Positions 1-64,000 are shown, counted from the stretch's first letter. The stretch: 64,000 nucleotides of DNA from an uncultured Aquabacterium sp. (GCF_947366995.1 NZ_CANBCC010000008.1:10189-74188), one strand, 5' to 3'. The notes: generated by a model not told the origin, from the sequence alone. Made by a program: numbers and translations.

Positions 1-1
1 G

Positions 2-109
2 AACGGCCTGCTGGGTTACCTGACCGAGCACTGCTGCCAGGGCCAGCCCTGCAGCCCTACTGCCACCCCGAGCGCGCCGTCTTCTGCGCGTGCCTGTTCT
101 GCCTGCTGA
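2..109 (+). CDS. arsR: ArsR family repressor, C-terminal fragment (5' truncated by window edge)
   Basis: Frame 2 reads NGLLGYLTEHCCQGQPC...C*, the C-terminal CC-x4-C As(III)-binding tail of this ArsR type; stop at 107-109, directly upstream of the ars genes. Confidence 0.8.
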   Translation, partial: NGLLGYLTEHCCQGQPCSPTATPSAPSSARACSAC

Positions 110-121
110 CCGGAGCTGACC

Positions 122-625
122 ATGAAGCGATTCCACGTCCACATCCACGTCGACGACCTCGCCCGCAACATCGACTTCTATTCGAAGATGTTCGGCGCCC
201 AACCCGCGCGGGTCGAAGCCGATTACGCGAAATGGATGCTGGATGACCCGGCCGTGAACTTCGCGATTTCCACGCGCGGCCAGGGCCATGTGGGGCTGGA
301 CCACCTCGGCATCCAGGTCGATGACGAAGCCGACCTCACCGCGCTCAAGGCCCAGGCGCAGGCAGCCGACCTCGCCCTGATCGACGAAGGGGCGACCACC
401 TGCTGCTATGCGCGCAGCGACAAGCACTGGGTGCTCGACCCGCAAGGTCTGCCGTGGGAGCACTTCCGCACCCTGGGCACCATCCCGACCTTCCGCGAGT
501 CGCCCGACCTGGCCCAGCAAACAGCCGCTTCGGCCAGCACGGAAGCCAGCGCCTGCTGCACGCCGGTGAACCGCACCCGCCCCTTCCCCATCCCCGTCAA
601 GCCGACCGGCTCCAGCTGCTGCTGA
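122..625 (+). CDS. ArsI/CadI family VOC (glyoxalase-like) metalloenzyme
   Basis: MKRFHVH...YAKWMLDDP.VNFAIS...HLGIQV...TTCCYA.SDK.WV.DP.G..WE.F signature; ars operon context. Confidence 0.85.
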   Translation: MKRFHVHIHVDDLARNIDFYSKMFGAQPARVEADYAKWMLDDPAVNFAISTRGQGHVGLDHLGIQVDDEADLTALKAQAQAADLALIDEGATTCCYARSDKHWVLDPQGLPWEHFRTLGTIPTFRESPDLAQQTAASASTEASACCTPVNRTRPFPIPVKPTGSSCC

Positions 626-632
626 GGCGCCC

Positions 633-1127
633 ATGACCGACAAGCCGTACCACGTCCTGTTCGTCTGCACAGGCAACTCTGCCCGGTCCATCATTGCCGA
701 AGCCCTGCTCAACAAGCTGGGGGCAGGCCGCTTCATCGCCTGGTCCGCTGGCAGCCAGCCGAAAGGCGTCGTGCACCCGCTCGCACTGGCCGTGCTGAGC
801 CGCCTCGGGGTGCCCCAGACCGACTTCCACAGCAAGAGCTGGGATGAGTTCGCGCAGGCTGGCGCACCGCGGCTGGACTTCGTCTTCACCGTCTGCGACA
901 ACGCCGCAGGGGAGGTGTGCCCCGTGTGGCCAGGCCAGCCGGTTACTGCCCATTGGGGGGTGGCCGATCCGGCGGCCGTGGAGGGCAGCCCGGAGCGTCA
1001 ACAGCAGGCCTTCACCGACGTCGCCCAGATCCTGAAGCGGCGCATCGAGCTGATGCTCGCCTTGCCGGAAAGCAGCCTCGCCTCGCTTTCCATCCAGTCT
1101 CAACTCAACGCCATCGGCAAGCTCTGA
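633..1127 (+). CDS. arsC: Arsenate reductase, LMW-PTPase (thioredoxin-type) fold
   Basis: CTGNSARS P-loop, TVCD and CPVWPG cysteines. Confidence 0.9.
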   Translation: MTDKPYHVLFVCTGNSARSIIAEALLNKLGAGRFIAWSAGSQPKGVVHPLALAVLSRLGVPQTDFHSKSWDEFAQAGAPRLDFVFTVCDNAAGEVCPVWPGQPVTAHWGVADPAAVEGSPERQQQAFTDVAQILKRRIELMLALPESSLASLSIQSQLNAIGKL

Positions 1128-1132
1128 TTCCC

Positions 1133-1636
1133 ATGACCGTCCACGTCCTGATCCTGTGCACGCACAACTCCGCACGCAGCGTGCTGTCCGAAGGCATGCT
1201 CAACCACCTGGCCCGGAAACTGGGCAAGGATGTCCGGGCGCACAGTGCGGGCAGCGCCCCGAGTGGCCGCCTCAATCCCTTTGCCATCGAGGCCCTGAAC
1301 AACGCCGGCATCGACACGTCGGCCTACCGCAGCAAGAGCTGGGATGAATTCACCGGCCCGGACGCCCCGCCACTGTCCATCGTCATCACCGTGTGTGACA
1401 GCGCGGCGGCGGAAGCCTGCCCCGTCTTCTTTGGCGGCCATGGCCAGCCGGTCAAAGTGCACTGGGGCTACCCGGACCCCTCGAATGCCGAGGGGGGCGA
1501 TGAGGGCAAGCGCCGGGCTTTCGAGCTCACGCGCCAGGCCATCGGCTACCGGATGCTGCAGCTGCTGGCCCTGCCGCTCGACACGATGGACAAGTCGGAA
1601 CTGGCCGACGCCCTGTCTGCCATCGCGCACAGCTGA
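1133..1636 (+). CDS. arsC: Second arsenate reductase, LMW-PTPase fold
   Basis: CTHNSARS, TVCD, ACPVF and HWGYPDP motifs; ATG at 1133. Confidence 0.88.
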   Translation: MTVHVLILCTHNSARSVLSEGMLNHLARKLGKDVRAHSAGSAPSGRLNPFAIEALNNAGIDTSAYRSKSWDEFTGPDAPPLSIVITVCDSAAAEACPVFFGGHGQPVKVHWGYPDPSNAEGGDEGKRRAFELTRQAIGYRMLQLLALPLDTMDKSELADALSAIAHS

Positions 1637-1648
1637 GAGGTGGCCACC

Positions 1649-2680
1649 ATGAGCATCTTCGAGCGTTACCTCACGGTCTGGGTTTTCCTGTGCATCGTCG
1701 TGGGCATCGCCCTGGGCCAGTTCATCCCGGCCCCCTTTCACGCCATCGGCCGCATGGAGGTGGCGCAGGTCAATCTGCCTGTGGGCCTGCTCATCTGGGT
1801 CATGGTCACCCCCATGCTCATCAAGGTCGACTTCGCCAGCCTGGCGCAGGTGAAGTCGCACTGGAAGGGCATCGGCGTCACGCTGTTCGTCAACTGGGCC
1901 GTGAAGCCCTTTTCAATGGCCTTTCTGGGCTGGCTGTTCGTGCGCCAGGTGTTTGCCCCGTGGCTGCCCGCTGACCAACTCGACAGCTACATTGCCGGCC
2001 TGATCCTGCTGGCCGCCGCGCCCTGCACGGCCATGGTGTTCGTCTGGAGCCGGCTGACCAACGGCCACCCCCTGTTCACCTTGAGCCAGGTGGCGCTCAA
2101 CGACACCATCATGGTGTTCGCCTTTGCACCCATCGTGGGGCTGCTGCTGGGCTTATCGGCCATCACCGTGCCGTGGGACACGCTGGTTACGTCGGTGGTG
2201 CTGTACATCGTGATCCCGGTCATCCTCGCACAAGTCATCCGCAGGGCCTTGCTGGCACGCGGGCCCGCGGCGTTCGAGGCTGCCCTGGCAAAGATCGGCC
2301 CCTGGTCCATCTCGGCCCTGCTGGCCACCCTCGTGCTGCTGTTTGCCTTCCAGGGCCAGGCCATCATCCAGCAGCCACTGGTCATCGCCATGCTGGCCGT
2401 GCCCATCCTGATCCAGGTGTTCTTCAACTCGGCCTTGGCCTACTGGCTCAATCGCCGGGTGGGTGAGTCGCACAGCGTGGCCTGCCCTTCCGCCCTGATC
2501 GGCGCCAGCAACTTCTTCGAGCTGGCCGTGGCCGCCGCGATCAGCCTCTTCGGCTTCCAGTCGGGCGCGGCGCTGGCCACGGTGGTGGGCGTGCTGATCG
2601 AAGTGCCGGTGATGCTGCTGGTGGTGCGGCTCGTGAACCAGAGCAAGGGCTGGTACGAGCAGGGGGCGGCCCGGGCGTGA
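1649..2680 (+). CDS. acr3: ACR3 family arsenite efflux transporter
   Basis: MSIFERYLTVWV, AAPCTAMVFVWS, GASNFFELAVA and LIEVPVML motifs. Confidence 0.95.
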   Translation: MSIFERYLTVWVFLCIVVGIALGQFIPAPFHAIGRMEVAQVNLPVGLLIWVMVTPMLIKVDFASLAQVKSHWKGIGVTLFVNWAVKPFSMAFLGWLFVRQVFAPWLPADQLDSYIAGLILLAAAPCTAMVFVWSRLTNGHPLFTLSQVALNDTIMVFAFAPIVGLLLGLSAITVPWDTLVTSVVLYIVIPVILAQVIRRALLARGPAAFEAALAKIGPWSISALLATLVLLFAFQGQAIIQQPLVIAMLAVPILIQVFFNSALAYWLNRRVGESHSVACPSALIGASNFFELAVAAAISLFGFQSGAALATVVGVLIEVPVMLLVVRLVNQSKGWYEQGAARA

Positions 2681-2695
2681 CACCCCGGCAGGGGC

Positions 2696-3319
2696 TCAAC
2701 GATGGGCGTTGGCCAGCGCCACCCCGAACGCCACGAACACGCCGCCCGTCACCCGGTTGAACCAGCTCGCGTGGTTGCTCAACCAGGGTGCAATGCGCTG
2801 GGCCAGTGCAGCCAGCATGGCTTCGTACAGCACCTCGACGACCACGAACGTGCCACCAAACACCGCCAGCTGCGTCCAGAACGGCACGCCGGGCACAATG
2901 AACTGCGGCAGAAACGCAGCGAAGAAGACGATGCCCTTGGGGTTGGACACGGCCACCAGAAAGCCCTGCAGAAAGAGCTTGAACGCTGATGCAGTGGGCA
3001 CGCTCTCACCATCGGCCGCCACGGCGATGGGTTGTGCCGGCGCCATCCACAGGCGCAGGCCCAGATAGGCCAGGTACGCGGCGCCCAGCATCTTGGCCAT
3101 CAGGAAGCCCCGCTCGGATGCGGCCAGCAGCGCGCCCATGCCGGCCAGCGACACGGCGATCAGCACCAGAAAGCCCAGCGCACCGCCCAGCACAGTGAAC
3201 AGCGTGCGCTGCAGGCCGAAGCGCGCGCCATGCGTCAGGGCAAGCAGCCCATTGGGACCTGGCGCAAAGGACAGCCCCACAGCCGCCACAAGGTAAACCA
3301 ACCAGAGTTCGAAGGACAC
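2696..3319 (-). CDS. LysE/RhtB family translocator
   Basis: PGP motif, GAAYLAYLG, GFLVAVSNPKGIVFF; GTG start at 3319 after GGAG. Confidence 0.85.
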   Translation of the reverse strand: MSFELWLVYLVAAVGLSFAPGPNGLLALTHGARFGLQRTLFTVLGGALGFLVLIAVSLAGMGALLAASERGFLMAKMLGAAYLAYLGLRLWMAPAQPIAVAADGESVPTASAFKLFLQGFLVAVSNPKGIVFFAAFLPQFIVPGVPFWTQLAVFGGTFVVVEVLYEAMLAALAQRIAPWLSNHASWFNRVTGGVFVAFGVALANAHR

Positions 3320-3370
3320 GGCCCGCTCCACAGTTCAACGGGCACTGTAGCGCAGGGCGGGCCGGGACGC

Positions 3371-4123
3371 TCAGCTGCCGCGCAGCTGCACCGTGAGCCC
3401 CGGCCGCGCGAGCCGGCTCACCAGGGCCGCGGGCGGCGTCTGCCAACCCGCACCCAGCGCCGCCTGCGTGTCTGGCGTCGGGCGATAGCCTTGCAGCATC
3501 CATGTGTGGGCACCTGCCTCAGCCAGCTCATCCGCCAGCCGCATGAGGGCGCCATCGGGCAACAGCGCAGGGTGCCAGGTGGTGCGCAACTCGTGGAGCT
3601 TGCCGCTGGCCAGCACGCGATGCAGGCTGTCCCGCACGGGCTCTCCGCTGCCGCGCACGCCCGTCACCGCCTCGTAGTCGTCGAACGCGGTCTTAACGTC
3701 CAGCGCGACCCAGTCCACCAGGGGCAGACAACGCGCCAGCCGATCGGGGTACAGCCCCGCCGTGTGCAGACCGACCTCGAAGCCCAGGTCACGCACCCGT
3801 CGGATCGCATCGGGCAAGGCTGCATCCAGCGTCGGCTCACCGCCGCTGAACACGACGCCATCCAGCAGCCCGACACGCTGCACGAGCGTGTCGAGCACCC
3901 GATGCCATCGGCTCGCATCGCCTGCGGGCCGCGCCTGCAGATCCGGGTTGTGGCAATAGTGGCAGCGCCAGGGGCAGCCCTGCACGAACACGACCGCCGC
4001 CAGCTTGCCCGGCCAGTCGGTCGTGCTCAGCGGCGTGAACCCGCCGACAGCCAGGCAACCGGGCACGCGCGGCTCAGGCGCGAACGGCTTCGCGGTCAGG
4101 TTCGATGAAGTAGCGCCGTTCAT
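3371..4123 (-). CDS. nrdG: Anaerobic ribonucleotide reductase activating enzyme (radical SAM); true start may be GTG at 4066
   Basis: GGFTPLSTTDWPG, CPWRCHYCHNP (CxxxCxxC), VVFSGGEPT; lies downstream of nrdD. Confidence 0.9.
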   Translation of the reverse strand: MNGATSSNLTAKPFAPEPRVPGCLAVGGFTPLSTTDWPGKLAAVVFVQGCPWRCHYCHNPDLQARPAGDASRWHRVLDTLVQRVGLLDGVVFSGGEPTLDAALPDAIRRVRDLGFEVGLHTAGLYPDRLARCLPLVDWVALDVKTAFDDYEAVTGVRGSGEPVRDSLHRVLASGKLHELRTTWHPALLPDGALMRLADELAEAGAHTWMLQGYRPTPDTQAALGAGWQTPPAALVSRLARPGLTVQLRGS

Positions 4124-4265
4124 GGAACTCGCCTTTCTTGCCGATGTTGAACGAGGCCACGGGCCGGTGGTAGCCCATCACACGGGTCCACACCTCGCAG
4201 CGCTGGCGTTCGTGCTCGGCCAGAACCGGGTGGGGGGCGTCGGGGGTGTGTGCGATGTCGGACAT
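4074..4265 (-). CDS. Stand-alone 63-aa NrdD C-terminal glycyl-radical domain
   Basis: CEVWTRVMGYHRPV..FN.GKKGEF.ER is the NrdD RVxGY loop; own SD (AAAGGA) in a 20-nt spacer after the nrdD stop. Confidence 0.9.
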   Translation of the reverse strand: MSDIAHTPDAPHPVLAEHERQRCEVWTRVMGYHRPVASFNIGKKGEFHERRYFIEPDREAVRA

Positions 4266-4285
4266 GGGTTTCCTTTCAAGCAGGA

Positions 4286-6067
4286 TCAGGCGGGTTGGAG
4301 ATCAGGGGTGGCCGGCGTCGGCTGCCGACGCGCCAGGGCGGCTTCGTCGCAGTGCGGGCAGAAGGCGTGCTCGCCCGCCAGGTAACCGTGCACCGGGCAG
4401 ATCGAGAACGTCGGCGTGACGGTGATGTAGGGAAGACGGAAGCGGCTCAGTGCACGGCGCACCAGCGCCTTACAGGCCTCGGCCGATGACACCCGCTCAC
4501 CGAGGTAGAGGTGCAGCACCGTGCCCCCCGTGTATCGGGTCTGCAGCGGCTCCTGCCGGGCCAGCGCCTCGAACGGGTCATCGCAGAAGCCCACAGGCAG
4601 TTGAGACGAGTTCGTGTAGTAGGGCTGCGCGTCCGTGCCCGCCTGCAGGATGTCGGGCCAGCGCTGGCGGTCTTCCTTGGCGAACCGGTAGGTCGTGCCC
4701 TCGGCGGGTGTGGCTTCGAGGTTGTACAGGTGGCCGGTGGCTTCCTGCATGGCCGTGATGCGCCCGCGGATGTGATCCAGGAAGCGCACCGCAAAGGCCT
4801 CGCCCCACGCGGTGGTGATGTCGTGCGCATCGCCCGTGAAGTTGCGGATCATCTCGTTGATGCCGTTCACGCCCACCGTCGAAAAGTGGTTGCGCAGCGT
4901 GCCCAGGTAGCGCTTGGTGTAGGGAAAGAGCCCGGCATCCATGTGCTCCTGGATGACCTTGCGCTTGATCTCGAGGCTGCGCCCGGCCAGATCGAGCAGC
5001 GCGTCGGTGCGGGCCAGCAGCGCGGCCTCGTCGCCCGCATGCAGGTAACCCAGGCGCGCACAGTTGAGCGTGACCACACCGAGCGAGCCCGTCTGTTCGG
5101 CCGAGCCAAACAGCCCGTTGCCACGCTTGAGCAGCTCGCGCAAGTCGAGCTGCAGGCGGCAGCACATCGAACGGATCATGTGCGGCTGCAACTCGGAGTT
5201 CAGGAAGTTCTGGAAGTAAGGCAAGCCATACTTGGCCGTCATCTCGAACAACCGCTGCGTGTTCGGATGGTCCCAGTCGAAATCCTTGGTGATGTTGTAG
5301 GTGGGGATGGGGAACGTGAACGCCCGGCCCTTGGCATCGCCCGTCATCATCACGTCGATGTAGGCCTGGTTGATCATGTCCATCTCGGCCTGCAGCTCGC
5401 CATAGCTGAACGGCATCTCGACGCCCCCGATCACGGGCACCTGCTCGCGCAGGTCTTCGGGGCAGGTCCAGTCGAACGTCAGGTTGGTGAAAGGCGTCTG
5501 CGTGCCCCACCGCGACGGCACGTTCAGGTTGTAGATCAGCTCCTGGATGCACTGGCGCACCTGCGCGTAATCCAGCGCGTCCTTGCGGATGAAGGGCGCA
5601 AGGTAAGTGTCGAAGGAACTGAAGGCCTGGGCCCCGGCCCATTCGTTCTGCAGCGTGCCCAGGAAGTTGACGATCTGCCCCACAGCCGACGAGAGGTGCT
5701 TGGGCGGGCCCGCCTCGACCTTGCCCGGCACGCCGTTGAGGCCCTCGTGAAGCAGCGTGCGCAGCGACCAGCCGGCGCAGTAGCCCGAGAGCATGTCGAG
5801 GTCATGGATGTGGATGTCCGCGTCGCGGTGGGCCTGCCCGATCTCGGCCGGGTACACGTGGCTGAGCCAGTAGTTGGCGATCACCTTGCCCGACACGTTG
5901 AGAATCAGCCCGCCGAGCGAATAGCCCTGGTTGGCGTTGGCGTGGATGCGCCAGTCCTGGCGGTCGAGGTATTCGTTGACCGAGCGCTCCACGTCCACGG
6001 CGATCCGCCGGTCTGGGGGCGGGATCTCGGCCCGGGAAGAGGTCGCGGCGGTCAAAGGCGGCGTCAT
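4286..6067 (-). CDS. nrdD: Class III ribonucleoside-triphosphate reductase large subunit, lacking an ATP cone and the C-terminal glycyl loop
   Basis: IHIHDL, YCAGWS, EWAGAQAFSSFDT, MCCRL finger loop, YNLEATPAEG, CPVHG...CPHC Zn site, then stop; GGAG SD before ATG at 6067. Confidence 0.92.
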   Translation of the reverse strand: MTPPLTAATSSRAEIPPPDRRIAVDVERSVNEYLDRQDWRIHANANQGYSLGGLILNVSGKVIANYWLSHVYPAEIGQAHRDADIHIHDLDMLSGYCAGWSLRTLLHEGLNGVPGKVEAGPPKHLSSAVGQIVNFLGTLQNEWAGAQAFSSFDTYLAPFIRKDALDYAQVRQCIQELIYNLNVPSRWGTQTPFTNLTFDWTCPEDLREQVPVIGGVEMPFSYGELQAEMDMINQAYIDVMMTGDAKGRAFTFPIPTYNITKDFDWDHPNTQRLFEMTAKYGLPYFQNFLNSELQPHMIRSMCCRLQLDLRELLKRGNGLFGSAEQTGSLGVVTLNCARLGYLHAGDEAALLARTDALLDLAGRSLEIKRKVIQEHMDAGLFPYTKRYLGTLRNHFSTVGVNGINEMIRNFTGDAHDITTAWGEAFAVRFLDHIRGRITAMQEATGHLYNLEATPAEGTTYRFAKEDRQRWPDILQAGTDAQPYYTNSSQLPVGFCDDPFEALARQEPLQTRYTGGTVLHLYLGERVSSAEACKALVRRALSRFRLPYITVTPTFSICPVHGYLAGEHAFCPHCDEAALARRQPTPATPDLQPA

Positions 6068-6074
6068 GTCAGCT

Positions 6075-6122
6075 CCACTACATCTAGTGTCCGGGACCAC
6101 CCCGGAACGCTACAGGTAGTGT
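6075..6122. promoter_or_regulatory. Tandem NrdR boxes
   Basis: CCACTACATCTAGTGT (6075-6090) and ACGCTACAGGTAGTGT (6107-6122), 32 bp start to start, directly upstream of nrdD. Confidence 0.8.
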
Positions 6123-6145
6123 TCTAACCTCTGAACAAGAGGGTT

Positions 6146-6159
6146 TTGACGCGCGTCAA
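6146..6159. promoter_or_regulatory. FNR/ANR/DNR-family binding site
   Basis: Perfect palindrome TTGAC-GCGC-GTCAA upstream of the anaerobic RNR. Confidence 0.8.
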
Positions 6160-6216
6160 ATGCACACTGCGGATCAGCAGGCGAGGCCACACGGTGGCCG
6201 CGGTCTCGGCGAGCCG

Positions 6217-6699
6217 TCAATGAACCCACAGCACCTCGAACTGCTGTCGGGTCAGCGCGACCTGGATGGTCAATTCATCCCCTTCGCACTTGCCCAGCAT
6301 GGCCTGGCCCAAAGGGGAGTCGCTGCTGATGACCTGAACGAGCTGGGCACCACTGAGCAGCTGCATGCTGCCCCCATGCAGGCCGAGAAAGAGCTGTTGC
6401 TGCTTGTCGTCGGCGTCGACCAGGCACACCAACGCACCGAGCTGGATGCCTTGGCTGGCATCGTAGGGGCGCGGGCGGAACTGGCGCCAATGGGCGATCG
6501 CCTGGCGGATGGCCTCCGCACGACGGGCCTGGCCGGTGGCCAGATAGGCCGCTTCGAGCCCCAATGTGTCGTACTTGTTCTCGGCGATGTTCTCTTCGTG
6601 CGTCGCCGTTTCATGGGCCGTCCGGGCTGCCTGTTCGACCTGCAGCAGGTCTTCGGCGAGCCGTTCCAGCACCTGCTGCTGTAGCAAGAGTTTGTCCAT
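6217..6699 (-). CDS. GreA/GreB-like elongation factor family protein
   Basis: AENKYDTLGLEAAYLA.GQ..R coiled coil plus C-terminal IS..SPLG.A.LGK..GD motif. Confidence 0.8.
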   Translation of the reverse strand: MDKLLLQQQVLERLAEDLLQVEQAARTAHETATHEENIAENKYDTLGLEAAYLATGQARRAEAIRQAIAHWRQFRPRPYDASQGIQLGALVCLVDADDKQQQLFLGLHGGSMQLLSGAQLVQVISSDSPLGQAMLGKCEGDELTIQVALTRQQFEVLWVH

Positions 6700-6720
6700 G
6701 ATGAAAGACTTCGAACTCGT

Positions 6721-8049
6721 CTACGGCTTCTGAAGGACGCTGGCGGCCAGACAGCCCGCCAGGTGCCGCGCAGACTTGGCGCTGACACCCTTGCCGGTGA
6801 TCGACAGCGCCGGGGGATGGGCGAGCATCCGCACGAAGACGTCCCGCACTTCTTCCGCGCGGATGTCGTCGATCAAGGCCATGGTCTCGGACAGCGGCGT
6901 CACGTTCCCACTGGCCCAGAGTTCCTCGACGGCCCGCTCCATTGTCGCGAAGGGTCGCTCACTGGCACGCACGTACGAGACGGTCAACTGGTTTTTCGCG
7001 CGCTCCAGATGGACAGGATCAATGCGGGTTGTCTGCGCATGCAGCAGGTCGCCGGTCGCCTGAACCAGCGCCTCGATCTTGTCCGGGGTGGTCACCGCAT
7101 GCACCACGAAATTGAGCCACTTGTCTCCACCGTCGATGCTCGCATCGGCGGTGTAGGCCAGGCCGAGCCGCTCGCGCACCGTGTCGACCAACGGGGCCGA
7201 CATCCCGCAGCCGAACAGATTGGCCGCAAGCGCGGCGGCCAGACGCAAGCGCCGCGATGGCATGTCGTCCGGGCCCGTGGGCATCACGGGATACGCAACG
7301 TTCAGGAACACCTGCGACACCTGCGTGAAGCGCCGGGCCACCGCCTGGCCGGCATATGCCGCGGGCGTGGGTGGATGCGACCTGACGCCGTCGGTCGATG
7401 CCGGCATGGCCGCGAACAGATCCTCGGCGTGGCTCATCCACGCGTCGACGTCGAAGTGGCCGGCCGCGACGACGACCGTGTTGTCGGCCACGTAATGCCG
7501 CTGCACGTGGCGAACCAGATCGTCGCGCGTGAAGCCCTCGATGTTCTCGACCGTGCCGATCACGGGCATGCCCATGGGATGGGCGCCCCAGATGGCGCGG
7601 TCGAGCAGGTCGTTGCCACTGTCGTCGGGGTCTTCGTCGTACTCGATGGCTTCCTGGCGGATCACCTCCAGTTCGCGCTGCAGTTCAACCTCGGGAAACG
7701 TGCTGTGGAGCACGATGTCGGCCGTCATGCCGAGCAGTTGCTGCGCGTGCGCGGCCAGGCCGGTCATGAAATAGCCGGTGCTGTCCTTGCCCGTGTAGGC
7801 GTTGACGTCTGCGCCCAGCCGCTCCGCATCCAGGTTGATCGCCTGCACGGAACGCGTGGTGGTGCCCTTGAAGGCCATGTGCTCGAGGACATGGCCGATG
7901 CCATTGGTGGCGGGCGTTTCGTCGCGAGACCCGACGCGCAGGAAGACGCCCACGCTGACGCTCCGTACGTGGGACATGGGAAGGGCCAACAGCCGGACAC
8001 CGTTGGGCAGCGTACGGAGAAGCGGCTGGGTACCAATTTCATCTTGCAT
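6721..8049 (-). CDS. M16 (pitrilysin/insulinase) family zinc peptidase
   Basis: LPNGVR, GSRDE, HVLEH (HxxEH), NAYT, RERLGLAY; ATG at 8049. Confidence 0.88.
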   Translation of the reverse strand: MQDEIGTQPLLRTLPNGVRLLALPMSHVRSVSVGVFLRVGSRDETPATNGIGHVLEHMAFKGTTTRSVQAINLDAERLGADVNAYTGKDSTGYFMTGLAAHAQQLLGMTADIVLHSTFPEVELQRELEVIRQEAIEYDEDPDDSGNDLLDRAIWGAHPMGMPVIGTVENIEGFTRDDLVRHVQRHYVADNTVVVAAGHFDVDAWMSHAEDLFAAMPASTDGVRSHPPTPAAYAGQAVARRFTQVSQVFLNVAYPVMPTGPDDMPSRRLRLAAALAANLFGCGMSAPLVDTVRERLGLAYTADASIDGGDKWLNFVVHAVTTPDKIEALVQATGDLLHAQTTRIDPVHLERAKNQLTVSYVRASERPFATMERAVEELWASGNVTPLSETMALIDDIRAEEVRDVFVRMLAHPPALSITGKGVSAKSARHLAGCLAASVLQKP

Positions 8050-8179
8050 GACCCATTGTCGCCGCGACCCGCGGCTTACCAGTTGTCCACCGCCTGCGCC
8101 CCAACCCTCACCCGCATGAGACCCTGAGACCGTGCATGTACATTGCCTGAGTACGATTGAGTACTGAAGGAAGCACAGC

Positions 8180-8986
8180 TTGGCCGACAACGACAACACC
8201 CGATCAGTGGCAATTTACTGGGACTTCGAGAACCTGCACGCCGGCGTGATGGAAACGAAGTACGGCGAAGGTGTCTATGCCAAGCAGGACAACCGCTTCA
8301 AGGTGCAGGAGCCGCTGGTGGACGTGCAGGCCCTGGTCGAGTTGGGTGCATCGTATGGGCCCATCGCCATCAACCGGGCTTATGGCAACTGGCAGTACTT
8401 CGGCCGCTACCGTGACGCCTTATTGCAAGCATCCGTCGAGTTGATCCAGCTCTTCCCGCCGGGCGCCTCGGCCAAGAACGGCGCAGACATCAAGCTGTGC
8501 CTCGATGCTGCCGAAGACATCGGCCGCTTCCAACATATCGGTACGGTCATCATCGTGGGCGGCGACAGCGACTTCATGCCCGTGGCACAGAAGATCAAGG
8601 CAGCAGGACGCACGCTGATCGGTATCGGGACTAAGCGGAACACGAACAAGCACTGGGCCAAGAGTTGCCACGAGTTCCGCTTTTATGAAAGCCTGTTGGA
8701 GGCTGAAAGTGTTGAACCTGTGCCCGAAGACACAAGCCCCGCCATACCCGCGCCTCCGGTGAACCGTGCGGCGGAGTTGCTGCGCCGCGCGGTGCGGCTG
8801 CTGGCCGAATCAAAGGGCGATGCGTGGGTGAACAAGGCGAGCGTGCTGCCGATGATCAAGCGGCTGGATCCAACGTTTGATTTCAAGGATCACGGTTACG
8901 GGAGCTTCAGCGAAATGATCAAAGGGTTGGCCGATGCGGTGGAGTTACGCAAGGGGGATGTCGACCATCAGTTAAGGGTCAGGTGA
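8180..8986 (+). CDS. NYN domain protein with C-terminal OST-HTH/LOTUS domain
   Basis: AIYWDFEN, KNGADI.L..D, GGDSDF motifs; C-terminal LDPTFD.KDHGY.SFS; TTG start after AAGGAAG. Confidence 0.8.
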   Translation: MADNDNTRSVAIYWDFENLHAGVMETKYGEGVYAKQDNRFKVQEPLVDVQALVELGASYGPIAINRAYGNWQYFGRYRDALLQASVELIQLFPPGASAKNGADIKLCLDAAEDIGRFQHIGTVIIVGGDSDFMPVAQKIKAAGRTLIGIGTKRNTNKHWAKSCHEFRFYESLLEAESVEPVPEDTSPAIPAPPVNRAAELLRRAVRLLAESKGDAWVNKASVLPMIKRLDPTFDFKDHGYGSFSEMIKGLADAVELRKGDVDHQLRVR

Positions 8987-9247
8987 ACTCGACTTGCAGC
9001 GAGAACGTTCAGAGGAAATAGAAGTCCTGCTGGATCGCACCGCGACTGTCGAAGAAACCATGCGTGCCCACGAGGCGGTCGAGGCCATTCGCACTGCTGC
9101 GGATGGGTACCTCGCGACCACGCCTTACAGCTATCGCAGGGTCGGCGCGCGCCACCAGCGCGAAGAGGATTTCCAGTGACCGTGGCGCAGCCGGTTGCCG
9201 TCGACCTCTCTCAACCTCGCATGCTTGGGAAGGGCAGATCGGTGCGC

Positions 9248-10798
9248 TCACTTCAACCCCAACCGCTTCGCCAGCTTGTGCAGGTTGCTCGAATCCACCC
9301 CCAACTGACGCGCCGCCATGGCCCAGTTTCCATCGGTGTGCCGCAATGCCTGCCGGATGGCCTGGCGTTGAAGCTGATCGACCTGTTCGTGCAGGGTCAC
9401 CGGCTGGGGTGTGTCATGGTTATCGGCCGGACAGCGCACCGTCGGCTCATGCGATGAGCCGCCCACGAGGGTGTCGGAAGACAGATCCAGCAGGTCTACC
9501 GTGAGCGTCGCGATGTCGCTGCGGCTCACGCCACGGGTCAGCAGCTTGAGGGCCGCCCGGCCGATCACGTGCTCCAGCTCACGCACGTTGCCCGGCCAGG
9601 GGTAGGCCAGCAACGCGGCTTCTGCCGCGGCGTCCAGCCTCAGGCTGCGCAGGCCCAGCCGGGCCCGGTTCACTTCCAGGAAGTGGCCGGCCAGCAGCAG
9701 GATGTCGTCGCCGCGATCGCGCAGCGGGGGCACGTGCACCGGGTACACGGACAGCCGGTGATACAGGTCGGCCCGGAAGGTGCCTTCGGCGACGGCGTCG
9801 CGCAGCGCGCGGTTGGTGGCGGCCACGATGCGCACGTCCACCTTCACGGGCTTGTCGGCGCCCAGGCGCTGCACCTCGCCGTTCTGCAGCGTGCGCAGCA
9901 GCTTGGCCTGGATGGTGAGGGGCAGCTCGCCCACCTCGTCCAGGAACACGGTACCGCCTCGGGCCGCTTCGAAGCGCCCGGCACGGTCGGTGGTGGCGCC
10001 CGAGAAGGCACCGCGCACGTGGCCAAACAGCTCGCTTTCCGCGAGCGACTCGGGCAATGCCGCGCAGTTCACATGGACCATGGGCTTGCCCGCGCGCGGC
10101 GAGTGCTCGTGCACGCGGCTGGCAAACAGGTCCTTGCCGACACCCGTCTCGCCCATCAGCAGCACAGGCAGATCGGACTGGGCCACCACGTCGACCTCGT
10201 GCAGCACCCGCTGCAGCGCCGGGCTGTGGCCGATCAGGCCCAGCCACGGCCCGGCGCTGACCCCGCGCCCCACCGGGTCGGGTTCGGCCACGCGCGCCTG
10301 GCGCAAGGCCTGTACTTCCTGCTCGAGCTGGCTCATGCGCACTGCGGCCGCGACCCAGGGCAGGCACTGCTGCAGCGCCTCGCGGGCCACGGTGTCGAAC
10401 GTGCCGGGGCGCAGGGCGTCCAGCGTGAGCACGCCCCAGCGGTGGCCGTCGACCACAACGCTCGCGCCCATGCAGTCGTGCACCGGCAGCGGCTCGCCGG
10501 CCATGGCGTCGACCAGGCCGTCGTAGGGATCAGGCAGCGTGCTGGCGTGTTCGAAGTGCACCACGCCCCGTCCCAACAGGATGGCCGACAGGCGCGGGTG
10601 CTGCGCAATCACGAAGGCCCGGCCCATGGCATCGCGTGTCAGCCCATCGACGGCCACAGGGCGCAGCCGTTCGCCTTCTTCCTGCAGCAAGGCCACCGCA
10701 TGGCAGGCGAACTGCGCCTTCAGTTGCGACACCAGGCGCTGCAGCCGCACGGCGCGCGGCAGCGCCACGGCTAGGTCCGCCCACCCCAGCGTCGCCAT
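9248..10798 (-). CDS. norR: NO-responsive sigma54 activator NorR (GAF-AAA-HTH)
   Basis: GAF with VHDCMG, GETGVGKD, ESELFGH.RGAFSGA, YPWPGNVRELE, Fis-type HTH; divergent from ytfE. Confidence 0.9.
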   Translation of the reverse strand: MATLGWADLAVALPRAVRLQRLVSQLKAQFACHAVALLQEEGERLRPVAVDGLTRDAMGRAFVIAQHPRLSAILLGRGVVHFEHASTLPDPYDGLVDAMAGEPLPVHDCMGASVVVDGHRWGVLTLDALRPGTFDTVAREALQQCLPWVAAAVRMSQLEQEVQALRQARVAEPDPVGRGVSAGPWLGLIGHSPALQRVLHEVDVVAQSDLPVLLMGETGVGKDLFASRVHEHSPRAGKPMVHVNCAALPESLAESELFGHVRGAFSGATTDRAGRFEAARGGTVFLDEVGELPLTIQAKLLRTLQNGEVQRLGADKPVKVDVRIVAATNRALRDAVAEGTFRADLYHRLSVYPVHVPPLRDRGDDILLLAGHFLEVNRARLGLRSLRLDAAAEAALLAYPWPGNVRELEHVIGRAALKLLTRGVSRSDIATLTVDLLDLSSDTLVGGSSHEPTVRCPADNHDTPQPVTLHEQVDQLQRQAIRQALRHTDGNWAMAARQLGVDSSNLHKLAKRLGLK

Positions 10799-10802
10799 CG
10801 TG

Positions 10803-10858
10803 GTGATATTTACCCCATGCACGGTTTAAACGACCCTCACTTTAAGGGTTAATTCTAC
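10803..10858. promoter_or_regulatory. Three NorR enhancer sites (GT-N7-AC)
   Basis: GTGATATTTAC 10803-10813, GTTTAAACGAC 10824-10834, GTTAATTCTAC 10848-10858. Confidence 0.8.
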
Positions 10859-10870
10859 CCGCCACCACGG

Positions 10871-10883
10871 TAATTGCTTGATT
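10871..10883 (-). promoter_or_regulatory. IHF site
   Basis: Reverse complement AATCAA-GCAA-TTA matches WATCAANNNNTTR, between the enhancers and the sigma54 promoter. Confidence 0.75.
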
Positions 10884-10900
10884 TTCAAGGACCGGCGCCC

Positions 10901-10915
10901 TGGCGCGCAGCTTGC
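10901..10915 (+). promoter_or_regulatory. sigma54 (-24/-12) promoter of ytfE
   Basis: TGGCGCGCAGCTTGC, GG-N10-GC. Confidence 0.8.
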
Positions 10916-10952
10916 GCTATGGGAGGCATCTCACACGAAGGAGCCCTTCACC

Positions 10953-11606
10953 ATGAACCACGCCGACGAATCTCTGGGCTTGCTGGCCCGCACCATCCCG
11001 GGCGCCACCAAGGTGTTCCACGAATACCACCTCGACTTCTGCTGCGGCGGCAAGCAGACGCTGCAGCAGGCGGCCGACAAGGCCGGCATCGACGCTGCCC
11101 GCATCGTCGCGCAACTGGCCCGGCTGCAACCGCAGGCCGATGGCGCGGTCGACTGGACGGATGCCCCCACCCCGGCGCTGATCGAACACATCCTCGAGCG
11201 CTTCCATGCGCGGCACCGTGAGCAGCTGCCCGAGCTCATCCGCCTGGCCCGCCGCGTGGAATCCGTGCACGGCGACCGCCCCGAGTGCCCGCTCGGCCTG
11301 GCCGACCACCTCGAAAACATGCTGCAGGAGTTGGAGAGCCACATGCAGAAGGAAGAGATGGTGCTGTTCCCGATGCTGCAGCGCGGACAGCCCGGCGTGG
11401 CCGCCATGCCCATCCAGGTGATGCGCCATGAGCATGACCATCACGGTGGCGAGCTGGCCAAGCTGGAAGCGCTCACCCACGGCATCACCCTGCCTCGTGG
11501 CGCCTGCAACACCTGGCGTGCGCTGTACCTGGGCCTGCAGACGCTGCGCGAGGACCTGATGGAGCACATCCACCTCGAGAACAACGTGCTGTTCGAGCGC
11601 GGATGA
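10953..11606 (+). CDS. ytfE: Iron-sulfur cluster repair di-iron protein (YtfE/NorA/RIC)
   Basis: LDFCCGG, FHARHREQLPELI.LA.RVE.VH, HMQKEE..LFP, HIHLENNVLF; AAGGAG SD. Confidence 0.93.
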   Translation: MNHADESLGLLARTIPGATKVFHEYHLDFCCGGKQTLQQAADKAGIDAARIVAQLARLQPQADGAVDWTDAPTPALIEHILERFHARHREQLPELIRLARRVESVHGDRPECPLGLADHLENMLQELESHMQKEEMVLFPMLQRGQPGVAAMPIQVMRHEHDHHGGELAKLEALTHGITLPRGACNTWRALYLGLQTLREDLMEHIHLENNVLFERG

Positions 11607-11771
11607 AACACCGCTGAAACGGTGCGCCCAAGGGCGGTGGGGCCATCGCGGCAAGGCAATCCGTGACGCATGACGCGGCGGTTTTCCGGATCTCGCGATT
11701 GCCCTGCCTTATCCACCGACCGGTCGATGCACGTGCTTGCCATAGTGTTGGCGGCACAGCGCCATCGCACC

Positions 11772-14489
11772 GTGAAACTCTATTCCTCCCTCAGCATCCA
11801 GGGCCGGGTCACCCTCTGGGCCACCATCATCGTCCTCTTCGGGGTGGCGGTGCTGTCTGCGGCCGGCATCTCCGTCCTGCGGACCGACCTGCGGCAGGCC
11901 GCCTTCGCGGCACAAGGGGCGCTGGTCCACAGCGTTGCGGAAGACATCGATGAGAAGCTGCTGCTGCGCAAGCAGGCAGTGGCCACGGTCGCCCAGACCA
12001 TCAATGCCGAACTGCTGAACGAACCCCTCGCCCTGAGGGCCGACTTCTCGCACCGAAAGCTTTTCCAGAGCCTGTTCGACATCGTCGTGATCACCGATGC
12101 CAAAGGCCATGTGATCACCGAATGGCCGGTGCGTCCGAACGAAGGCGTGATCTCCATCGCAGACCGGGCCTACTTTCAGAAGGCCATGCGCACGGGCGAG
12201 GTTGTCATCTCGGAACCCCTCGCCAACAAGATGACGGGGGAGCCGACCCTGGTGTTTGCCGCCCCGATTCGCGACGCGCACGGCAGAGTCGCAGGCGCCC
12301 TGCTGGGCAGCCTCATCCTGACCCGCGACAACTTCCTGGCATCGCTGCGCGAAACCCGCGTCGGCCAGGGCGGCTATTTCTACCTGGCCTCGAAAGGCGA
12401 AGACGCCCGGCTCGTGCTCCACCACGATGTGAAGCGCATCATGACGCCGGTGCCACCGGCTCACGTGAGCAAGCCCCTGCATGCCGCGCTCGCAGGGTTT
12501 GAAGGCACGATCGAAGGGGTCAACAGCCGCGGCTTGAAGGCGCTGTACACGTTCAAGTCGCTGGAATCCGTGCCCTGGGTGCTGTGTGCGGCCTACCCCA
12601 CAGCCGAGGCCTATGCGCCGATCGAATCCCGGTCTGACCAGCTCGTCATCGGCGCCGTGGTGTTCGCGGTGCTGGGCGGCTTGCTGATGGGCGCGGTGAC
12701 GCGACGGCAATTGCGCCCACTGGTGCATCTGAAACGAGAGCTTCAGGCCGCCACCCACGGCAACGACAAGGCGCTGCCCTTGCAATCGGGCCCGAAGGAC
12801 CTGCGGGAACTGGCCGAGGCCTACAACGCCGTGCGTGCACACAAGAACCAGGCCGAGTCGGCGCAACTGGAGATCCAGCGCCGCCTTCGCGCCGTGCTGG
12901 AGCACGCAGGCGACGCCTTCGTCAGCATCGATGCGGGCGGCGCCATCACAGAATGGAACAAGGAGGCCGAGGAGACCTTCGGCTGGCCTCGCGCCCATGT
13001 GCTGGGCCTGCGGCTGGATCAGGTGCTGATCCCTGCGGAGCACCGCGAGGCGCACAACCGGGGGTTCGCGCGCTTTCTGGGATCCGGGATGGGTCCGGTC
13101 ATCGGCCAGCGCATCGAGGTGATGGCCCTTCATCGGACGGGACGGCTCATCCCGGTGGAGCTCTCGGTGTCGGCGCTGAAAGAGGGCGGGCAGTGGATCG
13201 CCCATGCCTTCCTGCGCGACATCTCGGAGCGCAAGGCCTCGGAGGAAAAGCTGGCCGCCAGCGAACGCCATCTGCGGGACATCATGAACAACATGCCCGC
13301 CGAGATCGCCGTGATGGACCGGCAAGGTCGCTTCGTGAGCGTCAACACGCACCGCGCCCGCACGCTGCGCCTGCCGGAACGCGCGCTGCTCGGGGCCTTT
13401 GCGCGCGACTTCCTCGACGAAGCGGAACGCAACGTGATCGAGCCACGATTCAGGCAGGCGCTCGAGGGGGTCGCCGTCCAGTTCGAGACGACACACGAGC
13501 GAGGTGGCAAGCACCACCAGCTGCACTACTTCATTCCAGACCGGGGCCCGGCAGGCGAGGTCTGCGGCGTCTATGAGATGACGCTTGACATCACCGACCG
13601 CAAGGAGGCCGAGCAACTGCTGGCCACCAACCAGGCGCAGCTGCGGGCCATCACCAACAACCTCCCGGTGTTGATCGCCTACATCGACACGGAAGGGGTC
13701 TACCGCTTCTGCAACGCGACCTTCGAGCAGTGGTTCGATCGACCCGTGACCGACATCGTGAACCGGCCACTCGAGGCCCTTCTGGCCGACGAGTCGTGGA
13801 GCCGCAAGCTGAAGTCGGCGCTCCGTGGCGAGCGGGTCGAGTTCACCACGCAATTGCATCATGGTGACGCTCATCGCCATGTGATGGCGCTCTACATCCC
13901 GGATCTGGGTGCATCGGGCGAGGTACACGGCGTGCACGCGCTGACCTTTGACATCACGCAATCCAAGGTCTACGAACAGCAACTGCTTGAACTGGCGCGC
14001 CACGACAGCCTGACCGGCCTGCCCAACCGCCGCTACTTCGAAGAGAAGCTGGATGAGGCCATGGCACGGGCCCGCCGGTCCGGCCGGGCCATGGCCCTGC
14101 TGTACCTGGACCTTGACCGCTTCAAGCACATCAACGACACGCGAGGCCACGGGGTGGGCGACGACCTGCTCAAGGGGTTTGCCCAGCGGCTGGTGGGTGC
14201 GGTCAGGGCCACCGATGCGGTGTGCCGCCTGGCAGGTGACGAGTTCACCGTGATCCTTGAAGGCCTGCATCAGGCCGAGGAAGCCACACTGGTGGCTGAC
14301 AAGATCGAACGCGCCATGGACGAGCCGATCGCGGTGCAGGACGGCGTGGTGCAGACCTCCACCAGCATTGGCGTGGCGGTGTTCGAGGGCGGTGCGGGCA
14401 CCGGGTCCGCCTTGCTGGACAAGGCCGATCAGGCGCTCTACACCGCCAAGCGCGCGGGTCGGGCCACGTTCCACGTGACCACCTTCTGA
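11772..14489 (+). CDS. Membrane sensor diguanylate cyclase (TM-dCache-TM-PAS x3-GGDEF); start uncertain (11727 or 11772)
   Basis: Two TM segments, DR.YF Cache motif, PAS repeats, HDSLTGLPNRR, DLDRFK.INDT.GH..GD, RATD I-site, AGDEF. Confidence 0.88.
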   Translation: MKLYSSLSIQGRVTLWATIIVLFGVAVLSAAGISVLRTDLRQAAFAAQGALVHSVAEDIDEKLLLRKQAVATVAQTINAELLNEPLALRADFSHRKLFQSLFDIVVITDAKGHVITEWPVRPNEGVISIADRAYFQKAMRTGEVVISEPLANKMTGEPTLVFAAPIRDAHGRVAGALLGSLILTRDNFLASLRETRVGQGGYFYLASKGEDARLVLHHDVKRIMTPVPPAHVSKPLHAALAGFEGTIEGVNSRGLKALYTFKSLESVPWVLCAAYPTAEAYAPIESRSDQLVIGAVVFAVLGGLLMGAVTRRQLRPLVHLKRELQAATHGNDKALPLQSGPKDLRELAEAYNAVRAHKNQAESAQLEIQRRLRAVLEHAGDAFVSIDAGGAITEWNKEAEETFGWPRAHVLGLRLDQVLIPAEHREAHNRGFARFLGSGMGPVIGQRIEVMALHRTGRLIPVELSVSALKEGGQWIAHAFLRDISERKASEEKLAASERHLRDIMNNMPAEIAVMDRQGRFVSVNTHRARTLRLPERALLGAFARDFLDEAERNVIEPRFRQALEGVAVQFETTHERGGKHHQLHYFIPDRGPAGEVCGVYEMTLDITDRKEAEQLLATNQAQLRAITNNLPVLIAYIDTEGVYRFCNATFEQWFDRPVTDIVNRPLEALLADESWSRKLKSALRGERVEFTTQLHHGDAHRHVMALYIPDLGASGEVHGVHALTFDITQSKVYEQQLLELARHDSLTGLPNRRYFEEKLDEAMARARRSGRAMALLYLDLDRFKHINDTRGHGVGDDLLKGFAQRLVGAVRATDAVCRLAGDEFTVILEGLHQAEEATLVADKIERAMDEPIAVQDGVVQTSTSIGVAVFEGGAGTGSALLDKADQALYTAKRAGRATFHVTTF

Positions 14490-14729
14490 CGCGCGGGCTG
14501 CGATGCCGCCGACATGGCTCATGCAACGAGCCAGTGGCGGAGAAGATTTACCGGTCAAACCTGCCTGAAGGAAGACCGTCCCTGGCACGCGTCTCCCTCT
14601 TCCTCTGGCGCGGTGCCCCGGACTGCCAGGGAACACCGCTTGCTCTGCTTGGCCACCCCGGCGCCCCACCGCCGGCCACCTGTCCGCAAGGACAGGGCCT
14701 CACAAACCAGGCACAACAAGGGGGTTTCC

Positions 14730-14840
14730 ATGCACGGCCCGCTCAAGATCGTGAGCTACGTCATCGTGCTGCTGATGGCCCTGGCGGTCATCTACGCGGT
14801 CTACATCTCGGCCACCTACTGGGCCGGCATCGGCGTCTGA
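14730..14840 (+). CDS. 36-aa single-TM small protein upstream of norC
   Basis: MHGPLKIVSYVIVLLMALAVIYAVYISATYWAGIGV; AAGGGG SD, GC3-rich codons, 13 nt before norC. Confidence 0.7.
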   Translation: MHGPLKIVSYVIVLLMALAVIYAVYISATYWAGIGV

Positions 14841-14853
14841 CGAGGAAGACGCC

Positions 14854-15726
14854 ATGAACAAGAAGCAATCCCGCACCTTTGCCATCGCCTGCACGGCGGT
14901 GGCCACCGTGGTCTTCCTCGGGCTGACCATCGACAGCCATCGGCAGTTTCCCAAGCTGACCAACGCCGACCAGCTCACACCCCAGGTGATTGCCGGCAAG
15001 GACGTCTGGCACAAGTTCAACTGCGTGAACTGCCACACGCTGTTTGGCGAAGGCGCCTACTACGCACCTGACCTCACCAAGATCGCCAAGCTGCGCGGCG
15101 ACGCCTACCTGCAGGCCTACATGCGCAACCCGGCGCAGTTCTACGACGAGCAGCGCCACCGTCGCCTGATGCCCAAGCAGGATCTGAGCGACGAGGAGAT
15201 CCGCAACCTCGTGAGCTTTCTGACCTGGGTGAGCAACGTCGACAACCAGGGCTGGCCACCCCGGCCGATCCTGGTGACGGGCGCCACCTTCCCGGGCACC
15301 GACATGACCGCACGGCAGCAGGCCGAAACTTCCGGTGAGAAGACGGACGGCAGCGCCGTGCCACCGGGCGCGCGGCCGCTGTCGGGCAACGAAAACCCGA
15401 TTGCGCTGGGCGAGCGCGTCTTCCGCGCGGCCACGCCCGCCTGTGCCGCCTGCCATTCGCTGGCCCCGGGCGTGAACATGGCCGGGCCCTCGCTGTCCGG
15501 CGTGGGCAGCCGTGCCGCGCAATTGATCGGCTCGTCGGATTACAAGGGCAAGGCCAAGGATGTGGCCGGCTACCTCCGCGAGGCAGTGCAGAGCCCGAGC
15601 GCGCATGTGGTGCCCGGCGCCATGTACTCGGCCAACGGCGTGTCCTTCATGCCCGACACCTACAGCAAGAGCCTGACGCCCGAGCAGCTAGACCAGCTCG
15701 TCGCCTACCTCTCATCGCTCCGTTAA
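14854..15726 (+). CDS. norC: NorC-like cytochrome c subunit with a second heme c domain
   Basis: N-terminal TM, CVNCH...GEGAYYAPDL...LMP, then CAACH...FMP. Confidence 0.85.
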   Translation: MNKKQSRTFAIACTAVATVVFLGLTIDSHRQFPKLTNADQLTPQVIAGKDVWHKFNCVNCHTLFGEGAYYAPDLTKIAKLRGDAYLQAYMRNPAQFYDEQRHRRLMPKQDLSDEEIRNLVSFLTWVSNVDNQGWPPRPILVTGATFPGTDMTARQQAETSGEKTDGSAVPPGARPLSGNENPIALGERVFRAATPACAACHSLAPGVNMAGPSLSGVGSRAAQLIGSSDYKGKAKDVAGYLREAVQSPSAHVVPGAMYSANGVSFMPDTYSKSLTPEQLDQLVAYLSSLR

Positions 15727-15741
15727 CCCGCGAGGTCCCGC

Positions 15742-17121
15742 ATGCGATACCACTCTCAATCGGTCGCCTACTGGTACTTCGCCGTGGCGATGGCGCTCTT
15801 CGGCCTGCAGATCGTCTTCGGCCTGCTGTCTGCGGCCAAGTACCTCGGGCCCGACCCGCTGCTTTACATCCTGCCGTTCGACGTGACCAAGGTGATCCAC
15901 ACCAACCTGCTGGTTGTGTGGGTGCTCACGGGCTTCATGGGCGCCACCTACTGGATGGTGCCCGACGAGTCGCGCACCGAACTGCACAGCGTGAAGCTGG
16001 CCTACATCCAGCTAGGCTTGTGGGTGCTGATGGGCGTCACGGCCGTCATCGGCTACCTCTTCCGCTATGGCACCGGCAACAAGCTGCTGGAGCAACCGCT
16101 GCCCCACAAGATCGTCATCGTGGTGGTGATGCTCATGTTCCTCTACAACGTCGTGATGACGATCCGCAAGTCGGGCCGCTTCACGACCACCGAGGGGGTG
16201 CTGTTGCTGGGGATTGCCGGCGCGGCGGTGCTGTACCTGCCCGCGCTGATCGAGCATGACAACTACGTGGTCTCCATCTTCTACCGCTGGTGGACCATCC
16301 ACCTGTGGGTGGAAGGCGTGTGGGAGATGATCCAGGGCGGCTTCCTGGCCTACCTGCTGATCCGGCTCTCGGGCGCCGACCGCGAGGTGCTCGAGAAGTG
16401 GCTGTACGTGATCGTCGGGCTGGTGTTCATTGCCGGCATCCTGGGCACGGCGCACCATTACTACTGGGTGGGCGTGCCCAGCTACTGGCTGCCCATCGGG
16501 GGCATCTTCAGCGCGCTGGAGCCCGCGGCCCTGGTCGGCATGGCGATCTACGCCTACTCGGCCATGCGCCGTTCGGGCCTGGCCCACCCCAACACGCTGG
16601 CCCTGCACTGGACGCTGGGCAGCGCCATCTTCACGCTGTTCGGCGCGGGGCTGCTCGGCCTGGCGCACACCTGGCCCAGCGTCAACAAGTGGACGCACGG
16701 CACGCTGATCACGGCCATGCACGGCCACGCGGCCTTCTATGGGGCTTACGCGATGATTGTGCTGGCCATGATCACGTATGCCCTGCCGGTGATCTCGCCT
16801 GCGCGGCGTGAACAGGGCACGGCCATGGGCTACTGGGCGTTCTGGCTGCAACTGGTCGGCATGTTCGGCATGACACTGTCGTTCGCGACCGCGGGCATCG
16901 GACAGGTCTATCTGGAACGCATCATGGGCCTCGGCTACCTCGACGCCCAGCTCAAGATCCAGGTGCACTTCCTGATGCTGATCGGCACGGCCAGCCTGTT
17001 CGCGTTGGGGGTCGCGCTCTTCATCATCGACTTCTTCCGGTATGCGCCGCGCTTCGAGGTGGTGAAGGACGCCGATGAACGCATTCCCACTCCAGCGCCC
17101 GTCCGCCCGGTGCGGGTCTGA
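15742..17121 (+). CDS. norB: Nitric oxide reductase large subunit (cNOR type)
   Basis: IHTN, HLWVEGVWE, GTAHHYYW, ALEP and HGHAAFYG ligands all present. Confidence 0.9.
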   Translation: MRYHSQSVAYWYFAVAMALFGLQIVFGLLSAAKYLGPDPLLYILPFDVTKVIHTNLLVVWVLTGFMGATYWMVPDESRTELHSVKLAYIQLGLWVLMGVTAVIGYLFRYGTGNKLLEQPLPHKIVIVVVMLMFLYNVVMTIRKSGRFTTTEGVLLLGIAGAAVLYLPALIEHDNYVVSIFYRWWTIHLWVEGVWEMIQGGFLAYLLIRLSGADREVLEKWLYVIVGLVFIAGILGTAHHYYWVGVPSYWLPIGGIFSALEPAALVGMAIYAYSAMRRSGLAHPNTLALHWTLGSAIFTLFGAGLLGLAHTWPSVNKWTHGTLITAMHGHAAFYGAYAMIVLAMITYALPVISPARREQGTAMGYWAFWLQLVGMFGMTLSFATAGIGQVYLERIMGLGYLDAQLKIQVHFLMLIGTASLFALGVALFIIDFFRYAPRFEVVKDADERIPTPAPVRPVRV

Positions 17122-17124
17122 CCC

Positions 17125-17928
17125 GTGATGACTGGAGACGCCCAAGCCACCGGCCAGGCACCCTTCTACATGGCCTCGGGCGCCGAGGTCGAGATCTTCA
17201 CGCAGTGCCATCAGCGCCACCTTGCCGTGATGCTCAAGGGGCCGACCGGCTGCGGCAAGACCCGCTTCGTGGAGCACATGGCCTGGCGGCTGGGCCGCCC
17301 GTTGATCACGGTGTCCTGCCATGACGACCTGACCGCCAGCGACCTCATCGGCCGCTTCCACATCCGGCACGACGGCACGCAGTGGCAGGACGGGCCCTTG
17401 ACGCGGGCCGTTCGGGAAGGCGCCATCTGCTATCTGGACGAGGTGGTGGAAGCCCGGCAGGACACGGTAGTGCTGGTGCACCCGCTGACCGACTATCGCC
17501 GCATGCTGCCTGTCGACAAGACGGGCGAGTTGCTCGAAGCGGCGCCCGGCTTCCAGCTGGTTGTCTCGTACAACCCGGGCTACCAGCGCATGCTGAAGGA
17601 ACTCAAGCCCAGCACGCGCCAGCGTTTCGTGGCGCTCGACTTTAGCTTCCCGTCGCCCGAGCAGGAAGCCCGCGTGGTGGCGCATGAAAGCGGCATTGAC
17701 GCGGGCATGGCCCACGGCCTGGTGGCCCTCGGCGGCCGCCTGCGCACGCTGCAGGACCAGGGTCTGGCCGAGGTGCCAAGCACCCGCTTGCTTGTCCATG
17801 CCGGGCGCCTGATGGCCGGCGGCATCGAGGCCCGGCAGGCCTGCCATACCGCGATCGTTGCGCCACTCTCGGACGACCCGACGCTGGTGTCGGCCATGCG
17901 CGACCTGGTGGACGCCACGTTCGTGTGA
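17125..17928 (+). CDS. norQ: CbbQ/NirQ/NorQ AAA+ ATPase
   Basis: GPTGCGKTRFVE, CYLDEVVEARQD, SYNPGYQ, LKPST.QRF. Confidence 0.93.
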   Translation: MMTGDAQATGQAPFYMASGAEVEIFTQCHQRHLAVMLKGPTGCGKTRFVEHMAWRLGRPLITVSCHDDLTASDLIGRFHIRHDGTQWQDGPLTRAVREGAICYLDEVVEARQDTVVLVHPLTDYRRMLPVDKTGELLEAAPGFQLVVSYNPGYQRMLKELKPSTRQRFVALDFSFPSPEQEARVVAHESGIDAGMAHGLVALGGRLRTLQDQGLAEVPSTRLLVHAGRLMAGGIEARQACHTAIVAPLSDDPTLVSAMRDLVDATFV

Positions 17929-17932
17929 CGCC

Positions 17933-19936
17933 ATGGCCGAGGCCGAAGATGTCCTTCAGGACGCCGCGCGACACGCCACGATCTTCGTGCGCGACCTGTG
18001 GCGGCGGCACCGACCGCCCGCATCGCAGGCAGAGGGCATCACCCTGCGGGACGTGAGCCGGCGGCTCGACCTGCTGGCCCATGCAGTCTTCGGACGTGCG
18101 TTTGCACTCCGGCAGGCGGATCCGCCCGCCCCGGCCACACTGCTCGACAAGCTGTTTCGCCGCGGGGAAGGCGTGCGCGTGCAGCAGGCGCTGCCGGCGA
18201 CCGATGGCCACACCATCTGGCTGCCGGCCACCCTGCCCTTCGGGCGCGAACCGGCTGACACCACCCCCTATCGTCTGGCGCTGCTGCAGCAGGCGATGCG
18301 CGCCGTTCGGGGCAGTGCCGAGGGCTGGTCTTCGCTGAGCCACCCCGTCGAGCAGGCGCTGTTCCTGGTGCGGGAGGCCGATGCCGCCGATGCAGCGCTG
18401 GTCCGGATGCTGCCTGGCGTGGCGGCCGCCTTGCAGAGCTGGCGTCAGCATGCGCTGTCTGTCCGTCCACCACTGGCCACGTTGCCCACCCACCGCCAAC
18501 CGCTCGAGGCGGTGGTGCAGGGGATATTGGCTCAACCCGTGAGCCACCTCAAGGCGACGCCGGTGGAAGCGGTGTGGCATCAGGCCCGCCATGAAGCGCG
18601 CGAACTGCCCGACGCGCCGCCGGGCCGCCTGCTGTACCGCGACCTGTGGACGGGCGAGTTCCGGCGCCCTGCCCCGGCCGCCCTTCTGCGAGCCGGCGAC
18701 CCGCAAGCCGAGGGCGTGCCACCGCCCCCCGCACGCAGCGCCCGCCTGCCGCGCAGCCCCGCAGTGCGGGAAGCCCCGGACGACGAAGACGACACACGGC
18801 AAGGCGCGTGGATGGTTCAGACCGCCCAGCCGCACGAACAGGCCGAAGACCCGATCGGCATGCAGCGGCCCACCGACCGCGACGACACCACCGCGGCCGA
18901 GGAATACGCCGATGCGCTGTCCGAGCTGCCGCAGGCCCGGCTGGTGGCCACCCCGATCCGGCCGAAGGAAGTGCTGCTATCAGAAGACCTGCCCGCCTTT
19001 CGCGCCAGGGCTGCCCTGTCCAGCGGGGATCCGGGCACCGCGGGCCGCTACCGCTATCCGGAGTGGGACTACCGCAGCGAGAGCTATGTGGAAAACGCCG
19101 TGACGGTGCACGTGAGCGAAGCGCAGGAGGGCCCGCAAGCGTGGGTCGATGCGACGCTTGCGCGGAACCAGGGGCTGCTGAGCCTGGTTCGCCGTCGGTT
19201 CGAGATGCTGCAGGCTCAGCGACTGCGCCTGTACCGGCAGCTCGACGGTGAGGAGCCGGACCTGAACGCCTGCGTGGAAGCCTGGGCCGATCTGCGTGCC
19301 GGCCGGTCCATGCCGACCCACCTCTACCAGACGGTGCGCCCAGCCCGGCGCGACATGGCGGTGCTCATCCTCACCGACATCAGCGGCTCGACAGATGGGT
19401 GGCTGTCTGCCCATCGCCGGGTGATCGACGTGGAGCGGGAGGCCCTGCTGCTGGTGAGCCGCGCGCTCGAAAGCATGCGTGAGCGGCATGCGCTTCAGGC
19501 GTTCTCGGGCGAAGGCCCTCGCGGCGTGGTGGTGCGGGTGCTCAAGGATTTCGACGAACACCGCAGCGACCTCGTGGCCCGGCGGATCGCCTCACTGGAG
19601 CCCGAGCACTACACCCGTGCCGGCGCCGCCCTGCGGCACGCCACGGCGACCTTGATGCAGCAGCCAGCTCACCATCGCCTGCTGCTGCTGCTGTCCGATG
19701 GCAAGCCCAACGACATCGACGATTACGAAGGCCGGTACGGCGTGGAAGACATGCGGCAGGCCGCCACGGAAGCCCGCCTGCAGGGCATTCACCCGTTCTG
19801 CCTCACGGTGGACCGGCAGGCAGCCGCTTACCTGCCCCAGGTGTTCGGGCCGCATCACTACGCCATGCTGCCGCGGCCCGAGCGCCTGCCGATCGTGCTG
19901 CTGGAATGGATGAAACGGCTCGCGGGATCCGGCTGA
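17933..19936 (+). CDS. norD: NorD vWA-domain NOR activation protein
   Basis: YPEWDY, DISGST MIDAS, YTRAGAALRHA, LSDGKPND.D.YEGRYG.ED. Confidence 0.9.
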   Translation: MAEAEDVLQDAARHATIFVRDLWRRHRPPASQAEGITLRDVSRRLDLLAHAVFGRAFALRQADPPAPATLLDKLFRRGEGVRVQQALPATDGHTIWLPATLPFGREPADTTPYRLALLQQAMRAVRGSAEGWSSLSHPVEQALFLVREADAADAALVRMLPGVAAALQSWRQHALSVRPPLATLPTHRQPLEAVVQGILAQPVSHLKATPVEAVWHQARHEARELPDAPPGRLLYRDLWTGEFRRPAPAALLRAGDPQAEGVPPPPARSARLPRSPAVREAPDDEDDTRQGAWMVQTAQPHEQAEDPIGMQRPTDRDDTTAAEEYADALSELPQARLVATPIRPKEVLLSEDLPAFRARAALSSGDPGTAGRYRYPEWDYRSESYVENAVTVHVSEAQEGPQAWVDATLARNQGLLSLVRRRFEMLQAQRLRLYRQLDGEEPDLNACVEAWADLRAGRSMPTHLYQTVRPARRDMAVLILTDISGSTDGWLSAHRRVIDVEREALLLVSRALESMRERHALQAFSGEGPRGVVVRVLKDFDEHRSDLVARRIASLEPEHYTRAGAALRHATATLMQQPAHHRLLLLLSDGKPNDIDDYEGRYGVEDMRQAATEARLQGIHPFCLTVDRQAAAYLPQVFGPHHYAMLPRPERLPIVLLEWMKRLAGSG

Positions 19937-19954
19937 GACGAGGCCGAGCCGGGA

Positions 19955-21208
19955 TCAGACCGGACGGGCGCGCGGGCGCCGCGTGTCGGGCAGGAACGCC
20001 GTGGCCAGCCCCAGCAGCGGCAGGAAGGACGTCAGGCCATAGACCCAGACGATCCCCTTGGCATCGGCGAGTTCACCAAGCCCAGCAGCACCGAGGCCCC
20101 CGATGCCGAACATCAGCCCGAACATCAGCCCCGACACCATGCCGACGCGGCCGGGCACCGCCTCCTGGGCGTAGACCACCATGGCAGAGAAGGCCGACGA
20201 CATCACCAGCCCGATGACGAAGGCCAGGACGCCCGTCCAGAACAGGCTGGCGTAAGGCAAGGCCAGGGCGAACGGGGCCACCCCCAGAAAGGACACCCAG
20301 ATGACGGCCTTGCGCCCGATGCGATCGCCCACCGGCCCGCCGAAGAACGTGCCGGCCGCCACCGCACCGAGAAAGAGGAACAGGAACAGGAACATCTGAC
20401 TGTGCTGCACGCTGAGGCCGAAGTGCTGGATCAGGTAGAAGGTGAAGTAGTTCGTGAACGAAGCGATGTAGACGAACTTGGCGAACAGCAGCACGCAGAT
20501 CACCGCCACCGCCTGGATCACCTGCCGACGCTCCAGGCCCTCGCCACGCGCAGAAGCGAGGCTGCGGGCCTTGGCCTGGCCATGGCGTCTTACCCACGCT
20601 GTCAGGCGCAGCAGCACCACGATGGCGACGACGGCCGCCACCATGAACCAGGCCGCCGCCTGCTGCCCGTGCGGGATGACGATGACCGCGGCCAGCAAGG
20701 GGCCGATGGCGCTGCCCGTGTTGCCGCCGACCTGAAAGGTGGATTGCGCCGTACCAAACCGCCCACCCGACGCGAGACGGGCCACGCGCGACGCTTCCGG
20801 GTGGAAGGTGGCCGAACCGACGCCGACCACCGCCGCGGCCACCAGCAGCATGGTGTAGGAATCGGCCATGGCGATGAGGCCGATGCCGATCAAGGTCATG
20901 ACCATGCCGGATGGCAGCAGGTAAGGCTTGGGGTGCCGGTCCGTGTACATCCCGATCCACGGCTGCAGCAGCGAGGCGGTGATCTGGTAGACCAGCGCAA
21001 TCACGCCGATCTGACCGAAGCTCAGCGCGAAACTGGACTTGAGCAGCGGAAAGATGGACGGCAGCATCGCCTGGATCAGGTCATTGAGCAGGTGCGCAAA
21101 GGCCGCGCCGCCCACAACGGGCAGCAGAAAGCCGTGCGACGGTGCGTCGGCGTGCGATGCCGTGGGTGCGGCCGCGGTGGTGCGATGGGCGTTGAGTTCA
21201 GCAGACAT
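19955..21208 (-). CDS. MFS transporter, Fsr (fosmidomycin resistance)-like
   Basis: HLLND..Q, LLQP.IG...D, FHPEASRVAR, GGN.G...GP motifs. Confidence 0.85.
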   Translation of the reverse strand: MSAELNAHRTTAAAPTASHADAPSHGFLLPVVGGAAFAHLLNDLIQAMLPSIFPLLKSSFALSFGQIGVIALVYQITASLLQPWIGMYTDRHPKPYLLPSGMVMTLIGIGLIAMADSYTMLLVAAAVVGVGSATFHPEASRVARLASGGRFGTAQSTFQVGGNTGSAIGPLLAAVIVIPHGQQAAAWFMVAAVVAIVVLLRLTAWVRRHGQAKARSLASARGEGLERRQVIQAVAVICVLLFAKFVYIASFTNYFTFYLIQHFGLSVQHSQMFLFLFLFLGAVAAGTFFGGPVGDRIGRKAVIWVSFLGVAPFALALPYASLFWTGVLAFVIGLVMSSAFSAMVVYAQEAVPGRVGMVSGLMFGLMFGIGGLGAAGLGELADAKGIVWVYGLTSFLPLLGLATAFLPDTRRPRARPV

Positions 21209-21407
21209 GAGGGACTCGGTCTCGGGAGTGGCAAGCGTAAGGTAATGCGGCCACGCTGCTGTCCCAAAGGGCGGATCGGCAGGGTGCCGGCGGTGGCTTT
21301 GCACGATCCTGAGCCCGCCGCCTGGGCAAATGGGACAGGCGCGTCGTTTGCTCCCCGCGTCGCGTTACAACCCCTGCGCCCCGGCCCACCCGAGGGTGCC
21401 CGACACC

Positions 21408-21920
21408 ATGAAAAAGCCTAGCCTGCTCTTTTCCGCGCTGATCGGCGCCGTGGCCAGCGCGCGTTCGATGACGCCCATGGCTGCCCTCGCCGCAGCTCGC
21501 CTCGCGGGGGCCCACACGCCCGGGAAGCTCTTTCTCCTTGACCGGCCCCTGCTCACGTTCGGGGCCCTCGCCATGGGCGTCGGTGAGCTGCTGGGCGACA
21601 AGATGAAATCCGCGCCCGACCGGACGGTTTTCCTCGGGCTGCTGGCCCGCGTGATGAGCGCCGGCATTGCGGGCGCGGCACTGGCGCCTCCCGGCAGGGA
21701 ACCGACGGGCGCCTCGGTCGCGATTGCCACCGCCGTGCCGCTGGCTTACGCGACGCTGTCTCGCCGCAAGCGCGCCATGGCGCGCATCGGCCAGACGCGC
21801 AGTGGCCTGATCGAAGACGCGCTGATCGTGGCGGCAGGCGCCACCATCGTGGCCCTGGCCACCCGGTCGTTGCCCATGGAGCCGACGGCCCAGGCGCAGC
21901 GCGAGAGGATCGCCTCATGA
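21408..21920 (+). CDS. Membrane protein (DUF4126-like)
   Basis: Hydrophobic; ARSMTP and GELLGDKM.SAPDRT motifs. Confidence 0.6.
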   Translation: MKKPSLLFSALIGAVASARSMTPMAALAAARLAGAHTPGKLFLLDRPLLTFGALAMGVGELLGDKMKSAPDRTVFLGLLARVMSAGIAGAALAPPGREPTGASVAIATAVPLAYATLSRRKRAMARIGQTRSGLIEDALIVAAGATIVALATRSLPMEPTAQAQRERIAS

Positions 21921-23326
21921 GCTTCCTCATCTGCATCGCGGCCCTGAGTTTCCTGATGTTCGTGGCCTACCGGGGCCTCAGCGTGATCCTCTTTGCGCCC
22001 ATTGCGGCTCTGGGCGCGGTCCTGCTCACGGCCCCGTCCGAGGTCATGCCCGTGTACAGCGACCTGTTCATGGACAAGGCGGTGGTGTTCATCAAGCTGT
22101 ACTTCCCCGTGTTCCTGCTCGGGGCGCTCTTCGGCAAGGTCATCGAGTTGTCCGGATTTGCCCGGTCCATCACCTCTTCGGTGATCCAGCTGGCCGGCCG
22201 CCAGCGTGCGGTGCTGGCCATCGTCCTGGTGTGCAGCATCCTCACGTACGGCGGTGTGTCGCTGTTCGTGGTGGTCTTTGCCGTGTACCCCTTCGCAGCC
22301 GAGTTGTTCCGGCAAGGCAATCTGCCCAAGCGCCTGATTCCCGGCACGATTGCCCTGGGTGCCTTCACCCTCACGATGGACGCGCTGCCCGGCACACCGC
22401 AGATCCAGAACGTCATCCCCACCAGCTTCTTCGGCACGGACATCTACGCCGCGCCCGTTCTGGGCAGCATCGGCGGCGCCTACATTCTCTTGATGGGCAT
22501 GCTGTACCTGAACTGGCGCCTGCGCCAGGCCATGCGGGCCAACGAAGGCTATGGCACGGGGCACACCAACGAGCCCGAGCAGGCGGCCGCGGGCATCACG
22601 GTCCATCCCCTGGTCGCCATCCTGCCGCTGCTGGTGGTGGGCGTCAGCAACTGGGCGTTCACCAAGCATGTCTTCCCCGCGATCTACCTGCCTGATCCGA
22701 CCGTCACCACCACGTCCGTCACGCTGGCTGGCCTCAACAAGCCCATCGAGGTGGCCGTCAAGTCGATGATCGGCATCTGGTCGGTCGAGGTGGCGCTGGT
22801 GCTCGGCATCCTGACCGTGCTGGCCTTCGCCTTCCGCACGGTGCCGTCCCGCTTTGCGGAGGGCAGCAAGAACGCCATCGCGGGCTCGTTGCTGGCTGCG
22901 GTCAACACCGCCAGCGAGTACGGGTTCGGTGCGGTCATCGCCGCCCTGCCCGGCTTTCTTGTGATCCGCGATGCGCTCAAGGCCATCCCCAACCCGCTGG
23001 TCAACGAGGCCATCGCGGTCACCACGCTGGCCGGCATCACCGGGTCGGCGTCCGGCGGGATGAGCATCGCGCTGGCTGCAATGGCACAGCAGTTCAAGGA
23101 GGCCGCCGTGGCTTCCGGCATCCCGATGGAGGTGCTGCACCGCGTGGCCTCGATGGCCAGCGGCGGGATGGACACCCTGCCGCACAACGGCGCGGTCATC
23201 ACGCTGCTGATGGTGACCGGGCTCACGCACCGGACCTCCTACAAGGATATCTTCGCCATCACCTGCATCAAGACGTCGGCGGTGTTCGTCGTGATCGCGC
23301 TGTACTACCTGACGGGGCTGGTGTGA
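21917..23326 (+). CDS. GntP family permease
   Basis: LTYGGVSLFVV.F, PGTPQIQN.IP, GITGSASGG, LPHNGAV. Confidence 0.88.
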   Translation: MSFLICIAALSFLMFVAYRGLSVILFAPIAALGAVLLTAPSEVMPVYSDLFMDKAVVFIKLYFPVFLLGALFGKVIELSGFARSITSSVIQLAGRQRAVLAIVLVCSILTYGGVSLFVVVFAVYPFAAELFRQGNLPKRLIPGTIALGAFTLTMDALPGTPQIQNVIPTSFFGTDIYAAPVLGSIGGAYILLMGMLYLNWRLRQAMRANEGYGTGHTNEPEQAAAGITVHPLVAILPLLVVGVSNWAFTKHVFPAIYLPDPTVTTTSVTLAGLNKPIEVAVKSMIGIWSVEVALVLGILTVLAFAFRTVPSRFAEGSKNAIAGSLLAAVNTASEYGFGAVIAALPGFLVIRDALKAIPNPLVNEAIAVTTLAGITGSASGGMSIALAAMAQQFKEAAVASGIPMEVLHRVASMASGGMDTLPHNGAVITLLMVTGLTHRTSYKDIFAITCIKTSAVFVVIALYYLTGLV

Positions 23327-23404
23327 GCGGACGCGGCCGGATCGCGTTATGGTCCCGGGTGCCGCGTGGGCGGCATGGCGGGCTCCAGGAATTGAAGGTG
23401 GAAG

Positions 23405-24382
23405 ATGGCAGAGATCGGTGTGGTGGTCTATCCAGGCGCTCAGCAATCGGCGGTGCTCGGGCTGACCGACCTGTTGTGCCTGGCCAGCGGCTTTGCCCGC
23501 ACGCGCGAAAAGTCCGAGCGCGCTCCCCTGCGCATCACGCATTGGCGCCCTGACGGAAACGACGGAGTACCGTCGCGGGTCTTCGACAGCCACCCGGACG
23601 CCCCGTCGGAGCCGCTCTCGGCGCTCATCCTCCCACCGACCTTGGAGGATCCCGATGGCGTCGATGTGGCGCCCTCCTTGTCGGCGTGGCTGCGAGACCA
23701 GCACGCGCAGGGCGTGGTGATGGGCGCGGTGTGCGCGGGCGCCTTCCTGCTGGCCGAAACCGGGCTGATGGCCGGACGGCCGATGACGACGCACTGGACG
23801 TATGCCGAGCAGCTGCAGGCGCGCTATCCGACGGTTCGGGTCGATGCCGACCGGCTGATCGTGGACGACGGTGACGTCATCACCGCGGGCGGCCTCATGG
23901 CCTGGACGGATCTGGGCCTGCGCCTGGTAGACCGTCTGCTGGGCCCGACTGTGATGATGGAAACGGCCCGCATGTTGCTGGTCGATCCGCCCGGCCGCGA
24001 ACAGCGTTATTACAGCGTGTTCTCGCCCCGGTTGTCGCACGGGGATACGGCCGTGCTGCGTGTGCAGCATTGGCTGCAGGCCACGCAGGCCAAGGACGTC
24101 GCCCTGCCGACACTGGCTGCGCAAGCCCGCCTGGAAGAGCGCACTTTTCTGCGGCGCTTTCAGAAGGCCACCGGCATGACCACCACCGAGTACTGCCAAC
24201 GGCTGCGCGTGGGCCGCGCCCGCGATCTCCTGCAGTTCGACAAGGCGTCCATCGACCGGGTGGCATGGGAAGTGGGATACAGCGACGCAGGCGCCTTTCG
24301 CAAGGTGTTCACGCGCATCGTGGGCCTGTCGCCCAGCGAGTACCGCCGTCGCTTCAGTGCAGACCAGAGCATCGGGCACTGA
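23405..24382 (+). CDS. GlxA family (DJ-1 plus AraC) transcriptional regulator
   Basis: VCAGAF.LAETG, TAGG..AW.DL, ERTFLRRF, VGYSD..AFR..F. Confidence 0.9.
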   Translation: MAEIGVVVYPGAQQSAVLGLTDLLCLASGFARTREKSERAPLRITHWRPDGNDGVPSRVFDSHPDAPSEPLSALILPPTLEDPDGVDVAPSLSAWLRDQHAQGVVMGAVCAGAFLLAETGLMAGRPMTTHWTYAEQLQARYPTVRVDADRLIVDDGDVITAGGLMAWTDLGLRLVDRLLGPTVMMETARMLLVDPPGREQRYYSVFSPRLSHGDTAVLRVQHWLQATQAKDVALPTLAAQARLEERTFLRRFQKATGMTTTEYCQRLRVGRARDLLQFDKASIDRVAWEVGYSDAGAFRKVFTRIVGLSPSEYRRRFSADQSIGH

Positions 24383-24521
24383 ACACCGGCGCAGCCCCCT
24401 CTGCGCTGTTGTCGGTTGCAACACGGAAGTTGTCGGTATGGCCACTTCGCACCATGGCGCCTTCGGGTGACCATGGCGGCGCTTTTATAAGCAACCTCGA
24501 ACAACCGAACCGGAGACCTCC

Positions 24522-25070
24522 ATGAAAAAGCGCGCCGTGATCGTCATCGACCTGCAGAACGAATACCTGCCTTCTGGCAAGCTGCCCCTGTCGGGCATTG
24601 AAGCGGCATCGGCCAATGCAGCCAAGGTGATCGCCGACGCCCGCAGCAAGGGCTTCCCGGTCGTCCACGTGCGGCACGAGTTCGCCAACAGCGAGGCACC
24701 CGTATTCGTGCCCGGCACGAACGGCGTGGAAATTCAGCCGACCGTGGCCCCCCATGGCGACGAGCCCGTCATCGTCAAGAACCACATCAACGCCTTCCGC
24801 GGCACCAACCTCAAGCAGCAACTCGAAGCCCGTGGCGTGGAAGAGGTCGTGGTCGTCGGGGCAATGAGCCACATGTGCGTGGACGCCGGTGTGCGCGCCG
24901 CAGCCGACATGGGTTACGCCGTCACCGTGCTGCACGACGCCTGTGCCACGCTGGACCTTGAATTCGGTGGTGTGACCGTTCCTGCCGCGCAGGTGCACGC
25001 GGCCATGATGGCCGCCTTCGCGTTCGGCTACGCCACGGTGAAGTCGACCGGAGAGTACCTCGCCGCCTGA
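24522..25070 (+). CDS. Isochorismatase / cysteine hydrolase
   Basis: VIDLQNEY, K..INAF, GAMSHMCVDA catalytic D-K-C. Confidence 0.9.
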   Translation: MKKRAVIVIDLQNEYLPSGKLPLSGIEAASANAAKVIADARSKGFPVVHVRHEFANSEAPVFVPGTNGVEIQPTVAPHGDEPVIVKNHINAFRGTNLKQQLEARGVEEVVVVGAMSHMCVDAGVRAAADMGYAVTVLHDACATLDLEFGGVTVPAAQVHAAMMAAFAFGYATVKSTGEYLAA

Positions 25071-25079
25071 GGCCGGTCC

Positions 25080-26447
25080 TCACGGAAGCAGCGCTGGCAG
25101 CCCGGACACGCCCAGGCCGATCACGGCACAGGCTGCCAGCAGCGGCATCACACCGACCTTGAAGCGGAACAAGGCGACCGCGGCCCCCAGTGCGATCACG
25201 GCGGAAGCCGAATCGAAAGGACCTTGAAAGCCCCGCGGCCACAGCACGTGGTACGCGAAGAACAAGGCCAGATTGAGGATCACGCCCACGACCGCGGCCG
25301 TGATGGCCGTCAATGGCGCCGTGAACTTCAGCTTGCCGTGTGTGGACTCGATCAGCGGTCCCCCCGCCAGGATGAAGACAAAGGACGGCAAGAAGGTGAA
25401 GAAGGTCACCACGCTGGCCGCGGTGGCACCGGCCAGGAACAGCGCATCCGGCCCGAACAGTTGCTTGAACCATCCCCCAACAAAGCCCACAAACGCCACC
25501 ACCATGATCAGCGGGCCGGGCGTCGTTTCACCCAGCGCCAGGCCGTCGATCATCTGCGGCCCGCTGAGCCATTGGTGGTGCTCGACCGCGCCCTGGTACA
25601 CATAAGGCAGCACCGCATAGGCACCGCCAAACGTCAGCAAGGCGGCCTTGGTGAAGAACCATCCCATCTGCGTCAGTGCGCCATCAAGGCCTTGCACAGC
25701 GATCAGGATGGCCATCGCCCCCAGCCAGAGTCCCGCACCCGTGGCCAGCACGGTTGCAAGGCGCGCGCAGCGGAACAGCGCATGGGGCGGTGCCGGCGTG
25801 TCATCGTCAATGAGGGCGGGACCATAGCTGGCCTGCGCCCCGCCGTGTCCCCCGCCCATGGCGAATACGTGGGGTGCAAAGCGGGCACCCACTGCGCCCA
25901 GGACCCCGGCCGCCAGCACGATCAACGGAAACGGCGCGTCGAGTACGAAGATGGCCACGAAAGCAGCACCCGCAATCGCCCACAGCCACCGGTTCTTCAA
26001 GGCGCGGCTGCCGATGCGATGCGCAGCATGGATGACCAGCGCCGTGACCGCAGGCTTGATGCCGTAGAAGAGCCCGGCCACCAGCGGCAGGTGCCCGAAG
26101 GCCAAGTAGACCCAGGACAGGCCGATGAGGATGAACAGCGAGGGCAGCACGAACAGGGCGCCCGCCACGATGCCACCCCGCGTGCGGTGCATCAGCCAGC
26201 CGATGTAGGTGGCCAGCTGCTGTGCCTCGGGGCCGGGCAGCAACATGCAGTAGTTGAGCGCATGAAGAAACCGCCGCTCGCTGATCCAGCGGCGCCGCTC
26301 CACCAGCTCCGTGTGCATGATGGCGATCTGACCGGCGGGCCCGCCGAAGCTGATGAAGCCGAGCTTGAGCCAGAAGCGGAACGCCTCCCAGAAACCAACG
26401 GGCAAGGGAACGTGGGGGGTGGGCGATGGAACGAGGGCGCCAGGCAT
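25080..26447 (-). CDS. chrA: Chromate efflux transporter (long-chain CHR)
   Basis: SFGGPAGQ, LPGPEAQQ, FGGAYAVLP, TPGP; GGAG SD before ATG at 26447. Confidence 0.92.
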   Translation of the reverse strand: MPGALVPSPTPHVPLPVGFWEAFRFWLKLGFISFGGPAGQIAIMHTELVERRRWISERRFLHALNYCMLLPGPEAQQLATYIGWLMHRTRGGIVAGALFVLPSLFILIGLSWVYLAFGHLPLVAGLFYGIKPAVTALVIHAAHRIGSRALKNRWLWAIAGAAFVAIFVLDAPFPLIVLAAGVLGAVGARFAPHVFAMGGGHGGAQASYGPALIDDDTPAPPHALFRCARLATVLATGAGLWLGAMAILIAVQGLDGALTQMGWFFTKAALLTFGGAYAVLPYVYQGAVEHHQWLSGPQMIDGLALGETTPGPLIMVVAFVGFVGGWFKQLFGPDALFLAGATAASVVTFFTFLPSFVFILAGGPLIESTHGKLKFTAPLTAITAAVVGVILNLALFFAYHVLWPRGFQGPFDSASAVIALGAAVALFRFKVGVMPLLAACAVIGLGVSGLPALLP

Positions 26448-26476
26448 GCGGCGTTCTCCTGGGTGCATGGTCTTGA

Positions 26477-27355
<879 letters not shown>

Positions 27356-27547
27356 CCCCTGTGTGCGCCCGGCGCCCACTTCTCGCTGACAGACGCCGCG
27401 CTTCCGGGTCGCAAAGCCCGTCGGACCCGGGCACTTCTCTCGGGCGGGTCATCGCGCATGCGCGTGTCCGATTGCCCAACTTGCTGTACCGCGGGTTGCC
27501 CCTTACATTGCCTGTTGACCGAAGGATGAACCCGAAAGGGAGAACCG

Positions 27548-27790
27548 ATGCTTGCTGATCCCGTCGACTTCAAGGTGCAACTGTCCACCATCCAGGCCAC
27601 CGTCCTGGAGGTGCTCCCGCAGTCGGGGCTGGTCTACGCCGTGGATGGCGCGAACCGAACCTGGGCCGTGACGCGAAAGGCGTCCGCCGTGCCCTTGACC
27701 GCCTACCAGGAAGGCAGTCCATGCGTGCTCACGATTGCCCGGCACCGTGACTTCTCGCTGGTCGAGCGCTGCGAACTGCCTCATTCTTGA
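27548..27790 (+). CDS. Hypothetical 80-aa protein
   Basis: GGGAGA SD, GC3-biased codons, fills an intergenic gap. Confidence 0.6.
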   Translation: MLADPVDFKVQLSTIQATVLEVLPQSGLVYAVDGANRTWAVTRKASAVPLTAYQEGSPCVLTIARHRDFSLVERCELPHS

Positions 27791-27846
27791 GCACACCAGG
27801 TGGCGCCCTGGGAGCGGGTTGACTTGCCCGCCCCGAGCCCACAGAG

Positions 27847-27869
27847 TTATCCACAGCTTCTGTGGGTAA
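27847..27869. other. Inverted pair of DnaA-box-like sequences
   Basis: TTATCCACA at 27847-27855 and TGTGGGTAA at 27861-27869 (reverse complement TTACCCACA). Confidence 0.55.
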
Positions 27870-27970
27870 GCCGGCGCCGCGCTGCCCTCGCCCTCCTCCA
27901 GGGCGCCTGCGCAGGGGCTGTTGAGCGCGCAGCACCACCCCGCGTTCGAGGGGGACATCCGTCTTGTATT

Positions 27971-27989
27971 GCGAATGATTCTCATTAAC
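27971..27989. promoter_or_regulatory. Fur box
   Basis: GCGAATGATTCTCATTAAC, 14/19 match to GATAATGATAATCATTATC, upstream of the heme uptake genes. Confidence 0.8.
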
Positions 27990-27990
27990 A

Positions 27991-28242
27991 ATGAGTTCAT
28001 CACGCACTTGCGCGGGCCCTCTCCCGCTGACCCCCGTGGACACCGCCACTTCCCTCGCCCCTGTCCAGCATCGTCTGCTCCACCTGCTCGACGAGTTGAT
28101 CCGTCATGACGGCTATGGCTCGCTGCGGATCGACGTGCGTCTGCTCAAGCGGGGTCAGAAGGAAGTGATTCTGGACTGCGGCAAGCAGCATCGCTTCGTG
28201 GTCGACGTGCCTGCGGCAGCCGGCAAAGACGCCAGCGCGTGA
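27991..28242 (+). CDS. Small hypothetical protein immediately after the Fur box (start uncertain, possibly GTG at 28036)
   Basis: Core LLDELIRHDGYGSLRIDVRLLKRGQKEVILDCGKQHRFVVD looks like a compact alpha/beta domain; typical codon usage. Confidence 0.7.
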   Translation: MSSSRTCAGPLPLTPVDTATSLAPVQHRLLHLLDELIRHDGYGSLRIDVRLLKRGQKEVILDCGKQHRFVVDVPAAAGKDASA

Positions 28243-28371
28243 GCGTTTTCTGCCCGAGGGCATGGCGCCCTGGGCCTGCGGACTTCTCCGTCCGACTGCA
28301 TCCATCCTCGTCAACCTGCTGTTGTGGCCTTTGTGGGTAAGGAACACGGCGCCCTCTTCAGAGAGCACCTC

Positions 28372-29067
28372 ATGTCCTTGTCTGTACGCGCCTTCGCGCC
28401 CGCCCTTTCGTCCATCGCCCTGGCCCTCGCGGCTGCCGGTCAGGCCCACGCCACGGCCGGTCAATGGGACAGCAGCGTCGCCGGCTTCAGCGGCATCGGC
28501 GCCTCGGCTGCCACGCCGTGGATCGCTTCGCCGGCCACCGGCAGCACGTATGCCGAGTGGAACGCCATCTTCAGCTACCCGTCCGACAACACGCCCGACA
28601 TCGGTGGCGCCGGCACGCTGACGGAAACCACCGGCTCGGCCTTCCCGACCAGCGGCGGCAACATCTACAGCATCTCCGGCGCCTCGGCGTTTTCGCTGGA
28701 TCTGGGCACGGCGGCGGCCGGCACGTGGGACGTCTACCTGCGCGTGTCGACCGTGGGCTCGGCCGTGGCCGACACCGCCAAGCTCAACGGCGTGAGCGCC
28801 ACCCGTGTGACCACCTTCAGCCAGGCCATCACCGGCGGCTTCGGTGGCACCGAGGAAGAGAGCCTGTGGAAGTGGACGGTGACGCTGAGCAGCCCCGCCA
28901 CCTGGCTGACGAGCTTTGCGGCCAGCGGCGCGCACATGAGCCTGGACCAGGTGGCCTTCTACGCCGTGCAAACGCCGGCTGCCGCCGTGCCGGAACCGCA
29001 GACCTGGGCCCTGATGCTCGCCGGCCTGGGTGCCATGGGGGCGTTGCAGCGCCGTCGCCGCGCCTGA
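28372..29067 (+). CDS. Secreted PEP-CTERM sorting-domain protein
   Basis: Signal peptide ending AHA; C-terminal VPEPQTWALMLAGLGAMGALQRRRRA. Confidence 0.92.
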   Translation: MSLSVRAFAPALSSIALALAAAGQAHATAGQWDSSVAGFSGIGASAATPWIASPATGSTYAEWNAIFSYPSDNTPDIGGAGTLTETTGSAFPTSGGNIYSISGASAFSLDLGTAAAGTWDVYLRVSTVGSAVADTAKLNGVSATRVTTFSQAITGGFGGTEEESLWKWTVTLSSPATWLTSFAASGAHMSLDQVAFYAVQTPAAAVPEPQTWALMLAGLGAMGALQRRRRA

Positions 29068-29094
29068 AGTCGACCGAACCGATCTGGAACAGAG

Positions 29095-31380
29095 GTGAAG
29101 TCGGCCTCGACCTCGTCGTGCTGGCGGGCGGTGGGCAGCGGGTTCGCGGTTGCCGCCGCCTGCCTGCCTGCCGCCCTGCCGGTTTCCGCGGCCACGGCCG
29201 CTGCAGACGCAGACGCTGAACAGGAGATGCCCGCGGTGCAGGTGAAGGCCAGCGCCGCGCGGCCGCCGGAGGGCGTCACGATGGCGCCCACACAGGCGCG
29301 CACCACCGTCACCGAAACGACGCTGAGGCAGCGACAGCCGGACTCGGTCTTCCAGGTGATGGACGAGGTGCCGGGCGTGACCGTGCAGGGCGGACCGCGC
29401 AACAGCGGGATGGGCTTCAACATCCGCGGCTACAGCGACAACGAAGACGTGCGCATCGAGCTCGACGGAGTGGTGAAAGGCTTCGAGAAGTACCGCTTCG
29501 GCGGCACCTTCATCGAGCCGGAGCTGCTCAAGTCCATCGAAGTGCGCCGGGGCGCGCAGGTGGAAAGCGCCGGCGCGCTGGGCGGCACCGTGAGCGCCAC
29601 CACGCGCGATGCGCGCGACATGCTGCGCACCGGGCAACAGTGGGGCGCCCGCGCCCGCATCGGACACGCCACTAACAACGACGAGCGCCAGGCCATGGTG
29701 GCCGTGTATGGCCGCCCCACCGAGGCCACGGACACGGTGCTGGCCTTTACGCGCCGCACCGGAGGCAACATCAAGCTGGCAGGGGGCGACACCCTGCCCT
29801 TGTCCGAGGTCGACATGGGCAGTGGCCTGGCCAAGGCGAGCTGGTGGGTCAACGACGCATGGCGGCTGAGTGCCAGCTGGATCCGCTACCGCGATCAGGG
29901 CCTGCAGGCCTACGACACGTTCAGCGGCACCATGGGCACCGGCACCACGCCCATGGCGCAGGTGGGCACGTTCGGCCAGGTGCAACGCCGCATCGATGAC
30001 GACACCGTGTCGATGCAGGCGCTCTGGAGTGACGAGGCCGCAGGCCACGAATGGCAGACCACGCTGGGCCGCAGTCTCACGCGCGTGCAGGACCACTTTG
30101 AACCCGGATGGTCGGTGTTTTCGCTGTCAACCGAGGTGGACGACGATGTGCACCAGACGCATCTGACGCTGGACAGCCGACTGCGCTGGCAGTTGCTCGG
30201 CAGACCGTCCAACCCTTCCATGGCCTCGTCCGGCACACTGGGGCAGCAGCTTGCGCTGCGGGCCGGTCTGCAAGCTGGCCACAGTGATCGTGCCGCCGAG
30301 CGCGTGACCGGCAATGCGGCGCTCAACCAGGCGCTCTACCGCGACGGCTACAACCCCGCGCAGCCGCCTGGCACCCGTGACACGCGGGGCACCTTTCTGC
30401 AACTCGACTGGCGCCTTGGCCGCATGCAGGTGCTGCCTGGTGTGCGCTGGGACCAGATCGCGTCCACAGTGCACGGCGCCAATGCCGACCTGCTGAAGGC
30501 CGCGGGCGAGCCGGACACCGTGCGCTACACCGAGGTCTCGCCCAGCCTGACCTTGAGCTATGCGCTGGTGCCCGAGCGGTGGACCGTGTTCGCCACGACC
30601 GCCCAGTCCTTCCGCCCGCCCCTGCTGGACGAGGCCTTCATGCGGGCCGGCTACGGTGTGTGCAACAACAACGCGCTGCTGCGCATGGGCACCGGCACGA
30701 CGCCACGCGTGCCGGGCTATGCCCCCGGTGCCCAGGTCGCGCCGTCCACGGGCATCTGCAGCAACGCCTTCGTGCCCGAGACGTCGGAAGGCTTCGAGGC
30801 CGGCGTGCACACCCGCCAGGTCGATCTGTTCGGGCCGCGCAGCACGGCCCAGGCCAAGCTCACCGTCTTCTTCAACCGCACCGAGCACCTCCTCGAATCG
30901 CTGATGGCCGAGCCCGGCGGCAGTGGCCGCCTGATCCAGCCCGGCTGGGAACGACGCCGCGGGATCGAGCTGGAAACCAGTGTGGGCTGGGCTCAGTGGC
31001 GCACGCGTCTGGCCGCCTCGCGCCTGCGCGGTCGCCAGTTCGACGGCCTGTTCGAAAGTGACCTGGTCGGCGTGCCTGGCGACCGGGTGCATCTGAGCTT
31101 CGGGCGCCAACACCCGTGGGGCGAATGGGGACTGCGCTGGCAACAGGTCTGGGCACGCCGCTACTACGTGGACACCGCCCGCACCCAGGTGGCCGAAGCG
31201 CCGGGCTACCGGCTGCTGGGCGCCTCGCTGACCTGGCGACTGAACCCCACTTGGGAAACCACCCTCACCGCAGACAACCTCGCCGATGCGAGCTACCGGC
31301 TCGACAACGGACTGAGCGGCGCACTGGGCACCGCCGGCCCGGGTCGCAACGTCCGCATCTCCCTCAGCGCGCGCTACTGA
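29095..31380 (+). CDS. TonB-dependent receptor, probably for heme
   Basis: Signal peptide, plug (PGV.V.GGPR, IRG, IEV.RG), FRPP, C-terminal GRNVRISLSARY; upstream of hemS-hmuTUV. Confidence 0.88.
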   Translation: MKSASTSSCWRAVGSGFAVAAACLPAALPVSAATAAADADAEQEMPAVQVKASAARPPEGVTMAPTQARTTVTETTLRQRQPDSVFQVMDEVPGVTVQGGPRNSGMGFNIRGYSDNEDVRIELDGVVKGFEKYRFGGTFIEPELLKSIEVRRGAQVESAGALGGTVSATTRDARDMLRTGQQWGARARIGHATNNDERQAMVAVYGRPTEATDTVLAFTRRTGGNIKLAGGDTLPLSEVDMGSGLAKASWWVNDAWRLSASWIRYRDQGLQAYDTFSGTMGTGTTPMAQVGTFGQVQRRIDDDTVSMQALWSDEAAGHEWQTTLGRSLTRVQDHFEPGWSVFSLSTEVDDDVHQTHLTLDSRLRWQLLGRPSNPSMASSGTLGQQLALRAGLQAGHSDRAAERVTGNAALNQALYRDGYNPAQPPGTRDTRGTFLQLDWRLGRMQVLPGVRWDQIASTVHGANADLLKAAGEPDTVRYTEVSPSLTLSYALVPERWTVFATTAQSFRPPLLDEAFMRAGYGVCNNNALLRMGTGTTPRVPGYAPGAQVAPSTGICSNAFVPETSEGFEAGVHTRQVDLFGPRSTAQAKLTVFFNRTEHLLESLMAEPGGSGRLIQPGWERRRGIELETSVGWAQWRTRLAASRLRGRQFDGLFESDLVGVPGDRVHLSFGRQHPWGEWGLRWQQVWARRYYVDTARTQVAEAPGYRLLGASLTWRLNPTWETTLTADNLADASYRLDNGLSGALGTAGPGRNVRISLSARY

Positions 31381-31428
31381 GCGCGCCCCCCTTGCTCTCT
31401 TTCCTTGCCAAACCCATGGAGCCCGACG

Positions 31429-32517
31429 ATGACACCGACCTCGAACGACCTCTTGCGCTCGTCCTTCGCCGCCCTGCGGGCCGAGGGCTTGCGCGCCCGC
31501 GACGCGGCCGCCCGCATGGGCCTCAGCGAGGGCGCCGCAGTGGCTGCCCATGCTGTGAGCCCGACCCTGCCGGCACACCCGGCCGGCAACCTGCTGCACG
31601 CCGTCGTGCTCGACGCTGACTGGCTGGGTCTGTTGCGCGGCCTCGAACAGGTCGGCGAGGTCATGGCGCTGACCCGCAACGAGCACATCGTGCACGAGAA
31701 GATCGGCGTGTACCGACACGCCTCTGCACAGGGTCCCGTGGGCCTCCTCGTCGGCCCGGAGATCGACCTGCGGCTGTTCTTCTCCCACTGGCACGTGGGC
31801 TTCCATGTGGCCGAATCAACGCCGCGCGGGGTGCAGCAAAGCCTGCAGTTCTTCGACCGGCATGGCGTGGCGGTGCACAAGGTGCATGCCCGACCGCAGA
31901 CCGATCTGGATGCCTGGCATGCCCTGGTGGCGCGCCATCGCAGCCCCCTGCCCTCGCCCGCTTTCGACCCCGGCGAGCCCGGCCGCACGCCGGACCGCCC
32001 AGACGCCGAGATCGACGCGCTCGGACTGGGTGAGGCCTGGGCTTCGATGCATGACACGCACGAGTTCTTTGATCTGCTCAAGCGCTTCCAGGTGGGCCGC
32101 CTGCAGGCGCTGCGGCTGATGGAGGGCGTGCACACGCGCCGTGCCCCGGCCGATGCGACCGCCCGCCTGCTGGCCCAGGCGCGCGACGCCAGCTTGCCCA
32201 TCATGGTCTTTGTCGGCAGCCGAGGCTGCATCCAGATCCACACCGGCCCCGTCCATCGCGTCGAACCCATGGGCCCGTGGATCAATGTGCTGGACGATGG
32301 CTTCAACCTGCATCTGCGTGAAGACGCCATCCATGAAACGTGGCTGGTCAGCAAGCCGACCGACGACGGACCGGTGACCTCCATCGAGGTGTTCGACCGC
32401 CACGGCGATGTGATCGTGATGTTCTTCGGCGCGCGCAAGCCCGGCCAGCCCGAGCGACCCGACTGGCGGGCGCTGGCCTTGGGCCTGACCTCGGCCGCCG
32501 AGCGGGAGGCCGCATGA
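31429..32517 (+). CDS. hemS: HemS/ChuS/PhuS heme trafficking or degrading protein
   Basis: RARDAA, MALTRN...VHEK.G, DLR.F..HW, HDTHEFF, VGSRGCIQIHTG. Confidence 0.92.
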   Translation: MTPTSNDLLRSSFAALRAEGLRARDAAARMGLSEGAAVAAHAVSPTLPAHPAGNLLHAVVLDADWLGLLRGLEQVGEVMALTRNEHIVHEKIGVYRHASAQGPVGLLVGPEIDLRLFFSHWHVGFHVAESTPRGVQQSLQFFDRHGVAVHKVHARPQTDLDAWHALVARHRSPLPSPAFDPGEPGRTPDRPDAEIDALGLGEAWASMHDTHEFFDLLKRFQVGRLQALRLMEGVHTRRAPADATARLLAQARDASLPIMVFVGSRGCIQIHTGPVHRVEPMGPWINVLDDGFNLHLREDAIHETWLVSKPTDDGPVTSIEVFDRHGDVIVMFFGARKPGQPERPDWRALALGLTSAAEREAA

Positions 32518-33386
32518 TGCGGCGTCGCCACCTGTTCGCCCTCGCCCTGACGCCCTGGATGACGGACGTGAAGGCCGCTCCGACAGCAACAGGGCGCCCG
32601 CCGCGGCTTGTGACGGTTCACGGCAGCCTGACGGAGATCGCCTTTGCACTGAAGGCGCAAGCCACGCTGGTGGGCACCGACACGACGAGTGCCTACCCGC
32701 CCGCCGCACAGCAGACCACCAAGGTGGGCTACATGCGCAGCCTGTCCGCGGAGGGCCTGCTCGCGCTGCAGCCGACCGCCGTCCTGGGCACCGAGGAGGC
32801 CGGACCCGCCGTGGTGCTGGCACAGGTCCGCGCCGCGGGCATCCCGGTCACCCTGGCCGCATCACGCCACCGCTTTGAAGACGTGACCGACAAGATCCAC
32901 CTGGTCGCCCAAGCCACAGGGCGCGGTCCGGCCGGTCGCGACGTCGCAGCGAGCCTGCAGCGCCAATGGCAGACGACGCAGGCACAGGTGGCACGCACGA
33001 CAGCGTCACGCCTGGCCCGCAAGGCCGCGGCGCCGCGGGTGTTGTTCGTGATGGCGCACGGCGGCGCCGCGATGACCGCCGGCACGGACACCGCCGCCGA
33101 TGCGGTGCTGGGCCTGGTTGGCGCATCGAACGCGCTCACAGGCGTGCGGGGCTACCGCGCCCTCAACGCGGAAGCCGCCGCCGCCGCCCAACCGGACGTC
33201 GTCCTCACCACCACCGAGTCGCTGGCGTTCGTGGGCGGCGCCGAGCGCTTCTGGCAACAGCCGGGCCTGGCCCTGACGCCCGCCGCGCGGCACCAGCGCC
33301 TGATCGCGCTGGACGCCATGGGGCTGCTCGGCTTCGGGCCGCGCATGCCCGCCGTACTCGACGACCTCAGGCGGCAACTGGCATGA
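32514..33386 (+). CDS. hmuT: Heme ABC transporter periplasmic binding protein
   Basis: GSLTEI.FAL, D.TS.YP, VGYMR.LSAEG (Tyr heme ligand), LGFGPR. Confidence 0.88.
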   Translation: MMRRRHLFALALTPWMTDVKAAPTATGRPPRLVTVHGSLTEIAFALKAQATLVGTDTTSAYPPAAQQTTKVGYMRSLSAEGLLALQPTAVLGTEEAGPAVVLAQVRAAGIPVTLAASRHRFEDVTDKIHLVAQATGRGPAGRDVAASLQRQWQTTQAQVARTTASRLARKAAAPRVLFVMAHGGAAMTAGTDTAADAVLGLVGASNALTGVRGYRALNAEAAAAAQPDVVLTTTESLAFVGGAERFWQQPGLALTPAARHQRLIALDAMGLLGFGPRMPAVLDDLRRQLA

Positions 33387-34501
33387 GCGCGACGACGGTG
33401 CCGCGCCCGGCAGACCCGCCACCGATTGCATCCACCCGCCCGCATGTTGACCCACGCTGGGTCTGGGCCATCGGGCTGCCTTTGCTGGTGGCTGCCCTCG
33501 CCTTCGCCGCCACCCAGGGGGCCTATGCCCTCACCACCGATGACCTCGGACGGCTCTGGCTGTTGTGGCAGCAGCCAACTGGCTCACCTCATGAGCCTTC
33601 TCTGGCTGGTGCGCAGGTGTTCTGGCACATTCGCGCACCGCGCCTGGCCATGGCGGTGCTGGCGGGCGGCGCCCTCGGCCTCAGCGGTGCACTGGTTCAA
33701 GGGCTGTTCCGCAATCCACTGGCCGACCCCGGCCTCATCGGCGTGAGCGCGGGCGGCGCGCTCGGCGCGGCCACCTGCATCGTCGTGCTGCCGCTCGCGG
33801 GGTCGGTGCTGCCGGGATTCAGCCAACGAGGGATCGGGGCATGGGCCACGATGCTGGCCGCGTTTGCCGGTGCGCTCTTCGTCACCGCCCTCGCCTGGCG
33901 CCTGGCACGCCGGCAAGGCCGCATCCAGGTCGCGCAGCTGCTGTTGGTTGGCGTGGCCATCAATGCCCTGGCCGGCGCCGGGCTGGGCCTGCTCACCTAC
34001 CTGGCCAATGACACACAGCTGCGGGCCCTCACCTTCTGGCTGATGGGCAGCCTTGCACCGAGCCAGTGGCCCGCCGTGATGGCCGTGTGCCCATGGGTGG
34101 CTGCTGCGGTGCTGCTCGCCCCCGCCCTCACCCGGTCGCTTGATGCACTCGCCCTCGGTGAGGCGCAGGCGCACCTCATGGGCGTGCGCATCCGCCGCGT
34201 CCAGCGAGCCTCGGTCGCACTGACTGCGCTTGCCGTGGGCAGCGTCACCGCGGTGATCGGCATGGTGGGCTTCATCGGACTGGTGGCCCCTCACATCGTG
34301 CGGCAGCTCTTCGGGCCGCGCCACCGGGTGGTCCTCCCGGGGTCGGCCCTGCTCGGGGCCAGCCTGGTCGTGCTGGCCGACACGGCGGCGCGCACGCTGT
34401 TCGCACCGGCCGAGTTGCCCCTCGGGGTGCTGACGGGCCTCATGGGGGCGCCGGCATTTCTGTGGATCCTGCAGCGGCGCCCGGCCGCTTCGACAACTTG
34501 A
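33383..34501 (+). CDS. hmuU: Heme ABC transporter permease (FecCD)
   Basis: RAPR, QGLFRNPLADP..IGVS.G, FWLMGSL, IGFIGLVAPH, ELPLG. Confidence 0.9.
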   Translation: MSATTVPRPADPPPIASTRPHVDPRWVWAIGLPLLVAALAFAATQGAYALTTDDLGRLWLLWQQPTGSPHEPSLAGAQVFWHIRAPRLAMAVLAGGALGLSGALVQGLFRNPLADPGLIGVSAGGALGAATCIVVLPLAGSVLPGFSQRGIGAWATMLAAFAGALFVTALAWRLARRQGRIQVAQLLLVGVAINALAGAGLGLLTYLANDTQLRALTFWLMGSLAPSQWPAVMAVCPWVAAAVLLAPALTRSLDALALGEAQAHLMGVRIRRVQRASVALTALAVGSVTAVIGMVGFIGLVAPHIVRQLFGPRHRVVLPGSALLGASLVVLADTAARTLFAPAELPLGVLTGLMGAPAFLWILQRRPAASTT

Positions 34502-34515
34502 AAGGCGCATGGCGC

Positions 34516-35307
34516 ATGGAACTGCACGCAAAGCACCTTCGTGTCGAGCATGGCGGCCGCATGGTGCTCGACGTTCCCGAGCTCCGGCTCCACGCCGGCC
34601 GGGTACACGCCCTGCTGGGTCCCAATGGCGCCGGCAAATCCACCTTGCTGAACGCCATGGCGGGCCTCGATCCTGCACTGAGCCACGCCATCACGCTGGG
34701 CAGCAGGCCCTTGTCCAATTGGCCGCCACAAGAGCTCGCCCGTCAACGTGCGTTGTTCTCGCAGGAGCACACGGTGCCCTTCGATTTCAGCGTGCACGAC
34801 ATCGTCGAGATGGGTCGGTTTCCCCATGTTGAATGTCCACATCCTCGAGAAGCTCATCTGGTGAGCGAGTCGTTGGCCCGGACGGGAGCCGCGCATCTCG
34901 CGGGTCGTCTGCTCGCCACGCTGTCAGGGGGAGAAAAGGCCCGAGTTCACCTCGCTCGCGTGCTGGCGCAGATCACCGCACTGCCTGACGACCAGCGACC
35001 CCGATGGCTCTTTCTCGACGAACCCACTGCGGCGCTGGATCTCGCCCACCAGCAGGGCGTGATGCGCCTGCTGAGCACGCTGGCGTCGCAGGGATGCGGT
35101 GTCGTGGTCGTGCTGCACGACATGAACCTCGCCAACAGCCATGCCGACCAGATCGTGGTGTTGGCCCGAGGGCGCATCGTCAGGGTCGGCACCAGCAGCG
35201 AGGTCCTGCAGCCGCCGCTGATCCGAGAGGTGTGGGGCGTCGCATGCGAACGGGTGCCGCTGCCCTTCCCGCCCCTGGGTCAGCGCGAGTGGCTGACCTT
35301 TCCCTGA
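34516..35307 (+). CDS. hmuV: Heme ABC transporter ATPase
   Basis: GPNGAGKSTL, LSGGEKARVHLARVLAQ, LDEPTAALD..HQ, VLHD.NLA. Confidence 0.9.
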   Translation: MELHAKHLRVEHGGRMVLDVPELRLHAGRVHALLGPNGAGKSTLLNAMAGLDPALSHAITLGSRPLSNWPPQELARQRALFSQEHTVPFDFSVHDIVEMGRFPHVECPHPREAHLVSESLARTGAAHLAGRLLATLSGGEKARVHLARVLAQITALPDDQRPRWLFLDEPTAALDLAHQQGVMRLLSTLASQGCGVVVVLHDMNLANSHADQIVVLARGRIVRVGTSSEVLQPPLIREVWGVACERVPLPFPPLGQREWLTFP

Positions 35308-35311
35308 AGAC

Positions 35312-36637
35312 TCATGGCTCGATCGCAGGCTCCGGCTGCTGCGCCAGGTAGAGCTTCACCATCTCGGCCTTGAGCAAGGGCGACGTCCAGTCCCCCTCCC
35401 TCACGCGCTTGGCAATCGACGGCGTCAGCAGCCCCTTCTCCTTCAGCTGGGCCGACAACACCTGCAGCAGCCCGGCCCGCACCGGCGCGGGCAGGTGCGC
35501 AATCTCGGCCACGGCGCGGTCGAAGCGCTCGCGCCGGGCTGCTTCGGTGGCGTCCACCACCACCGCCTGCGCCGGCATCGCCGTCTCCCTGGGCGCCCGC
35601 TCGGCGGGGGCAGGTTCCGCCACGCGCGGCGAGGCCTCGGCGGCCCGCGGGTCCAGCAGGCTCATCAGGTACATCAAAGGGCTGCGCACGGGCGAAAGGT
35701 CGGTGCGCTGCACGCGCGCTCGGGTGTCCAGCAAGGCGCGCACGAGGCGGTCCTCGCTGTACTGCGCCACCAATGGCGCCAGCTGGGCATCTTGCAGACC
35801 CAGTCCCTCGGCCGCCTGACGAACACGTGTGGGCTGGGGGGCCGGCGCGGTGTCCACGGCTGCCCAGGCGGCATCGGCGGCTGTGGAGGCGCCCTTGTCC
35901 TGGCGCTTCTTGCGCACCGCGAACTGCACCTCGGTGACCGCCCTGCCCTGCCGGTGCTCGAGCAACTCCACCTCGATATCCGACTTTTCATTGATCTCGG
36001 CAATGGCGGCCAGCACCGATTCGTTCTTGACCTTGCGCCACTCGCGCTTCTTCGGCGAGGACGACAGCGCGGACACCCACCACGCCGGCGAGGCCCGGTT
36101 CGTCACGCCGGAAGGGTTGTTCTTGTAGCGGCTGCAGATGTCGTACAGCGCGATCGCACCATAGCTTTCGAGCCTGGCGAGAATGGGCAGATCCTGCAGA
36201 GTCCAGAGCTTGGGGTCCAGCAAGGCCTTAATGAGGTCCGGCGGAAACGCCCATTGCACCAGACGCTCACCGTGCCGCATCTCGAATGCAGCCTGCGACA
36301 ACAGCGCCATGTCGCGCCATTCCGGGCCGTTGGTCGTGCCCGGCGCCTCCCAGGTCATGGCCATCTTGCGCATCTCGCGCAGATAGCCTTGCGCCAGGGT
36401 GCGTGACTCGGTGCTGCTGCCGGCCAGCAACAACGCGCGCCGCAACGGCATTTCAAAAAGGTGCGTCGCCTCGGGTACACGCCCCAGCGACCTCATCTGT
36501 TGCTGAGCCTCCCACAGCAACACGGTATAGAGCTTGCGGGCCACGGCGGTCATTCCCTTGTCCTTGCTGATCATCACCAGCACCTCGTTGGGCTTGCGCA
36601 AGGCTGGCAGGGAGGCGGTCAAGGGGTCGTCGCTCAT
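35312..36637 (-). CDS. repA: Replication initiator protein (Rep_3 / winged-helix type)
   Basis: LRKPNE, RKLY.VLL, LYDIC.RY..N, K.....AI.EIN..SDI; divergent from parAB across an iteron array. Confidence 0.82.
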   Translation of the reverse strand: MSDDPLTASLPALRKPNEVLVMISKDKGMTAVARKLYTVLLWEAQQQMRSLGRVPEATHLFEMPLRRALLLAGSSTESRTLAQGYLREMRKMAMTWEAPGTTNGPEWRDMALLSQAAFEMRHGERLVQWAFPPDLIKALLDPKLWTLQDLPILARLESYGAIALYDICSRYKNNPSGVTNRASPAWWVSALSSSPKKREWRKVKNESVLAAIAEINEKSDIEVELLEHRQGRAVTEVQFAVRKKRQDKGASTAADAAWAAVDTAPAPQPTRVRQAAEGLGLQDAQLAPLVAQYSEDRLVRALLDTRARVQRTDLSPVRSPLMYLMSLLDPRAAEASPRVAEPAPAERAPRETAMPAQAVVVDATEAARRERFDRAVAEIAHLPAPVRAGLLQVLSAQLKEKGLLTPSIAKRVREGDWTSPLLKAEMVKLYLAQQPEPAIEP

Positions 36638-36715
36638 GGCATGTCAGTGTACTCGATCTGTCCTTCGTTGATTGCGCGCTCGGACAGTTGGAGGTCCGGC
36701 GTACCGGCCAGCCGC

Positions 36716-37048
36716 TGTCCGGTTTTCAACCGCCACGGCGATATTTCCTTCGTCCGGTTGATTTCTGGACAGTTTCGAGACTGGGAAACCGGCTTCCGGT
36801 CCGAAGGCTGAGCCGCACAGCCCGGTTGAAAACTGGACATCCCCGCCGTGATCGGGCATCCGATGCGCCCGCCGGCTGCGGCCGCGTCCCCTGCGGTCGT
36901 GCGGGATGCATTCCGTCCCGCTGCGGCGGACCCACCCTGTGGACAAACCGGTTGGAATCCGGACACTCCGGGGGTCGTCAGGACAGAAGCGGGCGCGGCA
37001 TGGACACACGCGGTTGGAACATGGACACTGGCGGTTCAGAACTGGACA
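36716..37048. repeat. Iteron array, consensus CGGTTGRAA..YGGACA
   Basis: 17-bp copies at 36755, 36823, 36949, 37011, 37032; degenerate copies at 36969 and 36990; inverted copy at 36716-36732; GGACA ends recur at 36945, 36965, 36985, 37006, 37027, 37048 (20-21 bp period). Confidence 0.82.
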
Positions 37049-37089
37049 GAGCGGATCTGTAAGTGCTTGTCACTCAACGGTTTTTCGGG

Positions 37090-37098
37090 CTATCCACA
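37090..37098 (+). promoter_or_regulatory. DnaA box-like site next to the AT-richer origin segment
   Basis: CTATCCACA, one mismatch to TTATCCACA, just after the iterons. Confidence 0.55.
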
Positions 37099-37305
37099 AG
37101 CTTAGATCTACTTGTATTCGTATTGAAGAGACTTGAATCCAGGAGCACTGACGCCGGTAAGATGTCTAAAACACGGTGCTGGCAGCGCGGCTCGGTGCAG
37201 CAGGGGTGTCGTCACGCCGCGATGGCCGCCATATGGCACGGACCGCGCTGATCCCACGTTTTAAATCAAATAACTCAAAATTCGTGGAATGGATGGTCTT
37301 GGCGG

Positions 37306-37329
37306 TGTGCTTCGTTAGAATGAAGCACA
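37306..37329. promoter_or_regulatory. Inverted repeat upstream of parA (possible par operator)
   Basis: TGTGCTTC-N8-GAAGCACA. Confidence 0.45.
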
Positions 37330-37354
37330 TACAGTCCACCATCATTCATACACG

Positions 37355-38527
37355 ATGCTCAGAGACGATCGAAAAGCTTCTCTCCAAGACATTGAACGCA
37401 TGTCTGCGCGGGCGGAAGTGGCCCTTGAAAAAATCCGCGGCACGCTGTTGAGCCCCGATGCGCGCAAGAGCGCGCCGGTGTTCTCCATCAGTCAACTGGA
37501 GCACTTCACCGGCGCCGACCGCAACAAGATCAACTACGCGGCCCGCAAGGGCGAGCTGCCCGAGGGCACGATGCCCGATGGCGGCGGCCGTCGCACCTGG
37601 ACCACCGAGGAACTCCAGAAGTGGACACGGCACTTCCGGGCAGATCGACTGCGCCCGGAAGGCCTAGCCGGCATCACGATCTCGGTCGCGAACTTCAAGG
37701 GCGGCGTCACGAAAACGACCACTGCGGCCACCTTGGCCCAGGGGCTGAGCCTGCGCGGGCACAAGGTGTTGCTGGTCGACGTGGATCCCCAGGCTTCGTT
37801 GACCACGCTTTTTGGCCTGCTGCCGGGCGTCGAGATCGATGAGGAACACACGCTCTCGCCCCTGTTCAGCGGGGACGCGACCGACGCACGCTATGCCGTG
37901 CGCAAGACCTATTGGCCGGACCTGGATCTGATTCCGGCGATGACGCGGCTGTACGCTGCCGAGTTCAAGCTGCCTGCGCGCCAGAAGGACAACGCGGACT
38001 TCGAATTCTGGAAGGTGCTGGACCTCGGGCTCGACCCCTTGCGCGACGAGTACGACGTCATCGTCATCGACACCCCCCCTTCCCTTTCCTACACAACGAT
38101 CAACGCCGTGATGGCATCGGACGGACTGGTGGTCCCCGTGCCGCCCAGCACGCTGGATTTCGCCTCGCTGAGCCAATTCTGGAGTCTGTATCTGGACATT
38201 GCGCACAGCCTGAGCGAGTTGCGGGGTGACGCCAAGAAGTTCGAGTTCGTCAACATCCTGGCTTCGCGCGTCGACGCCAATGATGCGTCGAGTCGCATCG
38301 TGCGGGGGTGGCTGCGCGAGGTGTACGCCGAGCGGGTCCTGGCGACTGAAATCCCGCGGACCTCGATTGCTGGCACGGCGGCGGTCGGTTTTGGCACAGT
38401 CTATGACCTACCGAAGAGCGCTGCCAGCGCTGGCACGTATGCCCGCGCATTCGACGCCTATGAGGCATTCATCGATGAAGTCGACGCCCAATTGCAAAGT
38501 GTGTGGGCCGGTTGGAGGGACGAATGA
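37355..38527 (+). CDS. parA: ParA type Ia partition ATPase with N-terminal HTH
   Basis: NFKGGVTKTT, VDVDPQASLT, IVIDTPP. Confidence 0.93.
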   Translation: MLRDDRKASLQDIERMSARAEVALEKIRGTLLSPDARKSAPVFSISQLEHFTGADRNKINYAARKGELPEGTMPDGGGRRTWTTEELQKWTRHFRADRLRPEGLAGITISVANFKGGVTKTTTAATLAQGLSLRGHKVLLVDVDPQASLTTLFGLLPGVEIDEEHTLSPLFSGDATDARYAVRKTYWPDLDLIPAMTRLYAAEFKLPARQKDNADFEFWKVLDLGLDPLRDEYDVIVIDTPPSLSYTTINAVMASDGLVVPVPPSTLDFASLSQFWSLYLDIAHSLSELRGDAKKFEFVNILASRVDANDASSRIVRGWLREVYAERVLATEIPRTSIAGTAAVGFGTVYDLPKSAASAGTYARAFDAYEAFIDEVDAQLQSVWAGWRDE

Positions 38528-39591
38528 GCACGAAACGAGGAAACCGCCCGACCGACATCGGGGCGATGCTGTCGCTCGGCAACCTGGACGCGGCCGTGAC
38601 GGCACGCTCCACACCGGCCACGGAAAGCCGGCCGCGAACCGCCGCCGGTGAGTTGCTCGCAGAACGCCGCAGTGGACTGGAGTCGGAGAACGCAAGGCTG
38701 AGGGCGCAGGTTGGCGATCTCCAGTCGGAAGTGCAGAAATGGTCTGACTCGCTGCCGGTGCTGGCTTTGGATCCGGACCTGGTCGAGCACAGTCGGTTCG
38801 CCAACCGCATCGCCGAGAGCTTTGACACACCCGAGTTCCGCGAGTTCAAGGCCGAGATCCAGGCGGCCGGTGGCAACGTGCAACCGATCAAGGTCGTGCC
38901 GATCCCTGGGACCGAGCCGCTTCGCTACTCCATCGTGTATGGCCATCGCCGGCATCGAGCGTGTCTGGAACTGGGCATCAAGGTCAACGCCATCGTCGAG
39001 AACCTGAGCGAGCGCGGCCAGTTCATCGAGATGGAGCGCGAGAACCGCGGGCGACGGGATCTCTCTGCCTACGAACAAGGGCTGTGGTATCTGCGCGCCT
39101 GTTCGCCCGTGATCCCGGCGGAGAAGGGCGGCCAGACCGGCTGGGCGCTGTTCGGCAACATGTCGGAGATGGCCGAAGCACTGGGGGTGGACAAGGGCAA
39201 CGTTTCGAAGGCCTGTCAGATCGCCGAGCTGCCGGATGCGGTGCTCGCGGCTTTTGGCCGCCCGACTGAGATCCAGTTCAACTGGGCGACCGCGCTGACG
39301 CGGGCCCGCAAGCTCGATCTGCCCGGCCTGTTGAGCCGCGCGGCCGATGTGCGTCGTCGCCGGGAAGCCGGCGAGTTGCTGTCTGCGAAGACGGTCTATG
39401 CGTTGCTGACGTCGCCCGCGCAGGTGGCGGTGGAGCAGGGCGCCGAGGTCGAGTTGACCCAGGCGGACGGTACACGGTTTGCGCGCTTGCTGCGCGACAA
39501 GAAAGGTCGCACCGTGGTGGAGTTCGATGCGCCACTGTCTTCTGCGGACACTGACAAGCTGGTGGAAGGGCTGGTGGAACTGTTCAAGTGA
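38524..39591 (+). CDS. parB: ParB/RepB/Spo0J partition protein
   Basis: GNVQPI.V, YGHRRHRAC (GxxR), EN..R.DLS.YE, central HTH; 4-nt overlap with parA. Confidence 0.92.
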   Translation: MSTKRGNRPTDIGAMLSLGNLDAAVTARSTPATESRPRTAAGELLAERRSGLESENARLRAQVGDLQSEVQKWSDSLPVLALDPDLVEHSRFANRIAESFDTPEFREFKAEIQAAGGNVQPIKVVPIPGTEPLRYSIVYGHRRHRACLELGIKVNAIVENLSERGQFIEMERENRGRRDLSAYEQGLWYLRACSPVIPAEKGGQTGWALFGNMSEMAEALGVDKGNVSKACQIAELPDAVLAAFGRPTEIQFNWATALTRARKLDLPGLLSRAADVRRRREAGELLSAKTVYALLTSPAQVAVEQGAEVELTQADGTRFARLLRDKKGRTVVEFDAPLSSADTDKLVEGLVELFK

Positions 39592-39611
39592 GCCAGCGCA
39601 AGTTCCCCACG

Positions 39612-39634
39612 AGCCGCCCAAGGGCGGCTTTTTT
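39612..39634 (+). terminator. Rho-independent terminator of parAB
   Basis: AGCCGCC-CAAG-GGCGGCT followed by a T run. Confidence 0.85.
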
Positions 39635-39640
39635 CTTCTG

Positions 39641-39738
39641 GTTGTACGGTACAACTCTGCGAAGTGGCTGGACTGGGAGTTGTACCGTACAACAGCGCCC
39701 CGTGCCGAAACCGGCTGCCTGCTGTTGTACCGTACAAC
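39641..39738. repeat. Three 15-bp quasi-palindromes GTTGTAC(C/G)GTACAAC, putative parS centromere
   Basis: Copies at 39641-39655, 39679-39693 and 39724-39738, directly downstream of parB. Confidence 0.78.
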
Positions 39739-39739
39739 T

Positions 39740-41968
39740 TCAACGTCGCTTCATCTTGTTGAGTTCTTGAACCAACAGCTTGCGCTCGGTGTTCAAGTAA
39801 ACAGAGGTCGTCTGCAGACTCGCGTGACCCATCGCGTTCATCAAAGCGGCCGGGCTCACGTTGTCTGCCGCTGCCGAGTTGGCGAAGAAGTGCCTCAACC
39901 AATGTGTCGATGCGTGTCGCAAGGCTGCTGTATCCAGTGCGACCCCGTTTTCTTCGGCCAGGTCTGCACACCGATGAAAGAAGCGCTTGAGGGCCTGATG
40001 GAGCGCCGTGGGATCCAGTGACCCGAAGCGGTCTGCGTTTTGCGGTTCAGTGCGATCCAGAACGGGCAGGCCACGCGCATCCAGCTTCCAGCGCGGTGGT
40101 GCCTTCCGCAACGCGCCCACCAGGGGCAGGCCGTCGTCGGCATCCGGACCAGCGTGCACAGTGGCGGAGCCGCCAGGGGAGGGCGCTGCCTCCGGCGCCC
40201 ACAGCGTACGAACACGCGGATTGCGCGCATCGAACGCGGTTTCGGCGGCCTTCATGTCGGCGTGGTGCTGGTCCAGCAAGGCCTTGATGTCGTCGTGCAG
40301 CAGCGCTTCCCGGTTGCGACTGCCTTTGCCGGCGATGCGAAGGAACCAGAATGCCTGGCCATCCACCTCTTGCTGAAACAGCGCACCCCGACGGGTCGTG
40401 ACCAACTCGATCAGCCGCAGCCCCGTTGTGGCGCCGATCTCCAGCACGAGCCGGGTTCTCCGTAACGAAGCCGCTCGGGCGAAAGCCTGATCGGGATGAA
40501 CTGCGTCGGGGAGAAGCCGTGGCGTGCCACCGTCCTCCGCCGCTGGGCCGACAGCCGCGTACAGCTCGGACCAGCAACGCATCAGCCACTGCCATTGCTC
40601 GTCGGAGAAGCTGCGCGCAATGTCGATGCGGAAGTGCGGCAGCTTCATGCTCGGCAGCACGCCGCGGGCCCCATTGGCGCTCAGGTAGCCGGCCTCCACC
40701 AGTGCCGTCAACATCGCCGAGATGACCGAGAAGTTCAGCTTTTGGCTCGACAGACTCAATGGTCGCTTCAATGGCCGCCATTCGCTGCTGTGGCGATCCA
40801 CTTTCGCACGTTGGACCCAGTCCGCCGGCGGCGCTGCCAGAAAGGCACGGTACGCCTGGAAGTCAGGCTCAGTCAGGGATGACATCGGCTTGCGCCGCAC
40901 CCAGACGCACCACAGGTAGAAGCGCTCTGCGATGCGGCTGTAGCTGGCATGCGTCCGCGGCGAGGCGGCGTGCCCCTGCAGCCAGGCGTGGATGGCTTCC
41001 AGATCTGTGTGAACCCCGAGCACATTTGGCGTGGTGTTGCGAAACAGACCGGTACGTCCGTCGAGGCCTTCAGGCACCGCCAGCCGGTCCAGCGGGACCA
41101 GCCCGTAATGCCGAACGGACGCGGGAGCCAGCAGACCCCGCTCACTGCCTCTGCGTAGCGCTCGCAATGCGAAAGGCTTGAGCGCCTCATCGTGCAGCGG
41201 CCGGCCCATCTCGGCGGCCAAGGGCGCCAGCCACCCCACCAGCCGTTCAGCACGCACCCGGCCCAGGCGTGGCACGCGGGTCCACCACCGATGCTGCCGG
41301 AGGTTGATGAAGTCGATGAGGTCTCCCAAGGTCAGCAAGGGCAGGGCGCGACCGTCCACTTCCGTGCGCTGGAGCTGCGCGGCCAGGCCCGGGCTCAACC
41401 ACGCCGTGAGGGAGTCAGTGAGGGCTGGGGGGCGTGCCAGCTCACCAGCCAGCCGATTGAGCGATTCAAGTTGCAGCCGCGCTGCCTGCGTCTCTTCTGA
41501 GCAGGAGAGGGTGGTGGCCGGCATGGGCGCACTCGGCTGATCGAGTCCATGCTCCGCTTCGTACTCGGCAAGCCACTCCGCCTGGCTCTGGAAATCGACA
41601 TCCAGGCCGAGCGCTTCGCACTGTTGGGCGATCCATTCGTCCAACGAGGGCAGGGCGGAGAGGCAAGGCGGGGCTGCCGTACCCCGCCCATTTGGGGACA
41701 GCGCCCGTCCGGCCTCAACGCCAAGGCCGCGTTGCTCTGCCGCCAGATGGATCTGGCGGGTCAGGCGATCAAAACGATGCTGGAAATGCCGCTCATCGTC
41801 TGGCCCGCCTTCGAACGCCAGGTACAAGGTCCAGGCCTTGCGCAGTGAGATGCCCTCGAGCACGGCGCGGACAAAGCTGAAGTGGTGGTGTCGCAGCTCG
41901 GCGGCTGCGATCTGCATCTTCTGTCCCGCGGGACGTCCTCGTCGGCGGGGTTTCAGGGTGTCACCCAC
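39740..41968 (-). CDS. Large tyrosine recombinase (phage integrase family) with long N-terminal extension
   Basis: TGLRLIEL, GKG.R.R, HWLRH, GHASLQTTSVY: catalytic R-K-H-R-H-Y set. Confidence 0.88.
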   Translation of the reverse strand: MGDTLKPRRRGRPAGQKMQIAAAELRHHHFSFVRAVLEGISLRKAWTLYLAFEGGPDDERHFQHRFDRLTRQIHLAAEQRGLGVEAGRALSPNGRGTAAPPCLSALPSLDEWIAQQCEALGLDVDFQSQAEWLAEYEAEHGLDQPSAPMPATTLSCSEETQAARLQLESLNRLAGELARPPALTDSLTAWLSPGLAAQLQRTEVDGRALPLLTLGDLIDFINLRQHRWWTRVPRLGRVRAERLVGWLAPLAAEMGRPLHDEALKPFALRALRRGSERGLLAPASVRHYGLVPLDRLAVPEGLDGRTGLFRNTTPNVLGVHTDLEAIHAWLQGHAASPRTHASYSRIAERFYLWCVWVRRKPMSSLTEPDFQAYRAFLAAPPADWVQRAKVDRHSSEWRPLKRPLSLSSQKLNFSVISAMLTALVEAGYLSANGARGVLPSMKLPHFRIDIARSFSDEQWQWLMRCWSELYAAVGPAAEDGGTPRLLPDAVHPDQAFARAASLRRTRLVLEIGATTGLRLIELVTTRRGALFQQEVDGQAFWFLRIAGKGSRNREALLHDDIKALLDQHHADMKAAETAFDARNPRVRTLWAPEAAPSPGGSATVHAGPDADDGLPLVGALRKAPPRWKLDARGLPVLDRTEPQNADRFGSLDPTALHQALKRFFHRCADLAEENGVALDTAALRHASTHWLRHFFANSAAADNVSPAALMNAMGHASLQTTSVYLNTERKLLVQELNKMKRR

Positions 41969-42281
41969 CTTAATACCTCAAGATATTCGGACAACGCGCA
42001 GCAGGCCGGTTCCCCGCTCGCCTGCTCGATTTTCGCCCTTTCTGGGGCCCACCCCCTGGTTCACTTGTTTTAGGGCCACAGACGTCGTCCTGCGCGGTCA
42101 CATTGTTCATTAATGCTGTCCCCGGGCGTGGTCCGCTTTGGTTCCTTGGATTCGTTCTGCTTGTCTATTTGGAACGTCGACGATTCCGTTCCGCGCGAAT
42201 CCTCTTCACGATTCCGTCTTTCCTTCATTTTAAAACACACACGAATAAGGAAGTTAATCCATGTGTCACTCGGCAAAGGAA

Positions 42282-42310
42282 ATGCGGCGTCCGGCTGGCC
42301 GACGCCGCAT
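42282..42310. terminator. Hairpin terminator downstream of katE (T runs on both sides)
   Basis: ATGCGGCGTC...GACGCCGCAT stem. Confidence 0.7.
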
Positions 42311-42424
42311 CTTTTGAGCCAAGGCGATGAACAGCCTCGCCCCTTCCTGGCACTCCATCACTCCGGAAAGCGTCAATTGGCCTTGCTCGCGCTCCGCAGT
42401 GCGAGGCCCGGTAGGCCAGCTGCT

Positions 42425-44875
42425 TCACACCATCGGCGGATCGGTTTCCCGCTGGAAGTGGCGGTGCAGCGCGACGGCCTGAATGAAGGCTTGTGCCCCG
42501 CTGTCCGCAGCGTTGGCCAGCACGATGCCCGGGTCCGAGACCTCACTGGCCGTGGCGGTGGGAATGCCGGCCGCCTGCAGCAGTTGCAGCCCGCTGCCCA
42601 GCACCAGGATGGCCTTGCAGTGGCGGTACTGGTCGCGGATGTGCTCGGCGGCATGGCCGTCGCGCAACAGGGCCTTTACGGCTGTCTCGCCATCTGGCAG
42701 CACCAGAGCGTCGAACAGGAAACCCGGCTCATTCTCAAGAGAGACATCGGCCTGCAGCTCCACACCGTCGGCTGTCTGCACCGGCCCGATGCGTGGCGCG
42801 GCGATGCGCGGCACCGCGCCCTGCTCGAACAGCGCAGCATGCACCGCCAGCAGCGACTCGCCCATGACGCCGTCGGCAGCCATGAGCATGATCTTGCGGC
42901 CGGCGATGGAGCCGTTGCCCGGCCGCGCGAACAGCGACAGCGCGGCCGACACATTGACTTCCGGCTTGGGCGAGCGTGACAGCGCCTTTGGCATCGGGTC
43001 GGGCACCGGCATGTTGAGCCCGACCGCCACCCGGGTAGCGAGGTCTTCCGAGGCATTGCGCAGCATCGCCAGCGTGCGCTCGCGGATGGCCGGCACGGTG
43101 ACCTTGCTCAGCTCGAAGCGGAAGGCAGCGGCGATGTGGTTCTTCTCCACCGGCGACTGGCTCTCGTAGAACAGCCGGGCCTGGTTGTAATGCTCGGCAA
43201 ACAGCTCTGGCTTGGCGCGCACCTTGGCCGAGTCCTCCCGGTTGCGCAGCCGCGCCGCAACGGACACGAAGCCCTGCTCCGCCGCGCCGGCCTGGAAGGG
43301 GCATCCGCCCGCCAGCGAGTTGGGCTCGTAGGACACTCGGCCACGGTGAATGGCCTGGCGGTGCAAACCGTCGCGCTGGTTGTTGTGCACCGGCGCGATG
43401 GGCGAGTTGATCGGAATCTCGTGAAAGTTGGGGCCGCCCAGCCGGGTGATCTGCGTGTCCACATAGGAATGGATGCGGCCGGCCAGCAGCGGATCGTTGG
43501 TGAAGTCCAGCCCCGGGATGATGTGGGCGGTGCAGAACGCGACCTGCTCGGTCTCGGCGAAGAAGTTGTCCGGGTTGCGGTTGAGCACCATGCGGCCAAT
43601 GGGGCGCACGGGCACCAGTTCCTCGGGCACGATCTTGGTGGCGTCCAGGATGTCGAAGCTGAACTTGGCGGCTTCGTCCTCGGTGAACACCTGGATGCCG
43701 AGCTCGTACTCCGGGTAGGCGCCGCTCTCGATGCGCTCCCACAGGTCGCGGCGGTGGTAGTCGGGGTCGGCACCAGAGATCTTCACGGCCTCGTCCCAGG
43801 TCAGCGAATGCGTGCCGGCTTTGGGCGTCCAGTGGAACTTGACCAGCACCGACTCTCCCGCGGCATTGACCAGCCGGAAGGTGTGCACACCAAAGCCCTG
43901 CATGGTGGCGTAGCTGCGCGGGATGGCGCGGTCGCTCATGACCCACATCAGCATGTGGGTGGATTCGGGCATCAGCGACACGAAGTCCCAGAAGGTGTCG
44001 TGGGCGCTTGCGGCCTGCGGCATCTGGTGGTGCGGCTCGGGTTTGACGGCGTGAACGAGGTCGGGGAACTTCATCGCGTCCTGGATGAAGAACACCGGGA
44101 TGTTGTTGCCCACCAGGTCCCAGTTGCCCTCGTCGGTGTAGAACTTGACGGCAAAGCCGCGCACGTCGCGCGCGGTGTCCTTGCTGCCGCGCTCTCCCTG
44201 CACGGTTGAGAAGCGCACGAACACGGGCGTGCGCTTTCCGGCGGCCTTGAACGGCGCGGCCATCGTCAGCGCGCTGAGGTCCTCGTAGGCCTCGAAGTAG
44301 CCGTGCGCCGCCGAACCGCGAGCGTGCACGATGCGCTCAGGAATGCGCTCGTGGTCAAAGTGGGTGATCTTCTCGCGGAGGATGAAGTCCTCCAGCAGCA
44401 CCGGGCCGCGCGTGCCCGCTTTGAGCGAGTTCTGGTTGTCCGCCACACGCACGCCCTGATTGGTGGTGAGCACCTGGCCGGCGGAATCGACCCGCACGCG
44501 GTCCAGCGGGGCAATGGTGGCGTTGACGCCCTCGGGCGCCTGCGTGCCGACCTTCGCGCCGGTGTTTACCTCGGACAGGGTGCCGCTCGTGACGAGCCTC
44601 GACGGCGGCGTCACGTGCTGGCCTGTGGCCGGTGCCGTGCCCGGTACGGCGCCATACTCGCCACCCTTGGTGGCGTTGTAGGGCATGGAAGCCGCCGTCG
44701 CCTGCACATGCTCCATGCGCTGGGCCGCCGGGTCGCCGTCCGGAGCAGGCGTCGCGTACGACGGTCCGCTGTCGGTGTTCCGGGCGGCGGCCTTGGCCGC
44801 GACGGACTTCTTCGCAGGGGGAGATGACTTTGCAGCGTTCTTTGCTGCCGCGGGATTCGGTGGCGTCTTGGGCAT
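42425..44875 (-). CDS. katE: Large-subunit catalase HPII with C-terminal DJ-1-like domain
   Basis: [42 protein letters not shown]. Confidence 0.95.
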
Positions 44876-44995
44876 GGGCGTCCTGTGTGAGTGAGGTGGA
44901 CAAGCCCGCCTGCCGGCAATCACCGTGCCCGCTCGTGCTGCAGCAGGCCGGCATGCAGTCCAGCGGTGAACGAGGCTCTGTGCAGAGCCGTCGGG

Positions 44996-46204
44996 TCACT
45001 TCCGGACGAGTCGCAATGCGGCCAGGCCCAGAAGCAGCGGCACGAAGGACACCCACAGCACGGTGTTCCAGCCGTATGCCGCCAGCAGCCCACCGGACGA
45101 CAGCGAGCCGATCGCCATGACCCCGAAGACCGTGAAGTCGTTGATCGACTGCACGCGGGTGGCTTCTTCCGGCGTATGGCACTCGAGCACCAGTGCAGAA
45201 GCGCCCAGGAAGCCGAGGTTCCATCCCAGGCCGAGCAGGACCAGCGCGCCCCAGAAGTGGGCGACTTCCATGTCATGCAGCGCGACCATCGAAGACAGGC
45301 CGATCAGGGCGAGCCCGGCCATGGCGACGCGCGGGGCGCCGTAGCGCGCAATCAGCCGCCCGGTGAAGAAGCTGGGCGCGTACATCGCGATCACATGCCA
45401 TTGCAGGCCGGTGTTCGAGGCAGAACGGGGCAGGCCACACAAGTGCATGGCCAGGGGAGCCGCCGTCATCAGGAAGTTCATCAGCAGGTAGGAGACGGCC
45501 CCGATCACCACCGCCGACACGAACTTGGGCTGCGCGATGATGTCGCGAACCGGTCGACCGCCTGCGATCGTGTGCTGTGTGGGGAGAGGCAGCTGCACGC
45601 CCAGCAACAAAAGCGCAGACACGGCCGCCACGCCCGCCTGGCAGAGGAAGGTGGCAGCAAACGTGTGCAATGGCCACAGATCCATCGTGCTGTTGACGAG
45701 TTGCGGCCCCACCATGCCGGCCGCCACACCGCCGCCCATCACCAGCGACAGCGCGCGGGGACGCCGCTCGGGGGCCACGCCGTCGGCCGCGGCAAACCGG
45801 AACGACAACACGACGGCCGCGTACGCGCCGCCGAGGAACATGGCCAGGCAGAACAGCCAGAAGTGGTTCGTGAATACCGCGAGCATCGCGACCAGGCCGG
45901 CCAGCGTGCCCGCCGCGGTGCCTGCGAGGAAGGCGGTGCGCCGGCCATGACGTCGCGCCACGGCGCCCACGGGAAAGATGCAGGCCGCCATGCCGATCAC
46001 GAAGATGGAGACGGGCAGGGTGGCCAGCCACGGCGAGGGCGCCAGACCGTGGCCGATGATGGCGCCGGTGGCGTAGGCCACGACCGAGTTGGCACCGGCC
46101 AGGGCCTGGGCCACTGTCAGGCGCCAGATGTTGCCGCGTTGAACGGACTCGGGCAGAAGAAGCGGTGCGGTGGGCGCGATGGCAGCAGTCGGTGTCTGGC
46201 TCAT
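44996..46204 (-). CDS. MFS transporter
   Basis: 12 hydrophobic segments, FRFAAAD, QWHVIAMYAPSFFTGRLI. Confidence 0.85.
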   Translation of the reverse strand: MSQTPTAAIAPTAPLLLPESVQRGNIWRLTVAQALAGANSVVAYATGAIIGHGLAPSPWLATLPVSIFVIGMAACIFPVGAVARRHGRRTAFLAGTAAGTLAGLVAMLAVFTNHFWLFCLAMFLGGAYAAVVLSFRFAAADGVAPERRPRALSLVMGGGVAAGMVGPQLVNSTMDLWPLHTFAATFLCQAGVAAVSALLLLGVQLPLPTQHTIAGGRPVRDIIAQPKFVSAVVIGAVSYLLMNFLMTAAPLAMHLCGLPRSASNTGLQWHVIAMYAPSFFTGRLIARYGAPRVAMAGLALIGLSSMVALHDMEVAHFWGALVLLGLGWNLGFLGASALVLECHTPEEATRVQSINDFTVFGVMAIGSLSSGGLLAAYGWNTVLWVSFVPLLLGLAALRLVRK

Positions 46205-46297
46205 GAACGGGGCGCTGAGGCGCTGGAGGACGAACGGGAGGGTGTGTGCAGCGTACCGCCGCCAGGGGATGGTCGCATGCGCAATGCCGCCTGCCGC

Positions 46298-47701
46298 TCA
46301 AATGAGCGCAGCCAGGGTCTCGATGGCGCGCGCCACCCGCCCGTCGTCAGGATGGCCTGCATTGAGCCTGAGGGCGTGCCGAAAGCGATGGTCCGCCGAG
46401 AACAGCGGGCCGGGCGCGAGGCTGATGCCGTGCTCCAGCGCGCGTTGATGCAGCCGGAGGGTGTCCGTGCCGGCCGGCAGCACGACCCACAGAAAGTAGC
46501 CGCCCTGCGGATCCGACACGGTCGTGCCCGGAGGGAAGTGGCGCAGCACCCAACGCCGCATCATGCCCATGTGCTGCGCCAGCTGAAGGCGCAGGCGTCG
46601 CAGGTGACTGTCGAGGCCGCCCTGTTCCATGTAGTCGGCGAGGGCAAGCTGCGAAGGCACGGGCGCACCCAGTGACCCCATCATTTTCAAACGCAGCACC
46701 GTGGATGTGTGGCGCCCAGCCGCAGCCCAGCCGATGCGATAGCCCGGCGCCAGGCATTTCGAGAACGAACTGCAGTGCAGAACCAGCCCCTCGCGGTCGA
46801 AGGCCTTGAGCGGGTGAGGCCGCGTGGCGCCATGAAAGAGTTCGCCGTACACGTCGTCCTCGATGATGGGCACACCCTCCGCAGTCAGCATCTCGACGAT
46901 GGCCTGGCGACGCGAGGTCGGCATCAAGGCACCGAGCGGGTTCTGAAAGCTCGGCATGATCCAGCACGCTGCCGGGCGATGTCGCGCGATCACCTCGGCG
47001 AGGCCATCGGGGTCCATGCCGAGCTGTGGGTCGGTCGGCACTTCGACCGCGCGCAGATGCAGCCGCTCCAATGCCTGGAGGGCCGCATAGAAAGTGGGGC
47101 TTTCCACCGCCACGACGTCGCCCGGCCGTGTCACCGCCTGCAGGCACAGGTTGAGAGCTTCCATCGCGCCGTTGGTGATCACCGGTTCTTCGGCGTTCAG
47201 CGTGATGCCGTGCCGTGCATAGCGTGCGCGCAGCGCATGGCGCAGTCGGTCGTTGCCCGCTGTGAGCTCGGCCGTCAAGGCCGCCGGTGCCAGATGACGC
47301 ATGGCGCGGGCGCCGCTACGGGCCAGCTTGTCCAGCGGAAACAGGGTGGGGGAGGGGAAGGCCGATCCGAGCGGCACGACCTCGGCATTGCGCGTGGACC
47401 GCAGGACGTCGAAGACCAGTTCGGAGACGGACACCTCGGTGCTGCCCTGAGCGACCGCCGCCGGTCCTTGCACGCCGGTCTGGACGGCCCGTTGCGCACA
47501 GACGTAGTAGCCCGAGCGCGGTCTCGCTTCGATCAGCCCACGTGATTCGAGCAGGTAGTAGGCCTGGAAGACGGTGGACGGACTGAGGTGGGTGTTCTGG
47601 CAGGCCTGGCGCACCGAGGGCAGCTTCTCGCCGGGCCGCAGTTGCCCCTCGCGAATGCGCAAGGTGATGGCCTCCGCGAGTTCCTCGTAACGCGTGCCCA
47701 T
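46298..47701 (-). CDS. MocR/GabR family regulator (GntR HTH plus PLP aminotransferase domain)
   Basis: GEKLPSVR, VESPTFY, FQNPLG, IIEDDVYGEL, SFSKCLAPG.RIGW. Confidence 0.9.
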   Translation of the reverse strand: MGTRYEELAEAITLRIREGQLRPGEKLPSVRQACQNTHLSPSTVFQAYYLLESRGLIEARPRSGYYVCAQRAVQTGVQGPAAVAQGSTEVSVSELVFDVLRSTRNAEVVPLGSAFPSPTLFPLDKLARSGARAMRHLAPAALTAELTAGNDRLRHALRARYARHGITLNAEEPVITNGAMEALNLCLQAVTRPGDVVAVESPTFYAALQALERLHLRAVEVPTDPQLGMDPDGLAEVIARHRPAACWIMPSFQNPLGALMPTSRRQAIVEMLTAEGVPIIEDDVYGELFHGATRPHPLKAFDREGLVLHCSSFSKCLAPGYRIGWAAAGRHTSTVLRLKMMGSLGAPVPSQLALADYMEQGGLDSHLRRLRLQLAQHMGMMRRWVLRHFPPGTTVSDPQGGYFLWVVLPAGTDTLRLHQRALEHGISLAPGPLFSADHRFRHALRLNAGHPDDGRVARAIETLAALI

Positions 47702-49098
47702 CACATCACCGAGGCGTGAACCTGTTCGGGGTGGGCCAGCACGTCGCCCACGACGCGCAGGCTCTGTTCGCATTGCGCCTGGGTGGTGGGCCCGCCCAGG
47801 CACAGGCGCACCGCACGCGGCGGAGCCGTGTTGGTGGCGAACGCCGTGCTGGCCACCGCGGCCACCCCGCGCGAACGCCAGAAGGACGCCGCTTCGTTCG
47901 GGCTCAGCCGATCCGGCAGACGCAGCCAGGCATGGAAACAATCGGGCTGGCTCCACACATCGTGCCCGCTGAGATGGCGCAACAGCATGGCGTGCCGCAC
48001 GTTGGTCTCGCGTCGGACGGCCTGGACCACGGCCGAGGCGGTGCCATCGTTGACCCACTGCGTTGCGAGGGCCACCGTCGGGGGCGCGGCCATGACGCTG
48101 AGGGCCCGCAATGCGCCGGCGAGGCGTTGCGTGGCCTGCGCCGTGGGCGCATGCACATAGGCCACGCGCAGACCGGCGCCCACGCACTTCGCGAACCCGG
48201 TCACGTGGTATGTCAGCCCGGGCGCCAGTTCGGCGAGCGTGACGGGCTGCCGGGTGGGCAGGGCGCCGTAGGCGTCGTCTTCGATGATGGGGATGCTGTA
48301 GCGCAGAGCGATGTCGGCCAGCGCCTCGCGGCGAGCCGCACTCATTGTCATCGCGGTCGGGTTCAGCATCGTGGGATTGCAGTAAAGCGCCTTGGGTCCG
48401 ACGTGCTTGCAGGCGTCCTCGAAGTGGTCGGGGCAGGGGCCATCCTTGTCCACGGGCAACGCGTACAGCTTCACGCCGAGTTGCGTGGCCAGCGCCTTGA
48501 TGCCGGGATAGCTGACGGATTCGACACACAGCGTGTCACCCGGGCGCGCCAGCATGCTGATCAGGCCCGCGAGCACGCCATGAATGCCCGGGCCGACGAG
48601 GACCCGCTCCGGCTGGGTCGGTCCCATGCTTGAGGCCAGCCAGCGCGCGCCCGCGTCACGGTCGGCCGGGGTGCCACCAAAGTCCTGGTAGCGCAGGTGG
48701 GCCAGCAGCCGCTGTGGCTCCTGGTAGATCTGGCGGCAGCCATCGGTCATGCGTGCCAGCAAGTCCGGGTCGTCTGGCTCGGGTGGCAGGTTCATGGTCA
48801 TCTCGGCCGCCGTGCCGCCGCGCAATGGCACGGCTGGAGCGGCACTGCGGACGAAGCTGCCTCGGCCCGGCCGGGCCTCGATCTGGCCACGCTTCTGCGC
48901 CTCGGCCAGGGCGCGCGCCACCGTCGTGTAGTTCAGGTCCAGGGCATCCGCCAGTGTCCGCATCGGAGGGAGTCGGTCTCCCGGCGCGAGCCGTCCGCTC
49001 GCAACGTCCTCGGCCAGCAGCTCTGGGATCAACAGGTATGCGGGCTTGTGACTGTCGCGCAGGCGGACAAGCCAGTGCTTGTAGAGGGTGTAAGGCAT
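47701..49098 (-). CDS. Second MocR family regulator, coupled to the first by a TGATG overlap
   Basis: GDRLPPMR.LA..L.LNYTTV.RA, LNPT, IIEDDAYG, FAKCVGAGLRVAY. Confidence 0.9.
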   Translation of the reverse strand: MPYTLYKHWLVRLRDSHKPAYLLIPELLAEDVASGRLAPGDRLPPMRTLADALDLNYTTVARALAEAQKRGQIEARPGRGSFVRSAAPAVPLRGGTAAEMTMNLPPEPDDPDLLARMTDGCRQIYQEPQRLLAHLRYQDFGGTPADRDAGARWLASSMGPTQPERVLVGPGIHGVLAGLISMLARPGDTLCVESVSYPGIKALATQLGVKLYALPVDKDGPCPDHFEDACKHVGPKALYCNPTMLNPTAMTMSAARREALADIALRYSIPIIEDDAYGALPTRQPVTLAELAPGLTYHVTGFAKCVGAGLRVAYVHAPTAQATQRLAGALRALSVMAAPPTVALATQWVNDGTASAVVQAVRRETNVRHAMLLRHLSGHDVWSQPDCFHAWLRLPDRLSPNEAASFWRSRGVAAVASTAFATNTAPPRAVRLCLGGPTTQAQCEQSLRVVGDVLAHPEQVHASVM

Positions 49099-49143
49099 GC
49101 CCAATTGATCGCATTCAACGTGCCAGATGATCGGATTAGATTG

Positions 49144-49160
49144 TGCACTCAAGCAGTGCA
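49144..49160. promoter_or_regulatory. NtrC-like binding site
   Basis: TGCAC-TCAAGCA-GTGCA, about 220 bp upstream of the sigma54 promoter. Confidence 0.6.
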
Positions 49161-49376
49161 AGGCAGCCCGAAATCGTGCGGCGAAATGTCGTTTGCACGA
49201 CGAGCCTGTCGGCTTTGGTGCGACCACTTACCCCGATCGGATGGCGCAGTGCAGCCGGAGGCGCTTGCCAGTGCCATTGCTTGATCGCATTGAGACCGAT
49301 CAACGCCCTCATTTGCGGGAGCTGCGCTGGATTCGGCCGATTGATCGCAACTTGATCGCACGCGGCCGCGGCCGCC

Positions 49377-49392
49377 TGGCACATCCGGTGCA
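49377..49392 (+). promoter_or_regulatory. sigma54 promoter of the Nit1C-type operon
   Basis: TGGCACATCCGGTGCA, GG-N10-GC. Confidence 0.72.
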
Positions 49393-49447
49393 CCTGCTTC
49401 AGCAGCGCGCGCCACCCTCTCTCATCCCTTACTTCTGGAGTGATCCC

Positions 49448-49930
49448 ATGCCTGCTGTGACCAAAGCCCCCAATCAGATCGGCGACTTCCTCGTGGACTA
49501 CGAAGAGAAGGTCTTCGAGGACGTGAAAGCCGAACCCGGCGACAAGGCCCTCGTCACCTTCCACACGGTGGCCTTCGAAGGCTCCATCGGCTTCGTCAAC
49601 CTGCTGCAGGCCACGCGTCTGCAGCGCAAGGGCTTCGACACCTCGGTGTTGCTGTACGGGCCGGGCGTCACGCTGGGCGTGAAGCGCGGCTTTCCCAAAC
49701 TGGGTGACGCCGCGTTTCCCGGCCACCTGAACTTCAACGACCAGATCGCCAAGTTCATCGCCGAGGGCGGCAAGGTCTACGCGTGCCGCTTCGCGCTGCA
49801 GGCCCTGTACGGGCACGGCGAGGGCTCGCTCATCGAAGGCATCAAGCCCATCAACCCCCTCGACGTGCTGGACATCATCCTGCTGCACCGCAAGGAGAAG
49901 GCCTTCATCCTCGACACCTGGACGCTGTGA
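49448..49930 (+). CDS. nitB: MSMEG_0572/Sll0783 family DsrE-like protein
   Basis: [43 protein letters not shown]. Confidence 0.88.
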
Positions 49931-49953
49931 TCGACTCAACCGGGTACGCCACC

Positions 49954-50994
49954 ATGAGCCAGCCACGCATCATCAAAGCCGCCGCCGTGCAGATCTCGCC
50001 CGTGTTGAACGAGGCCGAAGGCACGCTGCACAAGGTGCTCGACAGCATCGATGCCGCCGCCCGACAGGGCGTGCAGATCATCGTGTTCCCCGAGACCTTC
50101 GTGCCGTACTACCCCTACTTCTCGTTCATCCGGCCGCCCATGGCATCCGGGGCCGAGCACATGGCGCTGTATGAGCACGCGGTGGTCGTACCCGGCCCCG
50201 TCACCGAGGCTGTGGCTCAGCGCGCCCGCCAGCACGGCATGGTCGTCGTGCTCGGTGTGAACGAGCGCGACCACGGCACGATCTACAACACCCAGCTGAT
50301 CTTCGACGAGACCGGCACCCTGCGGCTCAAGCGCCGCAAGATCACGCCCACCTTCCACGAGCGCATGGTGTGGGGGCAGGGCGATGGCAGCGGCCTGAAG
50401 GTGGTCGACACGGCCGTGGGCCGGGTCGGGGCACTGGCCTGCTGGGAGCACTACAACCCCCTGGCCCGCTATGCCCTCATGGCGCAGCACGAGGAGATCC
50501 ACTGCGCCCAGTTCCCGGGCTCGCTCGTGGGGCCGATCTTTGCCGACCAGATGGAGGTGACGATCCGCCATCACGCACTCGAGTCTGGCTGCTTCGTCAT
50601 CAACAGCACGGGCTGGCTGACGGACGAGCAGATCCAGTCCATCACGCCCGAGCCCGGCTTGCAGCGTGCGCTGCGCGGGGGCTGCTGCACGGCCATCGTG
50701 TCGCCCGAAGGCGTGCACCTGGCGCCGCCGCTGAAGGAGGGCGAAGGCATGCTGGTGGTGGATCTCGACATGAGCCTCATCACCAAACGCAAGCGGATGA
50801 TGGATTCGGTCGGGCACTACGCGCGGCCGGAGCTGCTGAGCCTGCGGCTGGATGACCGGCCGACCGCGCCCGTGCACCTGCTCGGCGGGGCGGCCCTCGA
50901 GGGGCTGTCCCCTTCCATGGCCACGGGTCTGGGTACCGCGGCCTCGCCGGAAGCCTCGGCATTGGCCCCTGCGCCGCTGACGCGCGTCGCCTGA
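49954..50994 (+). CDS. nitC: Nit6803/Sll0784 family nitrilase
   Basis: [30 protein letters not shown] (E-K-C triad), [16 protein letters not shown]. Confidence 0.93.
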
Positions 50995-51030
50995 CCCCCT
51001 CGTCCCCGTCCTTGTCCTCAGGAGACCGGT

Positions 51031-52167
51031 ATGACCCTCTCGACCCTCAGTCCTCGCGCCCGCGACCTCATCACCGAGCTGCAATCCCGCGGCCTGCGCC
51101 TGGCGGACCCGGGCGTCGGTGCCCCGAGCCGCCGCGGCGGGGCAGGCCCGTCCGATCACAAGGCCGTGACCATCGACGGGCACACCGTGATGGTGCCCGT
51201 CCACACGGCGCCGGCCTTTGACTCGCCCTTTCTGGCCGATGCGCCGGATGCAGCCGGCACGAGCACGCTCAAGCACGGCAGCATCCCGATCGCGCAGATC
51301 ACATTTCCGTCGACCCCGCGCTTCTACGAACGCCAGACTGCCGACGGCGTCCCCTACAGCCACATCGCGACCTTGCACGGCCGCGATGTGCTGGCCACCA
51401 CGGTGCTGCAGACCTGCATCCGCTACGAGAGCCGACGCAAGAGCTGCCAGTTCTGCTCCATCGGCCAATCCCTGGCGGCGGGCCGCACGATCGCGCACAA
51501 GACACCGGCCCAGCTGGCCGAGGTGGCGCGCGCTGCGGTCGATCTGGACGGCATTCGCCACATGGTGCTGACGACCGGCACTCCGGCCACGCCCGACCGC
51601 GGCGCCGCCGTGCTGGTGGACAGCGCGCGCGCCCTCAAGGCTGCCGTGCCGGATCTGCCCATCCAGGCGCAGTGCGAGCCACCGGACAGCGACCTCTGGT
51701 TCCAGCGCTTGAAAGATGCGGGCGTCGACACGCTCGGCATGCACCTGGAAGCCGTCACGCCCGCCGTGCGCGAGCGCGTGATGCCGGGCAAGGCCAGTGT
51801 GCCGCTCGCGCGCTACTTCAGCGCCTTCGAGGCGGCGGTGGCCGTGTTCGGGCGGGGCCAGGTGAGCACCTACATCCTGGCCGGCCTCGGCGACAGCCGC
51901 GAAGCCATTCTGGACATCAGCCAGCGGCTGCTCGATATCGGCGTCTATCCCTTCGTGGTGCCCTTCGTGCCCATCACAGGCACACCGCTGGAAAGCCATC
52001 CGGCGCCGACCACGGAGTTCATGCGCTCGGTGCTCGAGCCACTGGGTCAGATGGTGAGCCAGGCCGGGCTGCGCGCCAGTGACATCAAGGCGGGCTGCGG
52101 CAAGTGTGGTGCCTGCTCGTCGTTGTCGGTGTACGAAACCGCCAGCCCGCTGGCCGTTCCGGCTTGA
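51031..52167 (+). CDS. nitD: MSMEG_0568 family radical SAM protein
   Basis: SRRGGAGPSDHKA, LATTVLQTCIRY...CQFC, C-terminal GCGKCGACS. Confidence 0.9.
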   Translation: MTLSTLSPRARDLITELQSRGLRLADPGVGAPSRRGGAGPSDHKAVTIDGHTVMVPVHTAPAFDSPFLADAPDAAGTSTLKHGSIPIAQITFPSTPRFYERQTADGVPYSHIATLHGRDVLATTVLQTCIRYESRRKSCQFCSIGQSLAAGRTIAHKTPAQLAEVARAAVDLDGIRHMVLTTGTPATPDRGAAVLVDSARALKAAVPDLPIQAQCEPPDSDLWFQRLKDAGVDTLGMHLEAVTPAVRERVMPGKASVPLARYFSAFEAAVAVFGRGQVSTYILAGLGDSREAILDISQRLLDIGVYPFVVPFVPITGTPLESHPAPTTEFMRSVLEPLGQMVSQAGLRASDIKAGCGKCGACSSLSVYETASPLAVPA

Positions 52168-52194
52168 TCAAAAAGCGCTTCGAAGGAGCCCGCC

Positions 52195-52782
52195 ATGCAA
52201 GCCCTCACCGTCTGTGAGTTGCCGATCGACTTTGCCCCGGCCGCCTTTCGCATCAAGTGCGTGAGCGAGCCGTGGGAGCGACGCGAGGCCCTGGCGCTGC
52301 GTCGTGCGGTGTTCTGCGTCGAGCAGGGCCTCTTCGTCGGCAACGACCTCGATGCCATCGACGCCGACGCCACCCTGCTGGTGGCCTGCGCCTGCGTGGC
52401 GGGCGAGTGCGACCAGGTGGTGGGCACGGTGCGCATCCACGAGGCCCAGCCCGGTGTGTGGTGGGGCTCGCGCCTGGCGGTGCACCCGTCCTACCGGCAT
52501 CTCGGCCGGCTGGGGGCCACGCTGATACGCCTGGCGGTCAGCATGGCCCATGCGCGGGGCGCGACGGCATTCTGGGCGCACGTGCAGCAGCAGAACGTCG
52601 CGTTGTTCGAGAAGCTGAACTGGCGGCTGCACGGGCCGGTGCAGTTGCATGGCCGGCCTCATGGCCTGATGGAGGCCAGCCTGGCGCACTACCCGCCATG
52701 CCATGAACCGGACTGGGGCTACTTCACGCTGCCGCAGGCCCGTGCACGCACCGCAGCGGCCGTTGGGGGGGACCGTGCATGA
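52195..52782 (+). CDS. nitE: MSMEG_0567/Sll0786 family GNAT acetyltransferase
   Basis: LRRAVFC.EQG.F, VGTVRIHE, W.GSRLAV, AHVQ.QN. Confidence 0.88.
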   Translation: MQALTVCELPIDFAPAAFRIKCVSEPWERREALALRRAVFCVEQGLFVGNDLDAIDADATLLVACACVAGECDQVVGTVRIHEAQPGVWWGSRLAVHPSYRHLGRLGATLIRLAVSMAHARGATAFWAHVQQQNVALFEKLNWRLHGPVQLHGRPHGLMEASLAHYPPCHEPDWGYFTLPQARARTAAAVGGDRA

Positions 52783-53849
52783 GCACCGCTCACCCACACG
52801 CGCCCCAAGGCCTCTCGCTCGACCTCGCGGCCCTGACCGTCCAGCTGCGCGCCAGCCGTGGCTTCGCGCACAAGCAGGACATCGCCGGGGTGGCGCAGGT
52901 GCTCTCGCGCCACCTGCCCGGCGGCTTGGGCGACACCACGCTGGCCCAGCAGGCCGGCATCGGCCTGGGCGACGACTGTGCCGTCATCCCCGATGGGCAC
53001 GGCGATCACCTGCTGCTGGCCATTGAAGGCCTGGTCGAGGACTTCGTCAGCGAGATGCCCTGGTTTGCCGGCTACAGCGCCGTCATGGTCAACCTCAGTG
53101 ACATTGCCGCCATGGGTGGCCGGCCCATCGCGGTGGTCGATGCGCTGTGGAGTGATGGGGTCGGGCAGGCAGAGCCCATCGTGCAAGGCATGGCCGCCGC
53201 CTCGGCCGCCTATGGCGTGCCCATCGTCGGCGGGCACAGCAACGCACGCGCGCCCCGGCCGCAACTCGCGGTGGCGGTGCTGGGCAAGGCCCGGCGTCTG
53301 TTGAGCAGCTTCGCGGCACGGCCGGGTCAGCGGTTGCTGATGGCCGTGGACCTGCGCGGGCAATGGGAGGGCGGCTACCCGTTCTGGAATGCGTCGACGC
53401 GGACTCCGGCCGACTGCCTCCGGGCCGACCTCGCCTTGTTGCCCCAGCTGGCCGAGGACGGGCTGTGCGCCGCCGCGAAGGACATCAGCATGGCGGGCGT
53501 GCTGGGCACGGTCCTCATGATGCTCGAGTGCTCGCAAGTCGGCGCCACGGTGGACCTTGCTGCCTTGCCGCATCCGCCCGGGCATGGGCCTGCCGAAGGG
53601 CTGCCCGCGTTGCTGCGGTGGCTGCAGGCCTTTCCGAGCTTCGGCTATGTGCTGGCCGTGGACGATGCCCATGTGGCGGCGGTGTGCGCGCGCTTCCACG
53701 CCCGCGGGATGGCCTGTGCGCCGATCGGCGCGGTGCAGGGAGGCAGTGCCCTGCAACTGCAAAGCGGCCTGGACAGCGACCTCGCGCTGCTGTGGGACTG
53801 GGCCGCGCACCCCTTCATCGTGCCGCAGTGCGAGCGGGAGGCCCCATGA
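52779..53849 (+). CDS. nitF: Sll0787 family AIR synthase/SelD-like protein
   Basis: GDDCAVIP, AGY..VMVN.SD.AAMGGRP, VGGH.N, KDISMAG. Confidence 0.88.
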   Translation: MSTAHPHAPQGLSLDLAALTVQLRASRGFAHKQDIAGVAQVLSRHLPGGLGDTTLAQQAGIGLGDDCAVIPDGHGDHLLLAIEGLVEDFVSEMPWFAGYSAVMVNLSDIAAMGGRPIAVVDALWSDGVGQAEPIVQGMAAASAAYGVPIVGGHSNARAPRPQLAVAVLGKARRLLSSFAARPGQRLLMAVDLRGQWEGGYPFWNASTRTPADCLRADLALLPQLAEDGLCAAAKDISMAGVLGTVLMMLECSQVGATVDLAALPHPPGHGPAEGLPALLRWLQAFPSFGYVLAVDDAHVAAVCARFHARGMACAPIGAVQGGSALQLQSGLDSDLALLWDWAAHPFIVPQCEREAP

Positions 53850-55036
53850 AGGCCGACCGACTCCGGATCGCCTTGCTCATGCACTCGCTCAACCCGCGGG
53901 GCGGGGTGGTGCACACGCTGGAACTGGCCGATGCGCTGGTGGCCCAGGGCCACGACGTGACCGTGATGGCGGCCGCCGCAGCAGGTCAGACCCTGTTCAG
54001 GTCCACGCGGGCGCGGCTGTCGATCGCGCCGCTTTTGGCCGGCCCGTCCGGGCTCGTGAACACGGTGCGCCATCGCATCGACGCCATGACCGATCACCTG
54101 CGCACGTCGAACGCGTTGGCGGACGTCGATGTCTTCCACTCGCAGGACAGCATCACCGCCAACGCCCTGGCCAACCTGACCGAAGAGGGCAGGGTGGGGG
54201 GCTACGTGCGCACGGTTCACCACCTTGACGCGTTCGACGAGCCGTCACTCACGGCATGGCAGGCCAGGGGCGTGACCACCGCCAGCCTGCTGCTGTGCGT
54301 GAGCGACCTGTGGCAAGGCGTGTTGCGCCGCGACTGGGCGCGTGAGGCCCGGCGCGTGCACAACGGCGTGAACCTGCAGCGCTACACCCCTGTCGTGACG
54401 GACGAGCAGGCCGCCATGGACCGCGAAGCTTTGCGTGCGCTGGGCGTTCAGCCCGCAGGGCCGGTGTGGCTGGCCGTGGGCGGCGTCGAGGCCCGCAAGA
54501 ACACCGTCGCGTTGCTACAGGCCTTTGCGCGTGTGCGCCGGCTGGCTCCACAAGCTCAGTTGGTGATCGCCGGTGGCGCGAGCCTGCTTCAGCATGACGC
54601 GGCCGTGCAGGCCTTCCAGACCCTTCGACACGAGGCCGGCCTGGCGCCGGGGCAGCCCGATGCCGATCGCCTGGTGTGCGCGGGGCCGGTCTCCGATGCC
54701 GTTCTCGCTGCACTGTACCGACGGGCCCGCGCACTCGTGATGCCGTCCCTCAAGGAGGGCTTCGGGCTGGTGGCTCTGGAGGCCATGGCGTGCGGGACGC
54801 CCGCCCTCGTCTCGCGCCGTGCGCCCTTCACAGAGCACTTCCGCGAAGGCGAGGTCTTCTGGGTCGACCCGCTCGATGTGGACGACATCGCCCGCGGCCT
54901 CGTGCAGAGCCTCGATTCGGATCACCACAGCGCACTGGCACACCAGGCCCGCGACGTGTGCCAGCGCTTCAGCTGGGCGGCCTCGGCCATCCGCCACATC
55001 GACCTTTACCAACACCACCTTGCCTGCCATGCCTGA
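53846..55036 (+). CDS. MSMEG_0565 family glycosyltransferase (GT-B, family 4-like)
   Basis: HSLNPRGGVVH.LELA, RTVHH, GG.E.RKN, PS.KEGFGLV.LEAMA. Confidence 0.88.
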   Translation: MKADRLRIALLMHSLNPRGGVVHTLELADALVAQGHDVTVMAAAAAGQTLFRSTRARLSIAPLLAGPSGLVNTVRHRIDAMTDHLRTSNALADVDVFHSQDSITANALANLTEEGRVGGYVRTVHHLDAFDEPSLTAWQARGVTTASLLLCVSDLWQGVLRRDWAREARRVHNGVNLQRYTPVVTDEQAAMDREALRALGVQPAGPVWLAVGGVEARKNTVALLQAFARVRRLAPQAQLVIAGGASLLQHDAAVQAFQTLRHEAGLAPGQPDADRLVCAGPVSDAVLAALYRRARALVMPSLKEGFGLVALEAMACGTPALVSRRAPFTEHFREGEVFWVDPLDVDDIARGLVQSLDSDHHSALAHQARDVCQRFSWAASAIRHIDLYQHHLACHA

Positions 55037-55319
55037 AATGCACTTCACCGTCCGCTGGCCGGACGGCACCGAACAGACCTGCTATTCGCCCTCCCTGGTT
55101 GTGCGCGAGCACCTGACGGCCGGCCAGCGCTACCCGCTGCCGGAGTTCCTGCAGCGCACCCACACCGCCCTGTCGATCGCGTCCGAGCGCGTGCGAGAGA
55201 AGTACGGCTTTGCCTGCTCGCGCGCCATGGACCAGTGGGCCGAAATCGAGAGCCAGGCCGAGCGCCACACCCCGTCACCCCAGGCCGAGGTCATGGTCCT
55301 GCATTTCGACCCCGCCTGA
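55029..55319 (+). CDS. nitG: MSMEG_0570 family small protein
   Basis: MPEMHF.VRWPDG....CYSPSLV, RV.EKYGFACS.A. Confidence 0.88.
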   Translation: MPEMHFTVRWPDGTEQTCYSPSLVVREHLTAGQRYPLPEFLQRTHTALSIASERVREKYGFACSRAMDQWAEIESQAERHTPSPQAEVMVLHFDPA

Positions 55320-55374
55320 CAGCGCCGCCATTCGCTTTTTCACACACACACCCACCCTCCGCGAGGACCCGACC

Positions 55375-56664
55375 ATGCACGCCCACCCTTCATCCGCTCC
55401 CGCCCATCACGCCGTTCTCATCGTCGGAGGCGGCCAGGCAGGGCTGTCGCTCAGCCACTACCTGCAGCAACGCAGCATCGACCACCTCGTGCTGGAGAAG
55501 CACACGCCCATGCACGCGTGGCGCACCCAGCGCTGGGACGCCTTCTGTCTGGTGACGCCCAACTGGCAGTGCAAGCTGCCGGGTCATGACTACGACGGCC
55601 CTGAGCCCCACGGCTTCATGAAGAAGGACCAGATCGTGGCGTATCTCGAGGCCTTCCTGAAGAAGGTGAACCCGCCGATGCTGACCGGCGTGACGGTGCA
55701 GCACGTCAAGGCCCGTCCGGAAGGGGGCTACGCCGTGCAGACCACGGCCGGTCTGTTCACCGCCGATCAGGTGGTGGTGGCGTCCGGCGGATACCACGAG
55801 CCTGTGGTGCCCCGCCTGGCCGAACGCCTGCCTGCCCACATCACCCAGCTGCACTCGGAGCAGTACCGCAACCCGCAGAGCCTGCCTGAAGGGGGCGTGC
55901 TGGTGGTGGGCTCCGGCCAGTCCGGGGCGCAGATTGCCGAAGACCTGCACCTGGCCGGCAAGCAGGTGCACCTGGCGGTCGGCGACGCGCCGCGGTGTGC
56001 GCGCTTCTACCGCGGCCGTGATGTGGTCGACTGGCTGGCCGACATGGGCTACTACGACATGCCGGTGGACCAGCACCCGCTGCGCGAAGGCGTGCGCGAC
56101 AACACCAACCACTATGTGACCGGCCGCGATGGCGGGCGCGACATCGACCTGCGCGCCTTCGCGAAGCAGGGCATGAAGCTGTACGGTCTGCTGGACAGCC
56201 TGCAAGACGGTGTGGTCTCGTTCCAGGACAACCTGAAGGCGGCGCTGGACCAGGCCGACAAGGTCTACAACGGGATCAACGCGGCCATCGACAAGCACAT
56301 TGCCGAACAGGGCATCGACGCACCCGCGGGCGGGGTCTACGAGCCGGTCTGGCAACCCGATGGCAACCACACGCGGCTGGATCTGGCGGCCGAAGGCATC
56401 ACCTCGGTCATCTGGTGCATCGGCTTCAAGCCGGACTTCAGCTGGCTGGATGCACCGGTGTTCAACGGCCGGGGCCAGCCGGTGCACCACCGGGGCGTCA
56501 CCCGGCAGGCGGGTCTGTACTTCCTGGGGCTGCCGTGGCTGTACACCTGGGGATCGGGCCGGTTCTCGGGCGTGGCGCGCGATGCGCTGTACCTGGCCGA
56601 GGCCATCGAGAAGCAGGCGCTGCGCGCACCCGTGGCGGCCCGTGAGCCCGCCCTGCACAGCTGA
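55375..56664 (+). CDS. nitH: MSMEG_0569 family flavin-dependent oxidoreductase
   Basis: GGGQAGLS, WDAFCLVTPNWQC, VGSGQSGAQIAEDL, DNTNHYVTGRDGGRDIDLR, YTWGSGRF. Confidence 0.9.
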   Translation: MHAHPSSAPAHHAVLIVGGGQAGLSLSHYLQQRSIDHLVLEKHTPMHAWRTQRWDAFCLVTPNWQCKLPGHDYDGPEPHGFMKKDQIVAYLEAFLKKVNPPMLTGVTVQHVKARPEGGYAVQTTAGLFTADQVVVASGGYHEPVVPRLAERLPAHITQLHSEQYRNPQSLPEGGVLVVGSGQSGAQIAEDLHLAGKQVHLAVGDAPRCARFYRGRDVVDWLADMGYYDMPVDQHPLREGVRDNTNHYVTGRDGGRDIDLRAFAKQGMKLYGLLDSLQDGVVSFQDNLKAALDQADKVYNGINAAIDKHIAEQGIDAPAGGVYEPVWQPDGNHTRLDLAAEGITSVIWCIGFKPDFSWLDAPVFNGRGQPVHHRGVTRQAGLYFLGLPWLYTWGSGRFSGVARDALYLAEAIEKQALRAPVAAREPALHS

Positions 56665-56739
56665 CAGGCCATCTGATACGGTGTTTTCTTCAGAAAACTG
56701 ATCACACCATCCCAGGCCGCCGTGCGGGAGCATGGCGGC

Positions 56740-57462
56740 ATGACATCGGATCTCACCTCCACCGGCGCTGAGCAGGACGCGCCATCCCGCCTGGCTTCCG
56801 TCGCACGCCGTGGGCTGCTGCGCTGTGCCGTGCCCCTGGCGCAGGGCGGCGATGGCGCCCCGGTTGACGAACTGGTCTGCCGGATCCGCGAGCTGGCCGG
56901 GCAGGACATGGCCTCCGCCCGCATCGCGTGGGCCCAGCGCCTCGCCGTCGAGGCACTGGTTCACAGTCCCAACATCGCGCTGCGCGAACACCTCTTGCCC
57001 GATCTGCTGACCGGGGCCCTGGCCGGCACCTTGTCCTGGCGCCTGGACCTCACCCTGGCCTCCGCGCGGTCGCTGGTTCAGGCACAGCCGCTGGAGCGCG
57101 GCTGGCACCTGAACGGCCTGCTCGACGACGTGCCCAACCTGCAATGGGAGGGCTATGTGGTCGTGTGCCCTGTGCGCTTTGATGCGCAGGTGGGCCAGCC
57201 CCAGCGCTGGGCCTGGGTGGTCCTGCGCAGTGAAGAGGACGGTCTGCGCCACATGATCGACGTGGCCCGCCCCCAAGACGTGGCCACCGCCAGCGGCACC
57301 GTCCGCCTGAACAACGTCTATTTCCGTGAGGACGAGCTGCTGGCCGACGACCCGCACCGCCTCGCCCTGCACCTGCAACTGCTCGATCAGGCCCTGCGTC
57401 CCGCGATGCTGGCGGCGGCGCTGAGCCGGCCTGCGCCTGTCCACAAGAAGTACGAGGTCTGA
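56740..57462 (+). CDS. Truncated acyl-CoA dehydrogenase-like protein
   Basis: Resembles the ACAD N-terminal/middle domains (SPN.ALRE.LLP.L..G, GW.LNG, TASG.V.L.NV); no C-terminal helical domain. Confidence 0.5.
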   Translation: MTSDLTSTGAEQDAPSRLASVARRGLLRCAVPLAQGGDGAPVDELVCRIRELAGQDMASARIAWAQRLAVEALVHSPNIALREHLLPDLLTGALAGTLSWRLDLTLASARSLVQAQPLERGWHLNGLLDDVPNLQWEGYVVVCPVRFDAQVGQPQRWAWVVLRSEEDGLRHMIDVARPQDVATASGTVRLNNVYFREDELLADDPHRLALHLQLLDQALRPAMLAAALSRPAPVHKKYEV

Positions 57463-57464
57463 CC

Positions 57465-58907
57465 ATGTCGTCCACCCCCCGCGTGATCCCCATCCAGCCC
57501 GTGTCCCTGATGCCGGGCGTGGAGGCTGCCAGCAAGGTGCAGCCCAAGTCCGTCAAGGGCCGATTCAGCCGCCTGCGCTGGCTGATGTTGGCCCTGACCC
57601 AGCTCTTCTTCTTCGGCCTGCCCTGGCTGGAATGGCAGGGCCGCCAGATGGTGCGCTTCGACCTGGAAGCCAAGCGCTTCTATCTGGGCAGCCTGATCTT
57701 CCTGCCGCAGGACCTGATCTTCCTCACCGGCCTGCTGGTGTTCTGCGCGATGCTGCTGTTTGCGGCCACCACGCTGGCCGGCCGCGTGTGGTGCGGCTTC
57801 AGTTGCCCGCAGACCGTGTACACCTCGCTGTTCATGTGGGTCGAGCGGCATACCGAGGGCGACCGCTACCAGCGCATCCGGCTCGATCAGTCGGGCTGGA
57901 CCGCCAACAAGCTGCTGCGCCGGGGCGGCAAGCACGCGGTGTGGATCGCCATCAGCCTGTGGACGGGCTTCACCTTCGTGGGCTGGTTCTCGCCCATCCG
58001 CGAGGTCGGGCCGCAGATCCTGCACGGCACAGTGGGCTTCTGGGATGTGTTCTGGAGCCTGTTCTACGGCGTGGCCTGCTATGGCAACGCAGGTTTCCTG
58101 CGCGAGAAGGTGTGCCTGCACATGTGCCCCTACGGCCGCTTCCAGGGTGCCCTGATGGACAGCGAGACCCTGATCGTGGGCTATGACGTGAAGCGGGGTG
58201 AGCCGCGGGGCGTGCCCCGCAAGGGCAGCGAGGAGCCCTCGCGCCCGGGCGCCTGTGTGGACTGCACCCTGTGCGTCCAGGTCTGCCCCACCGGCGTGGA
58301 CATCCGCAATGGCCTGCAGGCCGGATGCATCGGCTGCGCGCTCTGCATCGACGCGTGCGATGCCGTCATGGACAAGATCGGTCAGCCGCGTGGTCTGATC
58401 CGCTACGCCCGGCAGCGCGAGCTTCAGGGCGATGGGCAGGGCGGCCAGGCCACCACACCGGGCGGCGTCGGCAGCCTGCTCATGCGCCACCGCGTTCGCC
58501 TGTATGCTGGCGTGATGGGCGGCTTGCTGCTCGCCATGGCCTGGTCGGTGGCGCATCGCCCCGACATCCGTGTGGACGTCATCCGCGACCGGGGCGTGAT
58601 GGCCCGCCTGGTCGAGGACGGCGCCGTTGAAAACGTCTACCGCCTGCAACTCATGAACCAGACCGAGCAGCTTCAGCGCATTGCGATCACTGTCGAAGGC
58701 TTGCCGGGCGCTCAGGTGATGAGCCGGTCGGACATCGTCCTGTCGCCGGTGGCCGACATGCAGTTGACCGTGTCGGTGCAACTGCCCATGTCACAGGCCG
58801 CCAGGCTGGCAGGTCAGACCCTGCCGATCCGGTTCCAGGTGGCCAGCCGAAGCGCGACGCAGGCGGACCTCCTGTCCGAAGGCAGCACCTTCATCGTGCC
58901 GCGATGA
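57465..58907 (+). CDS. ccoG: Cytochrome oxidase accessory polyferredoxin CcoG/FixG
   Basis: GR.WCG..CPQTV, CPYGRFQ, CVDCTLCVQVCPTGVDIR.GLQ..CIGCALCIDAC. Confidence 0.92.
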   Translation: MSSTPRVIPIQPVSLMPGVEAASKVQPKSVKGRFSRLRWLMLALTQLFFFGLPWLEWQGRQMVRFDLEAKRFYLGSLIFLPQDLIFLTGLLVFCAMLLFAATTLAGRVWCGFSCPQTVYTSLFMWVERHTEGDRYQRIRLDQSGWTANKLLRRGGKHAVWIAISLWTGFTFVGWFSPIREVGPQILHGTVGFWDVFWSLFYGVACYGNAGFLREKVCLHMCPYGRFQGALMDSETLIVGYDVKRGEPRGVPRKGSEEPSRPGACVDCTLCVQVCPTGVDIRNGLQAGCIGCALCIDACDAVMDKIGQPRGLIRYARQRELQGDGQGGQATTPGGVGSLLMRHRVRLYAGVMGGLLLAMAWSVAHRPDIRVDVIRDRGVMARLVEDGAVENVYRLQLMNQTEQLQRIAITVEGLPGAQVMSRSDIVLSPVADMQLTVSVQLPMSQAARLAGQTLPIRFQVASRSATQADLLSEGSTFIVPR

Positions 58908-59827
58908 GGCCCCGCGCGGCCGGCGAGACCGGCGCCCGCCATGCAAGCGACAACCTGAGGGGCATGGGCTGGATGGTGCTGGCGATGGCCGCCTTCGCGC
59001 TGGAAGACGCCTTGCTCAAGCAGGTGGCCCGCATGCTGCCGATCGGCCAGGTCCTGGTGCTGTTCGGGATCGGTGGCGCGCTGGTGTTCGGGCTCTACCG
59101 ACGCGAGGGCATGCAGCCCCTCTGGCACGCCGATGCGCGTTCGAAGCCCATGTGGGTGCGGGCCGGATTCGAGATCACCGGCCGCCTGTTCTATGTGCTG
59201 GCCATTGCCCTGACACCGCTGTCTTCCGCGACGGCCATCCTGCAGGCCACGCCGGTGCTGGTGGTGCTGGGCGCACGCTTTTACTTCGGCGAACGGGTGG
59301 GCGCCGTGCGTTGGGTGGCGGTGCTGCTGGGCCTGGCCGGCGTCGCCGTGGTCCTGAGGCCGACCGCGGGCGACTTCTCCGTGCTCTCCCTGCTGACGGT
59401 GGTCGGCATGGTGGGCTTCGCCGGGCGTGACCTGGCCAGCCGTGCGGTGCCCGTGACGCTGGGCACGCGCCACCTCGGCTTCTACGGCTTTCTGGCCGTG
59501 GTGGTGGCCGGTGCGCTGTATGCCGTCTGGCAAGGGCAGGCATGGGTCTGGCCGGATCGCGCGGGCGTGGTGGCCCTGGTTGTGGCCGTGCTGGTGGGCA
59601 CCGGGGCCTATGCTTCGCTGATGAAAGCCATGCGCACGGGCGATGTGGCAGCGGTCACGCCGCTGCGCTACACGCGCCTGTTGTTCGGGGTCGGCATGGG
59701 CGTCGTCGCGTTCGGCGAGCAGGTCGACGCCATCACACTGGCCGGTTGCGCGGTGATTCTGCTTGCAGGGCTGCTGTTGACCTGGGATGCGCGCCGGTCT
59801 CGCCGCAGGGTGCAAGCCCGCCCATGA
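58904..59827 (+). CDS. DMT/EamA family transporter
   Basis: Ten hydrophobic segments, GERVG..RW, P..Y..L. Confidence 0.85.
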   Translation: MRPRAAGETGARHASDNLRGMGWMVLAMAAFALEDALLKQVARMLPIGQVLVLFGIGGALVFGLYRREGMQPLWHADARSKPMWVRAGFEITGRLFYVLAIALTPLSSATAILQATPVLVVLGARFYFGERVGAVRWVAVLLGLAGVAVVLRPTAGDFSVLSLLTVVGMVGFAGRDLASRAVPVTLGTRHLGFYGFLAVVVAGALYAVWQGQAWVWPDRAGVVALVVAVLVGTGAYASLMKAMRTGDVAAVTPLRYTRLLFGVGMGVVAFGEQVDAITLAGCAVILLAGLLLTWDARRSRRRVQARP

Positions 59828-59829
59828 CA

Positions 59830-59862
59830 AAGCCCCCGTGCGGGGTCACCGCGCGGGGGCTT
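59830..59862. terminator. Hairpin between the convergent DMT and mgsC genes
   Basis: AAGCCCCCGTGCGG...CCGCGCGGGGGCTT stem. Confidence 0.6.
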
Positions 59863-59899
59863 GCCGTGGACAAGCCCGGGGCCTGTCCTCAGGGCGGAA

Positions 59900-61264
59900 T
59901 CAACCGGTCTGACCCGGGATCCAGCTCGTGCCGGCCAGCGGCACCTGGGCCATGGCCGCGGCCTCCACCGTCAGGGCCACCAGGTCTTCCGGCTCCAGAT
60001 GGTGCACGTCCTGCTTGCCGCAGGCGCGGGCCAGCGTGGTCAGCTCCATGGTCAGCGTCTTGAGGTAGTTCTTGAGGTGCTTGGCACCCCATTCCGGCTC
60101 CAGGCGCTTTTCCAGCACGGCGTCCTGCGTGGTCACGCCCACCGGGCACTTGCCCGTGTGGCAGTGGTGGCAGAAGCCGGGCGCGGTGCCCAGCGCGGCG
60201 TAGTCGGCCTCGGCGCTGTGCTGCTGGCCGCCTTGCTGGTAGGTGTCGCGGTTGCAACCCAGGGCCATCAGCACGCCCTGGCCGATGGCCACGGCGTCGG
60301 CACCCAGGGCCAGGGCCTTGGCCACGTCGGCGCCGGTGCGGATGCCGCCCGACACGATCAGCTGCACGGTGCCCTTCATGTCGAGGTCTTCCAGCGCGGC
60401 CACGGCCTGGCGCACGGCGGCCAGGGTGGGGATGCCCACGTGCTCGATGAAGCAGGTCTGCGTGGCGGCGGTGCCACCCTGCATGCCGTCGACCACCACC
60501 ACGTCGGCACCGGCGTGCACGGCCAGCTTGACGTCGTTGTAGACGCGGGTGGCGCCCACCTTCACGTAGATCGGCTTTTCCCAGTCGGTCAGTTCGCGCA
60601 GTTCCTGGATCTTGATGGCCAGGTCATCGGGGCCGGTCCAGTCGGGATGGCGGCAGGCCGAGCGCTGGTCCACGCCTTCCGGCAGGGTGCGCATCTTGGC
60701 CACGCGCGGGTTCACCTTCTGGCCCAGCAGCATGCCGCCGCCGCCCGGCTTGGCGCCCTGGCCCAGCACCACCTCGATGGCATCGGCCTTGCGCACGTCG
60801 TCGGGGTTGAAGCCGTAGCGCGAAGGCAGGCACTGGTACACCAGCGTCTTCGACGAGCGACGCTCTTCCTGCGTCATGCCGCCGTCACCGGTGGTGGTCG
60901 AGGTGCCCATGGCGGTGGCCGCCAGGCCCAGGGCTTCCTTCACGTTGGCCGACAGCGCGCCGAAGCTCATGCCGGCCACGGTGATGGGGGTGTCCAGCAC
61001 GATGGGCTTCTTGGCGAAACGGGTGCCCAGCACGGTCTTGGTGCTGCACTTCTCGCGGTAGCCCTCCAGCGGGTAACGCGACAGCGAGGCACCCAGGAAG
61101 ACCAGGTCATCGAAGTGCGGCAGCTTGCGCTTGGCGCCCAGGCCGCGAATCTCGTACAGGCCGGTGTTCGAGGCGCGGTGGATGTAGTCCAGCGTGCTGC
61201 GGTCGAACGACGCGGATTCTTCGCGTTGCAGGCGCTTGAAGGTGATGGGGTGTTCGGTGCTCAT
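59900..61264 (-). CDS. mgsC: N-methylglutamate synthase FMN subunit (GlxD-like)
   Basis: GMSFGALS, TTTGDGG, GQGAKPGGGG, DGMQGGT, ISGGIR-type motif, CHHCHTGKCPVG. Confidence 0.85.
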   Translation of the reverse strand: MSTEHPITFKRLQREESASFDRSTLDYIHRASNTGLYEIRGLGAKRKLPHFDDLVFLGASLSRYPLEGYREKCSTKTVLGTRFAKKPIVLDTPITVAGMSFGALSANVKEALGLAATAMGTSTTTGDGGMTQEERRSSKTLVYQCLPSRYGFNPDDVRKADAIEVVLGQGAKPGGGGMLLGQKVNPRVAKMRTLPEGVDQRSACRHPDWTGPDDLAIKIQELRELTDWEKPIYVKVGATRVYNDVKLAVHAGADVVVVDGMQGGTAATQTCFIEHVGIPTLAAVRQAVAALEDLDMKGTVQLIVSGGIRTGADVAKALALGADAVAIGQGVLMALGCNRDTYQQGGQQHSAEADYAALGTAPGFCHHCHTGKCPVGVTTQDAVLEKRLEPEWGAKHLKNYLKTLTMELTTLARACGKQDVHHLEPEDLVALTVEAAAMAQVPLAGTSWIPGQTG

Positions 61265-61275
61265 GACAGGGCTCC

Positions 61276-61965
61276 TCAGTAGGTTTGATCAGCGTCTGCG
61301 TTCCAGTGGTACAGCGAGCGAGCGGAAGCCACGCGCTTGAAGTCCTGCGGCTTGTGGTTCAGGCCCGCGGCGGCCAGCAGCTCGGTCAGCGCGGTGATGT
61401 CGCTGTCGCCCAGCGGCTCCAGCTGCGCATCGGCGCCCAGGCTCTTGATCTCGCCCTTCACGTAGATCACGGCTTCGTACAGCGAGTCGCCCAGAGCGTC
61501 GCCGGCGTTGCCGCAGATGACCATGCGGCCGGCCTGTGCCATGAAGCCCGAGAAGCTGCCGACCGAGCCCCCCACCACGATGTCGCCGCCCTTGAGCGAG
61601 ATGCCACAGCGCAGGCCCGCATCGCCGTCGATGATCAGCAGGCCACCGTGGGCCGAGGCCCCGGCGCTGTTCGAGGCAAAGCCCTTCACGTGCACCTTGC
61701 CGCTCATCATGTTCTCGGCCACGCCGGTGCCGGCGCTGCCATTGATGGTCACGTCGGCCAGCTTGTTCATGCCGGCGGCGTAGTAGCCTGCATGGCCATC
61801 GATGGTCACCTTCACCGGGGCATTCATGCCCACGGCGATGTTGTGGGCGCCATCGGGGTTCACGACGGTGATGTGCTGACCGGTCAGCTCGGCTGCCGGG
61901 CCGTGCAGGTGCTGGTTGAGCGGGCGAACGCCACCCTGGCTCAGGTCAAAGGTCAGGCTTTCCAT
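61276..61965 (-). CDS. mgsB: N-methylglutamate synthase GXGXG subunit (GlxC-like)
   Basis: GAHNIAVG, GYYAAGMN, AENMMSG, RCGISLKG, GDSLYEA. Confidence 0.85.
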   Translation of the reverse strand: MESLTFDLSQGGVRPLNQHLHGPAAELTGQHITVVNPDGAHNIAVGMNAPVKVTIDGHAGYYAAGMNKLADVTINGSAGTGVAENMMSGKVHVKGFASNSAGASAHGGLLIIDGDAGLRCGISLKGGDIVVGGSVGSFSGFMAQAGRMVICGNAGDALGDSLYEAVIYVKGEIKSLGADAQLEPLGDSDITALTELLAAAGLNHKPQDFKRVASARSLYHWNADADQTY

Positions 61966-62861
61966 ACGTACATCTCCTCAGGGGCAGGTTCAAAGACGGT
62001 GGCGTGCTTCACATCGGGCAGGTGGGCCAGCGAGCGGAACTCGGAGGCAATGGCCACGTAGTCGTCGGTCTCGGCCACCACGGCCGGTTTGCAGGCAAAG
62101 GGGTCGCGGATCAGGGCCAGTTCGGTCGACGTGCCCATCAGGAAGGTGAAGAAGCCATCCAGCGCTTCGAAGCCCTTCTGCAGCGCGTTGTGCAGGGTGT
62201 CGCCTTCGCGCAGCCGCCACTCCAGGAAGCGGCAGGCCGCCTCGGTGTCGTTGTCGGTTTCGAACTTGATGCCACGCGGCTCGAGCATGCGGCGCACGCC
62301 GTTCGGGTTCGACAGCGAGCCGTTGTGCACCAGGCAGAAGTCTTCACCGGCGGTGAAGGGGTGTGCGCGGTCCGGCGTCACGGCCGACTCGGTGGCCATG
62401 CGGGTGTGGCCGACCAGGTGGCTGCCTTGCAGCTGGCTGAACTGGTAGCGGGCGGCCACTTCAGCCGGTGTGCCGATGTCCTTGTACAGGTCGATGCTGC
62501 GGCCGGTCGACAGCAGGTGCAGCTTCGGACCGTAGGCCTTGACGAAGGCCTTGACCGGCTCGGCCGCGCCCTCGAAGGTGATCACGGCATGGTTGTCCTT
62601 GACGCTCGCCTTGGCCTGGACCTTCAGCTCGGCGTTGAGCGCGTCCAGCAGGGCCGACCAGTCGTAGTCGTTGCCTTCCTCGGTCAGGCCCGAGTACACG
62701 CTGATCTTGCGCAGGCCCGCGGGCAGCGGGTCGGTGAACACGGCCAGGCCGGCCGAATCGGGGCCACGCTCGGTCATGCCGATGAGCATGGGCACCATGA
62801 GCTCGCCGAGCTGGCTGCGCAGCGCGGGCTTCTTGAGGAGCAATCCAACGATTCCACACAT
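61953..62861 (-). CDS. mgsA: N-methylglutamate synthase class II amidotransferase subunit (GlxB-like)
   Basis: N-terminal MCGIVG, RGPDSAG, GHTRMATES, HNGSLSN. Confidence 0.85.
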   Translation of the reverse strand: MCGIVGLLLKKPALRSQLGELMVPMLIGMTERGPDSAGLAVFTDPLPAGLRKISVYSGLTEEGNDYDWSALLDALNAELKVQAKASVKDNHAVITFEGAAEPVKAFVKAYGPKLHLLSTGRSIDLYKDIGTPAEVAARYQFSQLQGSHLVGHTRMATESAVTPDRAHPFTAGEDFCLVHNGSLSNPNGVRRMLEPRGIKFETDNDTEAACRFLEWRLREGDTLHNALQKGFEALDGFFTFLMGTSTELALIRDPFACKPAVVAETDDYVAIASEFRSLAHLPDVKHATVFEPAPEEMYVWKA

Positions 62862-62879
62862 GATGGGTCTGTTCCTTCT

Positions 62880-64000
62880 TCAGAAAAATTCCAGGTATTG
62901 CTTGACTTCCCAGTCCGAGACATGGCGCTGGTATTCGATCCACTCCATGCGCTTGAGCTTGAGGAACTCCTTGGCGACCGGGCCCAGGGCGCCCGTGATC
63001 AGCTCGTCGGCTTCCAGCGCATCCAGGGCGGCGCCCAGGTTTTGCGGCAAGAGGCCAATGCCCGCATCCTTGAGCTGTGCATCGCTCCACTCGTAGAGGT
63101 TCACGTTGCGCGGGGCACCCGGGTCCAGCTTGCGGTCGATGCCATCGAGACCGGCTACGATCACAGCGGCGGTGGCCAGGTAGGGGTTGCAGGCACCGTC
63201 AGGCAGGCGCAGTTCCAGACGACCCTTGGGCACGCGCACCATGGTCGAGCGGTTGTTGTCGCCGTAGCTGATGTAGGCCGGGGCCCAGGTGGCGCCCGTC
63301 AGCGAGCGGCCCACCACCAGGCGCTTGTACGAGTTCACCGTCGGGGCGCACAGCGCGGTCAGGGCCGGCGCGTGGGCCAGCAGGCCGCCCAGGAAGTGAT
63401 AGGCCATGGGCGACAGCTCCAGACCGTTGGCATCGGCCTTGTCGCAGAACAGGTTGCGCTTGCCGTCGCCGATGGACAGGTGCATGTGCATGCCGTTGCC
63501 CGGGCGGTTGGCAAAGGGCTTGGGCATGAACGAGCACACCAGGCCCATCTCGTTGGCGATCTCGGCGGCCGCCATCTTGAAGAACACAAAGTGATCACAC
63601 GAGGTGAGACAGTCTGTGTAGGTGTAGTTCAGTTCGAACTGGCCGTTGGCGTCTTCATGGTCGATCTGGTAGACGTCGATGCCGGTGGCGCGCATCACGT
63701 TGGAGAGCTTCTCCAGGTAGGCGCGGGTGCGCGACAGGCCCTTGTAGTCATAGCAGGGCTTGGCCAGCGTGTCGCTGGGGTCGCAGGGCTCGATGCCGCC
63801 GGACTCGGTACGACGCAGCAGCGAGAACTCGGGCTCCAGACCGGTGAACATCGTCAGGCCGCGCTCGGCCAGACGGGCCACCTGCTTCTTCAGCGTGACG
63901 CGGCTGTCGTAGACCCAGGGTTCGCCTTCCACATGGCCTTCGCACACGATGCGGGCCAGGCCGGGCTGCCAGGGCACCAGCGAGACGGTGCTCAGGTCGC
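62880..64000 (-). CDS. gmaS: Type III glutamine synthetase-like gamma-glutamylmethylamide synthetase (5' end outside window)
   Basis: [22 protein letters not shown]....GNG.H.H, GDNNRS, RLELR; directly upstream of mgsABC. Confidence 0.8.

Follow-up and report, generated by a model that had tools for sequence, protein, structure and literature searches.

An intact Nit1C operon with a glycosyltransferase gene on a plasmid-type replicon of Aquabacterium

Does a Nit1C gene cluster serve the utilisation of nitriles, or do the enzymes encoded around its nitrilase make something else? This question is raised by a locus in a 64,000-nucleotide stretch of DNA from an uncultured Aquabacterium sp. (the whole stretch analysed, hereafter the window). 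The initial annotation had described a complete eight-gene Nit1C cluster, glycosyltransferase included, with an enzyme set that looked biosynthetic, and had regarded the chemistry apart from the nitrilase as unresolved, in agreement with the literature (PMC7815647, PMC11049912).

Gene content, order and known copies

The completeness of the cluster was confirmed by NCBIfam profile search. Positions 49448-56664 contain eight plus-strand genes, one for each MSMEG_0565-0572 / Nit1C family, and every model exceeded its own curated cut-off (NCBIfam bit score vs cut-off in brackets):

49448-49930, + strand: nitB, 160 aa, TIGR04044, MSMEG_0572/Sll0783 family (276.5 vs 109.9 bits)
49954-50994, + strand: nitC, 346 aa, TIGR04048, Nit6803-family branch-1 nitrilase (586.5 vs 502.6 bits)
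51031-52167, + strand: nitD, 378 aa, TIGR04043, MSMEG_0568-family variant radical SAM protein (592.5 vs 303.7 bits)
52195-52782, + strand: nitE, 195 aa, TIGR04045, GNAT acyltransferase (211.3 vs 68.5 bits)
52779-53849, + strand: nitF, 356 aa, TIGR04049, AIR-synthase/PurM-superfamily ATP-dependent enzyme (433.5 vs 321.3 bits)
53846-55036, + strand: GT4 (GT-B) glycosyltransferase, 396 aa, TIGR04047, MSMEG_0565 family (437.3 vs 259.9 bits)
55038-55319, + strand: nitG, 93 aa, TIGR04042, MSMEG_0570 family (129.8 vs 79.9 bits)
55375-56664, + strand: nitH, 429 aa, TIGR04046, MSMEG_0569-family flavoprotein (691.1 vs 498.4 bits)

The description of the operon as tightly coupled was borne out by the intergenic spacing, which from nitB to nitH is only 23, 36, 27, -4, -4, 1 and 55 nt. 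Gene order was unchanged in all 80 related loci fetched, covering two classes of Proteobacteria, and was accompanied by overlapping stop/start codons; a constancy of 80/80 is far beyond chance. The locus is an intact Nit1C operon, nitB-nitC-nitD-nitE-nitF-GT-nitG-nitH, of the MSMEG_0565-0572 or 'gpr' type in its betaproteobacterial arrangement, on a large plasmid-type replicon of an Aquabacterium near A. olei. Nit1C clusters are often found on plasmids, with a NitB homologue carried by 516 PLSDB plasmids.

The eight genes and their order are identical to those of the Burkholderia/Rubrivivax Nit1C described in 2005 (Podar et al., PMC1199592), where the betaproteobacterial arrangement likewise has the glycosyltransferase between ORF5 (AIR-synthase-like) and ORF6 (small protein) and the flavoprotein at the end, and where ORF1 was already assigned a YchN-like fold; no difference was found in the structural genes. 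A corresponding locus with shared gene order is present on plasmid pTB101 of A. olei NBRC 110486 (NZ_CP029211.1, DEH84_RS18505-RS18560), with 94-97% DNA identity to window positions 44000-59776 and each gene given the matching family name by PGAP (NCBI). Any novelty of the locus falls with the exact architecture published in 2005 and the gene-by-gene NCBI annotation of pTB101; the Aquabacterium operon is an ordinary copy of a long-known, already annotated Nit1C.

The nitABCDEFGH clusters of P. pseudoalcaligenes and P. fluorescens, associated with cyanide and nitrile assimilation (PMC5939895, PMC7815647, PMC11049912), share the seven core genes in the order seen here but lack the GT4 glycosyltransferase. 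The gpr cluster MSMEG_0565-0572 of M. smegmatis (PMC6039565) shares the protein families, glycosyltransferase included, whereas the family names imply a fusion of the GNAT and AIR-synthase-like proteins, which are separate genes in Aquabacterium. Of 69 complete related loci, 50 had the glycosyltransferase gene and 19 lacked it cleanly while being otherwise complete, and on the core-gene tree its presence or absence changes at least nine times (gains or losses). Of all the genes it is also the least conserved (42-52% identity across most of the related loci). The glycosyltransferase belongs to the cluster as an optional member, and a core role is disfavoured by its clean absences and repeated changes on the tree; its activity would be an optional tailoring or accessory step outside the core chemistry.

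Promoter elements and control of the operon

The divergent regulator gene and the region that separates it from nitB comprise the following features:

47701-49098, - strand: MocR1, divergent MocR/GabR-type PLP-dependent regulator (YrdX-type, EhuR-like; Pfam GntR and Aminotran_1_2)
49105-49113, + strand: TTGATCGCA box beside the MocR1 start, possible autoregulation site
49281-49289, + strand: TTGATCGCA box, followed by inverted CGATCAA
49341-49360, + strand: tandem direct repeat TTGATCGCA-N2-TTGATCGCA with an 11-bp period, candidate MocR1 operator
49377-49392, + strand: sigma-54-type promoter TGGCAC-N5-GTGCA (GG-N10-GC), 56 nt upstream of nitB

MocR1 scored 377 bits against NF052286 (EhuR), under the cut-off of 480, and has kept the PLP lysine (GFAKCVG aligned with SFSKTLG of MppQ). 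The four exact copies of TTGATCGCA in the 64-kb window all lie within this 350-bp MocR1/nitB intergenic region, the tandem repeat being ~35 bp upstream of the -24 element, and the single match to TGGCAC-N5-KTGCR in the window is the nitB promoter. Among 71 related loci, all 71 have a MocR-type gene next to the operon, 63 have a TGATYG-N5-TGATYG repeat at a constant ~35 bp from TGGCA, and 65 have a like sigma-54 element 53-113 nt ahead of nitB. This conservation of regulator, boxes and promoter differs from the 2005 description, in which a conserved regulator or binding site was not found (PMC1199592).

Sequence and conservation suggest that transcription of the nitB operon starts at the sigma-54 promoter (49377-49392) and that the divergent MocR1 modulates it via the tandem TTGATCGCA boxes that immediately precede the -24 element. 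Sigma-54 promoters require an enhancer-binding ATPase; none is encoded beside the operon, the sole one in the window being NorR-like and located with the nor genes, which counts against this model of control. Two runs labelled 'RNA?' gave a flat depth on both strands. In the Pseudomonas clusters the promoter class, as here, fits a sigma-54-dependent activator; their regulator is the enhancer-binding protein NitA, which is absent in Aquabacterium, and a MocR gene beside the Pseudomonas cluster is not reported (PMC5939895, PMC7815647, PMC11049912). The M. smegmatis cluster differs from the sigma-54 and MocR arrangement in having GlnR as its regulator, with a SoxR box (PMC6039565).

The link between MocR and Nit1C is not new, being already contained in the supplement to a 2016 study of MocR-TF regulogs (Suvorova and Rodionov, PMC5320631). 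Its independently reconstructed YrdX and YrdX3 regulogs, listed for Burkholderia, Comamonadaceae, Ralstonia, Rhizobiales and Acetobacteraceae, combine a divergent MocR-type regulator, as here, with a predicted regulon of PF02635, COG388, COG2516, COG3153, COG2144, COG2072, with or without COG438, and a hypothetical protein, which matches the Nit1C genes. MocR1 corresponds to regulog 'YrdX'; the table entry names neither Nit1C nor promoter class nor effector, and Aquabacterium is not covered. A sigma-54 promoter combined with a MocR-type PLP-dependent regulator, which regulon content relates to cyanide-responsive systems, is more usual for a utilisation operon that responds to its substrate or to stress than for a cofactor made constitutively.

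Encoded proteins and readings of their function

The label 'DsrE-like' for NitB held at the level of the fold, though sequence searches of Pfam and the PDB detected no DsrE likeness. In Foldseek, the AlphaFold model (pLDDT 85) had DsrE/DsrF, YchN and TusBCD-type proteins as all of its top 15 matches (best 3mc3, E 2.6e-6), and Cys113, aligned with Cys94 of 3mc3, was invariant across 33 NitB sequences with identity down to 40%. The predicted structure confirms a DsrE/YchN (sulfur-carrier) fold in which the DsrE-type position is occupied by an invariant cysteine. The nitC product also matched Pfam CN_hydrolase and shows the Glu/Lys/Cys motifs FPETF, RRKITP and ACWEH. NitD has seven invariant cysteines (C129, C139, C142, C215, C356, C359 and C362) and weaker NCBIfam similarity to LipS2, LipA and HmdB; a sequence search for a solved relative gave none. 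NitE matched Pfam Acetyltransf_1 and FeeM, and NitF matched AIRS and AIRS_C, with ThiL, SelD and PurL as nearest solved relatives. NitB (81-90% identity across Burkholderiales) and the radical SAM protein (74-79%) were both no less conserved than the nitrilase. For NitG, 'small Cys protein' was a generous label, with two cysteines in total, but both are conserved in 43 sequences (C60 invariant, C15 nearly so); the AlphaFold model (pLDDT 94) had no match in a PDB fold search (best E 0.4) and points to a confidently folded orphan. NitH matched Pfam Pyr_redox_3, Lys_Orn_oxgnase and FMO-like, and its nearest solved relatives (4usr, 4usq, 4c5o, 4a9w) are deposited as monooxygenase, flavin monooxygenase or pyridine nucleotide-disulfide oxidoreductase; the protein resembles class B flavin monooxygenases.

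The reading that we favour, at a probability of roughly 0.55, is that of an intact plasmid-borne Nit1C under sigma-54/MocR control, responsive to nitrogen limitation and cyanide, which yields ammonium by way of a nitrile delivered by a six-protein substrate unit. The inducers would be nitrogen limitation together with cyanide itself or an amine or nitrile derived from it, and the output would be ammonium liberated by the nitrilase, with the other six core proteins jointly forming or carrying the nitrile as a single unit. Its chemistry is probably thiol-based, drawing on Cys113 in the DsrE fold of NitB and on both conserved NitG cysteines; family membership suggests ATP-dependent activation for NitF, radical SAM chemistry for NitD and acyl transfer for NitE, and NitH may perform an oxygenation dependent on O2 and NAD(P)H.

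The stated need for Nit1C in cyanide and nitrile assimilation by P. pseudoalcaligenes matches the finding that neither cyanide nor nitriles support growth of nitA, nitB or nitC mutants (PMC5939895), and induction by nitrogen starvation agrees with M. smegmatis, where it was shown and where GlnR raises expression of the cluster >500-fold (PMC6039565). Against nitrile utilisation stand the lack of any transporter within the core cluster and the poor kinetics of the purified Pseudomonas nitrilase, a poor catalyst for all nitriles tested that handles cyanide poorly and reaches only ~5e3 M-1 s-1 on its best substrates (PMC7815647). Nor are the phenotypes in M. smegmatis and Synechocystis (NADPH/NADP ratio, peroxide resistance, PHB) an obvious consequence of ammonium release.

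The missing transporter and weak nitrilase would also suit a cluster whose product is a cofactor or a small molecule, such as a redox metabolite that contains sulfur, is acylated and in some cases also carries a sugar, with the nitrilase converting a nitrile intermediate to the carboxylate. Consistent with this are the GT4 enzyme, nearest in NCBIfam to MshA (87 bits) and BshA, the weak matches of the GNAT to MshD and of NitH to the YpdA bacillithiol-disulfide-reductase family, the cysteine in place on the sulfur-carrier fold of NitB, and the resemblance of the radical SAM protein, with its four further invariant cysteines, to the sulfur-inserting LipS2 and LipA; the M. smegmatis cluster raises peroxide resistance and the NADPH/NADP ratio (PMC6039565), and the NCBI annotation includes the GO term 'biosynthetic process'. 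The thiol-pathway matches, however, are far under their cut-offs and generic for GT4, GNAT and Rossmann flavoproteins, and the glycosyltransferase comes and goes while the rest of the cluster stays. Most of the nearest solved NitH relatives are deposited as monooxygenases (one as the disulfide oxidoreductase), regulation through sigma-54, an effector-binding protein of the MocR type, GlnR, NtcA or NitA is characteristic of operons for utilisation or stress, and the literature reports no cluster product in 20 years. A biosynthetic role appears rather unlikely.

A protein-borne substrate is improbable. Here a cysteine of NitG, NitB or the nitrilase would capture cyanide or a one-carbon C-N unit, NitF would interconvert S-carbamoyl and S-cyano groups as HypE does, and the nitrilase would release CO2 and NH3. 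The PurM superfamily, to which NitF belongs, also contains HypE, and class B flavin monooxygenases, which NitH resembles, are capable of sulfur oxygenation; the small, well-folded orphan NitG and the invariant Cys113 of NitB would supply thiols. HypE was nevertheless absent among the NitF matches listed, the radical SAM protein and the GNAT are left without a role, and in vitro the nitrilase acts on small nitriles in free form. That the nitrilase alone matters, the remaining genes being unrelated passengers kept by chance or block horizontal transfer, would fit the frequent plasmid location and the restriction of documented mutants in the cited literature to nitA, nitB and nitC, but is very improbable given the invariant order with overlapping codons, the conservation of NitB and the radical SAM protein, the requirement for nitB (PMC5939895) and the implied fusion in M. 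smegmatis.

Downstream module and second MocR-type regulator

For the favoured reading of a cyanide-responsive nitrile-utilising operon, the genes beyond nitH and next to MocR1 are also of interest:

46298-47722, - strand: MocR2, second MocR-type regulator (GntR wHTH and aminotransferase-like domain; Pfam GntR, Aminotran_1_2)
56671-56677, + strand: ATCTGAT box inside the 57-nt gap after nitH, identical to the P. aeruginosa MpaR box
56722-57462, + strand: short acyl-CoA-dehydrogenase-like (ACAD-like) protein, N-terminal and middle part only (weak Pfam Acyl-CoA_dh_N, SfnB)
57465-58907, + strand: CcoG/FixG-family iron-sulfur protein (TIGR02745, 454.8 vs 316.7 bits; Pfam Fer4_18, FixG_C)
58904-59827, + strand: EamA/DMT-family transporter (Pfam EamA), end of the co-directional run

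Transcription probably continues into this module, which carries its own MpaR-type box. MocR2 (nearest NCBIfam models PdxR and YczR, neither reaching its cut-off) and the module at 56671-59827 form a counterpart of the PA4129-PA4134/MpaR cluster of P. aeruginosa (PMC10790758), sharing a MocR-type PLP regulator, a ccoG-like gene and ATCTGAT, the MpaR box defined there, upstream of the target. The MpaR regulon is cyanide-inducible and comprises ccoN4, nirA-PA4129 and ccoG-like-mpaR; in Aquabacterium, ccoN4Q4 and nirA are absent, their place is taken by the ACAD-like gene and DMT transporter, and any response to cyanide is putative. The Ralstonia YrdX3 regulon (cyoABCD, cysI, COG3749; PMC5320631) resembles that of MpaR, and the cyanide-induced cio-nit4 cluster of P. 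pseudoalcaligenes is under a MocR repressor (PMC8567248). The identical 7-bp box and the gene neighbourhood make MocR2 a candidate MpaR-like regulator of the ccoG-like module.

On pTB101 the counterparts are annotated acyl-CoA/acyl-ACP dehydrogenase and DMT family transporter, and synteny with the window stops past the latter gene. The plasmid lacks ~1 kb equivalent to window positions 46425-47424, the 3' kilobase of MocR2, so that its second MocR gene encodes only a 166-aa wHTH protein. The ACAD-like family is small (190 proteins), and the organism names given for its matches are all Burkholderiales. MocR2 orthologues (52-86% identity) adjoin a ccoG-like gene in seven related loci (L001, L003, L004, L007, L042, L070 and L077), accompanied by an ACAD-like gene in all except L042. 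In four of these (L003, L004, L070 and L077) the MocR2/ACAD-like intergenic region contains ATCTGAT-N33-ATCAGAT, the only such pairs in 1.48 Mb of loci.

Gene content and conservation of the Nit1C operon

A complete eight-gene Nit1C cluster, including the glycosyltransferase, had been proposed in the initial annotation. This was confirmed using genes taken from the ORF listing and their translations, with membership based on NCBIfam score against the curated cut-off in bits. The eight plus-strand genes at 49448-56664 each exceeded a curated cut-off, every gene that of a separate family in the MSMEG_0565-0572/Sll0783-0787 set (8/8 families).

Genes of the Nit1C operon in order, with NCBIfam family and score vs curated cut-off (bits)
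nitB (ORF1): MSMEG_0572/Sll0783 family, TIGR04044; 276.5 vs 109.9; directly upstream of nitC, gap 23 nt
nitC: Nit6803-family nitrilase, TIGR04048; 586.5 vs 502.6
nitD: MSMEG_0568-family radical SAM protein, TIGR04043; 592.5 vs 303.7
nitE: GNAT, TIGR04045; 211.3 vs 68.5; 4-nt overlap with nitF
nitF: AIR-synthase-like protein, TIGR04049; 433.5 vs 321.3
GT4 glycosyltransferase: MSMEG_0565 family, TIGR04047; 437.3 vs 259.9; between ORF5 and ORF6
nitG: small MSMEG_0570-family protein, TIGR04042; 129.8 vs 79.9
nitH: MSMEG_0569-family flavoprotein, TIGR04046; 691.1 vs 498.4

Pfam was concordant for the six operon proteins with known domains, NitB and NitG giving no Pfam match, and the translated nitrilase contained the Glu-Lys-Cys catalytic set (FPETF, RRKITP, ACWEH). 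The genes are also as tightly coupled as first described, with successive gaps from nitB to nitH of 23, 36, 27, -4, -4, 1 and 55 nt (range -4 to 55 nt). The gene set itself is already known: Nit1C was defined in 2005 by Podar et al., who had already given ORF1 a YchN-like fold and described the glycosyltransferase at the same position as here, that of the betaproteobacterial/actinobacterial variant (PMC1199592); family models exist for all members, and the genes are annotated on a near-identical plasmid.

The earlier description of NitB as DsrE-like held at the level of fold. The NitB structure predicted by AlphaFold from 33 sequences (pLDDT 85) gave DsrE/DsrF-like, YchN, DsrEFH and TusBCD structures as its 15 best Foldseek PDB matches, with 3mc3 as the top match (E 2.6e-6, TM 0.79 on target). 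The NitB family profile matched 3mc3 marginally in sequence, aligning the invariant Cys113 (YACRF) with Cys94, which we take to be the sulfur-binding position of DsrE3-type proteins. The family is compact, with 309 matches among 1.84 billion representatives. The NitG model (pLDDT 94) matched no solved fold in a PDB fold search (best E 0.4); of its cysteines, C60 is fully and C15 almost fully conserved. PDB sequence searches with NitB, NitG and the radical SAM protein returned noise or nothing, leaving NitD with no solved relative by sequence. NitD, whose family comprises over 7,700 of the protein collection's 90%-identity clusters, showed weak similarity to LipS2, LipA and HmdB and carried seven invariant cysteines among 12 aligned Burkholderiales sequences, three spaced C-X9-C-X2-C and four others that include CGKCGAC. 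The nearest solved relatives of NitF were ThiL, SelD and PurL, and those of NitH were the small class B flavin monooxygenases 4usr, 4usq and 4a9w, mostly deposited as monooxygenases, with one named a pyridine nucleotide-disulfide oxidoreductase.

The analysis was extended to 80 related loci, mostly from Burkholderiales together with Paracoccus and Nitratireductor, obtained in one scan of species-representative genomes. Gene order was collinear, co-directional and unchanged in all 80. Across most Burkholderiales loci, with the closest Aquabacterium-group relatives set aside, aa identity to the window was 81-90% for NitB, about 75-80% for the nitrilase and radical SAM protein, about 70% for the flavoprotein, 55-62% for the GNAT, AIR-synthase-like protein and NitG, and 42-52% for the glycosyltransferase. 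The latter was present in 50 of the 69 loci in which the seven-gene core is complete and cleanly absent from the other 19, where the AIR-synthase-like gene abuts or overlaps nitG. On a concatenated NitB+NitC+NitD+NitH tree its presence changed at least nine times, all changes being forced by well-supported branches, with gains or losses for example within Variovorax, Caballeronia and Ramlibacter. As judged from these changes and the clean absences, the glycosyltransferase is optional and dispensable to whatever the core does. Natural pairs of loci with and without it, such as Variovorax L031/L034 against L041/L055, provide a control for the contribution of this enzyme.

Promoter, operator and two MocR-type regulators

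The elements considered here flank the operon as follows.

46298-47722 (-): MocR2, second MocR-type gene, overlapping the end of the MocR1 gene
47701-49098 (-): MocR1, MocR-type gene divergent from nitB
49341-49360: two copies of TTGATCGCA as a tandem repeat (11-bp period), with the -24 element about 35 bp downstream
49377-49392: sigma-54 consensus (GG-N10-GC), TGGCACATCCGGTGCA
56671-56677: ATCTGAT
56722-57462 (+): short ACAD-like gene, starting 57 nt after the Nit1C genes
57465-58907 (+): CcoG-family gene (454.8 bits vs cut-off 316.7)
58904-59827 (+): DMT transporter gene

The sigma-54 consensus is the sole match in the window and lies in the 350-bp MocR1/nitB intergenic region, which also holds all four exact copies of TTGATCGCA found in the 64 kb. 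Both features recurred among the 71 loci with enough upstream sequence: a sigma-54-type element stood 53-113 nt before nitB in 65/71, and a tandem TGATYG-N5-TGATYG at the same fixed offset in 63/71. A MocR-type gene was divergently upstream in 67/71 and just downstream of nitH in 4/71, and none of the 71 loci was without one. In Burkholderiales and some alphaproteobacteria, a PLP-dependent regulator of the MocR type accompanied Nit1C at every one of these loci (71/71). An NtrC-like palindrome at 49144-49160 (TGCACTCAAGCAGTGCA) was rejected as it was conserved in no related locus, including the closest relatives. No gene for an enhancer-binding protein adjoins the operon; the window codes for a single such protein, which is NorR-like and located with nor genes, and we assume that a global activator such as NtrC drives the sigma-54 promoter. 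The conserved sigma-54 promoter lends indirect support only to induction by nitrogen limitation or cyanide. In two public runs labelled ‘RNA?’ (X15 and X16), contig depth was flat across genes on either strand and was uninformative on expression.

MocR1 combines a GntR wHTH with a fold-type-I aminotransferase-like domain in which the PLP lysine is kept. Its nearest model was the ectoine regulator EhuR (NF052286), with a score below the cut-off (377 vs 480 bits); given this score and its Nit1C neighbors, MocR1 is not EhuR/EnuR itself and is described as EhuR-like only. A sigma-54 parallel with the EnuR-controlled ectoine operon was also dropped, the published promoter being sigma-70. The MocR-Nit1C pairing is not new, as it is contained in a 2016 supplementary table: the predicted members of the MocR regulogs ‘YrdX’ and ‘YrdX3’ of Suvorova and Rodionov match the Nit1C set (PF02635, COG388, COG2516, COG3153, COG2144, COG2072, a hypothetical protein and, optionally, COG438) and cover Burkholderia, Methylibium, Polaromonas, Variovorax, Ralstonia eutropha, Rhizobiales and Acetobacteraceae (PMC5320631 supplement). 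In the Nit1C literature, as far as found, the regulators named are the sigma-54 activator NitA, GlnR and NtcA only. What could matter is the combination of MocR regulator, operator and sigma-54 context, which that literature, as found, does not mention, together with the junction, in Aquabacterium, to a module bearing the box bound by the cyanide-responsive MpaR.

The MocR2 gene and the genes downstream of nitH may form a second module. MocR2 orthologues are divergent from, and adjoin, an ACAD-like/ccoG-like pair in four of the related loci (L003, L004, L070 and L077), and the intergenic regions concerned contain ATCTGAT-N33-ATCAGAT, a pair that occurs four times in all in the 1.48 Mb retrieved. 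In the window, ATCTGAT falls inside the 57-nt gap before the ACAD-like gene; its count is not enriched (3 found, 3 expected), and the case for an MpaR-type box is made from this position and from the conserved inverted pair elsewhere, not from copy number. MocR2 resembles MpaR in its MocR architecture, in ATCTGAT at the target promoter and in the adjacent ccoG-like gene, a likeness of box and neighborhood. In P. aeruginosa, MpaR acts through ATCTGAT on a cyanide-inducible cluster comprising ccoN4Q4, nirA-PA4129 and ccoG-like-mpaR, and its proposed signal is cyanide-modified PLP (PMC10790758). The content of YrdX3 in Ralstonia, which controls cyoABCD, cysI and COG3749 (PMC5320631 supplement), resembles that cluster, and in P. 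pseudoalcaligenes a cyanide-induced cio-nit4 cluster is under a MocR repressor (PMC8567248). A route from the 246-aa ACAD-like protein to PA4129 was sought through its homologues, which formed a small family whose named organisms were all Burkholderiales, with no Pseudomonas. In this Aquabacterium lineage two modules, each under a putative MocR regulator, are thus joined as one divergent pair of transcription units.

Proposed function of the cluster

Growth on cyanide and nitriles requires nitB and nitC (PMC5939895), and in M. smegmatis nitrogen starvation strongly induces the cluster, which increases NADPH/NADP (PMC6039565). The nitrilase, once purified, acts preferentially on planar vinylic nitriles and poorly on cyanide (PMC7815647). 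With a probability of roughly 0.55, the operon would answer nitrogen limitation and cyanide or nitriles, its output being ammonium from a nitrile, with the six accessory proteins acting jointly, probably on thiol-bound intermediates.

The initial interpretation fared unevenly. Its link to nitrogen starvation and to cyanide or nitrile use agrees with the published work, and its biosynthetic part, in which sulfur relay, ATP activation, a radical step, acylation and glycosylation would make or install a cofactor or modified metabolite, is rather unlikely; the DsrE fold of NitB is in place, and the glycosyltransferase belongs to the optional part of the gene set. A strictly protein-borne S-cyano/S-carbamoyl cycle is improbable. 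It is equally improbable that the beta- and alphaproteobacterial operons belong to a MocR cyanide-response regulon with cyanide-modified PLP as its signal, as put forward for MpaR, and with a thiol-based ‘cyanide oxygenase’ as the Nit1C core. In this scheme, the class B monooxygenase NitH, or a persulfide on DsrE-fold NitB, would activate a NitB or NitG cysteine, which would capture HCN as an S-cyano group; the nitrilase would hydrolyse this to CO2 and NH3, and a HypE-like NitF would re-dehydrate the S-carbamoyl side product. Cyanotrophic pseudomonads have long been reported to convert cyanide to CO2 and NH3 in an O2- and NAD(P)H-dependent manner, and this proposal, if true, would explain both that conversion and the essentiality of nitB. 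Action of the nitrilase only, with the other genes playing no part, is very improbable.

Compared with these readings, that of a nitrogen-limitation and cyanide or nitrile response is preferred. The cluster has been an enigma for 20 years; identifying its inducer would lead most directly to the substrate, and the by-products of the present analysis, namely a precise promoter and operator map, an optional glycosyltransferase and an MpaR-type link, together suggest a short path to that inducer.

Plasmid setting and neighboring genes

The window most likely belongs to a megaplasmid akin to pTB101 (366 kb) of A. olei NBRC 110486, because a Rep3-type initiator (35312-36637) and a ParB/SopB-like protein (38503-39591) are encoded 10-14 kb upstream of the operon and because pTB101 is 94-97% identical to the window across 44000-59776. 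In pTB101, PGAP gives all these genes the same family names; about 1 kb of the window (46425-47424) is missing there, and in this type strain all that is left of the second MocR gene is a 166-aa wHTH remnant. Synteny with pTB101 stops after the DMT transporter gene. The plasmid-type maintenance block spans 35312-41968, with G+C down to 0.62, and by pTB101 synteny also includes a ParA-type ATPase and a large integrase-family gene (39740-41968, - strand). More widely, NitB homologues were found on 516 PLSDB plasmid records (374 Klebsiella, 30 Escherichia), most of non-mobilizable type, Nit1C being common plasmid cargo of enterobacteria in this collection.

Elsewhere in the window, ORFs at 21917-23326 (+, 469 aa) and 31374-32660 (-, 428 aa), both with high third-position G+C, gave no Pfam match at E 1e-5. 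An anaerobic ribonucleotide reductase (nrdD) and its activase (nrdG) are encoded at 3371-6100, and a nitric-oxide response cluster at 9248-19936 comprises the NorR-like sigma-54 activator, ytfE/scdA, norC, norB, norQ and norD. A large HPII-type catalase with a DJ-1/PfpI-like C-terminal domain (42425-44923, - strand) lies 4.5 kb upstream of nitB, perhaps by coincidence; the M. smegmatis cluster has been reported to confer peroxide resistance. Adjoining Nit1C on the other side, four minus-strand genes at 59900-63977 encode a glutamate-synthase-domain FMN protein, a GXGXG protein, a class II amidotransferase and a type III glutamine synthetase. This set, absent at the equivalent position of pTB101, resembles the N-methylglutamate/gamma-glutamyl-amine pathway for methylated-amine use and would be another nitrogen-scavenging set.
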